Source: an uncultured bacterium (lineage in GTDB: Bacteria; Krumholzibacteriota; Krumholzibacteriia; LZORAL124-64-63). Taken from it: a stretch of 64,000 nucleotides of DNA. The notes under the pieces are model-generated. The model did not search any database and was not told where the DNA came from. It saw only the letters and a program-made list of their open reading frames with translations. Below are positions 1 to 64,000 of this stretch, piece after piece (the first letter of the stretch is position 1; each line of letters begins with the position of its first letter). A program made the translations under genes and the position numbers. The stretch is taken from the NCBI GenBank assembly GCA_963727525.1, contig CAVSGO010000007.1, positions 1,920,001-1,984,000 on the forward strand, given 5' to 3'.

Positions 1-2848
1 TGTCCGCCAGAGCGATCAATCGCGAGCCCAGCGGGATCGCCTCGCCCGCCAGGCCGCTGGGATAGCCGCGGCCGTCGTAGTGCTCGTGGTGGTGAAGGAT
101 CATCTGCCGCACCTTGGACGGCGGCCGCAGCGGCGCCAGAGTCACGAGGCTCGCCTGCACATGGCGTTCGAGCTGGGAACGCTCGTCTCCGGTGAGCTCA
201 CCTTCCTTGTTCAGCAGGTACGGCGGCACGCAACCCATGCCGGCGTCGTAATACTGCAGCGAGAACGCGAGGTGGCGGAGCTCCTCCTCCGACAGATCGA
301 GTCGGCGCGCCGTGGCGAGGCAGGTCTCGCGGCACACGGCGGCCACGTCGGTATGGTGCAGGCAACCCACCGACGTGGTGGTGCGCAGGGCTTCCTGGAT
401 CGCGGCGAACTCGCGCGAGGTATCGGTATGCGCATCGAAGCGTTCGAGCAGGTAAGCCAGACGCGGCGCCATGGCCTCGAGAAAGACGCGATCGTCGTCG
501 TCGAGAGGACGACCGTCGAGGCGGTTGTTCACCATGACCACGCCTATGACCTGATCGTCATGCTTCAGCGGCACCACGAGCAAGGAATTCGTGGTGTAGC
601 GGCCTCGCTCGCCCATCTCCGGCAGCACCGGGTCGGCCTTCACGTCCGCGACCAGCAAGGTGCGGCCGCTCACCCACACACGGCCGGCGTAGCCTGCCCC
701 TCGCCGCAGCCGCGTGCTCTGGACCACGGCTTCCGGCAATCCGAGGGCGGCGCGAATGATCAGATGCTCACAGCCAGCGTCGGGCGTCATCAGCGACACC
801 AGCTCCACGCCGACGTTCTCGCCGATCCAGTGCAGCAGGCGCTGCAGGAACTGCCGTGGATCCGCGAAGTCGGCGCTCACCGCCAGCGGCGTCGCCGGCA
901 CCACCACCGGAGTTCGCCGCGGCAGCAGCACCGTGAACCGCGTCCCGCACGGCGGAATGTTCTCCGCCCAGATGCGGCCGTCGTGGTAGCTCACGATGTC
1001 TTGGCAGATAGCCAGACCCACGCCCTGCCCGTTGTGCTCCCGGGTAGCGGTGTCGTCCACCTGGTAGAACTGCTCGAAGATCGCGTGCAGATGCTCCTCG
1101 GGAATTCCGATGCCGGTATCCGTCACCTCGATACGCACCGCCGTACCCTGCTCGCTCAGATGAAGGCGCGCCTGACCGCCGTCGGGAGTGAACTTGAGCG
1201 CGTTGCCCACGAGGTGCTGCAGGAGCTGCTGGCAAAGCACCGCGTCGACCTCGAGGTCGATCGATTCGGCGGTGGCGCCGATCGCGAAGTCGATTCCCTT
1301 GTTCCGCGCCTGCTCGTGCCAGCTCTCACTGAGCCGGCGCGCCAGCGCGACGATATCGGTATGCACGCGCTGGAGACGTGCCTGGCCGTCCTCCATCCGA
1401 TCGAGCTGCAAAAGATCGTCGATGATGGCCGACAGTCGTTCGCCCTCCTTGGTGACGATGTCGAGGAACTCTTCACGCGTCGCGGCCGGCAGCGTATCGC
1501 CCTTGCGCCGCAGCATCTCCGTGTAGGCGAGCATCGACGTGAGCGGCGTGCGCAGCTCATGGCTGACGTTGGCGAGGAAGTTGCTCTTCATGTCGCCGAG
1601 ACTCTTGAGCTTCTCCGACACCTGCGCCAGCTCAGCGTTGTTGCGGGCCAGCCGATCGTGCGCTTCGGCCGACTCGAGCGCGTTGGTCGCGAAACGCGCC
1701 AGGAACTCGAGATGCCGCACGCAGACCAGATCAGGCAGCTTCCCGCTCGCGGGCGCCCAGGCCTCGAAGAATCCATGCACGTCGCCCGAGATCGCCACGA
1801 GCGGCACGATGAGGCGCAGGCCGGACGGCCAACCCTCGTGGGCGATCGGCGGCACGCTCGGGCCGTCGTCCTCCCACTGAGGCACGGCCTGCGGATCCAC
1901 GAGAAAACTGTTCGACACTCGATTCGGCGCGGTTGCGAAGCGGAGATACTCGTCGTAGGACACCTGCGAGCTGGCGATGAACGCTTTGGCGGCGTCGTCG
2001 ATACCGACGAACGCCCGCGCCTCGAAGGCCTGGGTCGACGGCGAATAGATGTGCAGCGCCACCTTCTGGAGCCCGAAGATCTCCTGCACGTGCTCGACGA
2101 TGCTCCGCTGCAGCTCCGCGACGATGCGCAGGGACCCGAAATCGATGGCCCCGAGCAGCACCCGCTCCAGGGTGTGATTGCGCGCCACCACCTGATCGTT
2201 GCGGATGCGCTCGTGCTTCATCGCCGCGGCGGCCTCGCTCTGGCGCCGATCCGCCGCGGCCGCCGACTCGGCGAGACGCGTCTGCTCGGCGAGCATGGCC
2301 GCTTCGCGCCCGCGCAGCTCGGACTGCTCGCACATGAGGCGATCGACGTGCTCGGAAAGGATCAGCCCGCCCAGCGCGGCCAGCCCCAGCACGTGGCAAA
2401 CCGCCGCCACGAGGTTGCGCGCAAGCAGCGGCGCCGTCTCGGCGCCGCCGAGGAGACCACAGAACACGCCCACCAGCAGCAGCGCCAGTACCGCAACGAG
2501 CGAACCCTGGCGGCGCCGGGTTGTGATCACCTGGTTCAATGCCGAGATCGCCATGCCTACCAGGGCGAGGTCGATCACCGAGAGGCCGGCCGAGACGATC
2601 GGTTGCAACGCCACGCCGTACTCGTGCGCCAGCGCCTGCAGACTGGCCCCCACCGCCGTGATCAGGCCCAGGAACCGCAGCCGTCGCCAGGGCGACGACT
2701 GCGTCCCGGCCCAGGCGAGATGCCCCACGAAGGCGATCCAGACCCCCAGGCAGATCTGCGCCACCAGGTACACGGTATCCAGGGTGGACCCCAGAACCGG
2801 TAGGTGCGCCATCGCGCCGAAGTTGGCCAGATTCGCCAGGACGAACAT
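1..2848 (-). CDS. Membrane sensor histidine kinase with GAF-HisKA-HATPase-GAF-HD-GYP(degenerate) architecture; 3' end truncated by the window edge
   Basis: Absent from the ORF track (no stop in the window); translated by hand from ATG 2848 (GGAG RBS). N-terminal hydrophobic helices (MFVLANLANFG...), H-box NVSHELRTPLTSM, N-box GNALKFTPDGG, G1 DTGIGIP, G2 GQGVGLAIC, GAF (LLVVPLKHDDQVIGVVMVNN), then LQYYDAGMG...HHHEHYDGRGYPSGLAGEAIPLGSRLIALAD. Confidence 0.88.
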   Translation of the reverse strand, partial: MFVLANLANFGAMAHLPVLGSTLDTVYLVAQICLGVWIAFVGHLAWAGTQSSPWRRLRFLGLITAVGASLQALAHEYGVALQPIVSAGLSVIDLALVGMAISALNQVITTRRRQGSLVAVLALLLVGVFCGLLGGAETAPLLARNLVAAVCHVLGLAALGGLILSEHVDRLMCEQSELRGREAAMLAEQTRLAESAAAADRRQSEAAAAMKHERIRNDQVVARNHTLERVLLGAIDFGSLRIVAELQRSIVEHVQEIFGLQKVALHIYSPSTQAFEARAFVGIDDAAKAFIASSQVSYDEYLRFATAPNRVSNSFLVDPQAVPQWEDDGPSVPPIAHEGWPSGLRLIVPLVAISGDVHGFFEAWAPASGKLPDLVCVRHLEFLARFATNALESAEAHDRLARNNAELAQVSEKLKSLGDMKSNFLANVSHELRTPLTSMLAYTEMLRRKGDTLPAATREEFLDIVTKEGERLSAIIDDLLQLDRMEDGQARLQRVHTDIVALARRLSESWHEQARNKGIDFAIGATAESIDLEVDAVLCQQLLQHLVGNALKFTPDGGQARLHLSEQGTAVRIEVTDTGIGIPEEHLHAIFEQFYQVDDTATREHNGQGVGLAICQDIVSYHDGRIWAENIPPCGTRFTVLLPRRTPVVVPATPLAVSADFADPRQFLQRLLHWIGENVGVELVSLMTPDAGCEHLIIRAALGLPEAVVQSTRLRRGAGYAGRVWVSGRTLLVADVKADPVLPEMGERGRYTTNSLLVVPLKHDDQVIGVVMVNNRLDGRPLDDDDRVFLEAMAPRLAYLLERFDAHTDTSREFAAIQEALRTTTSVGCLHHTDVAAVCRETCLATARRLDLSEEELRHLAFSLQYYDAGMGCVPPYLLNKEGELTGDERSQLERHVQASLVTLAPLRPPSKVRQMILHHHEHYDGRGYPSGLAGEAIPLGSRLIALAD

Positions 2849-2858
2849 GACGACTCCG

Positions 2859-3245
2859 CTAGCTCCCGAGCTGCGTCCGGGCAGCCAGCAATTCGCGCAC
2901 GCGCTCGATGAGCCGTACGACGGTGAACGGTTTGCGCATATACAGGTTGGCGCCCGCCTCGCTCATGGCGCGGCGCGTAGGCTCGTCGGTGCGGGCCGAG
3001 AGGGCGATGATGATCGTGTCCGCGTAGGTGCGGTTGCGCCGGATCAGACGCACCGTCTCCACGCCGTCCAGACGCGGCATCATGATATCCATGATCACCA
3101 CGTCGGGGCGCAGATTACTCAGCTTGTTCATGCAGTCCATACCGTCGACGGCGCGCGACACGAGGAAGCCCTCCTCGCGGAACGTCTGCTCGAGCAGCAT
3201 CGAGATGGGGGCCTCATCGTCGACGATGAGGATGCGCTCGCCCAT
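2859..3245 (-). CDS. Single-domain response regulator (CheY-like receiver)
   Basis: ILIVDDE, PDVVIMDIMMP, ALSA and YMRKPF receiver motifs. Confidence 0.93.
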   Translation of the reverse strand: MGERILIVDDEAPISMLLEQTFREEGFLVSRAVDGMDCMNKLSNLRPDVVIMDIMMPRLDGVETVRLIRRNRTYADTIIIALSARTDEPTRRAMSEAGANLYMRKPFTVVRLIERVRELLAARTQLGS

Positions 3246-3248
3246 GGC

Positions 3249-5660
3249 CTAGTCCTTTCCCCGGCTCGTCACCGGATCGCTCGTAGGCGCTGCCACGAGT
3301 CCCTCGGCACGCAGCACGTCGCAGAAAGCCGCCACCACGACCGGATCGAACTGGGTGCCGGCCTGCCGCTGGATCTCGGTAATGACGTCGGACAACGGCC
3401 GCCGGTCGCGCCACGGTCGCTGCGAGATCATTGCGAAGAATGCGTCGACGACGGCGAGGATGCGCGCGCCCAGCGGGATGTCGCCGCCGGCGCGCCCCTC
3501 CGGATAGCCGGTGCCGTCCACGCGCTCGTGGTGATGCAGGATGACGTCGCGCAACTCGGGCACGGCCACCAGAGGACCGAGCACGTCGAGTCCACGCCGC
3601 GGATGCCGGCCCACCTCGTCGCGCTCGTCGTGGCTGAGATTGCCGGACTTCATCGTGATCGTGTGATCGACATCGGCCATGCCGACGTCGTGCAGGGCCA
3701 CGGCATACTGCAGGTGACGGATCTCGCCGCCTCCCATTCCGAGGGCATACGCCGTACGCGTGAGCAGGCGCATCGCGAACGGATCGGCCGTGGGCACGCC
3801 GCTGCGTCGCAGGTTTCCGAGCACCCGCAGCGCCTCGCCGACGGCGGCCGGGCTCGTCGACGTCTCGCAGGATCGTTCCACCGCGGTCAGCGCTGCCCCG
3901 AGGGCCTCGCCCACCACGCGCAGCATCACGGCCTCGTCGTCGCTGAACGTGTGCGCACCCGCGCGCCGCGCGGCCAGCACGATGCCCAGCGTCTCGCCTC
4001 CGGAGACGAGAGGCGCGGCCAGCCAGCCCGTATCGTCAGGTGCCGGTGGCAACGTGGGCCACGGCACGGCCTTGCCGCCCGGTGCCTCGTGCACAACCTC
4101 GCCCGTGGTCATCACGTGGGCGAGCCGGCCGTCGGGATCGGGCAGCACCATGCCCGGCCGCACGCGTGGCAGCCCTTGCGATGCCCGGGGCGCCAGCGCG
4201 CCACCCTCGCCCGTGCGCATGCAGATGGCCGTGGCGCGGCCATCGGTGAGTTCGGCCGCCAGGCGCAGCCCATAGGCGTGGATCGCGCGAAGCTGGGAAG
4301 GGTCGACGCCCGCAGCAGCGAAACGGTCGGGACGGTTGGAGTGGTGCTGCACCTTCGGCAGCAGCACGGTGAAAACGCTGCCCCTGCCGGGACGGCTACG
4401 GACGTCGATGAAGCCGTCGTGCAGGTCGACGATGTCCTTCACGATGCTCAGGCCCAGCCCGCTGCCCGGTACGCTGGCGGCCGACTGGGTGCGGTAGAAG
4501 CTCTGGAAGATGGCGCGCAGCTCGCCCGGAGGGATGCCGGGCCCGCTGTCCGTCACCGAGATGCGCATGAGCGCCGCATCCTCGCGCGCGGCGATCGCGA
4601 TGCGACCACCGTCGGGCGTGAACTTGATGGCGTTGCCCACCAGGTTGATGAACACCTGGCGCAGCAGATCAGGATCTCCCGCCACCGCCGGCAACCCGGC
4701 TGCCAGCCGGCAGGACAGGTGCTGATCCCGAACCGTCGTCTGCGGCGCGAGGGCGCGCAACGTGTCCTGCAGGAGCGCGCCGACATGGCACGGGCGGCGC
4801 TTGAGCAGCGGACGCGAGCGGTCGCGGTGCGAGAAGTCGAGGAGACGGTCGACCATGCGCAGTAAGCGATCGGCCTCGGTGCGCAGCACGGCGAGGAATT
4901 CCTCGCCGTGCTGGAACGACGGGTCGTCGATGCTCGTGGCAAGCACATCGGTGTACGCCATGATCGATGTCAGCGGCGTCTTCAGCTCGTGCGCCGCCAC
5001 CGCGGCCAGACGGCCCCGCAGGCGTTCGATGCGCGTGAGGGCCTCGGCCTCGGCCCGCGCCGCGGTGAGGAGCGACGTGGTTTCCGCCTGCAGGCGTCGG
5101 AAACCCAGCAGCGGCGCCAGCAACTCTCCCACAGTCGCCAGAGCGGCTCCAAGTTGGCGAGCGAGCGCCGCGTCCTGACCGTGAGGCTCGTCGAGGCCGA
5201 GCAAGATGATTTGCTCGATGCTCTCCGGGTCAGGATAGCCGGCGGCGAACCAGCCCCCGCAGCCGCGCGAGAGGTCGGAGGGGAGTCCCCAGGCGATGAT
5301 GTCGGACCCGCGCCCGCACACCTGGCGCTCCGGCGAAGCCTGCAGCCGCTGCCAGAGATCGCCCGCCGCGTTCGGCGGCGTGACCCACTGCGCACGCGCG
5401 TCCGGGCGTTGCCAGACCACGCAGGACGTCGGCGCGTCGATCGGGTAGAGCGCCTGCGCCGCGGTGCCCCGGCTCAGCAAGAGAGAGAAGCTCACCCCGG
5501 GGGTGTCGGACCATACCCGCGCCAGTTCCTCGCGCAGGATCCGCCACGCCGCCGGATCGCCCCAGCCGCCGCGCAGACGATGGCGCGCGCGATCACAGGC
5601 GAGACGGCCGGGATCGGTGGTATGGTCGCCTTCATGGCGATCAAGGGTGCGGGTCATCAT
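3249..5660 (-). CDS. Histidine kinase-GAF-HD-GYP fusion protein (start uncertain, 5660 or 5687)
   Basis: H-box AHELKTPLTSIM, GNAIKFTPDGG, DSGPGIP, GSGLGLSIV; GAF (WLAAPLVSGGETLGIV); ALHDVGM...HHHERVDGTGYPEG...VVDAFFAMISQRPWR. Confidence 0.9.
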   Translation of the reverse strand: MMTRTLDRHEGDHTTDPGRLACDRARHRLRGGWGDPAAWRILREELARVWSDTPGVSFSLLLSRGTAAQALYPIDAPTSCVVWQRPDARAQWVTPPNAAGDLWQRLQASPERQVCGRGSDIIAWGLPSDLSRGCGGWFAAGYPDPESIEQIILLGLDEPHGQDAALARQLGAALATVGELLAPLLGFRRLQAETTSLLTAARAEAEALTRIERLRGRLAAVAAHELKTPLTSIMAYTDVLATSIDDPSFQHGEEFLAVLRTEADRLLRMVDRLLDFSHRDRSRPLLKRRPCHVGALLQDTLRALAPQTTVRDQHLSCRLAAGLPAVAGDPDLLRQVFINLVGNAIKFTPDGGRIAIAAREDAALMRISVTDSGPGIPPGELRAIFQSFYRTQSAASVPGSGLGLSIVKDIVDLHDGFIDVRSRPGRGSVFTVLLPKVQHHSNRPDRFAAAGVDPSQLRAIHAYGLRLAAELTDGRATAICMRTGEGGALAPRASQGLPRVRPGMVLPDPDGRLAHVMTTGEVVHEAPGGKAVPWPTLPPAPDDTGWLAAPLVSGGETLGIVLAARRAGAHTFSDDEAVMLRVVGEALGAALTAVERSCETSTSPAAVGEALRVLGNLRRSGVPTADPFAMRLLTRTAYALGMGGGEIRHLQYAVALHDVGMADVDHTITMKSGNLSHDERDEVGRHPRRGLDVLGPLVAVPELRDVILHHHERVDGTGYPEGRAGGDIPLGARILAVVDAFFAMISQRPWRDRRPLSDVITEIQRQAGTQFDPVVVAAFCDVLRAEGLVAAPTSDPVTSRGKD

Positions 5661-6681
5661 CACCCTCCGGCCGGGGTGGATTCTCACTCGTCGCCACGCC
5701 GGTACCCAGGAGTTGCGGAGGCTCGTTGGTGGTGCGGCGTTCCTTCACCACCACGCTGCCGTCCATGGACTTGCCGTAACGCTTGAGCTCGGCCAGGGTG
5801 TCGCTCAGAGCGGCCTGGTGCGCGAAACGCCCATGCGCGTCGGTGATGAGGGACACGGTGAGCGTGATCAGCGGCACCTGTTCCATCCCGCCTGCGCGGT
5901 TGGTGGCCTCCAGGTAGCCGTTCTCCTGATCGCGCGGATCGTGGAGGCCCGGCACCCGGGCGTCGAAATCGCGGATGATGCGCAACGCTAGCGACTCGGC
6001 GCACTCGCTGTCGCAGGTCATGACGAAGTCGTCGCCACCCACATGGCCGATGAAGACGTTGCGGTCGCGCGCGTCGCGCGCGGCGCTACAGAGCACGTGC
6101 GCCAGCATGGAGATGGCCTGGTCGCCGCGCGAATAGCCATAGTGGTCGTTGAAGCTCTTGAAGCGATCGATATCGAGGTACATGATCGCGAAGGCTTTAC
6201 CGGCATCGATACGCCGCTGGGCCTCGCGGGCGATCGCCAGGTTGCCCGGCAGCCCGGTGAGCGGGTTGGCCTCGCGCTGCGCGCGCACGCTCTCCAGCAT
6301 GTTGTGCATACGCAGCAGCAGTTCTTCCTGATTGAAGGGCTTGGTGACGTAGTCGTTGGCGCCCCCGCGCAGCCCCTCCACCTTCTCGCGGCTGGTGCCC
6401 TTGGCGGTGAGCATGATCACCGGCACGCGGGCCGTTTCCAGGCTGGCCCGGATGCTCCGCAGGACAGAAAATCCATCCATACGTGGCATCATGACATCCA
6501 GGAGCACCAGATCGGGCGAAACGCGATCCAGGGCGTCCAGCGCCTCCTGGCCGTCTGCAGCCATGATGACCCGGTACCCCTCCTGCTCCAGCAAGTACTG
6601 GAGAATACGGCGGATATGTGGTTCGTCGTCGGCCACCAGGATGGTCTCGCGCTCCACCGTCACCTCGGCCTCCTGCGGCAT
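5641..6681 (-). CDS. Response regulator-diguanylate cyclase (REC-GGDEF, GGDDF variant); start ATG 6681 or GTG 6657
   Basis: ILVADDE/LLDVMMP/KPF receiver; NPLTGLPGN, LDIDRFKSFNDHYGYSRGD, GHVGGDDF. Confidence 0.92.
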   Translation of the reverse strand: MPQEAEVTVERETILVADDEPHIRRILQYLLEQEGYRVIMAADGQEALDALDRVSPDLVLLDVMMPRMDGFSVLRSIRASLETARVPVIMLTAKGTSREKVEGLRGGANDYVTKPFNQEELLLRMHNMLESVRAQREANPLTGLPGNLAIAREAQRRIDAGKAFAIMYLDIDRFKSFNDHYGYSRGDQAISMLAHVLCSAARDARDRNVFIGHVGGDDFVMTCDSECAESLALRIIRDFDARVPGLHDPRDQENGYLEATNRAGGMEQVPLITLTVSLITDAHGRFAHQAALSDTLAELKRYGKSMDGSVVVKERRTTNEPPQLLGTGVATSENPPRPEGDDDPHP

Positions 6682-6729
6682 GCAATATGAATGACCAGCG
6701 CCGGTCGAAGGCGCGTTCCCCGGTCGGCA

Positions 6730-6745
6730 AGCAAGGCTCGTGCCC
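6730..6745 (-). promoter_or_regulatory. Putative sigma54 -24/-12 promoter of the c-di-GMP operon
   Basis: Minus strand GGGCACGAGCCTTGCT versus consensus TGGCACG-N4-TTGC, with GG-N10-GC spacing, about 50 bp upstream of the start. Confidence 0.6.
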
Positions 6746-6811
6746 TGCGCGCCCCGGTGAGGCATGTCCAGTCAGGAGGAGAAACATCAAGAAACAGGCG
6801 AGCTTAGACCT

Positions 6812-7822
6812 TCAGCGCCACGACGCCAGGGGCGCCCGCGCGAAGCTGTCGAGATCGAGGCCATCGTGCCGGCCGGCATGCAGGTGACAGAAGCCGGCGT
6901 AGGCGATCATCGCCGCGTTGTCGGTGCAGTACTCCCGCTCCGGGGGCACGAAGTGCAGACGCCGCCGCCCGGCCTCCTCGGCCACCCGCTCGCGCAGGTC
7001 GGCGTTGGCCGCCACGCCGCCGGCCAGGTAGACGGCGCGCACGCCGTGCTGATTCGCGGCCTGGAAGAGCCGGTGGGTGAGCACGTCGACGATCGCGTCC
7101 TGGACGGCGCGGCACACGTCGGCCACGTCTTGATCGGAGAACGGTCTCGGCAGCGACTCCACCGTGAGACGTACCGCCGTCTTCAGACCACTGAAGCTGA
7201 AGATGAGCCGCCGATCCTTCAGCAGGGGGCGCGGCAGGTCGAAGCGTCGCGGATCCCCGTCGCGGGCGAGGCGGTCCACGTGCGGCCCCCCGGGATAGGG
7301 CAGACCGAGAAGCTTGGCGCTCTTGTCGAAAGCCTCACCCGCCGCATCGTCGAGGGTGCCCCCCAGCCGCTCGTAACGCCCGATCTCGCGCACCAGCACC
7401 AGCTCAGTGTGGCCGCCGGAGACCACGAGCACCACGGCCGGCAGCACGAGATCGGCGGAAAGGGCGTTGGCCAGGATGTGGCCCTCGATGTGGTGCACGC
7501 CTACGAGGGGCCGCTCGGCCGCGCGCGCAAGCGCCTTGGCCGTGGACAGCCCCACGAGCAGAGCACCGATGAGGCCGGGGCCGGCCGTGACGGCGATGCC
7601 GTCGAGGTCGCTCAGCGCGATTTCACGACGCTTGAGCAGCAGGTCGACCAGCGGCAGCAGGTTTACCAGGTGCGCGCGCGAGGCCAGCTCCGGCACCACG
7701 CCGCCGAAGACATCGTGCAGGTCCACCTGCGACGACACCAGGTTTTCCGCCACGCCCGCGGTGCTGTCGTAGAGGGCGACGCTCGTATCGTCGCAGCTCG
7801 TCTCGATGCCGAGCACCCTCAA
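6812..7822 (-). CDS. tsaD: tRNA N6-adenosine threonylcarbamoyltransferase TsaD
   Basis: VLGIETSCDDT, GGVVPELASRAH, HHIEGH, SGGHT, DDAAGEAFDK, CTDNAAMIA; TTG start after GGAGG, overlapping the nnr stop. Confidence 0.96.
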   Translation of the reverse strand: MRVLGIETSCDDTSVALYDSTAGVAENLVSSQVDLHDVFGGVVPELASRAHLVNLLPLVDLLLKRREIALSDLDGIAVTAGPGLIGALLVGLSTAKALARAAERPLVGVHHIEGHILANALSADLVLPAVVLVVSGGHTELVLVREIGRYERLGGTLDDAAGEAFDKSAKLLGLPYPGGPHVDRLARDGDPRRFDLPRPLLKDRRLIFSFSGLKTAVRLTVESLPRPFSDQDVADVCRAVQDAIVDVLTHRLFQAANQHGVRAVYLAGGVAANADLRERVAEEAGRRRLHFVPPEREYCTDNAAMIAYAGFCHLHAGRHDGLDLDSFARAPLASWR

Positions 7823-9447
7823 GACGCCACCTCCGGCGGGACCGGCGCACCGGCCGTCGGCCAGAGGCGCCGACGCAGCGCGACATCGCCCGTGGACGCG
7901 TCCTCGAGCACGGCGAGCACACCGGCCACCTCGTCGGCGATCTCGCGGGTGAGCACGCCGCGTCGTCCACGCGCGGCAGCCGCCCGCTCGCCGGCCATGC
8001 CGTGCACGAGGGCGCCGAGCAGAGCCGCCTCGCGCGCGGTCGCGCCCTGAGCGAGGAACGCGCCGATCACGCCCGTGAGCACGTCGCCGGCACCGCCGCG
8101 CGACAGTGCATCGTCGCCGAAGGGGTTCACGTGCAACGCGCCATCGGGTGTGCCGATCAGGGTAGGCGAACCTTTCAGCAGTAGCACCAGGTTCCAGCGC
8201 GCCGCCAGCTCGGGCACGAGCGAGAAGCGCCGGGCCACGACATCGGCCGGCGTGGTGCCGATGAGACGCGCCAGCTCGCCGGGATGCGGCGTGAGCACGA
8301 CCTCGCGTCCCGCCCCCGCCGGTACCTGGCCCTGGCGGGAGAAGGCGTTGAGTCCGTCGGCGTCGATCACGTGCGGCAACGTGAGATCGCGCGCGAGATC
8401 GAGCACGAAGCCGTCGGTCCGCGGATCGTCGCCCAGGCCGGGCCCGATCGCCACCGCGCGCTGGTGGGCGAGCAGATCCGACAGGGCGGGCGCGGCGACC
8501 GGCGCCAGCGTCTCGCCGCTGGTCATCGCGAGCGGCCGCAGGATCGCCTCCGGCAGGGCCACATGCAGGGGCACCTCCAGGCACGACGGCACGCCGAGCG
8601 TGAGCATGCCCACGCCCGTGCGCAGGGCGCCCAGACCCGTGAGCTGCGCGGCACCGCCATAGGCGCGCGAACCCGCCAGTACGAGCAGCGTGCCGCACTG
8701 GTTCTTGTGCGCGAATGTCGGCCGCGGCGGGAGCATGGCGAGGTACGCCTCGATCGCGGGCAGATGCCAGTTCGCCGTATGCGCCGCGCAGACCTCCGGT
8801 GCGAACCCGATGTCCACGACCTTGAGTGCGCCCACGAAGTCGCGACCCGGCGGGAGCAGCAGCCCCAGCTTGGGCAGCCCCACGGTGATCGTGCCATCGG
8901 CGCGCACGGCCACGGGATCCACGCGGCCGTCGTCGCCGCTCACGCCCGAGGGGATGTCCACCGCCAGCACGGGCACCGAGAGCTGGCCGATCGCCTCACA
9001 AAGCGCGGCGTACTCGGCCTGGAGCGGCAGGCTGACACCGGTGCCCAGGATCGCGTCGATCACGAGCCGGGCGCCATCCGCCAGATCGCGCACCTGCCGC
9101 GCCCAGTGGCCGCGCTCGCCGGGCACGACGGTCACCGCCGCCGGCAGGCGATCGTGGTTGTGACGCGCCTCCTCGCTCAGTTTGGCCGGCTCGGCCAGGA
9201 GCAGCACCGTCACCGTCTCGCCCACCTCGGCGAGCAGGCGTGCCATCACCAGTCCGTCGCCGCCGTTGTTGCCCTTGCCGCACACGACCACGATGGAGTC
9301 GCCGGGATCGCTGCCAAGCCAGCCACCGTCGAAGACCTCGGCCACCATGGCCGCCCCCGCACGTTCCATGAGCTTGAGGCCGGGCGTGCCGGCGGCGATG
9401 GTCTCGCGATCGATGGCAGCCATCTGCTGGGCGGTGGCGATACGCAT
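7819..9447 (-). CDS. nnr: Bifunctional NAD(P)H-hydrate epimerase/dehydratase (YjeF/Nnr)
   Basis: LMERAG, CGKGNNGGDG, AVDIPSG, AIGPGLG, IDADGL, LTPHPGE, GGAGDVLTG; ATG overlaps the upstream TGA. Confidence 0.94.
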   Translation of the reverse strand: MRIATAQQMAAIDRETIAAGTPGLKLMERAGAAMVAEVFDGGWLGSDPGDSIVVVCGKGNNGGDGLVMARLLAEVGETVTVLLLAEPAKLSEEARHNHDRLPAAVTVVPGERGHWARQVRDLADGARLVIDAILGTGVSLPLQAEYAALCEAIGQLSVPVLAVDIPSGVSGDDGRVDPVAVRADGTITVGLPKLGLLLPPGRDFVGALKVVDIGFAPEVCAAHTANWHLPAIEAYLAMLPPRPTFAHKNQCGTLLVLAGSRAYGGAAQLTGLGALRTGVGMLTLGVPSCLEVPLHVALPEAILRPLAMTSGETLAPVAAPALSDLLAHQRAVAIGPGLGDDPRTDGFVLDLARDLTLPHVIDADGLNAFSRQGQVPAGAGREVVLTPHPGELARLIGTTPADVVARRFSLVPELAARWNLVLLLKGSPTLIGTPDGALHVNPFGDDALSRGGAGDVLTGVIGAFLAQGATAREAALLGALVHGMAGERAAAARGRRGVLTREIADEVAGVLAVLEDASTGDVALRRRLWPTAGAPVPPEVAS

Positions 9448-10199
9448 CAGGTATCCTCCCGGCCGGCCGCCGGGTTGGCGGCGTTGAGGCGATCCAGCAC
9501 GTCGAGGAGCTGTGCCAGATCGTCGATGACAAACTCGGCCAACGCGGCCGCGTCCTTCTCGCCCTGGTCCGGCGTGCGGTAGGGCGGCGCCTGGTCGCCA
9601 TAGCGGGCGTAGACGGTGTGCAAGCCCAGATCCCGCGCTCCCAGGATATCGCGCGACGGCCAGTCGCCCACCATCACGGCGCGCTGCGGGCCCACCCCCA
9701 GCTCGGTGAGCGCCATCTGGAAGGGGCCCGGCGCCGGCTTGCGCGCTCCCGTGTCGTCGAAGGTGAAGACGCCGTCGAAGGTGTGCTGCAGGCCGAGACG
9801 GCACAGGCGAAGCCAGGCCTCGAAGCGCGGCGCATCGCTCACAACGGCCAGCCGGTAACCTTCGCGCAGGAGCCGATTCAGCACCATGGTCGCGTGCGGA
9901 TAGAGCACCTGCGATCCATCCCGCGCGCGGCGGTAGGCAATGACTGCGGCGGCGAGGATGCGGTCGTGCACCTCGCCCATCGTCTCCTTGAGGAACCGGT
10001 CGAACACCCGCTGGTACTCGATGCCCTCGGCCTGGTAGATGGCATAGATGCGCCGGTGGGCTTCCTCGCAGGGCAGTGGGAGCCCGGCGTCGATCATGGC
10101 GTCGGCGGCGGCACGGATGGCGTCGTCCTTGGCCTTGATGAAGTCGGTCAGCGTATTGTCGAGATCGAAGATGACGGCCTCGATGGCGCGGCTGGACAC
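9447..10199 (-). CDS. HAD-superfamily hydrolase (subfamily IA)
   Basis: VIFDLDNTL motif I, VVSD, RKPAP, MVGDWPSRDILGA. Confidence 0.9.
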   Translation of the reverse strand: MSSRAIEAVIFDLDNTLTDFIKAKDDAIRAAADAMIDAGLPLPCEEAHRRIYAIYQAEGIEYQRVFDRFLKETMGEVHDRILAAAVIAYRRARDGSQVLYPHATMVLNRLLREGYRLAVVSDAPRFEAWLRLCRLGLQHTFDGVFTFDDTGARKPAPGPFQMALTELGVGPQRAVMVGDWPSRDILGARDLGLHTVYARYGDQAPPYRTPDQGEKDAAALAEFVIDDLAQLLDVLDRLNAANPAAGREDT

Positions 10200-10293
10200 G
10201 GGACACCTTCCTTGCCGGGGGATCGCCCGAGCGATATTAATGACAGACGCGGCTGCTGCCAAGGCACGGTGGTGCCGCATCACGGACGGAAGC

Positions 10294-11121
10294 ATGCACG
10301 ACACGCCACCGCCGCATCCAACCGACCCGCTAGGCGGGCTCTGGCGCACCTGGTCCACGACCCGGTTCGTGATCTTCGCGTTCCTGCTGCTCGCGGCGTC
10401 GTTCCTGCTGCAAATCCTGGTCTATGGCCTCACGAACGACATCTTCCTACCCGTGCTGGTGGCCGATCTGGTGGGCGTGATCCTGCCCTGCTGGCACGCC
10501 GCACGGGAGGCCGGCGGAACGCTGGGACGTGATTTTCACCTCACGCGGCCCGAACCGCTGACCCTGGTGGCAGCCGTGATCGTGGCGGTGGCCGCGCTGG
10601 TGCCCACGTCCTTCCTGGCCGAGCTGTCGTCACGCATCCACGCCGTCGACCCGCAGTGGGTGCTGTTCTACCAGAAGAACCTGCCCGGCCACTGGCCGGG
10701 GATCGCTCTGGCGGCGGTCACCGTGGTCGTGGTCGCGCCGCTGGCAGAGGAGTTGCTCTTTCGGGGCGTCGTCTACAGGCTGGCACGCCGCACCTGGGGC
10801 CCGTGGCCGGCAGCCCTCGTCTCCGCCCTGGCGTTCGGCCTCATCCACGGGGAACCCTGGTTCCTCTTCGGCCTCATCGGTCTCGGCCTGCTCTTCGCCT
10901 TCCTCTACGAGACCACCGGATCCCTGCTCGCCACCGTGATCGCCCACGGCGTCCACAACGGTATCTCCCTCGCCCTGATGGTGGCGCAACGCGACGAGCT
11001 CGGCGACTCTCTCGATCCCCATGCGCAGGACTGGCTGTTCCTGGTGCTGTCGGCGGTGGCGCTCGCGGTCACACTGATCGTGCTGAGGCGGCGCGGGCAT
11101 GGACTCGGCGAGACACGTTGA
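10294..11121 (+). CDS. CPBP/Abi (CAAX) intramembrane glutamic endopeptidase
   Basis: Multiple TM helices; EELLFRG, FGLIH, HGVHN motifs. Confidence 0.9.
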   Translation: MHDTPPPHPTDPLGGLWRTWSTTRFVIFAFLLLAASFLLQILVYGLTNDIFLPVLVADLVGVILPCWHAAREAGGTLGRDFHLTRPEPLTLVAAVIVAVAALVPTSFLAELSSRIHAVDPQWVLFYQKNLPGHWPGIALAAVTVVVVAPLAEELLFRGVVYRLARRTWGPWPAALVSALAFGLIHGEPWFLFGLIGLGLLFAFLYETTGSLLATVIAHGVHNGISLALMVAQRDELGDSLDPHAQDWLFLVLSAVALAVTLIVLRRRGHGLGETR

Positions 11122-11163
11122 CGCTTCACGGAAACGGGCGCCGCAATTCCCCCGCGACGGTGC

Positions 11164-11664
11164 TCAGGACCCCAGCAACTGCGGATTGAGCCGCCATACC
11201 GCGAAGTTCAGCGCTGAGGCGAAGCTGACCCACATCAAGTAGGGAATGAGCAGCGCGCCGGACAGCGGGCTCACGCGCCAGAACAGCATCAGGGTCGCCA
11301 GTATGAGCAGCCAGAGCAGGACCACGTCGGCGAAGGCCAGGGCGCCCCGGTGCCAGCGGAAGAAGAGCCAGCTCCAGAGGGCGTTGAGCGCGAGCTGCGC
11401 GACGAAGAGGGAGAGCGCGAGCACGGCGCCGCGCAGTCCCGCGGTGCGCCACACGAGCCAGGCGGCGATGCCCATGAGGGTGTATAGCACCGTCCACACC
11501 GGCCCGAAGACCGTCGGCGGCGGCGACCAGTCCGGGCGTACGAGCTGGGCATAGAACGACTTGGCCTGGATCGACGCCACCGCGCCGATCGCGGCGGTGG
11601 CGTAGCTCACCACCAACCAGCCGATCAGTCCGATCCCCTGCAGTGCCTTCGTATACGTGACCAT
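11164..11664 (-). CDS. tspO: TspO/MBR tryptophan-rich sensory protein
   Basis: LVRPDWSPPPTVFGPVWTVLY, QLALNALWSWLFF, LIPYLMWVSFASALN. Confidence 0.95.
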   Translation of the reverse strand: MVTYTKALQGIGLIGWLVVSYATAAIGAVASIQAKSFYAQLVRPDWSPPPTVFGPVWTVLYTLMGIAAWLVWRTAGLRGAVLALSLFVAQLALNALWSWLFFRWHRGALAFADVVLLWLLILATLMLFWRVSPLSGALLIPYLMWVSFASALNFAVWRLNPQLLGS

Positions 11665-11683
11665 CGATCCTCAACTCGAGTGA

Positions 11684-14600
11684 TCAGCGCCAGTCGCCGG
11701 TTCCCACGAACGCGGCCCATAAGAACGGGTGCACACTCCGCCCGCTGGCCCGTCGCTGGGCGAGGATGCGCCGCGACGCCTCTCTCAGGGCGACAGCCGA
11801 GCCGAAGCCGTCCTGGAGCCGTGCGCGGTAGAGTTCGGTCATCCACTCGCGGGTCGCAACATCCTCGACGGGCCACAGGCTCATGATGACGGTGCGGGCG
11901 CCGGCGATCTCGAAGGCGCGTTGCAATCCGAAGACGCCCTCGCCCGGCAGCGTCTCGCCGAGGCCGGTGTCGCAGGCCGAGAGCACGGCCCAGTCGACGC
12001 CGTCGAGGTCGAGCGTCGAGATCTCCTCGGCGGTGACGATGGCGTCCTCCTGGCCGGGCTGTGCCTCGGCTCGGCGGTTGGCCCCGGCCAGCGCCAGGCC
12101 CGCGAGCAGGAGCGGATCGTCGGGGAAGTCGGATGTGCTCGCCTGGCAGTCGCCGGCGAGGAACCAGCCATGGGTCGCGACGTGCAGGAACCGATGGCCG
12201 GGCAACGAATGCTTGAACGCGTCCTCGGTGGCCGCCGCGCCACTGAGCATGGTCACCGGGCCGCTGGCCAGCGCCGCGATCGCCTCGCACTCCTGCCGCG
12301 TGCCCGGCAAGGGCGTGAAGCGATGGGTGACGAAGTCGGCGCAACCGGGAAGCCCCCCGCGCAAAGCTTCGGCTGCCGGATCCGCCGGCGAAGGGTCCAT
12401 GGCGAGGTCGAAGTCCGGATCGCCGACGAGGACCAGGCCGCGTCCGGCCGGCCCCGACACGAGGTCGAGTCCTTTCTCGCGGCTGAGATAATGGATCACG
12501 GGGTCGTGCTCGACGAGGAAGCCACCTTCGGTGTCCGGAAGCGCGGCCAGCGGCAACAGGTGCAGGTCGCCGGACGGCACGACGAAGACGAGCGACGCAT
12601 CCCCCAGGCATGGTGTCAGCGGATCCCAGATCGCGGTCCGGAGCCGGCCGCCCGTCGCCAGGTTGGTCGCCAGCGCCTGCTCCGCCATTGCCGGCACCGG
12701 GACCCGGGCAGCGGCCAGGCCGGCACGCCACCGCGTCACCAGACTGTCGATGGTCGCGGCAGGCCCCAGATCGATGGCACGCTCCCCGGTCGCCGCCAGG
12801 ACGAACCCGCAGTACCAGGGCACCGATTGCGTGCCGCGCACGCGCCCGAAACGCTGGTACGCCACCAGGGTGGCGCCGGTTGGTAGAGCCGCGCGCACAG
12901 CGTCCAGACCCTCGTCGCGCCCGCGCGCGGCGGTCCGGTAGCTGGCGCTACGTGCGGCAAGCGCCGTTTCCGCCTCGCGCTTGCGCAGCTTCGCGTCCTG
13001 GAGCATCTGCGCGAACTGTGTGGGGAGGCGGTCGGACATGCCGCGCACGTAGAGGTCGGCGAGCTGACTGCGCGCGGCATGCACCGCGTCCGCGAGCTCG
13101 CGCGTCGTATCGTCGTCCGCCGATGCGACCGCACGCCGGCGCGACACGAGTTCGTCCAGCACCATGCCGCGCGAACGGATCACGCGATCCCAGACCTTCG
13201 CGACGGCGGCGCGGTCCGGCCCTTGCTCCAGCAACGCGGATATCGCCAGATCGAGCCCCTTCACTCGCGACAGCGCGAATTTCTGCGCGACGTTCTCGCC
13301 AAGCGTCTGCACGACGACGCGAAACTGCTGCGCCGCGAGATCCTCGGTGGTCAGCGCGTCGGTCAGAGCGGCGTCGGCACGCCCCTGGCGCAGACGGATA
13401 CTCGAGCGGTTGGCATGGAGGCTCGCCTCGACCTGCGGATCGATCACGACCGCCGCGCCGTCGAGCGCGCTGTCGAGCAGGGCGGCGGCTGTCCTCAGAT
13501 CGCCGCGGGCGGCGCGGATCGAGGCCAGATCGCTGCGTACCTCGGCCACCCGGTAGTGGTCGTCGCCGACGGCGTCGATCAAGCCGGGCAAGCAGTGTTC
13601 GAGATGCGTGCCGGCGGCGTCGAGGTCGCCGGCCCGGCGCTCGACCATCCCGAGGTACGCCTCCGTGGTCAGGGCGCTCGGGTGATCGGCCCCGAGCGTC
13701 CCGGCGACCAGGCGCAACGATTGCTCGAGGATCTGCCGGGCCTGGACCACCTCGCCGAGGGACTCGTGGGCGATGGCGAGGTTGTTCAGGACGTCGCACT
13801 CCTCCGGGTTCTCGAGACCGTAGGCGGTCTCGTACCCCGCGCGCGCGCGCTCGAAGTATCTGAGCGCCACCTCGTGGTCGCCGAGGCCCTGGGCCACCTG
13901 CCCCAGACCGGTGAGAACGCCGATGACATTGGGCCGCTGGCCCATGTCGTTGGCCTCGTAGATTGCGAGGGCGCGCTGAAAGAGAGGCTCGGCGCCGCGC
14001 AGGTCCCCGAGGGACAGCAGGTTGCTGGCCTGCGACATGCAGGCGAACGCGGTGAGGGGATGGTCGGGTCCGGACACCTTCTCGATGCAGGCGAGCGCCT
14101 TGCTTCCCGCCGCTCGCGACGAGGCGAGGTCGCCGAGGAGGCGGTCGATGTGCGCGAGGTTGGCGTAGGCCGCGCCGACCCTGGCCGTGGTCAACCCATG
14201 GGCCGCCTCCATCGCCGCGGCGACATGCGCAAAGTAAGGTCGGGAATCCGCGAGACGGCCTGCCGACGCCAGCGCGATGGCGAGCACGGCCTCGGCGTCA
14301 TTGATCGCGGTGTCGCCGGGATCGAGCAGCCGCTGCCGGATCGCCAGCGCCTTCTCGCACATGGGGATCGACTCCGCGGCCCGGCCGTCCAGCCGCAGCT
14401 TCGCCGCCCGCGTCATGATGGCGGCGGCTTCGTACAGACCGTCGGGATCGCGCGCCTCGGTGATGGCGAGCGCGCGGCGTGAAAGCTCGTCAGCCGCCGG
14501 TTCACTACCCCGCCCCGCCGCCCCCAGCGCCCGCACGTGACGATCGAGGCAGCGCGCCAGCTCGAGCGAGTCGGGTCCGTACACCCGCGACCAGAGCGCC

Positions 14601-14785
14601 CCCAGCGACTCCGCGGCGGCAACACCGGCGTCGTACTTCCCATCGTGAAAGAGATCGTCGAGCGCCTGCAGGCTGATCGCAACGGAATCGGGCGTGGCCG
14701 GCGCGGCCTCGGCGTGCGCGCACGTCCCCGCGCCGAGCCAGGGCCCGTAGGCGAGGAACGTGATCAGCAGGAACCGGTTGACCAT
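11684..14785 (-). CDS. TPR-repeat CHAT (caspase-like) domain protein, probably exported
   Basis: Signal-like N-terminus ending AHA-EA; about 42-aa kinesin-light-chain-type TPRs (GPDHP, GADHP); intact CHAT dyad HVATHG and VLSACDTG; GARTVIMSLWPV, HPFLWAAF. Confidence 0.9.
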   Translation of the reverse strand: MVNRFLLITFLAYGPWLGAGTCAHAEAAPATPDSVAISLQALDDLFHDGKYDAGVAAAESLGALWSRVYGPDSLELARCLDRHVRALGAAGRGSEPAADELSRRALAITEARDPDGLYEAAAIMTRAAKLRLDGRAAESIPMCEKALAIRQRLLDPGDTAINDAEAVLAIALASAGRLADSRPYFAHVAAAMEAAHGLTTARVGAAYANLAHIDRLLGDLASSRAAGSKALACIEKVSGPDHPLTAFACMSQASNLLSLGDLRGAEPLFQRALAIYEANDMGQRPNVIGVLTGLGQVAQGLGDHEVALRYFERARAGYETAYGLENPEECDVLNNLAIAHESLGEVVQARQILEQSLRLVAGTLGADHPSALTTEAYLGMVERRAGDLDAAGTHLEHCLPGLIDAVGDDHYRVAEVRSDLASIRAARGDLRTAAALLDSALDGAAVVIDPQVEASLHANRSSIRLRQGRADAALTDALTTEDLAAQQFRVVVQTLGENVAQKFALSRVKGLDLAISALLEQGPDRAAVAKVWDRVIRSRGMVLDELVSRRRAVASADDDTTRELADAVHAARSQLADLYVRGMSDRLPTQFAQMLQDAKLRKREAETALAARSASYRTAARGRDEGLDAVRAALPTGATLVAYQRFGRVRGTQSVPWYCGFVLAATGERAIDLGPAATIDSLVTRWRAGLAAARVPVPAMAEQALATNLATGGRLRTAIWDPLTPCLGDASLVFVVPSGDLHLLPLAALPDTEGGFLVEHDPVIHYLSREKGLDLVSGPAGRGLVLVGDPDFDLAMDPSPADPAAEALRGGLPGCADFVTHRFTPLPGTRQECEAIAALASGPVTMLSGAAATEDAFKHSLPGHRFLHVATHGWFLAGDCQASTSDFPDDPLLLAGLALAGANRRAEAQPGQEDAIVTAEEISTLDLDGVDWAVLSACDTGLGETLPGEGVFGLQRAFEIAGARTVIMSLWPVEDVATREWMTELYRARLQDGFGSAVALREASRRILAQRRASGRSVHPFLWAAFVGTGDWR

Positions 14786-15023
14786 GGCGTGCTTCCCTGC
14801 ACCGCGTCTGGTGGCAACGGGCGCTTTGCGGCAAGCTAAGGCCATCGGGGAACGGGCGCCATGCGTGGCGCGTGGACTCGCCGGGATGACGCGCACGGCG
14901 GACGTTGGTCTCGTCGCGCCGAGCGTGCCGGTCAAGGTGAAGACGCGCGGGCCGACACCGAAGCTGTCGCACACGAGCCGGCAGGTGCCGCCGGTCGCGT
15001 GATACGCGAGGCGGCGAACGCAC

Positions 15024-15057
15024 GAGCCCCCGGAGCGCCTTCGCACCCCGGGGGCTC
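15024..15057. terminator. GC-rich hairpin downstream of the M1 peptidase gene
   Basis: GAGCCCCCGG...CCGGGGGCTC, 10-bp perfect inverted repeat. Confidence 0.55.
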
Positions 15058-15074
15058 TCCATCATCAGCGCCGT

Positions 15075-17795
15075 CTACCGCACCAGTACCAGCCCGCGCG
15101 TGTCGATGGTCTTGCCATCCACGCGCAGCCGCGCGAAGTACGTGCCCGAGGCGCAGGGCCGCCCTCCCACATCGGCACCGTTCCAGTGCACCTCGTGCCG
15201 ACCAGCGGCCATACTGCTCTCCGTGAGCACGCGCACGCGGTGGCCCTGGGCGTCGTAGATCGCCAGGTCCACGTCGGCCGCGCGCGGCAGGCTGAAGGGG
15301 ACCACCGTCTGCGGGTTGAAGGGGTTGGGGTAGCACTGTTCGAGGACCGGACGCAGCGGTGGCGCCGCGGCGTCGTGGTCGGGTGTCGCGGTGGCCGGGC
15401 TGTACGGCTCGCCGAAATAGTGATCCAGGATGTAGGCGACATTCTGCGGCAACGCCGTGGCATTCAGCCTGTACGGGCGCCCCACGATGTACGCTAGCCG
15501 TCCACCGTCGGGACGATGCGTGCCGCCGAGCGGCGGCTCGACGATACAACCGGTGCCGCGCTCGCCGCTGAAGCCGCTGGTGTCCTTGAAGAGCAGGGTG
15601 GAGGTCGGACCCACTGCGGTCTGGAAGACGTCGTTGTACGACTGGGCGCCGGTGAAGCTCATGTCCACCAGGCCGGGCGCCACGGCCACGCAGTTGTCAA
15701 GGGTGGCGTCATGTTCGGCCCAGGTCACGCCGAGATAGGTGGACAGCGTCCCGGAGAGGAAGCTGGCGCCGCGCCGGCTCATGAGCAGCACGTTGCCGCC
15801 CGCTGCGAGGTACGACGGGATCGGTGTCTCCTGCCACAGCGGCAAGTCGCCGTTGTAGTCGTTGCCGATCCAGATCACGGCCGAGTACTGACCCAGGACG
15901 CCCGCCGGCACGGCGCCGTGACCGAGGGCCGGCGGCAACGTGGACGGGTAGCCGCCCGACGGCGTGGCAAAGCAATCCCAGAACGAGATCGGCGCGTCGC
16001 CCCAGAAGGCCTGCGCGAGGTAGGCGTTCTGGATCTCCGGGGAGTAGACGTTCCAGTCCACGCCGTTCACCAGCAGGATGCCATGATCGAAGGTGGGGTT
16101 GCTCACCGAGGTGTGCACCTGGCGCAGGATCCAGCGATCAGGGTCGAGTTGCACGTCGCTCACGGTGCCGGCCACGTCGAGCACGTAGCTCTCGCTGGCC
16201 TGGCTGTTCTCCACGCGCAGGTCCACCGTGCCCTGGTCGGTCGTCACGCGCAGCGGGATGGTCATGGTGAACAGGCCGGTGTCGGTCTGCACCTGGTCGA
16301 TGGTGACCGAGATCTGATTCGCGCCAGGTCCGGGATTCCAGGAATACTCGTAGATCGGGAAGTATTCGCCGTAGATCCACTGCTGGAAGAACGCGTCGAG
16401 GTCGCGACCACTGACGGACTCCATCACGTCACGGAACTGCTCGGTCGTGGCGGAACCGTAGCCGTACTGCGCGCGGTACTGCGCGAGGCCGGCGAAGAAG
16501 TCGTCGTCGCCGAGCACGCCGCGCAGCATGTGCACCACCCAGCTCCCCTTGTTGTAGCTGAGGGCGGTGCTGAAGATGTTGTCGTGGTTGACGTCTTCCA
16601 CGATGATCGTGCCGGCGCCGTAGTACGCGGCGGCGTCCATGTACTGCCGGTAGGCGGCCTCGCCCACCGATTGTTCCTTCCAGAACGCCTCGCACCACGT
16701 CGCGAAACCCTCGTTCAGCCAGATGTGCTGGAAGTTGGCGCACGTGATCATGTCGCCCCACCACGAGTGGGCCAGCTCGTGCGAGAGCAGGTCCTCGGAG
16801 TAGCCGCCCAGGCTCGTGCACGTCTGGTGCTCCATGCCGCCGCCCCACACGAACTCGGCCTGGCCGTACTTCTCGTCCACGAAGGGATATTCCCCGAAAC
16901 CATGCGCGTAGGCGGTGATCATGGGCACGACGAGGGCATACGTGCTCTGCACGGCGTCGTAATGATCCGGGTAGACGAAATACTCCACCGGCATCGGGTC
17001 GCCGCCGTCCAGGCGCGGGTACATGTGGGAGAATTGCGTGTAGGGATAGCAGGCGATCGAGACGAGGTAGGTGGCGATGGGATAGTTCGAGTGCCAGTGC
17101 ACGGTGTGCGTCGAACCGTTGTTCACGTCCCCGACCTGCAGCCCCTGGCTGGCGACGACGAGGTTGCTCGGCAGCGTGACACGGACGTCCAGCGAGTCCG
17201 CCTTGTCATCGTTGACGTCCTTGCACGGCCACCAGACGTGTGCGCCGAAAGGTTCACTCAGCGACCAGATCATGGGCTGACCGGCGTGGCTGTCCCAGCC
17301 GAAGAATTCGCCGGCGGGATTGCCGCTGTAGGTGAGCGCCACCGTGACGCTCTCGCCCGTGGCGTAGGCGCGGTCGAGGTCCACGGTCACGAGGTCGGCG
17401 GCGTGGGTCCAGGTGGTCGCCGCGCCGTTCACCGAGGCCGCCGTCACGGCCATGTTGGCCACCAGGTTCAGCTCGAAGGTGCTGATGCTCACGCCCGTCA
17501 CCGTGGCCGTGGTGGTGACGGTACCGCCCAGCGTGCTGTTCGTGGGCGTGAGCGTGAGGTCGAGGTCGTAATGGGTGACGTCGTAGAGCGCCTGATTCGC
17601 GGTGGCCGGCGGTACGGCGAGCATGGCCTTGGCCAGATGTTCCTTCAGCGTCGCCTCGTCCTGGCGGTGCTGCCACAGGGTCTGGCGCAGGGCGTCGGGG
17701 TCATCGGAGGGCGCCGCGAAGGCCGCAGTCGCGGCGACGGCAAGAAGGACGACGAGGACGACACGCGCCCGCAAAGACAAGGCAAAGGTGGTCAT
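15075..17795 (-). CDS. Secreted M1 family aminopeptidase with C-terminal FlgD Ig-like domain
   Basis: Signal peptide; GGGMEH, HELAH..WWGD...WLNEGFA, YNKG; C-terminal CYPNPFNP...WNG.D..G...ASGTYFARL. Confidence 0.93.
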   Translation of the reverse strand: MTTFALSLRARVVLVVLLAVAATAAFAAPSDDPDALRQTLWQHRQDEATLKEHLAKAMLAVPPATANQALYDVTHYDLDLTLTPTNSTLGGTVTTTATVTGVSISTFELNLVANMAVTAASVNGAATTWTHAADLVTVDLDRAYATGESVTVALTYSGNPAGEFFGWDSHAGQPMIWSLSEPFGAHVWWPCKDVNDDKADSLDVRVTLPSNLVVASQGLQVGDVNNGSTHTVHWHSNYPIATYLVSIACYPYTQFSHMYPRLDGGDPMPVEYFVYPDHYDAVQSTYALVVPMITAYAHGFGEYPFVDEKYGQAEFVWGGGMEHQTCTSLGGYSEDLLSHELAHSWWGDMITCANFQHIWLNEGFATWCEAFWKEQSVGEAAYRQYMDAAAYYGAGTIIVEDVNHDNIFSTALSYNKGSWVVHMLRGVLGDDDFFAGLAQYRAQYGYGSATTEQFRDVMESVSGRDLDAFFQQWIYGEYFPIYEYSWNPGPGANQISVTIDQVQTDTGLFTMTIPLRVTTDQGTVDLRVENSQASESYVLDVAGTVSDVQLDPDRWILRQVHTSVSNPTFDHGILLVNGVDWNVYSPEIQNAYLAQAFWGDAPISFWDCFATPSGGYPSTLPPALGHGAVPAGVLGQYSAVIWIGNDYNGDLPLWQETPIPSYLAAGGNVLLMSRRGASFLSGTLSTYLGVTWAEHDATLDNCVAVAPGLVDMSFTGAQSYNDVFQTAVGPTSTLLFKDTSGFSGERGTGCIVEPPLGGTHRPDGGRLAYIVGRPYRLNATALPQNVAYILDHYFGEPYSPATATPDHDAAAPPLRPVLEQCYPNPFNPQTVVPFSLPRAADVDLAIYDAQGHRVRVLTESSMAAGRHEVHWNGADVGGRPCASGTYFARLRVDGKTIDTRGLVLVR

Positions 17796-17868
17796 GGAAG
17801 ACTCCCGAGATCGGTGGCGACGGTGAGACGTGCGGCACGGGCCCGCGGTTGACATGCCTGGCCAGCAG

Positions 17869-17897
17869 ATTGTAGCACAGAATCGCAAATATGACAG
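17869..17897 (-). promoter_or_regulatory. Putative sigma70 promoter of the M1 peptidase gene
   Basis: CTGTCA-N17-TACAAT with extended -10 TG. Confidence 0.5.
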
Positions 17898-18070
17898 GGC
17901 TGAAGTCGGATCCACCGGCGCCAGGAGACCATCGCGCCGTGGTCCGATATTCCATCAATGAACGCACACATTCAGAACCAGGGTCGGTCTCGCGGGAACA
18001 TCGTCGCGCCACGAGGTGTTGGCGCGCACACCGCGATGCAAGATTTCACCATCGACGAACGTGAGAGACC

Positions 18071-18928
18071 ATGCCTCGCCCGTCCCTTCGTGCCCTCGCC
18101 GTGGCCATTGCGGTGGCCGCGGTTGCCGGCGCCGCTCTGGCCGAGCCGCCCCTCACCCACGAGAACCTCGACTGGGCCGCGCCGTGGCGGTGGGTGCATC
18201 TCGACAATGTCGATCCGGCGCAGGCGACGGTCTTCGAGTCGGCGCGCCGCGGCTGGTTGAAGGCTCTCGATCGCGACGATGGGCGGCGCGACGAGGGACT
18301 CCTCGGCGATGGACGACCGCTCTTCTGGAGCGCCCAGGGCGACAGTGTCGATTCCTACCTCACGTTCTATCCATTCCGTACCTGGAGCGACCTCGACGAC
18401 CGCGTCGCCATGGTGCGCCGTACTAACGGCGTCGTGGGTGAGGATGCGGCGGCCGCGTACGACGCCGGCGATGCGGCCCTCGTGCCGCCACATCTCTGGC
18501 AGATCTGGCGGCGGCGTGCGGCGGCCGACATCGTCACCGCCGCCACCGACTCGCTCACCGAGCTGACGGCGAGCCGCGCTCGCGTCGAGCGGCGGCAGGT
18601 CGACTGGGTGCGGTGGGACGACTTCGAGCAATGCTGGGCCGCCGTGCAGGCCGCGCTCGCGGCCCAGGACTATCCGCTGGCTTGCCGTGTCTTCACGAAC
18701 ACGTATGGGGGGCCCCAGGGCGATATGGTGCTCATGTGGCTGGCCCCCGATGTCGCGCACTACCAGGCGGCGCCGACGCTCGCCGACGCGATCGCCCGCC
18801 AGCTCGGGCCCGAAGAGGGCGCCCGGCTCGTTGCCGACCTCGACGCTCTATTTCCCGCCCGCCAGACGTGGGAGATGACGCGGCGCGCCGATCTCTCGAA
18901 CCTCGCAACAAGGAGTGTTTCGCCATGA
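18071..18928 (+). CDS. Exported hypothetical protein (possible tandem NIPSNAP/dimeric alpha-beta barrel-like halves)
   Basis: Signal peptide ending AALA; coding-like codon usage; both halves end in a similar (I/M)xRRRA/RRADLS segment; stop overlaps the tpx start (ATGA). Confidence 0.72.
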   Translation: MPRPSLRALAVAIAVAAVAGAALAEPPLTHENLDWAAPWRWVHLDNVDPAQATVFESARRGWLKALDRDDGRRDEGLLGDGRPLFWSAQGDSVDSYLTFYPFRTWSDLDDRVAMVRRTNGVVGEDAAAAYDAGDAALVPPHLWQIWRRRAAADIVTAATDSLTELTASRARVERRQVDWVRWDDFEQCWAAVQAALAAQDYPLACRVFTNTYGGPQGDMVLMWLAPDVAHYQAAPTLADAIARQLGPEEGARLVADLDALFPARQTWEMTRRADLSNLATRSVSP

Positions 18929-19527
18929 AGATCTCGACTCGCGCGGTCCCGGCCACGGTTGCCCTGGCCCTCGCCGTCGCTCTCGCCCTGCCCGCCCTGG
19001 CCGCCAATCCAGGCTCCGTCACACTCAAGGGCGTGCCCCTGGAGCTGGCCGGTACCGGCGTCGCGATCGGCGATCCGGCGCCGAATTTCACGGCGTTGAA
19101 CGGCTCATTCGAACCCGTCTCGCTCGCAGACTTCAAGGGGAAGACCGTGCTTATCAGCGCGGTGCCGAGCCTGGACACCGAGGTCTGCACGCTGCAGACG
19201 CGCCACTTCAATCAGGCCATCGCCAAGCTGCCCGCGAGCGTGGTCGTCTTGACGATCAGCATGGATCTTCCCTTCGCGCAGCAGCAATTCTGCGGCAAGG
19301 AAGACATCACGTCGATGGTGGTGACGTCCGACTCGGCGCGGCGCGAGTTCGGCAAGGCGTACGGCGTGTATATCCCGTCGCGCGGATTGCTCGCACGGTC
19401 GGTCTTCGTGGTGGGGCCTGAGGGCGTGCTGCGGTATGCGCAGATCGTGCCCGAGCTGACACAGGAACCCGACTACGACGCGGCGCTGGCCGCCGTGCGC
19501 AAGGTGGCGAAGGCGGCTGCGCACTAA
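18925..19527 (+). CDS. tpx: Thiol peroxidase Tpx with N-terminal signal peptide
   Basis: VTLKG, VPSLDTEVC (peroxidatic Cys), ISMDLPFAQQQFCG (resolving Cys), LLARSVFV, EPDYD; AAGGAG RBS. Confidence 0.92.
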   Translation: MKISTRAVPATVALALAVALALPALAANPGSVTLKGVPLELAGTGVAIGDPAPNFTALNGSFEPVSLADFKGKTVLISAVPSLDTEVCTLQTRHFNQAIAKLPASVVVLTISMDLPFAQQQFCGKEDITSMVVTSDSARREFGKAYGVYIPSRGLLARSVFVVGPEGVLRYAQIVPELTQEPDYDAALAAVRKVAKAAAH

Positions 19528-20270
19528 TCGGATTTGTGGAGCAGACCCTCGAGCTTCGATTTCGCAGCGTCGCTCACGTTCTGCCCCGGCGCATTCTTCA
19601 GGAGAGCGCCGAGGCGTCCCTCCAGCTCGCTGTCGAGGGCCATCCCGGCGGCTTTCTGGATGAGGCGCTCCAGCACCTGCTTGCCGATCTCCGCGGACGG
19701 CGCGCCGTCGGGTGCGCCCAGGTCGGTGAGCGTGAAGGCGGGCAGGTCTTGCGAGCGAACCTCGACACCGAGCGCCGAGGCGTCGGCCGTCACCTCGCCG
19801 CCCGTGAACCGTAGCGACCGCACGATCAGCGGCGGTGAGGGCTGATCGGGCTGCGACGTGGGCTTCGCCTCGTCGAGGCGATCGCGGATGATATCGAGGT
19901 TGCGACGGCCGTCCTTGGCGATCTCGTAACGCACTGTGGCGTCGTCCACCGTCAACTCCTGCACCACGTGCGGTTCCTTGCGCAGCGTACCGGTATCGAG
20001 ATCGAGCACCAGCGTGCCCAGGGCCAGGGCATCCTGCCCGGAGAAGCCATCGGGGTTGGCGACGCGCAGGTCGTGGATGGTGACGCTGCCGTGACGGAGC
20101 TTCATCGTCACGCGGCCCACGCTCACCGACGTGCCTGTCAGGCGTGAGCCCTGCGTCTCGATGGCGCTGGCCACGATGCCGTCGAGCTGATTGCGCATGA
20201 AGAGGGCGATACCGGCCACCACGATCACGACGGCGACCACGATGACGATGACGATCCGACTCTTGCGCAT
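19524..20270 (-). CDS. AsmA-like/DUF748-type membrane-anchored protein
   Basis: N-terminal TM anchor; AIETQGSRLTGTSVSVG, LRVANPDGFS pattern; GGGAGG RBS. Confidence 0.7.
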   Translation of the reverse strand: MRKSRIVIVIVVAVVIVVAGIALFMRNQLDGIVASAIETQGSRLTGTSVSVGRVTMKLRHGSVTIHDLRVANPDGFSGQDALALGTLVLDLDTGTLRKEPHVVQELTVDDATVRYEIAKDGRRNLDIIRDRLDEAKPTSQPDQPSPPLIVRSLRFTGGEVTADASALGVEVRSQDLPAFTLTDLGAPDGAPSAEIGKQVLERLIQKAAGMALDSELEGRLGALLKNAPGQNVSDAAKSKLEGLLHKSD

Positions 20271-20372
20271 GCAAGGCCCTCCCGATTGGTGTTCTTCCGC
20301 CGCTCCCAGCCGCGGCCCCCACTCCCAAGGAAGGCGCGCCGGGGCGATCCGGCCAATCATCGCAATTCCGGA

Positions 20373-20401
20373 TTGACGGGGAGCGGATCCCGGGGCATGA
20401 T
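20373..20401 (+). promoter_or_regulatory. Putative sigma70 promoter of the Cys-rich peptide gene
   Basis: TTGACG-N17-CATGAT, about 40 bp upstream of the ATG. Confidence 0.6.
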
Positions 20402-20440
20402 CCAGGAGGTTCCCCATCTTCAATCCAGGGAGGTCGATCG

Positions 20441-20665
20441 ATGCGTAAGGGTCTTTCCATTCTCCTGCTGGTCTTCGTGTTCACGATGGGCGTGGCGATC
20501 GGGGTCGACACCCAATCGGCCCAGGCCATCGGTGGCGGCGGATTCTGCTACTGGACCTGCGGCTGCAACGGCGTGCCGATCCGCTGCTGCTTCACGCCGC
20601 TCGGCGTGATCTGCTCCCCGGACCCGAACGGGCCGGTGCAGTGCCCGCAGATCGCCGACTGCTGA
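20441..20665 (+). CDS. Small secreted cysteine-rich peptide (74 aa; 8 Cys in the mature part)
   Basis: GGGAGG RBS, signal peptide ending AQA, GC3-rich codons; mature IGGGGFCYWTCGCNGVPIRCCFTPLGVICSPDPNGPVQCPQIADC. Confidence 0.85.
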   Translation: MRKGLSILLLVFVFTMGVAIGVDTQSAQAIGGGGFCYWTCGCNGVPIRCCFTPLGVICSPDPNGPVQCPQIADC

Positions 20666-20736
20666 GCGATCTCCCACCTTGACGTTGACGCGCGCGGGCG
20701 GACCATCCGCCCTCGCCACGAGGTTGCGAACGCACG

Positions 20737-21300
20737 ATGGCGCGCAGAATCCTGAAGGGGCTGGGCTGGCTCGTCCTGGTGGCCGCCGTGGGTGCTGCGG
20801 GTCTGTTCGTGGGCACACAGGTGCGTACGCGTATCGCGCCGCGTCCGCAGACGTTTCGCGCCGAGGACGTGCTCGACCACGACCTGCCGCAGGATGGCGA
20901 TTTCCCCGACGTGACCGTGATCGATGCCGATGGTGAGCCACGTCGGTGCCGCGATCTCGTGGCTGGCGGAACCGTCGTGCTCTTCCTCGATCTCGAATGT
21001 TCCCCCTGCACCGACATGGCCCGCCGCTGGCAGGATGCTCTCGGCCGAGGCGTGATCGCGCCGGCGCAACTATGGGCCATCACCGTCTATCCCCGCGACG
21101 CCATCACGGCGTACCAGGACGACAACGGCTTCACGTTTCCCATCTACGAGGACCGCGACCAGGTCTTCCGCCACGACTACGGCGTGAAGCAGTACCCCCT
21201 GGAGGTCACCGTGGGCGCATCGGGCAAGATCCGCCGCACCACGTTCGACTCGGTCACCCCCATCGATCCCCACGCTCTCGCCGCACGCCTCGCACGCTGA
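20737..21300 (+). CDS. Membrane-anchored thioredoxin-fold redoxin (TlpA/AhpC-TSA-like)
   Basis: N-terminal TM; FPDVTVIDADG, CSPC (CXXC), FTFPIYED, YGVKQYP (cis-Pro position). Confidence 0.85.
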   Translation: MARRILKGLGWLVLVAAVGAAGLFVGTQVRTRIAPRPQTFRAEDVLDHDLPQDGDFPDVTVIDADGEPRRCRDLVAGGTVVLFLDLECSPCTDMARRWQDALGRGVIAPAQLWAITVYPRDAITAYQDDNGFTFPIYEDRDQVFRHDYGVKQYPLEVTVGASGKIRRTTFDSVTPIDPHALAARLAR

Positions 21301-21316
21301 GACCCGCCACGTCCAT

Positions 21317-21346
21317 TTGCCTCGCCGGTACCCGATCGGGTATACT
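21317..21346 (+). promoter_or_regulatory. Putative sigma70 promoter of the BNR-repeat gene
   Basis: TTGCCT-N18-TATACT. Confidence 0.5.
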
Positions 21347-21386
21347 CGTGCGTCGGCCCCGCTTCCCCCACCTGTGAGGTTGTCGC

Positions 21387-24020
21387 ATGTCGTCCCGCTG
21401 GTTCCGCCTCGCGCTGCCGCTCGTCGCTGCCGTCGTCCTCGTCGCCGTGCTCGTGCCGCGCCTGCGCGAGGCCTGGGAGCCCTGGGAACCGCCCACGTTC
21501 GAGGAGAGCGACGCGGTCTCACGCGAGCCGGGCGATGGGCTGCCACCGCGCACGCCGAACCCCTGGTTCTACACGGAGCGCGCGTATCCGCTGGGGCACA
21601 TCGACCTCGCCAACTGGCACCGTGCACAGCTCCAGGCCACGGCGCTGCGGGCCGAGGCGGCCGCCAAGGGCGACCGCACGGCCTGGGAGTTGCGCGGCCC
21701 CACCAACATCGGCGGACGCATCACCGACATTGCCGTGGATCCGCGTAGCCCCCAGGTGGCGTTCGCGGGCGCGGCCGAGGGCGGCGTGCTGCGCACGCGC
21801 GATGGCGGTCAGTCGTGGACCCCGCTCCTCGACGACCAGGCGGCCCTCTCCGTCGGCGCGGTGTGCCTCGACCCCCAGGACCCCGACGTCGTGTACGCGG
21901 GCACGGGCGAGGTGAACCCCGGCGGTGGCAGCGTGGCCTACGGTGGCGTGGGCGTGCTGCGTTCGCTCGACGGCGGCGACTCGTGGCAGCCGCTGGGTCT
22001 CGAGAACGCTGGCTCGATCGGTCGGCTGGTGGTCGACCCCACCGATAGTCAGCGCATCTTCGCGGCCGTCATGGGCCACCTCTGGCTCCCCGGCCCGGAT
22101 CGTGGCGTGTATCGCACCACCGACGGCGGCAGCACCTGGCAGCAGGTGCTGTACGTCGATGACACCACCGGCGCCGTCGATATCATCGTGCGGCCTGACG
22201 ATCCGCAGGTGATCCTTGCCGCCATGTGGCAACGCATCCGTACGCCCGAGCTCTACGACTACGGCGGCCCCGGCTGCGCGGTATGGCGCTCGGATGATGG
22301 CGGCGACACCTGGCAGATCGTGGGCGGCGGCCTGCCCACGCCGGGCACGGATTCCGGACGCATCGGGCTGACACTGTGCGCCGCGCAACCCGACCGCATG
22401 TACGCCGTGTACGCCGATCGCACCGGTTATTTTGCAGGCCTTTACCGCAGCAACGACGGCGGCGCCACCTGGACCCGCACCAGCGACGGCGCGCTGAGCA
22501 GCGTCTTCGCGAGCTACGGCTGGTGGTTCGGCAACGTGCGTTGCCACCCGACGGATCCCAACACCGTGTTCGTGCTCGGCCTCGACTTCTTCCGCACGAC
22601 CAACGGCGGCTCATCGTGGAGCGAGGTGTCGGATGGCATGCACGTCGACCATCACGCCCTCGCCTTCAGCACCGGCCTCACCCCGGTGATCTACGAGGGT
22701 AACGACGGCGGCCTCTACCGTTCGAACAACGGCGGCTCCGCGTGGGCCATGCTGCCCGACCAGCCGATCACGCAGGTCTACCGCCTCGCCCTCGACGCGC
22801 AGAACCCCGACGCGCTCTACCTCGGCGGTCAGGACATCAGCACGGTGCGCACGCTCACCGGCGCCCTCGACGACTGGAGCACCATCTTCGGCGGCGACGG
22901 CTTCCAGCCGCTGGTGCATCGGCTGAACGGCGACCGGATCTGGGCGCAGTTCCAGTACGGTTCGGTCTACTACTCGTCCAACGGGGGGCAGTCGTTCTCG
23001 TACGCTGGCAGTGGCATCAGCGGCAGCGATCGCGTCGCGTGGAACGCCCCGCACGTCCAGGACCCCACCGACACCGAACGGCGCTACTTCGGCACCAGCA
23101 GGCTCTACCGCAACAGCGGCAACACGAGCTGGACGGCGATCAGCGGCGACCTCACGGGCGGCCCGCACCACGGTCAGAGCGGCCAGGTGGACGGCACGCT
23201 CACGGCGATCGGCGTCTCGCCCATCGACGGCCAGGTGATCTGGACCGGCAGCGACGACGGCCGCGTGCACGTCACCACGAGCGGCGGCGGCACCTGGACC
23301 GACGTCTCCGCCGGCCTGCCCGATCGCTGGGTCACGAGCGTCCACAGCGATCCGTTCGTGCGCGAGACGGCCTATGTCACCGTGAGCGGGTTCCGCTGGA
23401 ACGAGCCGCTGCCCCACGTCTACCGTACCACGGACCTGGGCGCGACCTGGCAACCCATCGCCGGCAATCTGCCCGAGGCGCCGACCAACGATCTGCTCCC
23501 GTCGCCCGAGCTGGCGAACCGGCTATACGTGGCCACGGACGTGGGCGTGTACGAGACCCACGACGGCGGCACCACCTGGCAGGTGGCGGGTAGCGGCCTG
23601 CCACGCGTCGTGGTGACCGAGCTCGACTGGTCGGCGGCACGGCACGAGATCGTGGCCTCCACCTTTGGCCGCAGCGCCTGGAGCCTGCCCGTGTCGGGCG
23701 CCACGGCCGTGGGCGATGACATCGCTGTCGGCCATGGCGGTGCGCTCGGCCGCGTACTGGCGCCGTTCCCGAATCCAGCCTCCGATGGCACACGCATCCA
23801 GTGGGAGCTGGCGTCCTCCCGCCCGGTGACGGTGGACGTCATCACCGTGGCCGGGCGCCGTGTGCGCACCCTGCGGACCGATGCGGCCGCCGGCCGAGGT
23901 GGCCTCGACTGGGACGGACACGACGACGGCGGCCACCCCGTGGCGTCCGGGGTGTACCTGCTTCGCGTTTTGAGCGACGGTGAGGCGGTGGGTACCCGCA
24001 CGGTCGTTCTGCGACGTTGA
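21387..24020 (+). CDS. BNR/Asp-box (VPS10/GH74-like) beta-propeller protein with C-terminal FlgD Ig-like domain
   Basis: Many S/T-x-D/N-G-G-x-T/S-W repeats, GPTNIGGRI; C-terminal PFPNP...WDGHDDGGHPVASGVYLLR. Confidence 0.88.
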   Translation: MSSRWFRLALPLVAAVVLVAVLVPRLREAWEPWEPPTFEESDAVSREPGDGLPPRTPNPWFYTERAYPLGHIDLANWHRAQLQATALRAEAAAKGDRTAWELRGPTNIGGRITDIAVDPRSPQVAFAGAAEGGVLRTRDGGQSWTPLLDDQAALSVGAVCLDPQDPDVVYAGTGEVNPGGGSVAYGGVGVLRSLDGGDSWQPLGLENAGSIGRLVVDPTDSQRIFAAVMGHLWLPGPDRGVYRTTDGGSTWQQVLYVDDTTGAVDIIVRPDDPQVILAAMWQRIRTPELYDYGGPGCAVWRSDDGGDTWQIVGGGLPTPGTDSGRIGLTLCAAQPDRMYAVYADRTGYFAGLYRSNDGGATWTRTSDGALSSVFASYGWWFGNVRCHPTDPNTVFVLGLDFFRTTNGGSSWSEVSDGMHVDHHALAFSTGLTPVIYEGNDGGLYRSNNGGSAWAMLPDQPITQVYRLALDAQNPDALYLGGQDISTVRTLTGALDDWSTIFGGDGFQPLVHRLNGDRIWAQFQYGSVYYSSNGGQSFSYAGSGISGSDRVAWNAPHVQDPTDTERRYFGTSRLYRNSGNTSWTAISGDLTGGPHHGQSGQVDGTLTAIGVSPIDGQVIWTGSDDGRVHVTTSGGGTWTDVSAGLPDRWVTSVHSDPFVRETAYVTVSGFRWNEPLPHVYRTTDLGATWQPIAGNLPEAPTNDLLPSPELANRLYVATDVGVYETHDGGTTWQVAGSGLPRVVVTELDWSAARHEIVASTFGRSAWSLPVSGATAVGDDIAVGHGGALGRVLAPFPNPASDGTRIQWELASSRPVTVDVITVAGRRVRTLRTDAAAGRGGLDWDGHDDGGHPVASGVYLLRVLSDGEAVGTRTVVLRR

Positions 24021-24166
24021 GGCCCATGAAGACCATTTTCATCATGAGTTTTCTCTTTAATTTCGGTAGTTAAATATCCTAAAATGGCGATCACCCACGA
24101 GCGTTGCGCGGGCGTCCCGCCGGAGTCCGCGCGCGTTCCTGACCACCAGCCCCAAGGAGATGTCTC

Positions 24167-25153
24167 ATGCTCAGACGTAGGCTGCTGACGATGGGTCTGC
24201 TCATGCTCGCCGGATTGCTGCTATTCCCGGCTTCGGGTATGGCCAAGGACCGACTGGCGTTTTCCGGTGGCCCGGAGGGAGGAACGTTCCAGTACTTCTC
24301 CAACGGCATCGCGATCTACCTGTCGAAGAACGTGCCGAATCTCGAGGTCTCCAACATGGCATCGGCAGGTTCGCTGGAGAATCTGCGTCGCGTGAATTCG
24401 GGCGAGGCCGATTTCGGCATCGTCTACTCGGGCGACACCTTCCTGGGCCGCAATGGTCGGCTGACCAAGGACGACAACAAGTACGAGAATGTGCTCGCGA
24501 TGGCGTATCTCTACGGCGCGCCCGCGCACCTCGTCGTGCTCGAGGGAAGCGGCATCAATTCCGTGGCCGACCTCGCGGGCAAGCGCGTGGCCGTTGGCGG
24601 CGCCGGCTCCGGCGCGGCGAGCGCTGCGCAGCGCTACTTCGAGGCGCTCGGGCTCTGGGACAAGATGAAGATCGAGTTCCTGGGCTATGACAAGGCTGCC
24701 GACGCGATCGGCGACGGCCTCATCGACGCGTTCTGGGTCTTTGCCGGCTATCCCATGGCGGCGGTCATCCAAGCGGCGGCGAGCAACAAGATCAAGTTGC
24801 TGTCGCTCGTGGACGAGGGGCAGAAGGCTGGATTCTTCGACAAGTACCCCTTCTACACCAAACTCACGATCCCCGCCGGCACGTACAGCGGCGTCGACTA
24901 TCCCGTCGACTCGTTCCAGGACTCCGCCCTCTGGGTCGCGGGCAAGCACGTGAGCGCCGATCACGTGAAGGCCGCCCTGGAAAACGTGTTCTCCAAGGAA
25001 GGCATGGCCTACATGGTCAAGGTCAAGAGCACGGCGAAGGCCATGAGCATCAAGGGCGCACTGACCGGTATCGTCACGCCGCTGCATCCGGGCGCCGAGG
25101 CGTTCTGGAAGGCGCAGGGCCTCACGATCACACCGCAGCAGGCGGCCCCCTGA
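24167..25153 (+). CDS. TAXI-family TRAP transporter substrate-binding protein
   Basis: Signal peptide; GGPEGGTF, SAGSLENL, GKRVAVGGAGSG, TIPAGTY, PLHPGA. Confidence 0.93.
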   Translation: MLRRRLLTMGLLMLAGLLLFPASGMAKDRLAFSGGPEGGTFQYFSNGIAIYLSKNVPNLEVSNMASAGSLENLRRVNSGEADFGIVYSGDTFLGRNGRLTKDDNKYENVLAMAYLYGAPAHLVVLEGSGINSVADLAGKRVAVGGAGSGAASAAQRYFEALGLWDKMKIEFLGYDKAADAIGDGLIDAFWVFAGYPMAAVIQAAASNKIKLLSLVDEGQKAGFFDKYPFYTKLTIPAGTYSGVDYPVDSFQDSALWVAGKHVSADHVKAALENVFSKEGMAYMVKVKSTAKAMSIKGALTGIVTPLHPGAEAFWKAQGLTITPQQAAP

Positions 25154-25168
25154 TCCTCGTCTCATCCT

Positions 25169-25199
25169 CCAGGAGCGGGGCAGTCCGTCCTGCTCCTGG
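25169..25199 (+). terminator. Intercistronic stem-loop after the binding-protein gene (mRNA stabiliser or partial terminator)
   Basis: CCAGGAGCGGGG-CAGTCCG-TCCTGCTCCTGG. Confidence 0.5.
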
Positions 25200-25228
25200 C
25201 ACCCCCGAAGCATCGCCCGGGAGACACC

Positions 25229-27661
25229 ATGGCCGAGTCCGATCCCAACGCCCCCGATCTGGCTGACGTCCAGGACAAGCAGAAGCTCGAGAAGCTGATG
25301 GAGCAGGACGCGAAGACGGCCCGCAGTCCGAGCAGCTTGTGGCGGTATCTGATCGCCGCGCTCGGTGGCTTCATGGTGATCTTCTACTTCTACGCCGCGG
25401 GCGTGGCGTCGGTGGCCACGCAGTACCATCGCGGCGTCTACGTGTTCATCACGTACGTGCTGGTCTTCCTGATGTACCCCGTGGGGCGTGGCTGGCTGCG
25501 CTACCCGCTGAGCCTGTTCCTCGGCGCCGTGATCGCCTGCACGGTGGCCGTGCTCACCGCATTTCCCGACGTGGACGCCTTCCACGCGCGTCTGATGGAG
25601 GTCGGCGAGCAGTGGTCGTCGAGCGGCCCTGGCGCGGGCATCGGCAGCGCGATGGGGCTCTGGTGGCTCGGTGTCCTCGCCGTGGTCCTGGCAGCCGGCA
25701 TCCTCCTGGGCGATCGCCGGCTGCAGGCGCGGTCGCCCCACAACCCGGACCTCTCGGACACCCTCCTCGCCCTCGTCGCGGCCGCGGTCGTGATCTACTG
25801 GATCAAGGAATTCGAGAATCTCAACTACCGCGCGGGTGCCGAGAACAATCTCGATGCGCTCGTGAGCATCGTGGGCATCGTGCTCAGCCTCGAGGTGTGC
25901 CGGCGCGTGCTCGGCTGGGCAATGGCGCTGATCGGCATCAGCATGCTGTGCTACGCCTACTTCGGACCTTATCTGCCGGACATCATCGCACACCGCGGCT
26001 TCGGGATCGAGCGCCTCTGCACGGCGTTGTACCTGACGACCAACGGCGTCTTCGGCGTCATGGCCAACGTGCTCGCCACCTACGTCATCCTGTTCATCTT
26101 CTTCGGCGCCTTCCTGCAGCGCTCGGGCGCCGGACGCTTCTTCATCGATCTGCCGATGGCGCTCGCCGGGCGCAGCACCGGCGGCCCGGCTAAGGTGGCC
26201 GTCATGGCCTCGGCCCTCTTCGGCTCGGTGTCAGGCAGCGCGATCGCCAACACCGTATCCACCGGCGCCTTCACCATCCCGCTCATGAAGCGGGCCGGAT
26301 TCCGGCCGCACATCGCCGGCGCGATCGAACCGGCGGCGTCGATCGGCGGCATGTTCATGCCCCCGGTGATGGGCGCCGGCGGCTTCCTCATGGCCGAACT
26401 CACCGAGACGCCCTACTCGCACATCATGCTCATCGCGATCGGGCCGGCCCTGCTCTACTTCTTCTCGGTGTTCTGCATGATCCACTTCGAGGCGAAGAAA
26501 TACAAGATCGAGGGCATCATCGAGGCCGGGCAGCCGAGCGCCTGGCAGGTGCTCAAGGCCGACTGGTACTACTCCCTGCCGCTCGTCGTGATCACCGTAC
26601 TCATGATCATGGGGCACTCGCCGGGCTTCAGCGCGTTCTGGGCCACGCTCTCTTGCATCGCCGTGAGCTGGGTGCGCAAGGAGACGCGCATGGGACCGCG
26701 CGCGATCTGGGAAGCCATCCAGACCGGCGCCCGGAACACGCTCATCATCGGCGCCACGCTCGGCGTGATCGGCATCATCGTGGGCACCATCTCGCTCACC
26801 GGCATCGGCCTCAAGTTCTCGGACATCATCATCTCCATGGCCAACGGCAATCTGCTCGTGGCGATCTTGCTGGTGGGCCTGGCCTCGCTGGTGCTGGGCA
26901 TGGGCGTGCCGGTGACGGCAGCCTACCTTATCACCGCCGTGCTCGCCGTGCCGCCGCTCATGGAGCTGGGCGTGGTGCTCATCGCCGCGCACATGATCGT
27001 CTACTGGTTCAGCCAGGACTCCAACATCACACCGCCGGTGTGCGTGGCCGCCTACGCGGGCGCCGCCATCGCGGGCTCCGATCCCTGGAAAACCGGCTGG
27101 ACCGCGTTCAAGTTCGCCAAGCTGCTGTATGTCATGCCCGTTCTCTTCGCATTCACTCCTTCGATCCTCTTCGAGGGCCGGCCTCTCACGGCACCGCAGT
27201 TCGACGACGAGATCATGGGCGCCATGGTCACGGACGTGAAGGTGAATGCCGGCGATGCCGTCGACAAGGGCGATGTGATCGCCCTGGTCCTCGACGGTGA
27301 GCAGGTGAAGGAACTGAAAGCCAACCATGAGGGCGTCCTCAAGGACCTGACCATCAAGCGCGGCGAGTTCCTCGACAGCGGCCGCGTGATCGCCGAGATG
27401 CGCGCGAAGAAGATGATGGTCTTCTCCTCCATGTTCTCCGCCGTGCTGGGCACGATGGCGTTCTCCGCCCTCTCGATGTTCTATTTCTTGCGAAAGACGA
27501 ACGTCATCGAGTGGATCCTGCTGGCCGCCGGCACCGTGTTGCTTTACTGGCCCGGGTTCCCCACCGATGGTGCTGGACTCGTGCTCGTGGCTCTGGTCTA
27601 CTTCCTCCAGAAGACGCGTAACCGCCGTGACGCGGCGCGGGCGACCCTGGCCCCCGCGTAG
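25229..27661 (+). CDS. TRAP transporter fused 4TM/12TM permease with inserted lipoyl/biotinyl-like domain
   Basis: GGPAKVAV, GSVSGSAIAN, GAFTIPLMK, MPPVMGA, LGMGVPVT, SNITPPVCVAA. Confidence 0.93.
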   Translation: MAESDPNAPDLADVQDKQKLEKLMEQDAKTARSPSSLWRYLIAALGGFMVIFYFYAAGVASVATQYHRGVYVFITYVLVFLMYPVGRGWLRYPLSLFLGAVIACTVAVLTAFPDVDAFHARLMEVGEQWSSSGPGAGIGSAMGLWWLGVLAVVLAAGILLGDRRLQARSPHNPDLSDTLLALVAAAVVIYWIKEFENLNYRAGAENNLDALVSIVGIVLSLEVCRRVLGWAMALIGISMLCYAYFGPYLPDIIAHRGFGIERLCTALYLTTNGVFGVMANVLATYVILFIFFGAFLQRSGAGRFFIDLPMALAGRSTGGPAKVAVMASALFGSVSGSAIANTVSTGAFTIPLMKRAGFRPHIAGAIEPAASIGGMFMPPVMGAGGFLMAELTETPYSHIMLIAIGPALLYFFSVFCMIHFEAKKYKIEGIIEAGQPSAWQVLKADWYYSLPLVVITVLMIMGHSPGFSAFWATLSCIAVSWVRKETRMGPRAIWEAIQTGARNTLIIGATLGVIGIIVGTISLTGIGLKFSDIIISMANGNLLVAILLVGLASLVLGMGVPVTAAYLITAVLAVPPLMELGVVLIAAHMIVYWFSQDSNITPPVCVAAYAGAAIAGSDPWKTGWTAFKFAKLLYVMPVLFAFTPSILFEGRPLTAPQFDDEIMGAMVTDVKVNAGDAVDKGDVIALVLDGEQVKELKANHEGVLKDLTIKRGEFLDSGRVIAEMRAKKMMVFSSMFSAVLGTMAFSALSMFYFLRKTNVIEWILLAAGTVLLYWPGFPTDGAGLVLVALVYFLQKTRNRRDAARATLAPA

Positions 27662-27687
27662 GCTGCCGAGGGACGAGGAGGGCGACG

Positions 27688-28200
27688 ATGCTGCCGAAGA
27701 TCGAGCGCATTCTCTACTGCACCCAGCTGGGGCCCAACACCCCCTGCGTGTTCCGTTACGCGTACTCGCTGGCCAAGAGTTTGCCGGCCAAGATCACGGT
27801 GCTCCACGTGGTGGAAACGCTCTCGCCCAGGCAGCGGTCCATGGTCGACGGCTACGCCGGCGAGGGCGCGATCGAGCACATCGTCGACGAGCAGGAAGAG
27901 GCGCAGATGGGTCGGATCCCCCGGCGCATCGCCGCGTTCTGCACCCGCGAGATCGGCGAAGAGGACTGGACCCAGGTGGTCGACCGCATCCTCGTGGCCG
28001 AGGGCAAGGCCCCCAGGCAGATCCTCGACCACATCGCGAGCACAAGGGCCGACCTGGTCGTCATGGGCGTGCACGGCAAGCCCTCGATGCTCGAGAACAT
28101 CCTCGGCGGCACCGCCCGCTACGTCGTCCAGCACAGCCAGGTGCCCGTGCTCATGTGCCAGTGCCCCGAGGGCAAGCAAGCGACGAGCCTGGAGTTGTAG
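27688..28200 (+). CDS. Universal stress protein
   Basis: ILYCT, ITVLHVV, ADLVVMGVHG, LGGTARYVVQHSQVPVL. Confidence 0.9.
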   Translation: MLPKIERILYCTQLGPNTPCVFRYAYSLAKSLPAKITVLHVVETLSPRQRSMVDGYAGEGAIEHIVDEQEEAQMGRIPRRIAAFCTREIGEEDWTQVVDRILVAEGKAPRQILDHIASTRADLVVMGVHGKPSMLENILGGTARYVVQHSQVPVLMCQCPEGKQATSLEL

Positions 28201-28377
28201 CCAACCCGCCGCTGGCTGGAATTTCTGGCTCACAGACAAGAAATCTGACATAACCGACATCGTCGTGGCAACTCCGGGAACGCGCACTCCGGCAGCCGCG
28301 GTCGTGGGCCAGAAAACTCCCGTCCCCACCACCTGCAGGTATTATCTTGCCCCTCCCGAAGCCGGAAGGAGCCCGCA

Positions 28378-30516
<2,139 letters not shown>

Positions 30517-30602
30517 CGGCTGCGATGGGCGTCACGGGCAGGTCCACGATCATTTTGATAGGGACCATGATGTCGCCCTTCGACGGAATCCCAGACGTGG
30601 CG

Positions 30603-31361
30603 TCAGACCACGTCCACGAGGTCCACCCGGTCGAAGATGTGGTGGGGACGATAGGGGAACTGCGCCAGGTCGGCGCGCTGGCTCACGCCCGAGAGCACGA
30701 GCACGGTCTCCACGCCGGCCTGGATGCCGGCGAGGATGTCGGTGTGCATGTTGTCGCCGATGATGACGGCGTTCTCGCTGTGGGCGTCGAGGCGGTTGAG
30801 GGCGGCGCGCATCATCCAGGCCTGGGGTTTGCCCATGTAAAGGGGCTGTTTGCCGGTCATGCGTTCGATCGGGGCGCAGAAGGCGCCGCAGGCGGGCTGG
30901 CCGCCGGGGCCGACGACATCGGGATTGGTGGCGATGAAGCGGGCGCCCTCGCGCACGTGGTAGGCCGCCGCGCGGATCATGTCCCAGTTGTAGGCGCGCG
31001 TCTCGCCCACGACCACGAAGTCGGGATCGATGTCCGTGATCGTGAAGCCCACGTCGTACAGCGCCTTGGTCAGGCCGCCCTCGCCCACCACGTAGGCCTT
31101 GCGGCCATCCTGCTGAGCCAGGAAATCGGCCGTGGCCAGGGCCGAGGTGTAGAACAGCTCCGGGGTCACGTCGATACCCCCCGCGCCGAGACGGTTCTGC
31201 AGGTCGCGATCGGTCTGCGACGGGTAGTTGGTCAGCAGCACGAGTGGGTTGCCCTGCGCGCGCACGCGCTGCACGAAGGCGGCGGCCCCGGGCAGGGCGG
31301 CGTTGTCGTGCATGAGCACACCGTCGATGTCACAGATCACGGCCTTGAGCCCGTCGGGCAT
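30603..31361 (-). CDS. nagD: HAD-IIA NagD-like nucleotide monophosphatase
   Basis: ICDIDGVLMHDN, LLTNYPSQT, YTSALATADFL, FIATNPD, GKP, IGDNMHTDILAG. Confidence 0.9.
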   Translation of the reverse strand: MPDGLKAVICDIDGVLMHDNAALPGAAAFVQRVRAQGNPLVLLTNYPSQTDRDLQNRLGAGGIDVTPELFYTSALATADFLAQQDGRKAYVVGEGGLTKALYDVGFTITDIDPDFVVVGETRAYNWDMIRAAAYHVREGARFIATNPDVVGPGGQPACGAFCAPIERMTGKQPLYMGKPQAWMMRAALNRLDAHSENAVIIGDNMHTDILAGIQAGVETVLVLSGVSQRADLAQFPYRPHHIFDRVDLVDVV

Positions 31362-33079
31362 CACGAGGCCTCCTGGGAGGAATCGCAGGGGTCGATATCC
31401 CCCGGCAGCGGGAACCAGCGCAACGCCTCCTGTGCCGCGTCGGCGAGGCAGGCCGCACCCGACGCGGGGCGGCAGGCGCCATGCGCCTTCATGAGCGCAC
31501 AGGCCTGATCGAGGTAGCCGGCCAGCGCGCTGGTGGGCGCCGCGGCGTGACTCGCGCGTGGCGACGGGCAACCATCGGCATAGCTCAGACCGCCCAGCGA
31601 ATGCGTCGGCGGGGCCACCCAGGTACGATGGCGCCAGATGCCGGTATCCGCGTCGAAGAGATAATCCGGCAGCAGGCGCCAGCCGTCATTCGCCAGACAG
31701 TGCACGGCCTCGACGATGTAGTCGAAAGTGACCTCGTCGATGAAGTAGTTCAGGTTCACCCGCACCCAGCCGGGCTTCACGCCCTCGTGGCCGCTCTGGA
31801 TCGCGGCATGGAACTGTTGCGAGCGCGCCAGATCGATGCCCAGCAAGCGGTGGCCGTACGGCCCGGCGCACGAGCAGCCGCCTCGCGACTGGATGCCGAA
31901 GAGATCGTTCAGCAACGCGACCACGAAGTTGTGGTGCAACAGACGCTTGCCTTGCCGCACCACGAAGGAGACGATGGACAGACGCTTGGCATCGCGGTTG
32001 CCGAGGATCTCGAGGTTCGGGTTGAGCGTCCACGAGGCGACGGCGCGCGACACGAAATCGCGCTCGCGCTCCTCGATCACCTCCTCGCCCACCCGGCGTT
32101 TGAGAGCGAACACGAGTCCGGCGCGGATGGCCTCGATGATCGCGGGAGTGCCACCCTCCTCGCGGTGGACAGGATCGGTGAGGTACTCGTGCCCCGCCGC
32201 GCTCACGTAGCTCACAGTGCCGCCGCCGGGCATCGTGGGCACGCGATTGCGTAGCAACGCGCGCTTGACCACGAGCACGCCCGGCGTGCCCGGCCCGCCG
32301 ATGAACTTGTGCGGCGACAGGAACACCGCATCCTTGTAGCTCAGGGAATCGCGCCCACGTTCCTGCGGATTCATCTCGATGGTCACGTACGGCGCCGCCG
32401 CCGCGAAATCCCAGAACGCCAGCGCGCCGTGGCGGTGCAGCAGCACGGAGATGCCGTAGGTGTCGGACACGATGCCGGTGACATTGGACGCCGCCGAGAA
32501 GCTTCCGATCTTCAGCGGACGCTGGGCATACCGCTCCAGCTCGGACTCGAGGTGGGCCTGGTCGATCTGGCCATCGTGGTCCTCGGGAATCACCACGACG
32601 TCGGCGATCGACTCGCGCCAGGGCAGCTCGTTGGAATGGTGCTCGTACGGACCGATGAAGACCACCGGACGCTCGTGGGCGGGAATACGCGACGACAGAT
32701 CATAGTGCGCGTCGAGATCCGCCGGCAATCGCACGTTCAGGATGTTGATCAGCTTGTTGATCGCGGCCGTGGCGCCCGAGCCGCAGAAGATCACCACGTC
32801 ATCGTCGGTGCCGCCGCAGGCTTCGTGGATGGTAGCGCGGGCTTCCTCGCGAAAGCGCGTGGTCTGCAAGCCCGTACGCGACGTCTCGGTGTGCGTGTTG
32901 GCATAGAGGGGCAACACCTCATCGCGGATGAAATCCTCGATGAAGCCGAGAGCACGCCCGCTAGCCGTGTAGTCGGCGTAGGTGAGGCGGCGCGGGCCGT
33001 AGGGGCCGTCGATCACCCGATCGTCACCGATGATGGCATCGCGGATGCTGGCCAGCAGGCGTTCCGTACACTCGTCCAA
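31361..33079 (-). CDS. Class V PLP-dependent enzyme, cysteine desulfurase/SufS-like
   Basis: YADYTASG, YANTHT, EHHSN, SAASNVTG, SPHKF (PLP Lys), RGGCSCAGPYGH; TTG start. Confidence 0.88.
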   Translation of the reverse strand: MDECTERLLASIRDAIIGDDRVIDGPYGPRRLTYADYTASGRALGFIEDFIRDEVLPLYANTHTETSRTGLQTTRFREEARATIHEACGGTDDDVVIFCGSGATAAINKLINILNVRLPADLDAHYDLSSRIPAHERPVVFIGPYEHHSNELPWRESIADVVVIPEDHDGQIDQAHLESELERYAQRPLKIGSFSAASNVTGIVSDTYGISVLLHRHGALAFWDFAAAAPYVTIEMNPQERGRDSLSYKDAVFLSPHKFIGGPGTPGVLVVKRALLRNRVPTMPGGGTVSYVSAAGHEYLTDPVHREEGGTPAIIEAIRAGLVFALKRRVGEEVIEERERDFVSRAVASWTLNPNLEILGNRDAKRLSIVSFVVRQGKRLLHHNFVVALLNDLFGIQSRGGCSCAGPYGHRLLGIDLARSQQFHAAIQSGHEGVKPGWVRVNLNYFIDEVTFDYIVEAVHCLANDGWRLLPDYLFDADTGIWRHRTWVAPPTHSLGGLSYADGCPSPRASHAAAPTSALAGYLDQACALMKAHGACRPASGAACLADAAQEALRWFPLPGDIDPCDSSQEAS

Positions 33080-33095
33080 GGCGTCATCACCTCTC

Positions 33096-33953
33096 TCAGG
33101 CAAGCGGCTTGCGCGCCCGGATGAAGGCGCTCGCCACGAGCCCATCCAGCTCGTCGAGGTGGGCGAGCACGGCTGTGGGACCACCCTCGCTCGCCGGCAC
33201 CGACTCGGCCATGCCGGCCACGTCGTCGCGGTTGTACGTGCGCGTGATCTCGAACGTCACATCGGCGAAGCCTGCGCTTGCGAGCCTGGCCTCGTAGTCG
33301 TCGCGCACGAGGGCGCCGGCCACGCAGCCCGTCCACAGGGCGACCAGCCGCTGCACCGAGGGCGGCAGCGCGCTCTGCAGCACCACGTCGGACACGGCGA
33401 AACGACCACCCGGTCTCAGCAGGCGATAGGCCTCGCGCAGCACACGATCCTTGTCGCCGGCCAGGTTGATCACGCAGTTGGAGATGATGACATCGACGGA
33501 CGCGTCTGGCAACGGTACGTTCTCGATGGTGCCCTTGACGAACTCCACGTTGGTCGCCCCCGCGCGCTCCTGATTCTCGCGCGCCAGGGCGAGCATCTCG
33601 TCGGTCATGTCCACGCCGAAGGCTTTTCCGGTGGGTCCCACGCGCTTCGCCGAGAGCAGTACGTCGATGCCGCCGCCCGAACCGAGGTCGAGCACCACCT
33701 CGCCGGGCGCCAGCTCCGCGAGCGCCGTCGGGTTGCCGCAGCCGAGCGACGCCAGCAAGGCCTGCTCGGGCAGGCCGTCGAGCTGGTCCGACCGGTAGAG
33801 ATCACGCGTGATCGGATCCACGGCACCCACCGGCCCAGTGCCGCACGAGCCGCCACAGCACGACCCCTTCTTGCCCTGGCGCACCTCCGTGGCCGCCTGG
33901 CCGTAGCGGTCGCGCACGATGTCTTGCAGGTTCTGATCGATCGGCTGGGTCAT
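33096..33953 (-). CDS. arsM: Arsenite S-adenosylmethionine methyltransferase
   Basis: N-terminal [40 protein letters not shown]. Confidence 0.93.
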
Positions 33954-34309
33954 CTCTGAACTCCTCCCGCGGCCACGGTCAGCCGCGCGATGAATGTGCC
34001 CGCTGTCGCGAGGGCTTCCGGAGCGAGGTCGTAGTACATCCAGGTACCTCGGCGCCTGGCCGTGACCAGGCCGGCTTCCCGCAGCAGGCGCAGGTGGTGC
34101 GAGATGGTGGGCTGCGAAAGATCGAAGCATGCCTCGATCTCGCAGGCGCAGAGCGGTGCCTCGGCCCGATGGAGCAAGTTCACGATCTGCAATCGAGTAC
34201 CATCGCCGAGGACCTTGAACGTCGCCACGAGCGCGTCGGGCTCCGGGGCCACGGCCTCGCCACCACCATAGCATCGGATCGGTTTCGGCCTGCTCGCGGT
34301 CATGTCCAT
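33950..34309 (-). CDS. arsR: ArsR/SmtB family transcriptional repressor
   Basis: FKVLGDGTRLQI, LCACEI, SQPTISHHLRLLREAGLV, RRGTWMYY. Confidence 0.93.
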   Translation of the reverse strand: MDMTASRPKPIRCYGGGEAVAPEPDALVATFKVLGDGTRLQIVNLLHRAEAPLCACEIEACFDLSQPTISHHLRLLREAGLVTARRRGTWMYYDLAPEALATAGTFIARLTVAAGGVQR

Positions 34310-34315
34310 GCCCTC

Positions 34316-34351
34316 AGGATCACCTATATATCGAAGTATGTCAATATATAG
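34316..34351 (-). promoter_or_regulatory. ArsR operator palindrome overlapping a sigma70 promoter
   Basis: CTATATATCGA-N6-TCAATATATAG (34324-34351, 1 mismatch); minus strand TTGACA(34344-34339)-N17-GATCCT. Confidence 0.75.
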
Positions 34352-34352
34352 A

Positions 34353-36212
34353 TCATAACCGTCGCGGTTTCACCATCGCCTCCGGCGCCAGCAAGCGGTC
34401 CAGCTCATCCCGCGAGAGCAGCCCCTTCTCCAGCACCAGTTCGTACACGCCGCGCCCCGTGGCCAGAGCCTCGCGCGCCAGATCGGTGCTGCGATCGTAG
34501 CCGAGCACCGGATTGAGCGCCGTCACCAGCCCGATGCTGTGCTCCACGTACTCGCGGCAACGGGCCACGTTGGCGGTGATGCCATCCACGCAGCGCAGAC
34601 GCAGCGTCGCCATGCCGTTCTTGAGCATCTCGATCGACTCGAGCAGGCTCTGGCCGATCACCGGCTCCATGACGTTCAGCTCGAGCTGCCCAGCCTCGGC
34701 TGCCATGGTCACCGTGAGGTCGTTGCCGATGACCTTGAAGGCGATCTGATTCACCACCTCGGGAATCACGGGATTCACCTTGCCGGGCATGATCGACGAT
34801 CCCGGCTGCATGCGTGGCAGCACGATCTCGCCCAGCCCGGCACGCGGGCCGCTGGAGAGCAGCCGCAGGTCGTTGCAGATCTTCGAGAGCTTGATCGCCA
34901 GCCGCTTGATCGCCGACGATACCATGACGAACGCGCCCGTATCCTGGGTGGCCTCCACCAGGTTGTGGGCCAGGCGCAGGTCCAGTCCCGTGAGGTCGCG
35001 CAGATGCTCCACCGCACGCGCGCCGAACTCGGGATCGGCGTTGATGCCCGTGCCGATCGCCGTGCCGCCCAGGTTCACCTCGAGGAAAAGCGCCGCGTTC
35101 TGACCGAGCCGGTCGATTTCCTCGCCCAGCGTGACGCCGTAGGCCTCGAACTCCTGGCCCAGCGTCATGGGTACCGCATCCTGGAGCTGGGTGCGCCCCA
35201 TCTTGAGCACGTCGGCGAACTCGCGGCCCTTGGCCTGGAACGCGGCCACGAGATCGTGCAGCACGTCGGTGAGTCCGCGCACGGCGTAGACCAGCGCGAT
35301 CTTCAACGCCGTGGGATAGGCGTCGTTGGTCGACTGCGCCAGGTTCACGTGGTTGTTGGGATGACAGTACTCGTACTCGCCCTTGGCATGGCCGAGCAGC
35401 TCCAGGGCACGGTTGGCGATGACCTCGTTGGCGTTCATGTTGGTCGACGTACCCGCACCGCCCTGCACCATGTCCACCACGAAATGCCCATGCCACTTGC
35501 CCTGGATGATCTCGCGGCAGGCGGCCACGATGGCGTCGGCCACGGGCCGGGGCAGGTGGCCCAGCTCGGCGTTCGCCTGTGCGGCCGCCAGCTTGACGAT
35601 GGCCAGCGCCTCGATCAGGACCGGGAAGTGACCGAGGGGAATGCCGCTGATCGGGAAGTTCTCCGTGGCTCGCAGGGTCTGGATACCGAAGTACGCCTCG
35701 TCCGGTACGTCGCGATCGCCGATGAGATCATGCTCGTGCCGCGTGCGACCGCTCGCATACTGGGCACCGGCGCGCGCCACCCGCACGGAGTCCTGGCGCA
35801 GGCGCCGCGAAATCACTCGCGTGATGCGGGCCAGGATGCGGGCCCCGAGCCGCGGATGCTCGGTCGCCAGGTCCTGGAAGGCATCGCGGCTCAGCCGTAG
35901 GACGTCGCAATCGCTGAGCGCACGGCCCGACGCACCGTGAGGATAGTCGTCGAGCAATGCTCCCTCGCCCAGAAAAGCGCCGGCGCCGAAGAATGCCAGC
36001 CGCTGCTCGCCCCCGAACGGCGTGGCTCCGAACACCTCCACCTCGCCGGACACGATGATGTGCAGGTTCACGCGCGGCTCGTGCTCGCCGAACAGCAACT
36101 CACCGGCCGGCACACGCCTGGTATCCAGTCGCGCGGCGACGAGCGCGCGCTCGCCAGCGTCGAGATCGGCGAAGAGTTCGATCGCGGCCAGGACGTCGTC
36201 GATCGGCTGCAT
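34353..36212 (-). CDS. aspA: Aspartate ammonia-lyase with N-terminal cyclic-nucleotide-binding domain
   Basis: N-terminal LFADL...IIVSGEVEV...FLGEGALL..PHGASGRA (cNMP fold); then YFGIQTLRATENF, GGAGTSTNMNANEV, KMGRTQLQDA, GSSIMPGKVNPV. Confidence 0.93.
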   Translation of the reverse strand: MQPIDDVLAAIELFADLDAGERALVAARLDTRRVPAGELLFGEHEPRVNLHIIVSGEVEVFGATPFGGEQRLAFFGAGAFLGEGALLDDYPHGASGRALSDCDVLRLSRDAFQDLATEHPRLGARILARITRVISRRLRQDSVRVARAGAQYASGRTRHEHDLIGDRDVPDEAYFGIQTLRATENFPISGIPLGHFPVLIEALAIVKLAAAQANAELGHLPRPVADAIVAACREIIQGKWHGHFVVDMVQGGAGTSTNMNANEVIANRALELLGHAKGEYEYCHPNNHVNLAQSTNDAYPTALKIALVYAVRGLTDVLHDLVAAFQAKGREFADVLKMGRTQLQDAVPMTLGQEFEAYGVTLGEEIDRLGQNAALFLEVNLGGTAIGTGINADPEFGARAVEHLRDLTGLDLRLAHNLVEATQDTGAFVMVSSAIKRLAIKLSKICNDLRLLSSGPRAGLGEIVLPRMQPGSSIMPGKVNPVIPEVVNQIAFKVIGNDLTVTMAAEAGQLELNVMEPVIGQSLLESIEMLKNGMATLRLRCVDGITANVARCREYVEHSIGLVTALNPVLGYDRSTDLAREALATGRGVYELVLEKGLLSRDELDRLLAPEAMVKPRRL

Positions 36213-36310
36213 ACCAGACTCCCAGGACAGGTCATCTGCCGCGGACGACCGGGAGGGCGTCCACACTCGTGCGGGATTCAAACTCGCTCAACGGTCCGCG
36301 ACCGGCAACC

Positions 36311-36958
36311 TCAGGGCGCATGGTCCCGGGCCGATGGCCGCACGGCTTGGATCTCGCCCATCCGTTTGAGCTGTGCGGCGTCGACATCGAGCTGGCGCCG
36401 CCGCTCCGTGGGCAGCGCCTGCAGACCACGCGCCACGAGGACCCGGGTCGCCAGGTCGAGTCGTTCCAGCCGCGCACCGGCCGTCCCGGACGACGCCAGC
36501 GCATGCTGCACCAGCCCCGCCGCCTCCTGCTTGCCCGCGAGGTCGGCTGACGCCTCGCGCAGCGCCTGTCGGCCGTCGGCATCGGTGGCGCGATCGGCGT
36601 TCTCCGTCAGCGCGCGATCGAGCCCTTCCACCGGACGCTGCAAGGCCACGGCCAGGATCGCGCGCTGGTATTGCGGTTTCACTTCACCCTTGCCCACGCT
36701 GGCGAAGGCCTGCCCGTACGTCGTGGTGTCCGGGTTGGTGAGCATCTGGTTCAGCAGGTTCGTGGCGGTGAGGAAGTCGCGGTACTGGCCGAGGAACCCC
36801 AGCCCCCACACCGACGTCCCCGAGAGCGCCACCCCCAGGATGAGAAAGATCACCAGTTCCTTGAACCTGTTGCCCACGCGCGCGAGACTGACGGCAGCGA
36901 TCATCAGCACGAGGCCCGCCGCGAGCAGCACCCAGGGTCCGATCGTCGTGATTGCCAT
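36311..36958 (-). CDS. Hypothetical membrane protein (two N-terminal TM helices)
   Basis: GGAGG RBS, two hydrophobic segments then a helical domain; coding-like GC3. Confidence 0.7.
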   Translation of the reverse strand: MAITTIGPWVLLAAGLVLMIAAVSLARVGNRFKELVIFLILGVALSGTSVWGLGFLGQYRDFLTATNLLNQMLTNPDTTTYGQAFASVGKGEVKPQYQRAILAVALQRPVEGLDRALTENADRATDADGRQALREASADLAGKQEAAGLVQHALASSGTAGARLERLDLATRVLVARGLQALPTERRRQLDVDAAQLKRMGEIQAVRPSARDHAP

Positions 36959-37178
36959 GGCTACCTCCATCATCGGTTCGGCTTCCTGAGACATACCGTA
37001 CCCCCGATGCCGGAGCAACGTATTCCTGTTTCCGGATGCATGAAGATCAGGCGATCCCCCGGGGGCCGCACACCGCCGGCCGCGATCGACCACGATGTGA
37101 CGGCCAGGGATCCGCAGGACGTGCTGTGGACCTATCCGAAGGTGCCGCCGGATGTGTCAGCGATGGTGAAGACGTAGT

Positions 37179-38444
37179 CTACGTCTTCTGCGGCTTCTTC
37201 TTCGCCGCCGGGAACAGCACATTGTTGAGAATCAACCGATACCCCGGCGACGTCGGGTATAGCGACAGATCCGTCGGGGGGTCGCCCACGCGGTGCTGAT
37301 AGTCCTCCGGGTCGTGGCCCCCCAGGAATGTGAAAGTCCCCTGGCCGCGGTTGCCGTGGAGGTACTTCACCTCGTCGGTGCCGTCGACCTTGGCGAGCTG
37401 GATCACCGAGCGCTTGATGAAGCGGTCGTGGAAGCCGGTGGTCTGGCCGAGGAAACCATTGATCACGTTGACGTGGTCCTGGGTGAGCATGGCCGGGACC
37501 GGGTCGTACTTGGCGGAGAAATTGAAGAGGGTGAAGTAGTCGGCCTCGGGGCCACGGAGCTGGGCGTAATCGCTGGTATCGATGTCGCTGAATTCGTAGA
37601 CCATGGGATTGGTCTGCAGGGAGAAGTTCTCGAAGGCGAAGGTCTGGGTGTAGTCGGCCTTGCTACGCCAGTTGGGGTCGATCGGTGAGCCGTCCATGGG
37701 TGTGGGCACGATGTCGACGTCGAGGAAGGCCAGCGCGATGTCGATGGTATCGGTCGCCGAGCACATCGCGAAGAGGAAGCCGCCCTGCTCCACGTAGGTG
37801 CGGATGGTCAGCGCCACGGCGTGCTTGAGCTGCCACACCGTGTCGTAGCCGAGGGTCTTGGCGAGCTTCTCGTGGAACTCCTGCTGCTGCACGTACCAGG
37901 GCTCGAGGCCGAAGCTCGCATAGAACTTGCCGTACTGTCCGGTGAAGTCCTCGTGGTGCAGGTGCAGCCAGTCGTAGTCGTAGAGCTTGCCCTGCAGGAC
38001 GTCCTGATCGTAGATCGTGTCGTATGGAATCTCCGCGTAGGTGAGCGCGAGGGTCACGGCGTCGTCCCAGGGCTGGGTATTGGGCGGCGTGTACACGGCG
38101 ATCTTCGGCGGCTTCTCCAGCAGCACCTCGTCCATGTTCTCCTGGGCCACCGTCTTGTGGATCGCCGCCACCTCGGCGTCGCCGATTGTCTCGAACTTCA
38201 CGCCCAGCAGGCGCGCGTCGAGGCGCGCGCGCGACGTGTCCTTCATCAGGAACGCGCCGCCGCGGTAGTTGAGCAGCCACGTCACCTTCTCGCCGGCCTG
38301 CAGGGCATGAAAGGTGTGGCCGTAGGCTTTCAGGTGCTGCGTCTGCGTCAGATCCATGGGGACGAGGAGGTAGCTCGCCGCGTGGGCGAGGCCGGCGGCG
38401 GCCACGACACACGCAACGACGAGGAGACGCAAACGGCACATCAT
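37179..38444 (-). CDS. Conserved exported protein of the FCB family often labelled 'asparagine synthetase B' (function unproven)
   Basis: Signal peptide; QHLKAYG, WLLNYRGG, QPWDDAVTLALTYAEIPY, WLHLHHEDFTGQYGKFY, GGHDPEDYQH, GYRLILNNVLFPAA. Confidence 0.8.
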   Translation of the reverse strand: MMCRLRLLVVACVVAAAGLAHAASYLLVPMDLTQTQHLKAYGHTFHALQAGEKVTWLLNYRGGAFLMKDTSRARLDARLLGVKFETIGDAEVAAIHKTVAQENMDEVLLEKPPKIAVYTPPNTQPWDDAVTLALTYAEIPYDTIYDQDVLQGKLYDYDWLHLHHEDFTGQYGKFYASFGLEPWYVQQQEFHEKLAKTLGYDTVWQLKHAVALTIRTYVEQGGFLFAMCSATDTIDIALAFLDVDIVPTPMDGSPIDPNWRSKADYTQTFAFENFSLQTNPMVYEFSDIDTSDYAQLRGPEADYFTLFNFSAKYDPVPAMLTQDHVNVINGFLGQTTGFHDRFIKRSVIQLAKVDGTDEVKYLHGNRGQGTFTFLGGHDPEDYQHRVGDPPTDLSLYPTSPGYRLILNNVLFPAAKKKPQKT

Positions 38445-40375
38445 GGCAAGCTCCGCACACGGTCGCGGATTTCGTCCGCGAAGAGGTAGTCGGGGTACTG
38501 CAGGAGCAGGCGTTCGTAAGCGTCGCGCGCACCCTGGGCATCGCCCGACGCGGCACGGATCCGTCCCTGCTCGGCGAGGGCTTCGGGGGCGTAGCGGCCG
38601 GCCGGCTGGTCGAGCACGATGTGGTCGAGCTGCGCGAGCGCCGCCGTGCGGTCGCCACCACCAAGGTAGAGCTCGGCCAGCTCATAGCGGGCGTGCTCGA
38701 GCAGGGCCTGCGGTTTCTCGAGGTCCACCTGTACCGACGCACGGGCGATGTAGCGCTCCAGAGCCGTGCGCTGCGAATCGGGCTGGGCGGTGATCGCGAA
38801 GGCCAGCGACCGGGCGTACATCGTCAGCAGCTCGGGGCCTCCGGTGGGATTCTGCATCTCCTCGGCGACGATGAGCCCGAGGCCCAGCGCGTCGTTGGCG
38901 TACGGCGCGGCCGGGTTGTCCAGCGCGACGGCGGCGAAGCGATCGCGGGCCGTACCGAAATGGTTCTCGGCGAGGTCGAGCTTCGCAAGGTCGAAGTGCG
39001 CGTGGCCGGCGGCCTCGGGAAAATCAGCGTCGCGTCCCAGGTTGGTCAGCACGAGGCGGCCTCGCGCCGTGTCGCCCGCGGCGAGGTAGCACTCGCCAAG
39101 GGCCAGGCGCGAAAGGGCCACGCCTTCGAGCGGCAAATCGAGATTCATGAGCAGCTGTTCCAGCCTCCGCGCCGCCGCGGCCGGCTCGTGCAGACGATCG
39201 CGGGTGAAGCGTGCGAGCATGATCTCGGCGGCATACAGATGCTCCGATTGCGGACAGGCCCGGGCCACGCCCGTGAGCAGGTCGGCGTAGCGCGCCGCGG
39301 CGGCCGCGGGATCGTCGGCGAGCAGACCGCGATCGAGGGCCGTCTCGCAGACCATGGCGAGTTGTTCAAAGGCGCGCTGGCGCAGCCGAGCCGGCAGGGC
39401 GGACGCGGTGCCGAGCACCGGCAGTTCGGCCAGCAGGTAGTCGGCCGTGGCGTTCAGTTCGGCGCCGGCGGCGAGCAGGGACAGCTCGCGCGACAGCGAG
39501 GAGAGGTCGCGCAGGATAACCTCGGCGCCGGCGGCGTCCTGGCTGAACGGCTCGACGAGGACGCGGGCCGCGTCGGCGTCGCCCTGCCGCAGCCGGCATC
39601 CCGCGGCCAGCACGGCGAGGGCGGCCGATGGCGGCGCTTTCTTAGCCTCGCTTGCCAGGCCCTCGACAAACTTCTCGGGTAAGGGCGGCATGTCGTCGCT
39701 GAACAGCTCGGTGCGCGCCAGCGCGCCGTTGAACGGCGTGGTGCGCAGATCGACGGCCACCTCGTGCGCCGCCTCGGTGGGACGGCCGAGGCGCAGCAGG
39801 CAGAGCGCGCGCGTGCGCGGCTGGTACTGCGGATCGTCGAGCACGGCGCGCGCCGAATCGAGCACGGCCAGCGCGGCCCCGTACAGCCCCGCTCCGCGCA
39901 TCTGATCCACGATCACGCTGAAACCGCTCTGCGGGTCGGGCATGAGCGCGAGGAACCGATCGGCAGCGATGCGCGCGGAATCGGCGTCGCCGAGCCTGGC
40001 TGCCGCCATCGACAGCTCGCGCCAGAGCTGCAGATCGCGCGGATCGAGCTGGAGCGCGTGCCGACAGAGGTCGGCCGCCCTCGCATGGTCGCCCATCGCC
40101 TGAGCGATCGCCACGCGCCGCGGCAGTACCGCGGACGGGGGGGCGCCCTGCGCCTCGGCCTCGTCGAGCAGGGCGTTGGCGCGGCTCGTGTAGCCAAGAT
40201 GCAGGAGCTGGTCCACCTGCTGCAGCGTGCGCTGCTGCATGGCGTGCGGGTTGAAGATATCGGGCCGCTGCCCCGGCAACACCGGATGGTTGCGCGGCAA
40301 GGGCTGCGACTGCGCGTGGGCGATCCCGGGGAGGCCCAGCGCGATCAGGGCGACGAGCACGACGAGGCGCCTCAT
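38441..40375 (-). CDS. Exported tetratricopeptide-repeat protein
   Basis: Signal peptide ending AHA; TPR-like helices; C-terminal YERLLLQYPDYLFADEIR. Confidence 0.8.
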   Translation of the reverse strand: MRRLVVLVALIALGLPGIAHAQSQPLPRNHPVLPGQRPDIFNPHAMQQRTLQQVDQLLHLGYTSRANALLDEAEAQGAPPSAVLPRRVAIAQAMGDHARAADLCRHALQLDPRDLQLWRELSMAAARLGDADSARIAADRFLALMPDPQSGFSVIVDQMRGAGLYGAALAVLDSARAVLDDPQYQPRTRALCLLRLGRPTEAAHEVAVDLRTTPFNGALARTELFSDDMPPLPEKFVEGLASEAKKAPPSAALAVLAAGCRLRQGDADAARVLVEPFSQDAAGAEVILRDLSSLSRELSLLAAGAELNATADYLLAELPVLGTASALPARLRQRAFEQLAMVCETALDRGLLADDPAAAAARYADLLTGVARACPQSEHLYAAEIMLARFTRDRLHEPAAAARRLEQLLMNLDLPLEGVALSRLALGECYLAAGDTARGRLVLTNLGRDADFPEAAGHAHFDLAKLDLAENHFGTARDRFAAVALDNPAAPYANDALGLGLIVAEEMQNPTGGPELLTMYARSLAFAITAQPDSQRTALERYIARASVQVDLEKPQALLEHARYELAELYLGGGDRTAALAQLDHIVLDQPAGRYAPEALAEQGRIRAASGDAQGARDAYERLLLQYPDYLFADEIRDRVRSLP

Positions 40376-43300
40376 GGCTGGCCTCCTCCCGCCGCCGGCG
40401 CGTCGCGCCGCTGTCCGCTCTCATCGCGGCCCGCATGCTCGTGCAGCGACTGGATCTCGCGGAAGTAACGCCGCACCAGGTCGCGGTACGCCGGCGGCGC
40501 CTGCTCCACCGACTGGTACCGGCGCGCCAGCTCGCGCGGATCGCGCGGCAGGTTGGTATCGAGCCCCTCCTGCTGTGCGTACGTCTCCCCCGCGGTGCGG
40601 CTCTCGCGGCGCTTGGCGAAGTCGCGCTCGCGGGCGGCGTTCTGCGCGTCGAGCAAGCGACTGAGAATGCGGTCCTGGCGGCGCAGCGTCTCCTCGGTCA
40701 CGAGGCCGCCGGCCACGTCGTCGCTCACGCGTTCCATCTCGCGCGCCATCTCGTCCATGTCGCCCAGCAGGCGCGAGCCTTCATGCCGTTCCATGCGCTT
40801 CTCGTCCTCGGCCAGCCCGCGAGCCTGGCCGGCGAGACCCTGCTGGCCCTGCTGCAGACGCTGCATCTGCGCCCGCATCTGCTCGCTCAAGCCCTGGTGC
40901 CCCTGGAGCTGCTGCGCCAGACCATTGAGTCCGGCCTGCTCGCGCGCCATGTCCTGGAGCTGCTGGCTGAGTTGTGGCATGGGATTGCTGCCGCCGCCCC
41001 CCGAGCCACCGACCGACTGGGCCTGCGTCAGCAACCCGATCACGATGCGGTTCATCTCGGCCAGACCATCGCGCGAGGAAGACCGCGCCGGCCCGCCGCG
41101 ACCGCCCTCGAGATCGTCGACGCTGCGCCCGAGGGTGGTGAGCAGGTCGTCGAGGTTGTTCAGCAGGCGCATGATCTCCTGCGGCGCCGCCTTGGCCAAC
41201 TTCTGGAGACCGTCGCGCACGCCGATCGTGGCCTGCAGCACCCGGTGTTGATCGCGCGCGAGAGGCTCGATGCGTACGTCGCGCAGCTGCGACGGCAGGC
41301 GCAGGAAGATCGACTCCTGCCGGTCGGACAGGTCGAGCAGGTCGGCGGCCAGTTCGCGCAGCGATGCGGCCTGGTTCTGCTTCATCGCCATCTGCATGGC
41401 CGATTGCGTGCGGAGCATCACGCTGTAAAGCCCCGCCATCTCGCGCATGGCCTCCTGCATGCTCTGCTGCGCGTCCTGCGGCATGTTCTCCTTCATCTGC
41501 TGGCCGGCCTGCTGCATGTTCTCGCCGGTCTGGTCCTGCTTCATCTGCTTCATCGCCTGTTCGAGCGCTTCGCGCATCTGCTCGGCGGCCGGCGACTCCT
41601 TGCCCTGCTTCTGCTGTTCCTTCAGCTCGGCAAGCGCCTTCTCGACGCGATCCTGCAGTTCCTGCATCTCCTTGGCCAGACCTTCCTGGCGCCGCGCGAG
41701 TTCCTGCGGATCGGCCTTCTCGCCACCCGGCTGCTCACCGTGCTTCTGGTCGCCTTGCTTCTGGTCGCCGTCCTTCTGGTCGCCCGACTTCTCATCGCCC
41801 GACTTCTGATCACCCTGCTGGTCGCGCTCCCCGTCGTGGGCCTCGTCCGTCGTCTCACCTTGCCGATCCTGCGGCGACGGGGTGGCGTCGGCCAGCTTCT
41901 GCTGCTCACGCATGAGCTGGGCGAGCATGCTCGTCATGCCCTCGAGATCCTGTTCGCGCGCCATGTCCTTGAGCATGTCCATCGCCGTGTCGAGACGGCG
42001 CATGGCCTGCTCCTGGTTCTGCGCCACCTCGCGCACCGCGCGCGAGACCTCGTCGGGCGAGAGCTGCTGCATGGCGTTGCGCATCTGATCGATGAGCGAC
42101 TGCAACTCGGGGCTCTGCGCCTGCTGCAGCAGCTCGGCGATCTGGTCCATCTTGGCCATCAGTTCGGGCGAGGTGAGCTGGTTCTCGGCGAGCATCTCGA
42201 GGTTCTGCTGCAAACCCTCGGCGATCTTCTTCAGCTCATCCTGCAGGGCCTGCTGCCGATCGAACGCGGCCTTCAGCTCCTGCTGCTTCTCCCAGTCGGG
42301 CACCGGGTTCTTCTGCAGCTCGCGGCGCAGCCGTTCCAGGTCCTGGCCCAGCTCCGCCGTGCGGCGGCGGGCCTCGGCCAGATCGGCGCGCTGGCCGCGG
42401 CTCTCGCTGGCACGATCATCGAGGACCTCGGCCGTCGACGGTACCGTGAGCCGCAGCACCTCCGAGCGCCCGACGCCTGCGGGGCCGGGCACGCGGTTAT
42501 CCCGCGCCTCGAGGCACAGCTCGAGCACGTCACCCGGCACGAGGTCGAGATCGCCGGCCTGCACCCGCAGCGCCCGGCGAATGTCGAGCCGATCGACCGC
42601 GTCGTCGGCGGCGACCGTGGTCACATGCAGGGTGCCGAGCGACGTGCGCAGGTCGCGCGCATTGCCCGCACCATCGCGCTGACCGGGCCGCCACAGCGTG
42701 AGGTGCTCCCAGTCTTCGCCCTGGCCGGTGTCGGCGCGCCGCAGGAGGAGATCGACGGCGCTCAGGCCGTAGTCATCGCCCGCGGCCGCCTTGAGGTCGA
42801 TCGGCGCCGTGAGCGGCAGGGTGCCATCATCATCCGACCGCGCGAGCACCGCGGTGGGCACCTGGTCGGCCAGCACGCTCAGCTCGTACTCCAGGCGGTC
42901 GCGATTGCTGAGACCGCGCACGTCGCGGAGGGTGACATGGAACCGCAGTGGCTCGGAGACGGTGACCGTACCGCTCAGGCTGTCGGCCATCACGGCGAGC
43001 GTCAGCGTGTCGCCCTCGGTGGTGACGGCCGCGGCTGCGGCGAGCGGACCGCTGGCCCGGCCATGCAGATCGATCCGGCTTCCCGCCGGCACCTCGAGGA
43101 ACGCCGGCATGCGGTCGAGATCCTGGTCGGGCAGACGCGTGTAGTCCGGCGGGTGCACGGCGCCGGCGAGCTGACTCAGCAGCGGCGGATACCACACCGC
43201 GAGCACGCGCGACGGCGTCAGGCGCGCGCCGCGGCGGAAGCGGTACTCGACATCCTCGCGGACATCCGCGAGCTGGGCCTCCCAGCGCCGCCAGGGCGCC

Positions 43301-44076
43301 AGCGCGCCGGGCGCTTCCTCGCGCACCGGAAGCGACGGCGTGGCCGTGAGCGGCTGCCAGGTCCCCGAACCGACGCGGATCTCGGCCACTGCGGCATCGT
43401 CACCGCCGCCGAAGTCGAGGGCCGCGATGGGCGTCGACGTGCCCATCACGACGTGGTCGGCCGCGGGCGCCAGGTACAGACCGACAGTGGGCGTGGGTTC
43501 GGCCGCGAGCCACGGCCGCAGCAGCAGGTGCCACCCGCGCTGCCACGCGCTCACGTCGCGATCGACGGCCAACCAGCCGCCGAGCACGACGACCAGTGCC
43601 AGCGCCAGGGCCGCCCCCGGGCGCACCAGGGGCAGGCGGCGCGGTAGGTCGATCGCATCGAGCCGATCGCTCGCACGCACCACCAGGCGTCGCACCAGTT
43701 CCGCCTCGACGGGATCCTCCGCTCGCCAGCGATCGGGCCGGCGCAGAGCCTCCTCGGCAGCCGCCAGGATGTTCGCGAAATCGCCGTGCTGCTCGAGCGC
43801 GGCGCTCAGCGCCCGTACGGTCGACAGCCGACGCAACGGTCGCCAGAGCGCGAGCACGAAGGCCGCCGCCGCGATCGCCACGCACAGCAGCACGAGACCC
43901 CAGCGCAGGGCGCCCGAGGCTCCGGTATACCCCAGCGTCACGGCCGTCGCCGCCAGCGCGCCGCCCCCCACCCCCAGCCAAACCACGAGGCCGTGCACCA
44001 GCGCCCGCGTCCGGGCGCGCCGTCGGAGGCGCTCGAAGCGCCGCGCGAGGATGATGGACGGGGCGGATGCGTTCAC
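40372..44076 (-). CDS. DUF4175-like membrane-anchored coiled-coil protein
   Basis: N-terminal TMs, PPDYTRL, DDYGL, LEARDN, long Q/M-rich coiled coil, RQDRILSRLL, YRDLVRRYF. Confidence 0.8.
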   Translation of the reverse strand: MNASAPSIILARRFERLRRRARTRALVHGLVVWLGVGGGALAATAVTLGYTGASGALRWGLVLLCVAIAAAAFVLALWRPLRRLSTVRALSAALEQHGDFANILAAAEEALRRPDRWRAEDPVEAELVRRLVVRASDRLDAIDLPRRLPLVRPGAALALALVVVLGGWLAVDRDVSAWQRGWHLLLRPWLAAEPTPTVGLYLAPAADHVVMGTSTPIAALDFGGGDDAAVAEIRVGSGTWQPLTATPSLPVREEAPGALAPWRRWEAQLADVREDVEYRFRRGARLTPSRVLAVWYPPLLSQLAGAVHPPDYTRLPDQDLDRMPAFLEVPAGSRIDLHGRASGPLAAAAAVTTEGDTLTLAVMADSLSGTVTVSEPLRFHVTLRDVRGLSNRDRLEYELSVLADQVPTAVLARSDDDGTLPLTAPIDLKAAAGDDYGLSAVDLLLRRADTGQGEDWEHLTLWRPGQRDGAGNARDLRTSLGTLHVTTVAADDAVDRLDIRRALRVQAGDLDLVPGDVLELCLEARDNRVPGPAGVGRSEVLRLTVPSTAEVLDDRASESRGQRADLAEARRRTAELGQDLERLRRELQKNPVPDWEKQQELKAAFDRQQALQDELKKIAEGLQQNLEMLAENQLTSPELMAKMDQIAELLQQAQSPELQSLIDQMRNAMQQLSPDEVSRAVREVAQNQEQAMRRLDTAMDMLKDMAREQDLEGMTSMLAQLMREQQKLADATPSPQDRQGETTDEAHDGERDQQGDQKSGDEKSGDQKDGDQKQGDQKHGEQPGGEKADPQELARRQEGLAKEMQELQDRVEKALAELKEQQKQGKESPAAEQMREALEQAMKQMKQDQTGENMQQAGQQMKENMPQDAQQSMQEAMREMAGLYSVMLRTQSAMQMAMKQNQAASLRELAADLLDLSDRQESIFLRLPSQLRDVRIEPLARDQHRVLQATIGVRDGLQKLAKAAPQEIMRLLNNLDDLLTTLGRSVDDLEGGRGGPARSSSRDGLAEMNRIVIGLLTQAQSVGGSGGGGSNPMPQLSQQLQDMAREQAGLNGLAQQLQGHQGLSEQMRAQMQRLQQGQQGLAGQARGLAEDEKRMERHEGSRLLGDMDEMAREMERVSDDVAGGLVTEETLRRQDRILSRLLDAQNAARERDFAKRRESRTAGETYAQQEGLDTNLPRDPRELARRYQSVEQAPPAYRDLVRRYFREIQSLHEHAGRDESGQRRDAPAAGGGQP
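41743..41817. repeat. Five imperfect 15-bp tandem repeats encoding (S/D/Q)GD(Q/E)K pentapeptides
   Basis: CTTCTGGTCGCCTTG / CTTCTGGTCGCCGTC / CTTCTGGTCGCCCGA / CTTCTCATCGCCCGA / CTTCTGATCACCCTG. Confidence 0.8.
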
Positions 44077-44098
44077 GTTTCGACCTCGGCGCCCGCGA

Positions 44099-44797
44099 TC
44101 ACGGGCTCGTCAGGGCGTACATCAGGACATTGACGGCCATCCTGGCGGCTTGCTCGCGTACCTGCGGCGGATCGCCGTGGACGTCGGGATCCTCGAGTCC
44201 GTCACCGATGTCGCTGGACCAGGAATAGAAGATGACCAGCCGGCCGTCCTTGCTAACACCGAATCCCTGGGCAGGATCCCCGTCATGTTCGTGGATCTTC
44301 GGTAGCCCCGGCAGATCATAGAACGCGTGATAGATCGGATGGGCACTGCTGAGCGGTTCGAGCTTCAGGTCCGGGTAGAGCTGCGCGACCATCTCCCGGA
44401 AAGACGTGTTCAACCCGTAGTTGTCGTCGGCCCAGAGGAGACCGCCGGCGTCGAGATAGCGGCGCAGCTCGGCCAGCTCCGTGTCGCTCAGCGCGATGCG
44501 CCCGTGGCCTGTGATGTAGATCAGCGGGTAACGGTAGAGGTCCTCGCTGTCCAGGGTGACCACCGCCTCGGTGGACGCCGTGGGCAGGCCCGTGCGCTCG
44601 CGGAAATCGCGCAACCAGTTGGGCATGCTGCTGGGATTGCTGTACCAGTCGCCACCCCCGCTGTAGTGCCAGCGCGCCACGCGTAGCCCCGCGTCGGTGT
44701 CCTCGACCGGTCGTGCCGCGATCGCACCCGCGATCAGCACGCTGGCTGACAGCGCGAGACTCAGGACGATGGTTCGGGATCGGAAGGCTCGTGCCAT
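44099..44797 (-). CDS. DUF4159 domain protein (exported)
   Basis: YSGGGDWY, YITGHG, GGLLWADDNYGL, GLPKIHEHDG, DIGDGLED; AGGAG RBS. Confidence 0.88.
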   Translation of the reverse strand: MARAFRSRTIVLSLALSASVLIAGAIAARPVEDTDAGLRVARWHYSGGGDWYSNPSSMPNWLRDFRERTGLPTASTEAVVTLDSEDLYRYPLIYITGHGRIALSDTELAELRRYLDAGGLLWADDNYGLNTSFREMVAQLYPDLKLEPLSSAHPIYHAFYDLPGLPKIHEHDGDPAQGFGVSKDGRLVIFYSWSSDIGDGLEDPDVHGDPPQVREQAARMAVNVLMYALTSP

Positions 44798-47700
44798 GGC
44801 GGCTCCTGCGGTGCGGCGACCTCGGTGGGGGCATCGGCGCGGGCGAGGGTGAGCGTGACCAGCGCTCCCTGCCCGTCCTCGCGGTTGGCCAGTGCGATGC
44901 GTCCGCCCATCTTGTCCAGGAGATTGCGGCAGATAGCCAGGCCGAGACCGGTGCCCTTGCTCTTCGTAGAAAAATAGGGGTCGAACAGTCTTTCGGCCAC
45001 GTCCGGCGCCACGCCCTCGCCGTTGTCCCGCCAGAGGAGCGCCACCGCGTCTGGCCACGTCCGCCAAGACACGTCCAGGACCAGTCCCTCGGGCCCGCCG
45101 GACGCGTCGAGGCTGTTCTGCATGAGGTTGCCCAGCACCTTCAGCAACGACTCCCGGTGCCCCCGCACGAGGGGCAACGTCGCCGGCGCCACGGAGATCG
45201 CCGGACCACCTCCCGCACCGGCCTGTCGGTAGGCACCCAGCGCATCGACGACGAGTGCGCGCAGATCGAGATCGCTGCACTCCAGCTCGCCCGGACGACC
45301 GAGCAGCGAGAACTCCCCCGCGATCGATCGCAGCAATGTGACCTGCTCGAGGATTCGCGCCAACGCATCGTGGGCGATGGCGTCGAGCTGTGGATGGCGG
45401 TCCTGGAACGCCTGCTGCAGGAGCTGCGCCGAGAGCTGGATCGGCGTGAGCGGGTTCTTGATCTCGTGCGCCACCTGGCGCGCCAGCTCCGCATTGAGCG
45501 CCAGCTTCTTCGTCGCCAGGAATTCGCTCAGGTCCTCGCACACCACCAGGGTGTGCGGCTGTACGCCGCCGAGCGCGAGGGGTGCGTGCCGCACGCGCAA
45601 CGTGCGGCGCCCGCCGCCGCTGGAGAGTTCCACCTCGGGCTCGGGCCCCAGATCGTCAATACCCGCGTGGTCATGTCCCTTGCCGCGCAACTCGCGCCGC
45701 AGACACTCGGCCGCGTGCGCCGCCGTGAGATCGGGCAAGCTGCCGTAGAATGCCGTCAGGATGCCCTCGGCCGCCGGATTGAGCGTGACGAGCCGACCTT
45801 CGGCATCCCACACCACCACGCCCACGGGCACGCGCTCCAGCACCGCCGCCAGAAATCGCTCGCGGGCTTCCAGATTTTCGCGGGCGCGGCGCAGCTCGTC
45901 GCGCATGGTGTGGAATCCTCCGGCCAGGCGCCCCACCTCGTCGCGCCCGGGCGCCGGCAAGGGTGCGGCGTAGTCACCGGCCGCCAGGCGCTGCGTGGCG
46001 CGCAGGAGCACGCGCAGCGGTTCGAAGATATTCCATGTGAGCGCCGCGGCGAGAGCCAGAGCCGTCAGCAGCAGCAACGTGGTGAGCCCCGCGAGGAACA
46101 GAGCCGTGCGACGGCGCTGGCCGAGAAACTCGCGGCTGCGGTCGGGAAAGTCCACAGCGAGCACGGCCGGCAGACGGCGCTGGCGCAACGTGCTGTCCGT
46201 TCCCTCCACGAGGTCGGGCAGTGCCAGTCCCCCCGTGAACGCCAGCCCCGCCGACTCGGGGAACACGTACGGGGTGGCGGGATGGCGCAGCAGCCAGCGC
46301 ATGAGACGCGGCGACGCGAGCAGCGGCGCCTCGTTCGCGAAGAGCCGCCCCGGGTGGCTGGCCGCCACGGCCTCGCCGTCGATGCGCAGGGTCAACTCGC
46401 CGCCCACCACGTCGGCCAGCGCCGCCAGCAGGCTCTCGTCAACGCGCTGGCGATAAAAGAACGTGCCGTTGCCCTGGGTCGCATCCCGACCGCTGTCGGG
46501 CATGACCGCGGTGAGATCGATGGGGATGACGGTGCCGAGATAGCGCTCGCCACCCTGTTCGGTGATGACGAGGGTCGTCCGGCGCGCCGCGGCCAGCAGG
46601 GCGCCGGCCTCCTGGTCATCGAGGTCGCTCAGCGTCTCGTCGAGCAGGAGGCTGCCGTCGGGCGCGAAGACCATGCCCTGGCGCGCCGAGTAGGGACCTT
46701 GCGGACGCTCTCCGCCGAGGCGACCGACCAGCATGTCGGCGATGTAGTCGCTCGCGGCCAGCGCGCGTGCCTGTTCGGCGAGCAGGCCGCGTAGTTGCTC
46801 GATGGTGGTGACGAGGCCGTCGCGCGTGCGATCACGCGCATCGCGATCGAGGCGCTCGAAAGTGAGGCGGTCGGCGAGCCAGCCGGCCAGCAGGAGCAGC
46901 ACGATGCCGATGCCGAGATACCCGGCGAGGAACTTGCCCTGGAATCCGCCGGGCCACTGCAGCCGCCGCCGCGCCGCGGCGCGCAGCACCAGGAACGCCA
47001 GGACGAGCAGCACGTCCAGCAATACGAGGCGCGCCCAGTCGAGCAGCACCGCCACGGCACCCGGACGTTGCAGACCGATCAGGAAGCCCTCCCCCGGCGA
47101 CGCCTGCAGGCTCGGCGGCAGCGCGGCCCAGCGGCAGAGCCAGTGCGCGCGATCATAGTCCACGACGCCCCACTCCCGCGCACCACGCTGCAACGCCTCC
47201 AGCACCGGACGCGAGGCCGCGGCGGGAAATCCGCCGAATCCCACGTCGAGCCAGCCGTCGCTGTCGCCACGCAGCAGGAGCAGCGGTCGGTCCACCTCCT
47301 GACGCGGCTGGTACCCCGCGCCAGCGTCGCCCGTGGGCGGCCCCGCACCGAGCGATGCCAGCAGCGTCGAGAGCCGGCGCGATTGCACCGGCAGCTCCAC
47401 GCGCAGCCAACCGCTGCCGTCGTGGCGGGGAATCTCCCCGCGCAATACGTGCTCCTCGCCGGTGGGATAGCGGCGTCGTTCATCCTGCATCAGCACGTGG
47501 CCCCGACCACCGCTCGAATCCGGCAGACTCCCCCAGCCGCTGCGTTCGATCACCTCGTAACCGTAGTCGCGGAGGAAGCCCACGGCGTAGACGCTCTGCT
47601 CCTCGTCATCCGCATCGCGGACCTCCACGAGGCACGGCAGACCGAGATCGCGTACCGCGGACGCGCGCCACAGTCGGTACGCCGCCGCGTTGCGCCAGAT

Positions 47701-49587
47701 CCCCTCGGGCTCCGGCGCCGCGGGCGCATCGGTGCGCGCGCTGGCCGTGCTATCGGCCGCCGCCATCTCGGTGAGCACGTCCTCGAGGAGAAAGGCGATC
47801 CAGTCGCCCTGCGGTTGTACGATCTCGTCGGCCTTGCGCCGCAGCCATTCGCGCTCAGTCACGCCGTAGGCGTCGGCAAGCACGAGGTAGTTCCAGCTCA
47901 CGACGACGAGCAGCGCCACGGCCCCCCACACCAGACGACCGGGCCTGCCCGGCGTCCACCAGCGATACCCGCCCGCTACTACGAGGGCCACCACGAACGC
48001 CGCCACCGCCGCCTCCACGGGAGCGCCGGGCACGAAGGCGAGCCAGAGCACGCCGATCGGGATTCCGGCCACGACGGCATGCAGCACGAGGCGCCGGCGA
48101 GAGCCACCGCGCCGCGCCGGGATCGCGGCCAGCCGGGCGGTCAGCCCCACCACCGTCACGGCCGTGAGGAAGAGCGCGGCGTGCAGCGCCCAGAAGGTCC
48201 AGGAGTCATACGGCACCTGCAAGCCCAGAAGGCGCGCATTGGCGTTGGCCGTGAACTGGTGTGCGAGGGTGCGCAGGAGGAAGAGCCCGGCCGCCGCCAC
48301 CGCGGCGACGCCGACGGCTGCCAGCTCGCCCCGCCAGGGACGGGACGGCGAGGAGTCCCGCGCGGGCGGGTGGCGCAGCACGACGGCGAGCGTCAGCACG
48401 GCGAGCAGGGCGGTCAGCATGGCGTCGGCGCCCGACGCGAACCAACCCTTCGCAAACGTGGTGGCAAAGTACGCCGGATCCACGAGGCTGGCCGGTTCGG
48501 TGGGTAGCGCGGGCAAGCGCTGCCCCGGGAAGGCCGCCGTCCACCAGCGCACGGCGTCGACGGAAGCCCATAGCCACCGTACGACCCAGGCAGCGGCCAG
48601 CAGCCCCAGTCCGCCGCCGAGCGCCCCACCGATGGCCAGAGCCGCCGCCCCCACCAGGAACGCACAGACCAGGATGAGCACGGCGTGGAGCCGATCGGAG
48701 AAGACCGTCCTCGCCGGCACCCGCGCTCGCAGTTGCAGTCGATACGCCTGCGCTCCGCCCTCGCCCAGGTCCACCGTCGTGGTCACAAGCAGTCCGCGGC
48801 GGGCGTCGCCTTGCAGGGGTGCGGCCGCCGGCTGGTCGACGTTCACGACCCGGCGGCTGCGGGCGATCGTGCCGCTGCGCTGGTCCCCCCCGGACATCTC
48901 GTCGACCGGGGCCAGCGCCACCTGCAACTCGAGTCGCCACGCGTCGCCCACGGGCAGCGCCACTCCCTGCCGCCAGAACCAGCGCGACTCATCCCGTACC
49001 ACATCGCGCGCACCAGGCGCCGGCGGCGCGTCGGTGAGGGCCACGCCGCGCCGCCAGCCGACGCGCTCGTCGCCGTGCCACAGCGCCAGCGCGAGGGGAT
49101 AACGCTCGGCTTCCGCCCCGAACCCGGCCCAGCGCCGCGACCAGTCGACGACGGCGCCGAAAGGATCGGCCAGCAATGCACTATCCGCGGGGCAGTCGGC
49201 CTGGAACGCCGCGGCCGCACGGTCGAGCGCTGCGGGCAGGGCCCGCACCGCGGCGGCCTCGTGCGTGAGATGCTGCCGGGCACGTTCCTGCTCGCGCTTG
49301 ATCCAGGTCGCGTCGTCCGGTCGCGGCGCCAGCGACACCACGGCCACGACAATCACGAGCAGCGCCTGGCTCACGAGCGCCGCGCCGGTGGCGGCGCGCC
49401 GCCGGCCGGACCGCCGCAACGCCACGGCGAGCGCCACGACGCACACCGCCGCCAGGACCCCCAGGGCGCCGCCGGCCGTCGGCGGCAGGGCCGCGGGTCC
49501 CCGGCCGGTACGCCACAGCACGCCACCCTGCGCGAACGCGCACAGGGCGGCGACCGTCATCGCGAACCGGGACGGGAGGCGACGCAT
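44761..49587 (-). CDS. Very large multi-TM sensor histidine kinase (HAMP-PAS-HisKA-HATPase, NtrY-like)
   Basis: Many TM helices; HAMP (PLRVLLRATQRLAAGDY..DEVGRL), PAS-like (VPVGVVVWD), ARQVAHEIKNPLTPIQL, PYFSTKSKGTGLGLAI. Confidence 0.9.
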   Translation of the reverse strand: MRRLPSRFAMTVAALCAFAQGGVLWRTGRGPAALPPTAGGALGVLAAVCVVALAVALRRSGRRRAATGAALVSQALLVIVVAVVSLAPRPDDATWIKREQERARQHLTHEAAAVRALPAALDRAAAAFQADCPADSALLADPFGAVVDWSRRWAGFGAEAERYPLALALWHGDERVGWRRGVALTDAPPAPGARDVVRDESRWFWRQGVALPVGDAWRLELQVALAPVDEMSGGDQRSGTIARSRRVVNVDQPAAAPLQGDARRGLLVTTTVDLGEGGAQAYRLQLRARVPARTVFSDRLHAVLILVCAFLVGAAALAIGGALGGGLGLLAAAWVVRWLWASVDAVRWWTAAFPGQRLPALPTEPASLVDPAYFATTFAKGWFASGADAMLTALLAVLTLAVVLRHPPARDSSPSRPWRGELAAVGVAAVAAAGLFLLRTLAHQFTANANARLLGLQVPYDSWTFWALHAALFLTAVTVVGLTARLAAIPARRGGSRRRLVLHAVVAGIPIGVLWLAFVPGAPVEAAVAAFVVALVVAGGYRWWTPGRPGRLVWGAVALLVVVSWNYLVLADAYGVTEREWLRRKADEIVQPQGDWIAFLLEDVLTEMAAADSTASARTDAPAAPEPEGIWRNAAAYRLWRASAVRDLGLPCLVEVRDADDEEQSVYAVGFLRDYGYEVIERSGWGSLPDSSGGRGHVLMQDERRRYPTGEEHVLRGEIPRHDGSGWLRVELPVQSRRLSTLLASLGAGPPTGDAGAGYQPRQEVDRPLLLLRGDSDGWLDVGFGGFPAAASRPVLEALQRGAREWGVVDYDRAHWLCRWAALPPSLQASPGEGFLIGLQRPGAVAVLLDWARLVLLDVLLVLAFLVLRAAARRRLQWPGGFQGKFLAGYLGIGIVLLLLAGWLADRLTFERLDRDARDRTRDGLVTTIEQLRGLLAEQARALAASDYIADMLVGRLGGERPQGPYSARQGMVFAPDGSLLLDETLSDLDDQEAGALLAAARRTTLVITEQGGERYLGTVIPIDLTAVMPDSGRDATQGNGTFFYRQRVDESLLAALADVVGGELTLRIDGEAVAASHPGRLFANEAPLLASPRLMRWLLRHPATPYVFPESAGLAFTGGLALPDLVEGTDSTLRQRRLPAVLAVDFPDRSREFLGQRRRTALFLAGLTTLLLLTALALAAALTWNIFEPLRVLLRATQRLAAGDYAAPLPAPGRDEVGRLAGGFHTMRDELRRARENLEARERFLAAVLERVPVGVVVWDAEGRLVTLNPAAEGILTAFYGSLPDLTAAHAAECLRRELRGKGHDHAGIDDLGPEPEVELSSGGGRRTLRVRHAPLALGGVQPHTLVVCEDLSEFLATKKLALNAELARQVAHEIKNPLTPIQLSAQLLQQAFQDRHPQLDAIAHDALARILEQVTLLRSIAGEFSLLGRPGELECSDLDLRALVVDALGAYRQAGAGGGPAISVAPATLPLVRGHRESLLKVLGNLMQNSLDASGGPEGLVLDVSWRTWPDAVALLWRDNGEGVAPDVAERLFDPYFSTKSKGTGLGLAICRNLLDKMGGRIALANREDGQGALVTLTLARADAPTEVAAPQEPPWHEPSDPEPSS

Positions 49588-49611
49588 GAACTGGCGTCCT
49601 TTCGGCAGGAA

Positions 49612-50100
49612 TCAGCGCCAGGCCGTGATCTCGCACACCTTCCAACCACCGGTGCCGCGCTCGAGCGTGAAGAGCATACGCTGGCGCTGCGCACCCCCGC
49701 CATCGAGGCTCGTGAAGTGCCAGGATGCCAGGGCGTGCAGGCGCCCGCCCTCGACTTCCTGGTGCTTCTCGAACGCGAACGTCTCCGTCCGACGGTTCTG
49801 GAAGAGGCTCTTGAAGTAGTAGAACGCCTGGCTCGGCGTCAGGACACTCGTGCGGTCGGCGACCGGGCCGAGACTGAGCCGCACGCCATCGGAGCTGACC
49901 AGATCCGCGAGGGCCCGGTGGTCGCTGGTGCGGACCGCATCCTCGATACGGTCGAGCGAGGCTTCCGGATCGCCCGGATCGGCAGGCTCGGCGACCACGA
50001 GGCGTCCGGCCGCGCCACTGCCCATCGCCACGACGCCGAACACGACCGCCAGGGCGGCCAGTTGCCTGATCGTGCGCTGCGTGCAGGGCATTGCGGTCAC
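49612..50100 (-). CDS. Small exported protein, DUF4783-like
   Basis: GGAGG RBS with GTG start; signal-like N-terminus; VRLSL...TPSQAFYYFKSLF pattern recalls DUF4783. Confidence 0.65.
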   Translation of the reverse strand: MTAMPCTQRTIRQLAALAVVFGVVAMGSGAAGRLVVAEPADPGDPEASLDRIEDAVRTSDHRALADLVSSDGVRLSLGPVADRTSVLTPSQAFYYFKSLFQNRRTETFAFEKHQEVEGGRLHALASWHFTSLDGGGAQRQRMLFTLERGTGGWKVCEITAWR

Positions 50101-50151
50101 GGACCATCCTCCGGGAGGGCGTAGGCACTGGGAACGGGTGGCGGTCGTCAA

Positions 50152-50168
50152 GGCAAGGGACGTGCCAG
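50152..50168 (-). promoter_or_regulatory. Sigma54 -24/-12 promoter
   Basis: Minus strand CTGGCACGTCCCTTGCC, a perfect TGGCACG-N4-TTGC match about 50 bp upstream of the start codon. Confidence 0.75.
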
Positions 50169-50287
50169 CACGCGCCTACGTTCCCGACCATTGTAGCCTC
50201 TCCGGGGGCTCTTGGCCCGGGTTTCCCGCAGCCAGCCCCTGCCACTGTCCCGAAAAGGCGCCACCGCGGCCCCGGGGGGAGACAGCC

Positions 50288-50313
50288 GCGCCCCCGGCGT
50301 AGGCCGGGGGCGC
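50288..50313. terminator. Hairpin downstream of secF
   Basis: GCGCCCCCGGC-GTAG-GCCGGGGGCGC, 11-bp perfect stem. Confidence 0.6.
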
Positions 50314-50345
50314 AGGGGGGACATCGTCACACCGCCGACGCGGTG

Positions 50346-51269
50346 CTACATGCTGGGCGCAGTGGAGCGCTTACGCTCGGTGACGAAGCGCTCGTACCAC
50401 CAGACCAGGATCGGGCTGGCGATGAAGTTGGACGAGTAGGTACCCACGATGATGCCGAAGCAGAGCGCGAAGGCGAAGTCGTGAATCACCGGTCCGCCGA
50501 ACATCCACAGCGTGAAGCTCACGAAGAACGTGGTCAGCGAGGTGAGGATGGTACGGCTGAGACACTCGTTGATCGAGCGGTTGATGACCTCGCGGTAGCT
50601 CTCCTTGCGGCGCAGCTTCATGTTCTCGCGGATGCGGTCGAAGACCACGATGGTGTCGTTGAGGGAGTAGCCGATGATCGTCAGGAACGCGGCGATCACC
50701 GTGAGCGACACCTCCAGGTTCAGCAACGAGAAGATGCCGAGCGTGAGCGTCACGTCGTGGATCAGGGCGACGATGGCCGCAACGCCGAAGCGCAGCACGA
50801 AGCGGAACCACACGTAGACGATGATCAGCACCAGCGAGAGGAAGACGGCGTTCGCCGCGGCGGTCTTCAGCTCGCTGCCGATCTTCGGTCCCACCGACTC
50901 TTCGCGACGCAGTTCCACGTCCTTGCCGGACAGCTGGTTGCGCAACGCGTCGAGCATGGTCGAGGCCTGGTCCTCGTCACTGGCAGAGGTCTGCGCGAAG
51001 GTGATGAGGAACTCATCGTGGGCGCCGAAGTCCTGCACCTGCGAACCCTCGAACCCGGCCTTGTCGACGATCGTCCGGACCTCGCCCACCGTGGGTGCCG
51101 GCGTGATCTTCACCTGCACGATGGTGCCGCCGGTGAAGTCGATGCTCAGACGCGGGCCATGGTGCACGACCATCAGGACCACGCTCAGGACCACGCAAAT
51201 CACCGACAACGTGAAGGCCGGCTTCATCGCCTTCACGAAGTTGATGTTCGAATTGCGGAAGAAATCCAT
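50346..51269 (-). CDS. secF: Protein translocase subunit SecF
   Basis: SIDFTGG, ESVGPKIG, HDV, IGYSLNDTIVVFDRIRE, RTILTS. Confidence 0.97.
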   Translation of the reverse strand: MDFFRNSNINFVKAMKPAFTLSVICVVLSVVLMVVHHGPRLSIDFTGGTIVQVKITPAPTVGEVRTIVDKAGFEGSQVQDFGAHDEFLITFAQTSASDEDQASTMLDALRNQLSGKDVELRREESVGPKIGSELKTAAANAVFLSLVLIIVYVWFRFVLRFGVAAIVALIHDVTLTLGIFSLLNLEVSLTVIAAFLTIIGYSLNDTIVVFDRIRENMKLRRKESYREVINRSINECLSRTILTSLTTFFVSFTLWMFGGPVIHDFAFALCFGIIVGTYSSNFIASPILVWWYERFVTERKRSTAPSM

Positions 51270-51335
51270 GGCCTCTTCTGCCTTTCGCCCACTCCGTGCG
51301 CGGCACGGCGGGACCTCAACGGCGCCGGGCGCCTA

Positions 51336-53027
51336 TCAGATGCTGATCGTGACGTTGCCCTTGTTGCGGTAGACCCACTCCGTGATGACCCGCGCCATCA
51401 CCAGCGCGGCGAACATGCTCGTGAGGATACCGATGCACAGCGTGACGGCGAACCCCTTGATCGGTCCGGTGCCGAAGTTCAGCAGCACCAGGCCGACGAT
51501 GAGGGTGGTGAGGTTGGCGTCGACGATGGTGCGCGTGGCGTTCTGGTAGCCACTCTGCACCGCCGCGCGCACGGTCTTGGCCTTACGCAGTTCCTCGCGG
51601 ATGCGCTCGTTGATCAGCACGTTGGCATCCACGGCCATACCCACCGTGAGGATGATGCCGGCGATGCCGGGCAGCGTGAGCACGAGGCCGAACTGGGCCA
51701 GAGCCGCAAGCAGGATCACCACGTTCATGATCAGGGCGAAGACGGCGATCACGCCGCTGCCGCGGTAGTAGATGATGATGAACACGCAGACGAGCATCGC
51801 GCCCCACATGGCGGCGTTCACACCCTCCCGGATCGAGTCGCGGCCGAGGCTGGGACCCACCGTGCGCTCCTCGGCGATGGAGACGTCGGCGGGCAACGCA
51901 CCGGCGCGCAGCAGCAGCGCGAGGTCGTTGGCTTCAGGGCTCATGAAACGGCCCTGGATCACGCCCTGGCCACCGGGAATCTTGTTGATGATCTCGGGCG
52001 CGCTCTTGATGCGGCCATCGAGGGAGATCGCGAGTTGCCGGCCCACATTCTCGCCGGTCAGCTTCGAGAATTGACGCGCTCCGGTACGATCGAGCGAGAA
52101 CGCCACCTGCCAGTTGCCGGGCACTTGCGGGTCGGACACCGCGCGCGCCGACGTGAGGTGCTCGCCTGTGAGGGCTGCGTTGGCCGTGACGAGGTAGAGC
52201 GGCCGCGCCGGCGAACCATCGTTGAGCGTGGTGGTTTCCATGCCGAACTGGAACTCGGTGCCGCGCGGCAACGCGGCGCGCGCCTGCGTCGACTTGATCA
52301 TGGCCGTGACCGCGCGTTCGTTCTCGGTGGGACAGTACAGGTGTACGGCGTTCTTCTGGGGATCGGGCACGATCACCAGCTTCGAGCTGAATGGGCTGTC
52401 CGACGTGAAATCCGGTGCCGCCGTCGTGTCGTCCGCCGCCTCTGGCAGTTCGCCGTACGGATTGGCGCTGGTATCGGCCGCAGCGCTGTCGGTCGCCGCC
52501 GCGACCGTCTCCTGCGTCTCGGGCGACGGCTCGGCATTCTTGAACGCGCCATCCATGGCCGCGACGGCCTTCTGGTAGTCGTCGGCGCTGCGCACCATGC
52601 GGAACTCCAGCCGCGCGGTGCGGCCAATGAGTTCCTTGGCGCGCTCGGGGTCCTGCAGACCGGGAAGCTGCACGATGATGCGGCTCGTCCCCACGGTCTG
52701 GATCACCGGTTCGCTCACGCCGAACTGATTGACGCGATTCTCGATGATCTCGCGCACGCGTTTCAGCGCGTCGGCGGCCTGATCCGGCGACATGCCCTTC
52801 TGATCGACCTCGAGCACCAGGTACATGCCGCCGCGGAGGTCGAGACCGCGCCGGATGGCCTTGCCGTCGATAGCGTCGATGCGGGCCTTCACCGCGGTGT
52901 CGGTCTTGGCCGCCTCACGCTCCGCCGACGGCACCGTGGCGGCGCGGAATGTCGGGATGAGCAGGACGAGCGAAAGCAGCACCACGACGAGGCTGATCAG
53001 AGCCCTGATCTGCAGGGAACGATTCAT
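51336..53027 (-). CDS. secD: Protein translocase subunit SecD
   Basis: GLDLRGG, RVNQFGVSEP, LRAGALP, TVGPSLG, GMAVDANVLINERIREE. Confidence 0.97.
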   Translation of the reverse strand: MNRSLQIRALISLVVVLLSLVLLIPTFRAATVPSAEREAAKTDTAVKARIDAIDGKAIRRGLDLRGGMYLVLEVDQKGMSPDQAADALKRVREIIENRVNQFGVSEPVIQTVGTSRIIVQLPGLQDPERAKELIGRTARLEFRMVRSADDYQKAVAAMDGAFKNAEPSPETQETVAAATDSAAADTSANPYGELPEAADDTTAAPDFTSDSPFSSKLVIVPDPQKNAVHLYCPTENERAVTAMIKSTQARAALPRGTEFQFGMETTTLNDGSPARPLYLVTANAALTGEHLTSARAVSDPQVPGNWQVAFSLDRTGARQFSKLTGENVGRQLAISLDGRIKSAPEIINKIPGGQGVIQGRFMSPEANDLALLLRAGALPADVSIAEERTVGPSLGRDSIREGVNAAMWGAMLVCVFIIIYYRGSGVIAVFALIMNVVILLAALAQFGLVLTLPGIAGIILTVGMAVDANVLINERIREELRKAKTVRAAVQSGYQNATRTIVDANLTTLIVGLVLLNFGTGPIKGFAVTLCIGILTSMFAALVMARVITEWVYRNKGNVTISI

Positions 53028-53204
53028 GACACGTGTCTCCTGAACCGGGACGGGGCATCCTCACCAGCAGCTCCGCCCGGCAAGAACGCAAAAAAAAAGT
53101 GATCTAGGGCCGCGGCGGCTGTGCGGCAGCGCGCCGCGCCGAGAAAACCGGTTGCCATGATAACACATGGAAGGTCTCCATGCCAGGAGCAGCTCAGCAG
53201 CCGC

Positions 53205-54641
53205 TCAGTCGCCCGCCCCGGGGGCAGCCGCTTGCAGGGCCAGGAGTTCCGAGATCGTGACGAAGCGCACGCCCGCGGCCTGCCAGCGGGGAAGCTCCCG
53301 GGCCAGGACATCGGCCGTGACCGCCTTGGGATGGCCGATGCCCACCGCGAATCCCCCGCGGCGGGCGGCCTCCACCAGGGTCGTCAGACGTTGCCGCACC
53401 ACCGCCGGCGACGGATCGTCGTGGTCCAGGAAGATCCGGTTACGCAGCGCGGGCAGACCGGCCCGCCGGGCCTCGGCATAGGCCACGGACTGCTGCGTCG
53501 TGAGGCTATCCAGGAAGTACAGCCCCCGGCGCTTCAGGGCCGCCATGAGCTTCTGCATGGTCTCGGCGTCGGCCGTGGCCGCACTGCCCATGTGGTTGTT
53601 CACCCCGCGCACGCCGGGCAGGGCGGCCAGATCGCCGGCGAGGATCGAGTCGATCCGCGCCGCGTCCATGCCCACCAGGATCGCGCCGGATCCAGGGTTG
53701 GTCCGGGGATAGTCGACGGGTTGCATCGGGAGGTGCAGCATGATCTCGCGCCGTCTTTCAGGCAACGCCGCCCCCCGGCCCGCGATGGCCAGCGGCACGG
53801 GACACCCCGCCGCGAGGCGCGCCCGCTGGGCGTCGGGATCGCCGCCGGCGCCGGCCGTCAGGGGCGCGCCGCCCGGCAGGGCGAGCGGCGTGGCTTCCAG
53901 GGCGAATTGCCGGGAGAACGCGTGGCCGGGGAGGATCGAAAGCGTGAGGGGGGCATCCAGCTCGAGCAGGGCGCGGGCGGCGTCGTTGCGGTAGTAACCC
54001 CAGTCGTCGATCACGATGGCCACGGTCGGCGCGTCTGCAGCGTTCGCGAGCATGTCCCACCCGGTGACGGCCGCGTCTCCCCAGCGCACGCGCGGCGCCT
54101 TCTGGTCGGCATGGTAGAGCAGCAGCGTGTGGGTGGGATGCCCCGCCACGCCGACATCGAGGCGCAGCAGGTCGTGCGCGTCGTCGGGGGCATCGGCCGC
54201 GGCACTCCCGCGGCCGGCCCCGAGGCGTTCGCCCCAGAGCACCTGGCCTCCGGCCGCCGCCACCGCCCGCGCCACGTCGGCCTGCACGTCCCACCACAGA
54301 CGCTCGGGCGCCACCGCCACCACACGGCAGTGCACGGCGGCATCCGCACCCGCGGCGGGCAACGGCCAGTCGGCGGCGAGTCCCGACGCGTCGGCCGGCG
54401 CCGGGCCTGGAGTCAAAGCAGGGAGCACCGGAATGAGGGCGGACTCGATGTCGTTCTGGACGTCGACGTAGAGCCGGTCGGCTCCGAGATTCAGCAGGGC
54501 CGCGCGGCCGCCGCGGCTATGCGACCAGGCCAGCACGCCGACTGCGGCCAGCCCGGCCACGAGCAGCAGGCCCGCCAGCCACGGCCACCAGGATCGGCGC
54601 GCAGGGCGTTTACGACGAGACGGGCGAGACCGTGAGGCCAT
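53205..54641 (-). CDS. Divergent polysaccharide deacetylase family protein (YibQ-like), membrane-anchored
   Basis: AIVIDDWG, MLHLPMQP, GVNNHMGS, FLDSLT, RIFLD, IGHP. Confidence 0.88.
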   Translation of the reverse strand: MASRSRPSRRKRPARRSWWPWLAGLLLVAGLAAVGVLAWSHSRGGRAALLNLGADRLYVDVQNDIESALIPVLPALTPGPAPADASGLAADWPLPAAGADAAVHCRVVAVAPERLWWDVQADVARAVAAAGGQVLWGERLGAGRGSAAADAPDDAHDLLRLDVGVAGHPTHTLLLYHADQKAPRVRWGDAAVTGWDMLANAADAPTVAIVIDDWGYYRNDAARALLELDAPLTLSILPGHAFSRQFALEATPLALPGGAPLTAGAGGDPDAQRARLAAGCPVPLAIAGRGAALPERRREIMLHLPMQPVDYPRTNPGSGAILVGMDAARIDSILAGDLAALPGVRGVNNHMGSAATADAETMQKLMAALKRRGLYFLDSLTTQQSVAYAEARRAGLPALRNRIFLDHDDPSPAVVRQRLTTLVEAARRGGFAVGIGHPKAVTADVLARELPRWQAAGVRFVTISELLALQAAAPGAGD

Positions 54642-54662
54642 GGGATCCTTCCCGGGAGAACA

Positions 54663-54689
54663 CAGGAGGAGCCGCGCGGGCTCCTCCTG
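54663..54689 (-). terminator. Hairpin terminator after the lipoprotein gene
   Basis: CAGGAGGAGCC-N5-GGCTCCTCCTG, followed by TGTTCT on the minus strand. Confidence 0.65.
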
Positions 54690-54725
54690 ATCCGGTCACT
54701 CGCACCTGCGGACTGCGCCGAGGTC

Positions 54726-55358
54726 CTAGCTATCGGTGTGGTCTTCCTGGCCCAGCAACTGGTAGTACAGCGTGGGCGCGCCCTGATAGGTGGAATCCCT
54801 CGCCGTGACATAGAAGGTGGTCTGACCAGCCACGTAGAGCTGACGGGATTCGCCGGACACGTGGAAGTAGATCCCCACGTCGTACGTCCGCTTCCTGGCG
54901 TTGGGATAACCGCCGAAGTTCGTGTCGCTATCGGACACTGGCTCCCAGTTGTCGTACCCATTCATGATCGGGATGTCGATGCTCGAGATGACGACGGTGG
55001 TCCCGTTCGCTTCATGCCCGGGCTGCTCCGAGAACATCCGGCTCTGGAGCGCGACGTCTTCCTCGTAGTTGTAGACGTTGTCCGGCAGGCCGAACTCGTC
55101 CACCGTGCCCTGCTGCAGCACGAACTTGTAGTCGTGACTCAGGACCTGGTCGCGGTACAGCGCGATATCCTTGTCCTGATACACCGTCTTGTAGTTGTCG
55201 ATGAGCTGGTCGGGCGTGCTCGGGAACGGCAATCCGGTGTCGCCGCCGCCGCCGCCGCCGTTGTTGGGACTGTCTTCCGGCTGGAAGATGCATCCCCCCG
55301 CGGCAAACGCGAGGCCAATCACCACGACGGGCAAGTAGAGCGTGAATCGGTTCTTCAT
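54726..55358 (-). CDS. Putative lipoprotein (possible NTF2/SnoaL-like fold)
   Basis: GGGAGG RBS; lipobox AGG-C followed by IFQP; poly-Gly linker; TPDQLIDNY...DYKFV. Confidence 0.78.
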   Translation of the reverse strand: MKNRFTLYLPVVVIGLAFAAGGCIFQPEDSPNNGGGGGGDTGLPFPSTPDQLIDNYKTVYQDKDIALYRDQVLSHDYKFVLQQGTVDEFGLPDNVYNYEEDVALQSRMFSEQPGHEANGTTVVISSIDIPIMNGYDNWEPVSDSDTNFGGYPNARKRTYDVGIYFHVSGESRQLYVAGQTTFYVTARDSTYQGAPTLYYQLLGQEDHTDS

Positions 55359-55463
55359 CGTGACTCCCTCCCGGGGACGAGCGTCGGCCGTCGCGTGTTG
55401 TCCAGGGACGCACCGGGCTCCGGTCTCAGTGAACACAGGGTGGCAATGCTTCGTCAACACGCG

Positions 55464-56084
55464 TTAGCCAGAAAAGACCGCTCTCACGACTCCCAGTGTG
55501 GGTAGAAGAACCTGCGGATTTAAGGGGTCCGACTCCTGCGTCTCGTCCCGCCATTCGGTGAGCTGCCAGTAGGTGGCCGGCAGCGTGAAGAGAAGTGTCG
55601 CCCGTCCTCGGTACCGGGTGGTCGACCCGGACTGGTCGGTCACCTGAATGTAGTAGATTATATCCCATTCGGCACGTCCGGCGCTACCCCCAGGTGCAGC
55701 AAATGTAAAGTTCAGGAGATCGGCCACGATCGTCACGCCCGACCCGTACCAGTTGTTGATGAAATTCAGCTCCTGATCCTTGCCCCAGTTTCCCCAATCG
55801 ACTGCAGGATAAGCGTTTACAGTTTCCGAATCCGGCGTGTACCGGAAGTCGCTGCTGGTGGCATTGTCCCAGCCCGTGGCGTCGGTGTTCACCAGGGAAA
55901 GGCGGCAGTTCTCCCAGACGGCGGATGGCGACGTGGCCTCGACGTATGGGATGCTCTCGCCCGACGTCGGCGGGGCCGGGCTCCGCGGATCGAAGAGGCA
56001 CCCCGCGAGCGCCGCCGCCAGGATCGGCAAGGAAACGACGCCCCCGATATGCCGCCGACTGAATTGATGCCATTTCGCTTCCAT
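55464..56084 (-). CDS. Putative lipoprotein, likely distant paralogue of the downstream one
   Basis: Lipobox LAG-C followed by LFDP; SPSAVWEN...DFRYTPD...WQLTEWRD; ATG overlaps the upstream stop. Confidence 0.75.
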   Translation of the reverse strand: MEAKWHQFSRRHIGGVVSLPILAAALAGCLFDPRSPAPPTSGESIPYVEATSPSAVWENCRLSLVNTDATGWDNATSSDFRYTPDSETVNAYPAVDWGNWGKDQELNFINNWYGSGVTIVADLLNFTFAAPGGSAGRAEWDIIYYIQVTDQSGSTTRYRGRATLLFTLPATYWQLTEWRDETQESDPLNPQVLLPTLGVVRAVFSG

Positions 56085-58159
56085 CAGAAGCTCCATTTCA
56101 GAGAGATGTCGGCATCCCAGTAGTCGCGGTTGTTCTCGGTCACGTTGGGCCCGTAGGCCTGGTACTTCTTCACGCGCCCGGCCAGGATCAGGGGATTCGT
56201 CGCGCCCCACTTCTTGCTGATCGTCGCGCCCAGCCAGATCTCGCCGCTGTAGGTATCGGTGCGGCGCGTGGTGTTGCCCAGCGTGTCGCGTCGGTCCTTC
56301 GACCGGTAGGTCGCCGTTTCGAGCTTGAGCCACGGCATGAGCTGGTAGCCGAGCCCGAGGTCCACGCGCGACACCCACTGCTCCTGGTCGCGATGGTAGA
56401 GATCGCGACCGGTCGCGTCGGTGGTGGTGTGCGTGGCGTTGAAGGTGGCGCTGGTGTCATAGCGTAGATCGAGATCGACGCGCTCGCTCGGCTTGAGCTT
56501 GAGCGAGGTCGTGAGCGTGCCGCGCTTGTTGTAGTTATCGGTCTTGCGCACACTGGGCAGGTAGGCGAAATCGTAGTCCTGGTACTGGATATAGAGACGG
56601 AGCGTCTGCCCCGCCGTGAGCCAGGGCGCGATGGGCCAGCTGTAAGACGGCGAGATCTCGTAGGTCTTCTTCACGTTGTTGTTCGCCGAGCGCGTGTTGC
56701 GGACGGCGATGTCGTGCGACTCCTTGTAGTCGAAGTGCAACGACGTGCTGAACTGGCCCTGCCACACGGTGTCGAGCTTGAGCGACGCGTCGTTTTCCAC
56801 GCGGTCGCGATCGTTCTCGTTGAAGGGGCGGCCGTTCACCGCCTCGGCGATGTCCTGCGTGAGGAAGGTGGCGAACGCGCCAGTCAGCTTGGTGTGGCGA
56901 AAGAGCTGACGCTGCCAGTTCAGATAGAACTGCCGATCCTTCGTATACTGCTTGCCGCGCGACTCGGCACCGCCCTGATACGTCTGGGAATCCCACTTCC
57001 ACTCGTACGCGTAACGGACCGAGAACGAGTCGCGTCCCGCAGGAAAGGCCAGCGTGACGTCGGCCTTGTCGTCGAGCCGTTCCTTGCGACCCACGCCGCT
57101 CTTCGCGTACTCCTCGCTGTCATCGCTGTGGGTGACCTTGGTCACCAGCGACACGCGCCCCACCTTCACCGTGCCGTTGAACTCGAGTTGCAGCGCGTTA
57201 CGCTGCTCGAGTTCCTGCACGATCTTCGACTGCGTGGCGTCCGAGGTGTCGACGATGCCGTTCGTGTTGCGTCGGAAATCGAGGTAGCGCTTGTCGAAGG
57301 AGGCCTTGGTGGCGACGAAGTTGCCAGAGATCAGCTTGCGGTTGAAGTAGACGCCGGCGCCGAGGCTGTCGCCCGTGGTCGAGACGGTGCTCGTCCGGGT
57401 GCCGAGCTGGCCGTCGCCCTGGCGGCGCGTGCCGTAGAGACGCGTCGCCATCCGGACACCGTCGGCGAGTGCGGTGCCGCTACGGATCGCGCCGTCGAAG
57501 GCCGCGTCGCTGATATTGTTGCGCTGATTCTGGTTCTCGGCCTTCTGGCTGTTGAGCTTTACGCTCGCCTTGGACTTGTGGACGACCGCGCCCGTCTGGA
57601 AGTCCTTGCCCAGATCCACGCCCGCCGACTTGACGTCGCGTTTGTTCAGGTTGCGCAGGTTGGCATTGTTGACGGTGATGTCTTCGGACCAGTTCCACGT
57701 GCCGTTGACCCCGAGCACGAACGGGAGCGCGGTCCCCGAGCGGTACAGGAAATTGCTGCTGCGGCGCTCGACGGTCTTGTCCTGCTTGCGGAACGAGTCA
57801 TAGGAGTATTTCGCGGCATTGTTCACCGTGGAGCCACCCAGCAGTGTGAATCTGGTCGTCAGGTTCCCATAGTAGAGCACGTCGAGAACCTTGGCCTTCA
57901 CCCCGGCCTCGGGCGTGTTCTCGAGGCCGGACAGGAGCGAACCGCCGGGGCCGGTGGCCTCGTCGGGCAAGGACTCGACGAGGGTGGAGTCGCTCTCCGC
58001 GCTGCTGGTGTCGGCCTCGGCCGTACCCTCGTCCTGAGCCCACGCGCCGGATCGGGCGAGGGTGACAACCAGTACCACGATCCAGATGGCCGGGAATCTG
58101 GTCGCCAGGAACCTGGGCGGTACGATCCGCCGCGCGCCGCTGCCGATCCGCCGCATCAT
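56084..58159 (-). CDS. Putative outer-membrane beta-barrel protein
   Basis: Signal peptide ending AWA-Q; alternating beta-strand pattern rich in Y/W/N/D/T; C-terminal ADISLKWSF (BAM-type terminal Phe). Confidence 0.78.
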   Translation of the reverse strand: MMRRIGSGARRIVPPRFLATRFPAIWIVVLVVTLARSGAWAQDEGTAEADTSSAESDSTLVESLPDEATGPGGSLLSGLENTPEAGVKAKVLDVLYYGNLTTRFTLLGGSTVNNAAKYSYDSFRKQDKTVERRSSNFLYRSGTALPFVLGVNGTWNWSEDITVNNANLRNLNKRDVKSAGVDLGKDFQTGAVVHKSKASVKLNSQKAENQNQRNNISDAAFDGAIRSGTALADGVRMATRLYGTRRQGDGQLGTRTSTVSTTGDSLGAGVYFNRKLISGNFVATKASFDKRYLDFRRNTNGIVDTSDATQSKIVQELEQRNALQLEFNGTVKVGRVSLVTKVTHSDDSEEYAKSGVGRKERLDDKADVTLAFPAGRDSFSVRYAYEWKWDSQTYQGGAESRGKQYTKDRQFYLNWQRQLFRHTKLTGAFATFLTQDIAEAVNGRPFNENDRDRVENDASLKLDTVWQGQFSTSLHFDYKESHDIAVRNTRSANNNVKKTYEISPSYSWPIAPWLTAGQTLRLYIQYQDYDFAYLPSVRKTDNYNKRGTLTTSLKLKPSERVDLDLRYDTSATFNATHTTTDATGRDLYHRDQEQWVSRVDLGLGYQLMPWLKLETATYRSKDRRDTLGNTTRRTDTYSGEIWLGATISKKWGATNPLILAGRVKKYQAYGPNVTENNRDYWDADISLKWSF

Positions 58160-59004
58160 GGGGTCTGCCTCGCACCGAGGACGCTCGCCAGGCGCCGCCA
58201 TGCCTCCGGCGGGAGGTGCTCCGGGCGATCGGCCGGAGCAATGCCCGCCGCAGCGGCCACTGCCGTGGCTGCCGCCGCCGTCAATCCGTATCGACGGCGC
58301 AGGATGGCGCCGATCTGCTTTCGTCGCTGACCGAAGATCGTCTTCACCGTGGACAGCAACTCCCGGTACTCCGACGCCGACCAGGCCGCGCCGGGAACCA
58401 ATCGTACCACCGCCGACTCCACCTCGGGCTGTGGCCAGAACACCGTGGGCGGCACCGTCCGCACCTGCTCCACCGTGAACACCGAACCCATCACGACGGC
58501 CAGCACGCCATAGTCGCGGCCGCCGGGCGTGGCCGTAAGTCGCGCGGCGACCTCCTTCTGCACCATGAGGACGGCGCCGCGGTGCGCGTCGCGCCAGTCG
58601 GCCAGCGCGAAGAGAACCACGCTCGTCAGCACGTATGGCAGATTGCCTGCCACCACCGGTCGCGGACCGGCCTCCAGCAACGACTGGGGCCAGTCGAGCC
58701 GGCCCAGATCGTCCTCCTGGAGCCGGAATCCGGACCTCTCGCCCAGTTCGGCACGCAACAGGGCGCAGAGATGGCGATCCACCTCCACGCTCGTCACCTG
58801 CAGACCGAGGTCCAGCATCGGCGCCGTGAGCGCCCCGCCGCCCGCTCCCAGTTCGAGCACGTGGTCACCGAGCGCCGCGACATCCGCCGCGATGGCGCGC
58901 GTGAGGTTGCCGTCGACCAGGAAGTTCTGGCCCCGGCGCTTCACGGGCCGGATGTCGTAGCGTCGCAGCAAGGCGAGCTGGGTTTCGCTCACTCGTTCAC
59001 CCAC
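58156..59004 (-). CDS. rsmA: 16S rRNA m6,2A1518/1519 dimethyltransferase
   Basis: GQNFLVD, LELGAGGGALT, VAGNLPY, MVQKEVAARL, FWPQPEVES, FGQRRK. Confidence 0.95.
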   Translation of the reverse strand: MGERVSETQLALLRRYDIRPVKRRGQNFLVDGNLTRAIAADVAALGDHVLELGAGGGALTAPMLDLGLQVTSVEVDRHLCALLRAELGERSGFRLQEDDLGRLDWPQSLLEAGPRPVVAGNLPYVLTSVVLFALADWRDAHRGAVLMVQKEVAARLTATPGGRDYGVLAVVMGSVFTVEQVRTVPPTVFWPQPEVESAVVRLVPGAAWSASEYRELLSTVKTIFGQRRKQIGAILRRRYGLTAAAATAVAAAAGIAPADRPEHLPPEAWRRLASVLGARQTP

Positions 59005-59056
59005 CGGGCCCCTCCGGGCAGGGCCAGTCTAGGATCCGGGCCGTGACCGGACAATC

Positions 59057-59071
59057 GCAAAGACCGGGCCA
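59057..59071 (-). promoter_or_regulatory. Putative sigma54 -24/-12 site upstream of rsmA
   Basis: TGGCCCGGTCTTTGC (one mismatch to consensus), about 50 bp upstream of the start. Confidence 0.45.
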
Positions 59072-59177
59072 CGAGATGCCGTGAATCCACTGTTGTCCGT
59101 GTAAGACGGGCGTTAACGATGCAGCGCGGCGATGTCCTCCCGGCAGGGTAGGCGCGTGAGCGATCAGGGGTGGGCAG

Positions 59178-59206
59178 ATTCTATCGATTGCGGCACGAGA
59201 CGTCAA
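59178..59206 (-). promoter_or_regulatory. Sigma70 promoter overlapping the tatD stop
   Basis: TTGACG-N17-TAGAAT. Confidence 0.65.
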
Positions 59207-60006
59207 CCAGTGGTCGGCATCCGTCCAAAAAGCCGCGCAAAATTCGCGTCGGTCCGTGCGTTGAGATCGTCCGGCGTCGTGCCCAGCACCCCCGCCAGGT
59301 GATCCCGTGTGTGGACCAGATAGGCCGGCTCATTGCGCTTGCCCCGGTACGGCACCGGTGGCAACCACGGCGCGTCGGTCTCCAGGAGCACGCCGTCCGG
59401 CGACACGCCTTCCAGCACCGTCGGCAAGGCGCTCTTCTTGTAAGTGACCGGCCCCCCGATACCCAGCAGCAGCCCATGCTCGCGCGCCCATTCGACCATG
59501 GTGCGGTCGCCGGCGAAACTGTGCAGCACGGCGCCGCGGGCCGGGATGCCCACCGCCTCCACGAGAGCGCGAGTCTGCGGGTAGGCGTCGCGGATGTGGA
59601 AGACGACGGGCAGCGCCATCTCGGCGGCCAGCTCGAGCTGCAGGGTGAGCGCCGTGTGCTGCGCCGGCCGCGGTGAGAGGTCGCGGTAGTAGTCGAGCCC
59701 GATCTCCCCGATCGCCACCACCCGCGGGTGGGCGGCGAGTGCGCGCAGGCGGGTCAGCACCTCGCGGCCGCCCGCGGTGGGGTTCCCCTCGGCGTCGGCG
59801 AGAATGGCCGCGTCGTGCGGATGGATGCCCACGGCCGCGAGCACCCGCGGATCGCTCCCGGCCAGCCGTACCGCAGCCTCGCAGCTCGGCGGGTCATAGC
59901 CGATCTCGAGGAAACCGCTCACGCCCGCGGCGGCCGCGCGCGCCAGCACTTCGGCGCGGTCGGTCGCGAAGTCGGCGCGATGCAGGTGGACGTGGCTATC
60001 GATCAT
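59203..60006 (-). CDS. tatD: TatD family hydrolase
   Basis: MIDSHVH, VGIHPH, IGEIGLDY, FHIR, LHSF, LETDAPWL, RNEP. Confidence 0.95.
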   Translation of the reverse strand: MIDSHVHLHRADFATDRAEVLARAAAAGVSGFLEIGYDPPSCEAAVRLAGSDPRVLAAVGIHPHDAAILADAEGNPTAGGREVLTRLRALAAHPRVVAIGEIGLDYYRDLSPRPAQHTALTLQLELAAEMALPVVFHIRDAYPQTRALVEAVGIPARGAVLHSFAGDRTMVEWAREHGLLLGIGGPVTYKKSALPTVLEGVSPDGVLLETDAPWLPPVPYRGKRNEPAYLVHTRDHLAGVLGTTPDDLNARTDANFARLFGRMPTTG

Positions 60007-61042
60007 CTGACGTCCTCCCCCGCCCACCACGACGCCGCCCACCGCGCCGGCGCGGGCGGCGTGCGCCATCCCCGGTGGCGGGAACCGTAGCCGCCTCACC
60101 GTCATCGATGCTGCCGTTGCCTTCGGGATCGCCGTTGCGACCGGTTTCGCCGTTGCCGAGTTCGCCGCTCGGCGACCACGCGAGTTCCGCGACAGGGACG
60201 GTTTGCAGGTCACCGTCGCCGTCGAGGAGATGGATCGTCACGAGCGCCTGAACGATGTCCAGCTTGCGCACTCTGGCCGGCCGCTCGCGCCAGGTGACTG
60301 GCGCACCCACCCGTGGCATCTGCGCCAGCGCGCTCTTGTAGTCGGCGTGCTCGTACACCAGGCAGCAGCGCAGGCGACCGCACAGTCCACTCAGCTTCGA
60401 CGGGTTCAGGGACAGCTGCTGGTCCTTCGCCATGCGCAGCGACACGGTAACGAAGTCGTGCATGAACGACGCGCAGCAGCATTCGCGGCCGCAGATGCCC
60501 ACGCCGCCCTTGAGCTTGGCCTCATCGCGCACGCCGATCTGACGCAGCTCGATACGGGTGCGGAAGATGGCGGCCAGGTCGCGCACGAGCTGCCGGAAAT
60601 CGATGCGGCCCTCGGCGATGAAATAGAACGTGATCTTGTGGCCGTCGAACTGCCGCTCGGCGCCCACCAGCTCCATTGGCAGGCCATGCGCGGCGATCTT
60701 CTCGCGGCAGATCTCCTGGTCGCGCGGTTCCTCAGCCTGCTGAATGCGCAGACGAGCCACGTCCGCTTCAGAGGCCTCCGCGAGCGCGCCCTTCTGCGAC
60801 GCCTGGCGCCACCAGCGCTCCTCGCCGGGACCGCGATACGTGATCCGGCCGAGATCGCGTCCACGGTCGGCCTCGACGAAGCAGTACTGGCCCACCGCCA
60901 GCGGCAGGCCCGCGCGATTATGGTAGTAGCCCTTGCGGCTGCCCTTGAACTGGACGACGAACAGCTCGTCGACGGCTGTCGCCGGGGACGCGCCCGGGTC
61001 GTCCCGATCAGGCAGCGACGCTGGCGTGGTCGGACTGGGCAT
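59996..61042 (-). CDS. ricT: PSP1 C-terminal domain protein (RicT/YaaT-like)
   Basis: RIDFRQLVRDLA, RIELRQIGVRDEA, GICGRECCC, KLSGLCGRLRCCL. Confidence 0.92.
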   Translation of the reverse strand: MPSPTTPASLPDRDDPGASPATAVDELFVVQFKGSRKGYYHNRAGLPLAVGQYCFVEADRGRDLGRITYRGPGEERWWRQASQKGALAEASEADVARLRIQQAEEPRDQEICREKIAAHGLPMELVGAERQFDGHKITFYFIAEGRIDFRQLVRDLAAIFRTRIELRQIGVRDEAKLKGGVGICGRECCCASFMHDFVTVSLRMAKDQQLSLNPSKLSGLCGRLRCCLVYEHADYKSALAQMPRVGAPVTWRERPARVRKLDIVQALVTIHLLDGDGDLQTVPVAELAWSPSGELGNGETGRNGDPEGNGSIDDGEAATVPATGDGARRPRRRGGRRRGGRGRTSDDR

Positions 61043-62198
61043 GGTCTATCAGCTCCTGCAGGAGCACGGCCAGACAGAGGCCGATGTTCAGATTGCCGTC
61101 TATCTCATGACGCGCGGACTCGATCCGCGCGATGTCTTCCAGCAGCGTGGGCGTGTGCCGGCCCGCGGCCACGCGCCGCAACCTTTCGGCCAGGCGCGGG
61201 TCGCGCGGTTGCCACGCGTCGCCGCGCTCGCGGCAACCCACGAGATCGGCGTGGAGCTGTGCGAGCATCTCGCAGAACAGGATGGCGCGCTGGCGTTTGC
61301 GCGCGAGGTCCTTGGCTTCGCCGCCCTTCGCGTCCCAGCTTCCTTCGCCGTCGGGCAGCGCGAGCCAGCCCGCGTGCAGACGTTCGGCCGCCACGAGTAC
61401 CTCCCCCGCGCGTTGCTCGGCCACCGCGGTGAGCACCTCGCCGGCCCAGTGCCACAGCGCCTGGGCCTCGGGCTGGAGCAGGGCGACGGCGCGGCGCGCG
61501 TTGCCGTCGGCCAGCCGCGCCGCCATCGCGGGCGCCCCGTCATCGCCCTTGTTCAGCGCGTTCAGGATGCCCACCAGCTCGTCCACGGGATAGGGTTCGA
61601 AGCTCACGCGCTGACAACGCGAGAGGATCGTGGGCAGCATGCTCGCCAGGTTGCTCGTGACCAGCACGATGAGCGAGCGCGGCGGCGGCTCCTCGAGAGT
61701 CTTGAGAAACGCGTTGGCGGCCGCCTTGCCCAGCCGGTGCGCGTCGGCCACGATGGCCACGCGCCAGCGTCCCTGGAACGCCTGGCGGCGCAGGAACTGG
61801 ATGAGGGCGCGAATGGTCAGCGGCCGCGGATCGTCCGGGTCGCCGATGAGCACCTGGCTCGAGGCGGCAAAGTCGGGCTGGTAGAACGGATTGGCGATCT
61901 TCGCCTCGAACAGCGTGCGGGTGCCGGCAAGATCGATGCTCGCCGGAGCGGGTCCGATCCAGCGGATGTCGGGGTGCTGGAAGGTGAGAGCCTTGGTGCA
62001 GCTTTCGCAGCGGTGTTCGGGCGTGCATCGGTCGGGGGCGATGCAGTTGAGCCGCCGCGCGATCTCGAGGGCGGTGGTTTCCTTGCCGGCGCCCTCGGGC
62101 CCCACGAAGAGATAGGGCACACCCGCCTCGCCGGCGGCGAGCAGAGCCGTGAGACGGTCGGCGATCGCCTGCCTACCGAGGAAGTGCTGTGAGCCCAA
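61008..62198 (-). CDS. holB: DNA polymerase III subunit delta'
   Basis: LFVGPEGAGK, Cys zinc cluster, HPDI, AANAFLKTLEEPP, LPTILSRCQ. Confidence 0.9.
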   Translation of the reverse strand: MGSQHFLGRQAIADRLTALLAAGEAGVPYLFVGPEGAGKETTALEIARRLNCIAPDRCTPEHRCESCTKALTFQHPDIRWIGPAPASIDLAGTRTLFEAKIANPFYQPDFAASSQVLIGDPDDPRPLTIRALIQFLRRQAFQGRWRVAIVADAHRLGKAAANAFLKTLEEPPPRSLIVLVTSNLASMLPTILSRCQRVSFEPYPVDELVGILNALNKGDDGAPAMAARLADGNARRAVALLQPEAQALWHWAGEVLTAVAEQRAGEVLVAAERLHAGWLALPDGEGSWDAKGGEAKDLARKRQRAILFCEMLAQLHADLVGCRERGDAWQPRDPRLAERLRRVAAGRHTPTLLEDIARIESARHEIDGNLNIGLCLAVLLQELIDHAQSDHASVAA

Positions 62199-62264
62199 GA
62201 ATCGACCCCCGGACGGGACCGCGAGGGTCCCAGGCTCGCCGCCGGCCGGGGGCTGCCCAGCCGT

Positions 62265-63488
62265 CTAGGGTGCGGCCTTCAACCAGGTCATGGGGTCCAG
62301 CGGATCCCGGCCCTGGCGTATCTCGAAGTATAGCTGGGGCTTATCCCCTCCGGTACCCGAGCCGAGTTCGGCGAGCACCTGCCCCTGGCTCACGTCACGC
62401 CCCTTGCTGACAAAGACGCGTGCCAGGTTGGCATAGAGCGTATACTGCCCTGCGCCGTGGTCAAGGATAACGCACAGGCCGAACCCGGGCAAACGTTCGG
62501 CGAATTCGACGGTTCCGGGTGCGACGGCATACACGGGCGACCCCTCGCCGGCCGCGATCCCGATGCCGTTGCTCACGGTGACGGTCTTGAACTGCGGATG
62601 CACATGCCGCCCGAACTTCTGGACGATCTCGCCCGATACCGGCCAGTCGAGGTCGCCCTGGCGCCCGGCCAGGCGTCCGGCCGTCACCGCCCCCGCGTCG
62701 CCGCCACCGGACGGCGTCGGCGGCGTGGCCTTGCGCCTCTCCTCGAGCTGGGCCAGCACGTCGAGCAGCTTCTTCTCCCGACGCTGCAGGTCCTGCAGCG
62801 CGCGGGCCGTCTGCCGCTTCTGCTTCTTGAGCTCGCGTACCAGCCCCCGGCGCTCGGCCTGGAGCACCGTGAGCCGCTCGCGCTGGCCCGTGGCCTCCTC
62901 GCGCGATTCCCAGATGCCGACCAGGGCCACTTGCAGCTCGCGCTGCTCGGCCGCGATGGTCTCGCGCTGCTGCCGCGTCCGGTCCACGAGGGTGCCGTCG
63001 AGGCGCGCCACCATCGCCGTGAAGCGCAGCCGGGCCACCAGCGTGGAGAAACTCTGCGACGTGAGGATGAGGTCGAGATCCTGCTGCGGCCCGCGCATGG
63101 CCAGGGCGCGCAGCCTCTGCGCCAGCACGGCCTTGCGCTGCTCGTAGTTCTCGGTGTGCTGGGCGACCCGCACCTGCAGACTGTCGCGCTGCGCCGCCAG
63201 CAGCTGCTCGCGCTGGTCGAGACCGCCGACCAGCTCCTGAAGGAGCTGCTCCTCGCGCGCCACCTGGGTAAGCGCTTTCTCGGCATCGGCCTCGCGCGTG
63301 GTGATGGAGTCGAGCTCGGAACGGGTGGTCTTGATCTGCGCGCGCAGGGCGTCGAGATCCTCGGCGCTGGCCTTCACCTCGTTGCCGAGAGGGATGAGTT
63401 CGTCGGTCGCGAGGTCCCCGCTCGACGTCTGGGCGAGCGCCCAGCCGACGGCCAGCAGCAGACTCGCAAGGATCAGCGCCCGCCGCAT
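62265..63488 (-). CDS. envC: EnvC-like murein hydrolase activator (coiled coil plus degenerate M23 domain)
   Basis: Signal peptide, coiled coil, WPVSG, ILDHG..YTLYANL, LYFEIR; lies downstream of ftsX. Confidence 0.88.
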   Translation of the reverse strand: MRRALILASLLLAVGWALAQTSSGDLATDELIPLGNEVKASAEDLDALRAQIKTTRSELDSITTREADAEKALTQVAREEQLLQELVGGLDQREQLLAAQRDSLQVRVAQHTENYEQRKAVLAQRLRALAMRGPQQDLDLILTSQSFSTLVARLRFTAMVARLDGTLVDRTRQQRETIAAEQRELQVALVGIWESREEATGQRERLTVLQAERRGLVRELKKQKRQTARALQDLQRREKKLLDVLAQLEERRKATPPTPSGGGDAGAVTAGRLAGRQGDLDWPVSGEIVQKFGRHVHPQFKTVTVSNGIGIAAGEGSPVYAVAPGTVEFAERLPGFGLCVILDHGAGQYTLYANLARVFVSKGRDVSQGQVLAELGSGTGGDKPQLYFEIRQGRDPLDPMTWLKAAP

Positions 63489-63493
63489 CGCGA

Positions 63494-64000
63494 TCACGCG
63501 TCCTTCATGTGGAGGTACTTGCGCATGGCGGCCCAGCTCCCCAGCAACCCCAGCCCCACGCACAGCACCACGAAACCGGCGATCTGCGCCGGCGTGAAGA
63601 AGATGATGTCCTGCAGGCGTCCCGCCACGAGGCGATGCCCCACGGCGAGCGCGCCCATGGCGATCGCTCCGGCGAGCACGCCCTCGAGCACGCCTTCCAC
63701 CAGGAACGGCGTGCGGATGAACGCATTGGTGGCGCCCACCAGCTTCTGGATCTCGATCACCCGCGCCGACGACGCCATCGTGAGACGTACCGTGTTGGAG
63801 ATCACGAAGACCGCGGCCACGAGCGCGATGAGCGACACCACCAGGCTCGCCCACTGGAAGATCCGGTTCCAGCGTTCGAGCGTGAGCACCCAGCCCTTGC
63901 TGTAGACGATGTCTTCCACCTCGGGCCAGCGCTTCACCTCCTCGCTGATGCGCGCCACCGCCTGGCTCGTGCGCGCCGACGGCTCCAGCTCCAGATGGTA
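63494..64000 (-). CDS. ftsX: Cell division permease FtsX (5' end outside the window)
   Basis: VISNTVRL, EIQKLVGATNAFIRTPFLVEG. Confidence 0.93.
   Translation of the reverse strand, partial: YHLELEPSARTSQAVARISEEVKRWPEVEDIVYSKGWVLTLERWNRIFQWASLVVSLIALVAAVFVISNTVRLTMASSARVIEIQKLVGATNAFIRTPFLVEGVLEGVLAGAIAMGALAVGHRLVAGRLQDIIFFTPAQIAGFVVLCVGLGLLGSWAAMRKYLHMKDA

Follow-up and report, generated by a model that had tools for sequence, protein, structure and literature searches.

A conserved gene pair encoding a candidate four-disulfide mini-protein and a membrane-anchored TlpA/ResA-like redoxin in uncultured bacteria

Animals, plants and fungi are familiar sources of multi-disulfide mini-proteins, which to our knowledge are rare and poorly charted in bacteria. 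The 64,000-nucleotide stretch of DNA analysed here (hereafter the window) contains a short ORF for an eight-cysteine peptide, followed by a gene for a thioredoxin-fold protein (hereafter the redoxin). This arrangement raises the question of whether the two genes form a functional unit and, if so, what the redoxin does to the peptide. The original prediction, made from the letters of the window, had proposed a two-gene system in which a secreted, defensin/knottin-like peptide is accompanied by a folding catalyst like that of sublancin. The individual elements on which this proposal was built are all present at the positions given for them, namely a candidate sigma-70-like promoter, a GGGAGG ribosome-binding site, a 74-aa ORF, a signal-like N-terminus, the cysteine pattern of the 45-aa mature part, a small hairpin at 20696-20712 and a TM-anchored thioredoxin-fold protein with a CSPC motif. 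The features of the peptide gene are as follows.

20373..20401, + strand: sigma-70-like promoter candidate, TTGACG-17 nt-CATGAT (9 of 12 consensus matches)
20428..20433, + strand: GGGAGG as ribosome-binding site, 7 nt ahead of the start codon ATG (sequence)
20441..20665, + strand: gene for the 74-aa precursor of the eight-cysteine mini-protein, including the stop codon (ORF, homologues, dN/dS)
20441..20527, + strand: Sec-type signal peptide, residues 1-29, with a predicted cut after AQA (MRK, hydrophobic core, AxA)
20528..20662, + strand: mature 45-aa domain with eight invariant cysteines, a predicted three-stranded antiparallel sheet and a C-terminal cysteine (alignment A7, AlphaFold)

A scan of positions 20100-21500 returned two promoter-like sites where 0.2 were expected from shuffled sequences. 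Upstream of the peptide gene, TTGAC(G/A) was recognized by eye in five of six aligned sequences (the window and the related loci L001, L002, L003 and L005, but not L004), and all six have a purine-rich, Shine-Dalgarno-like stretch ahead of the start codon (GGAGG, in L002 GGGAGG). The precursor begins with MRK and a hydrophobic stretch, with residues 3-21 forming a helix in the AlphaFold model, and an A/V/S/G-x-A motif lies upstream of the first cysteine in 72 of 72 family members. Cleavage would presumably occur after AQA, leaving a mature part with the pattern C-x3-C-x-C-x6-CC-x7-C-x9-C-x5-C and a cysteine at its very end. The term 'secreted' holds at most in part: the signal sequence points to Sec export, but in a cell that is probably diderm such export would stop at the periplasm. 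When considered as a RiPP precursor, the peptide carries a Sec-type AxA signal instead of a leader, and no RiPP enzymes are found in the flanks.

The peptide belongs to a family with 72 pooled members, or about 70 sequence clusters. Exactly eight cysteines lie within the last 48 residues in 70 of these members, the C-terminal residue is cysteine in 71, and all eight cysteines are invariant in the 68 rows of alignment A7. No other spacing occurs as often among the members as the one seen in the window (28 of 72), and the homologues with conserved cysteine number and spacing that had been suggested as a check thus exist. The dN/dS ratio of the peptide gene ranges from 0.18 to 0.59 in all 15 pairs compared. 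Judging from the homologues and these ratios, the ORF is a real, constrained gene, beyond what chance would produce. Four long proteins among 26 matches (P0017, P0021, P0025 and P0027) were rejected as relatives and left out of the family counts, as their scores are sums of many weak repeat matches. Neither the window nor the related loci contain further copies of the peptide or redoxin genes.

Compositionally, the core has a cysteine content of 20.8%, a median of four aromatic residues and almost no histidine (7 of 2757 residues). Its net charge lies between −3 and +3, with 56 of the 72 members between −1 and +2, and the core is therefore not cationic. Pfam and NCBIfam contain no model for the window member or the 68 members scanned with it; the stray matches were MatE (0.0053) on the signal peptide of the window member and one match per library among the 68. 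A PDB sequence search with a four-member profile yielded only matches with E > 1, to hydrogenase small subunits. No description of the family or of its pairing with the redoxin was found in the literature covered, which excludes subscription journals, and neither appears to have been described before. The remark that the family was not recognised is borne out by Pfam and NCBIfam.

The AlphaFold model of the mature domain has a pLDDT of 79.8 and places strands at mature residues 7-11, 17-23 and 26-31. In searches with Foldseek, a method that copes poorly with small disulfide-rich folds, neither the full-length nor the mature model had a PDB match at E ≤ 0.001 (best E 2.7-2.8), the mature model gave none in BFVD at the same threshold, and neither a defensin nor a knottin occurs among the top matches listed. 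Eukaryotic knottins and defensins resemble the peptide in size, high cysteine content, small beta-sheet core and Sec-type export, but the core of the peptide is not cationic, and neither a fold match at E ≤ 0.001 nor a sequence relation was found. The label 'defensin/knottin-like' is consequently not supported. The ESM Atlas provided weak leads (0.82, 0.80 and 0.78), none to a named cluster, that point to unnamed clusters of ~66-71 aa commonest in Acidobacteriota. From its invariant, even set of cysteines, the peptide most likely contains four disulfides.

The second gene begins downstream of the peptide gene on the same strand and has the following features.

20737..21300, + strand: gene for a membrane-anchored TlpA/ResA-like thiol-disulfide oxidoreductase of 187 aa (Pfam, profile search, synteny)
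20758..20814, + strand: N-terminal hydrophobic membrane anchor, residues 8-26 (sequence; presumed topology)
20998..21009, + strand: active-site CSPC, residues 88-91 (C88, P90 and C91 invariant in alignment A5)
21196..21198, + strand: codon of Pro154, at the conserved cis-proline-loop position (invariant in A5, aligns with the loop proline of ResA)

The protein matches the Pfam model AhpC-TSA (1.7e-11, 44.6 bits against a cut-off of 26). Used as a single query it has no match in the PDB at 1e-3, and a six-member redoxin profile matches ResA (4nmu, 9.8e-8; 1st9), Etrx (2yp6, 4hqz) and StoA (3erw, 2.4e-6). Residues C88, P90, C91 and P154 are invariant in all six redoxins of alignment A5, and Pro154 presumably adopts the cis conformation. 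The wider subfamily has 60 members, each with exactly one CXXC, and a crude count finds an N-terminal hydrophobic stretch in 58 of them. The CXXC reads CPPC in 41 members, CSPC in five, CPAC in five and CEPC in three, with proline at the third position in 50. The other ten (CPAC, CEGC, CHGC, CDGC and CPSC) lack this proline, and the motif argument for a reductive role is therefore not uniform. The redoxin represents a distinct TlpA/ResA/StoA-like subfamily with an N-terminal anchor, a DLE-CxPC site and a cis-proline loop.

Several more specific assignments were rejected. The model for ResA proper (NCBIfam NF002854) gives 22.8 bits against a cut-off of 170 and matches only three of the six members at all; none of the contexts contains cytochrome maturation genes. 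Peroxiredoxins carry their peroxidatic cysteine in a PxxxT/SxxC motif. Relatives of the redoxin bear this name in JGI, and it does not fit a DLE-C-S-P-C site that has no Thr/Ser three residues before the cysteine. An accessory oxidoreductase of the PedC/BrcD type was likewise discarded, as a scan of the six redoxins against NCBIfam (E ≤ 0.01) returned ResA and StoA only.

A redoxin homologue lies directly 3ˊ of the peptide gene in all six related loci (L001-L006), which come from MAGs labelled Krumholzibacteria, Latescibacteria and Gemmatimonadota. Flanking genes are shared only within the pairs L001/L003 and L004/L006 and never with the window, and the peptide and redoxin are the only gene families common to all contexts. 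The linkage elsewhere that had been named as a check is therefore present, and the claim of a two-gene system has held up in the form of a conserved unit with otherwise different flanks. These seven contexts, all from related lineages, were found with a 10-member alignment, and as a result only the closer part of the family has a known context; distant members such as P0029 (labelled Zixibacteria) fall outside the count, and most of the family is known from metagenome proteins alone. Two further loci, L007 (labelled Kaiserbacteria) and L008 (labelled Flavobacteriales), were dropped as chance matches in other frames.

Family-wide numbers are consistent with this linkage. The redoxin subfamily comprises 60 clusters and the peptide family 62, and equal-sized longest contigs occur in both family tables in 10 cases, of which one is the window's own, one is of ~1 kb and may be due to chance, and eight are further pairs. 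The pairwise identities of the two genes correlate (r = 0.80 over 10 non-independent pairs). L006 combines an intact redoxin ORF with a decayed peptide gene that has no start and no signal peptide and has lost its stop. Barring an assembly error, the redoxin can therefore persist when the peptide is not intact. The five distinct contexts contained no gene for a transporter, for immunity or for a RiPP enzyme, and genes for metal handling do not recur as neighbours. TlpA/ResA-like oxidoreductases have a low redox potential and are kept reduced by CcdA/DsbD; the 51 long ORFs scanned in the window (64 kb of a contig of ~2.4 Mb) include no partner of the CcdA/DsbD, DsbB or VKOR type. Antioxidant genes adjoin the cassette in two of about five distinct contexts, as a Tpx-like redoxin at 18925-19527 in the window and as a Ni-SOD in L002.

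Complex prediction suggests that the two products touch. Three runs scored 0.63, 0.66 and 0.00 (median 0.63), and the best control scored 0.18. Of 157 solved complexes, 116 reached that mark, as did 2 of 215 mismatched pairs, and 7 of 44 blindly picked neighbours passed in the method's own test. At least 1% of contacts are common to the runs, and the partner has a pLDDT of at least 60. On the redoxin side, the predicted interface comprises residues 85-91 (with the CSPC), 151-154 (the cis-proline loop) and 169-173; on the peptide side it comprises residues 39-42, 47, 49, 52, 54-60 and 71-74, including Cys40, 42, 49, 58 and 74. The peptide is thus modelled as docking on the CSPC/cis-proline site, and the score may partly reflect how thioredoxin folds generally hold substrates in solved complexes.

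With moderate confidence, we favour a Sec-exported four-disulfide mini-protein and a dedicated thiol-disulfide oxidoreductase that acts as its private folding catalyst in a reductive or isomerase role. The locus would be a self-contained two-gene operon. The Sec system would export the 74-aa precursor, signal peptidase would probably cut after AQA, and the 45-aa product would form a small three-stranded beta-sheet domain held by its eight cysteines, most likely in four disulfides. The second product would be an enzyme of the TlpA/ResA/StoA type with a thioredoxin fold, tethered to the cytoplasmic membrane with its CSPC facing the periplasm, where it would act directly on the cysteines of the peptide. 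By opening wrong disulfides, it would allow the single native pairing to be reached out of 105 possible; de novo oxidation would be the second choice. A reductase or isomerase is more likely than an oxidase because the site is C-x-P-C (CPPC in most relatives, CEPC in some) and the nearest relatives are reductants. The comparison with the catalyst of sublancin is consequently doubtful: ResA, StoA and Etrx are extracytoplasmic reductants, there is no PedC-type match, and the direction of catalysis leans towards reduction or isomerisation. As for the peptide itself, we would guess at a rigid molecule that binds or inhibits a target in the cell envelope, given that it is non-cationic and that neither an immunity nor an export gene belongs to the cassette.

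An alternative modelled on sublancin and pediocin, in which the peptide is a released antimicrobial or signal and the redoxin an oxidase that makes four disulfides de novo, is in our judgement unlikely. Linkage and predicted docking at the CXXC would fit an oxidase as well as a reductase, and some thioredoxin-like extracytoplasmic proteins are oxidants, including SdbA of Streptococcus gordonii and DsbE of Mycobacterium tuberculosis. Dedicated oxidoreductases also occur beside bacteriocin genes, as described for BdbA, BlpG and PedC (PMC4919988). Against a released product stand the lack of immunity or export genes in any context, the near-neutral core and a Sec route with the periplasm as its probable end point, and against an oxidase stand the C-x-P-C motifs, the reductive ResA and StoA as closest relatives and the failure of any of the six redoxins to match the PedC-type family. 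It is also improbable that the peptide is a periplasmic thiolate metal binder for Cu(I), Zn or Cd whose cysteines the redoxin keeps reduced in the manner of TlpA. TlpA reduces ScoI and CoxB before copper insertion. This reading draws on the CxC and CC motifs of the peptide, which are typical of metallothioneins, proteins with few aromatic residues and little regular structure, and on the reductants among the redoxin's relatives. However, the confidently predicted beta-sheet, the aromatic residues and scarce histidines of the core, the absence of a metal-handling gene as a conserved neighbour and an invariant, strictly even cysteine count that fits disulfides better all argue against it.

The genes might also be mere neighbours, with the redoxin serving other substrates and the peptide folding by general machinery, which we hold to be quite improbable. 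The decayed peptide gene of L006, the single complex run at 0.00 and the blindly picked neighbours that passed the test of the method are consistent with this idea, but adjacency in six of six loci despite differing flanks, near-equal family sizes with recurring contigs of equal size, and predicted docking at the active site, for which no control exceeds 0.18, are not easily reconciled with it. An envelope antioxidant relay, in which the redoxin recycles a peptide that serves as sacrificial or shuttling thiol buffer, seems very improbable. It would account for the Tpx-like and Ni-SOD neighbours, and Etrx-type relatives are reported to serve in oxidative-stress repair (PMC3914529). However, the neighbours vary across contexts, such that this support consists of two coincidences, and a buffer would need neither a rigid eight-cysteine spacing nor a folded sheet.

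The favoured reading, a private folding catalyst of the reductive or isomerase type, can be placed among known systems. StoA (CPPC, −248 mV) and ResA (CEPC, −256 mV) are described as reductive, and members of the ResA/StoA/TlpA/Etrx type as each serving one or a few specific substrates (PMC2665060). The redoxin shares with them the thioredoxin fold, the N-terminal anchor, C-x-P-C and the cis-proline loop, and the solved structures that it matches best in sequence are those of ResA, StoA and Etrx, but it scores far below the curated ResA and StoA models. In addition, its neighbourhood lacks genes for cytochrome c maturation, sporulation or copper oxidases, and the linked candidate substrate is instead a 41-45 aa peptide with eight cysteines. 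The bacteriocin systems provide the second comparison. BdbA (sublancin), BlpG (thermophilin) and, putatively, PedC (pediocin) are dedicated thiol-disulfide oxidoreductases, and BdbA/BdbB, PedC and BlpG likewise are CXXC proteins beside a small exported disulfide peptide that are described as needed or proposed for its correct disulfides (PMC4919988). Those peptides have two disulfides and a leader of the double-glycine or another type, and their clusters include ABC transporters and immunity genes, whereas here there is a Sec signal peptide, eight cysteines, no other conserved gene and no PedC-type match; specifically, neither an ABC exporter nor an immunity gene was seen in the window or the L001-L005 flanks. 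Their hosts are Firmicutes, and the MAGs concerned here are labelled Krumholzibacteria, Latescibacteria, Gemmatimonadota and Zixibacteria.

By analogy, the principle proposed here would be that of DsbC and HP0377, in which mispaired disulfides are rearranged by a reduced CXXC enzyme. Small disulfide-rich proteins in E. coli are reported to benefit strongly from DsbC (PMC3668227), and HP0377 of Helicobacter pylori, a CcmG-family protein, is reported to act as reductase as well as isomerase (PMC5909903). Whereas DsbC is soluble, dimeric and of broad specificity, the redoxin has the size of a monomer, is anchored in the membrane and is linked to just one peptide gene.

The locus thus presents an unnamed bacterial family with eight invariant cysteines, for which no relative is recognisable by fold and to which a candidate folding enzyme is genetically linked. 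For the TlpA/ResA family, in which each member is tuned to its own client, the peptide is a candidate substrate of a new kind. We raise only tentatively the possibility that candidate phyla around Krumholzibacteria and Zixibacteria harbour an undescribed class of bacterial four-disulfide mini-proteins, of which this would be the founding example, with a fold of their own and each produced alongside a TlpA-like disulfide isomerase that is membrane-bound and reserved for it. Were the redoxin a dedicated isomerase, a foldase reserved for one substrate would be the solution of these bacteria to reaching one of 105 pairings, and the pair could aid the production of disulfide-rich peptides, serving as a compact production system and as a source of a new scaffold for stable peptides.

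Between the two genes lies one additional element.

20692..20716, + strand: GC-rich stem-loop with its core at 20696-20712 and no T-run (fold and recurrence in the loci)

Its core, GGGCGGA-CCA-TCCGCCC, forms 7 bp. Considered alone, the hairpin of the window is no stronger than chance would give in DNA this rich in GC (fold z = −0.34; 19 of 148 same-locus controls are as strong). A terminator scan of 20100-21500 found no terminator, and the T-run is absent from the hairpins except in L002. A GC-rich hairpin does, however, occupy the same position between both genes in all six related loci. When the strongest 45-nt hairpin of the spacer was compared with random segments of the same locus, controls at least as strong numbered 3 of 149 in L001, 6 of 145 in L002, 0 of 146 in L003, 3 of 150 in L004 and 2 of 142 in L005, which places these five in the top 0-4%; the hairpin of L006 is weaker and not exceptional (14 of 147). 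MAFFT put the hairpins of the six spacers out of register and RNAalifold returned no common pairs, and the conservation claim therefore concerns position only. In the proposed operon, the stem-loop would probably limit read-through or stabilise a short transcript, such that more substrate than catalyst is made.

The locus at positions 20373 to 21300 of the window comprises a gene for a 74-residue peptide followed directly by a gene for a thioredoxin-fold protein (redoxin). The description given in the original prediction, namely a short ORF with a ribosome-binding site, promoter-like site, signal sequence and patterned cysteines, then a stem and a CSPC redoxin, is borne out in each element.

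Features of the peptide-redoxin locus
20373..20401, forward strand: promoter-like sequence TTGACG-17-CATGAT, from a promoter scan
20428-20433, forward strand: ribosome-binding site GGGAGG, upstream of the 74-aa ORF
20441..20665, forward strand: peptide ORF, 74 aa, from the ORF reading of the window
20696-20712: GC stem of 7 bp between the peptide and redoxin ORFs
20737..21300, forward strand: redoxin ORF, 187 aa, with an N-terminal hydrophobic anchor and CSPC at residues 88-91

The promoter scan of the window yielded 2 sites of promoter type in a stretch of 1.4 kb, compared to 0.2 expected. The peptide begins with MRK, a hydrophobic stretch and AQA, which resembles a Sec signal peptide. The 45 residues after AQA follow the pattern C-x3-C-x-C-x6-CC-x7-C-x9-C-x5-C, with eight cysteines including the final residue. 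The redoxin ORF matches the Pfam model AhpC-TSA at 44.6 bits (cut-off 26).

The peptide gene is genuine, and the family to which it belongs has no name. A word-indexed search with the peptide retrieved three relatives beyond the window's own protein, and an exhaustive search of 50% representatives (E <= 0.001) gave 26 matches, 22 of them small proteins; the four long proteins, whose scores were sums of weak repeat matches, were dropped. A profile search extended the family to 62 clusters. Among 72 pooled members, 70 have exactly eight cysteines in the last 48 residues and two have seven, whereas the C-terminal residue is cysteine in 71. The homologue search suggested in the original prediction thus has relatives to show, among which the cysteine spacing of the window is the commonest (28/72). 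In a 68-row alignment (A7), which omits P0013, P0016, P0028 and P0069 for terminal extensions or missing cysteines, all eight cysteines are invariant and the Gln of a C-terminal CPQ motif is nearly so. For the window gene together with five intact relatives, dN/dS is 0.18-0.59 in each of the 15 pairs. The family has no matching model in Pfam or NCBIfam, and its proteins are labelled 'hypothetical' in the source databases; where a source is named, it is a MAG with the label Krumholzibacteria, Latescibacteria, Gemmatimonadota or Zixibacteria. A search of literature other than subscription journals found no description of the family or of its pairing with a redoxin.

A scan of genome contigs with a 10-member peptide alignment returned eight loci, two of which (L007 and L008) are chance matches. 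In all six true loci (L001-L006), a redoxin homologue with 32-50% identity to that of the window starts 75-95 nt past the peptide gene, although in L002 the contig end cuts the gene after the part aligning to residues 56-139. Flanking genes are in common only within the pairs L001/L003 and L004/L006, and none are in common with the window. By Pfam, the flanks encode a PLP decarboxylase and a Ser/Thr kinase with TPR repeats (L001), Ni-SOD (L002, 5199-5681, reverse strand), a histidine kinase and a T2SS-type ATPase (L004), AsnA (L005), and a DUF748/AsmA protein and a BNR/sortilin-like protein (window). The window also has, on the forward strand, a Tpx-like redoxin (18925-19527) and a 285-aa ORF with no Pfam match (18071-18928), both signal-like at the N-terminus; the other loci do not keep the latter beside the cassette. 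There is no recurrent gene for a transporter, an immunity protein or a peptide-modifying enzyme in the flanks of the window and related loci, and thus the conserved unit is the peptide-redoxin pair, in agreement with the two-gene system originally proposed.

Family sizes are also alike, with 62 peptide clusters and 60 clusters in a tight redoxin subfamily (E <= 1e-10). Ten 'longest contig' values are common to the two cluster tables, including the window's own and one of ~1 kb that may be chance, and pairwise identities of the two genes correlate (r = 0.80, 10 non-independent pairs). A counter-example is L006 (5880-6130, DASTOO010000212.1), in which the redoxin ORF is intact but the peptide gene is decayed, lacking a start and signal peptide, having lost its stop, and keeping only ..PIGCPQIADC. 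This points to either a pseudogene or a fault in the assembly.

All six aligned upstream regions carry a purine-rich Shine-Dalgarno-like stretch before the peptide start (GGAGG, or GGGAGG in L002). TTGAC(G/A) was seen by eye in five and is absent in L004, the promoter scanner having been applied to the window only. Every locus has a GC-rich hairpin between the two genes. Random segments of the same locus are at least as strong in 0/146 (L003), 2/142 (L005), 3/149 (L001), 3/150 (L004), 6/145 (L002), 14/147 (L006) and 19/148 (window) cases. The stems share no alignable consensus, and a T-run is found in L002 only. We infer a partial terminator or transcript-stabilising element that gives a high peptide-to-enzyme ratio. 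In lantibiotic operons, an element of this kind is said to follow the structural gene.

AlphaFold gave a pLDDT of 73.2 for the full precursor and 79.8 (pTM 0.54) for the mature part with 68 rows, which is predicted to form a three-stranded antiparallel sheet (mature residues 7-11, 17-23 and 26-31). Foldseek found nothing in PDB or BFVD at E <= 0.001, and the defensin/knottin likeness first suggested is not upheld, as neither fold is among the matches listed. The core, from the first cysteine to the C-terminus, spans 35-45 residues with 20.8% Cys, a net charge of -3 to +3, a median of four aromatic residues and almost no His. Our guess is that the mature peptide is a rigid envelope binder or inhibitor.

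The six aligned redoxins have in common the anchor, an FP motif, DL(E/Q)-C-x-P-C and Pro154. Their profile matches ResA (4nmu, 9.8e-8; 1st9), a Neisseria thioredoxin-like protein (2l5o), Etrx (2yp6, 4hqz) and StoA (3erw), whereas the window redoxin as a single sequence has no match in PDB. NCBIfam gave sub-threshold scores for ResA in three of the six and StoA in one, and nothing of PedC type. The 60 subfamily members have one CXXC apiece (CPPC 41, CSPC 5, CPAC 5, CEPC 3, CEGC 2, and one each of CTPC, CHGC, CDGC and CPSC), and 58 have an N-terminal hydrophobic stretch. StoA (CPPC, -248 mV) and ResA (CEPC, -256 mV) both have reductive roles, according to PMC2665060. Judged by sequence, the profile matches, sub-threshold scores and CPPC/CEPC motifs place the redoxin on a distinct branch of the broad TlpA/ResA-like reductant family, of which no named subfamily fits, rather than as ResA itself. 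The name peroxiredoxin, used by JGI for relatives of the redoxin, was rejected on account of the active-site motif.

Complex prediction paired the soluble redoxin (residues 40-187), aligned in 6 rows, with the mature peptide (residues 30-74), aligned in 25 rows. Three runs gave 0.63, 0.66 and 0.00 (median 0.63; best control 0.18), agreeing in no less than 1% of their contacts and with a partner pLDDT of at least 60. That mark is reached by 116/157 solved complexes and 2/215 mismatched pairs, rates that are only rough for custom alignments. The predicted interface lies where thioredoxin folds canonically bind their substrates. On the redoxin side it covers residues 85-91 (CSPC), 151-154 (cis-Pro loop) and 169-173, and on the peptide side residues 39-42, 49, 54-60 and 71-74, with five of the eight cysteines among them. 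The model supports peptide-redoxin binding, although likeness to solved thioredoxin-substrate complexes may contribute to the score.

Our best reading, to which we give about an even chance, is that the locus encodes an exported candidate four-disulfide mini-protein that would be served by a private thiol-disulfide oxidoreductase. On this reading, the motif and kinship evidence make de novo oxidation, in our view, modestly less likely than reductive proofreading or isomerisation. Analogies for an isomerase are DsbC, reported to aid small disulfide-rich proteins (PMC3668227), and the CcmG-like isomerase HP0377 (PMC5909903). In its working, the pair resembles the bacteriocin-linked oxidoreductases BdbA, PedC and BlpG (PMC4919988), but NCBIfam analysis of the six redoxins places the enzyme outside those families. 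Immunity and export genes are absent from the contexts examined and the peptide charge is neutral, both of which weigh against a bacteriocin-style oxidase system, and we consider it rather unlikely.

We find it improbable that the peptide is a thiolate metal binder with its cysteines kept reduced, and slightly more so that the two genes are mere neighbours with no functional link. Least probable is an antioxidant relay, suggested only by the Tpx and Ni-SOD neighbours; these occur in two unrelated contexts and may be a coincidence.

Several other genes were observed. An M1 peptidase (15075-17915, reverse strand) and the BNR/sortilin-like protein (21387-24020, forward strand) flank the cassette region, and both end in a FlgD_ig-type domain (~39% identity, 85 aa). 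The domain also occurs in L003 (8030-9220) and probably serves as a sorting or anchoring tail typical of the lineage. On the reverse strand, a 1120-aa protein combines TPR repeats with a C-terminal CHAT protease domain (11684-15046), and a histidine kinase-HD_5 fusion (3249-5687) adjoins a response regulator with GGDEF (5641-6765) in what looks like a c-di-GMP signalling pair. A DUF4175 protein (1234-aa ORF) adjoins a DUF4159 protein (40372-45541, reverse strand), and both lie upstream of a HAMP histidine kinase of 1608 aa (44761-49587). A 642-aa ORF (34353-36281, reverse strand) has a cyclic-nucleotide-binding domain (residues 55-141) N-terminal to a class II fumarase/aspartase (Lyase_1 at 190-519, FumaraseC_C at 585-638); provided that its upstream start is genuine, such a fusion would be unusual.
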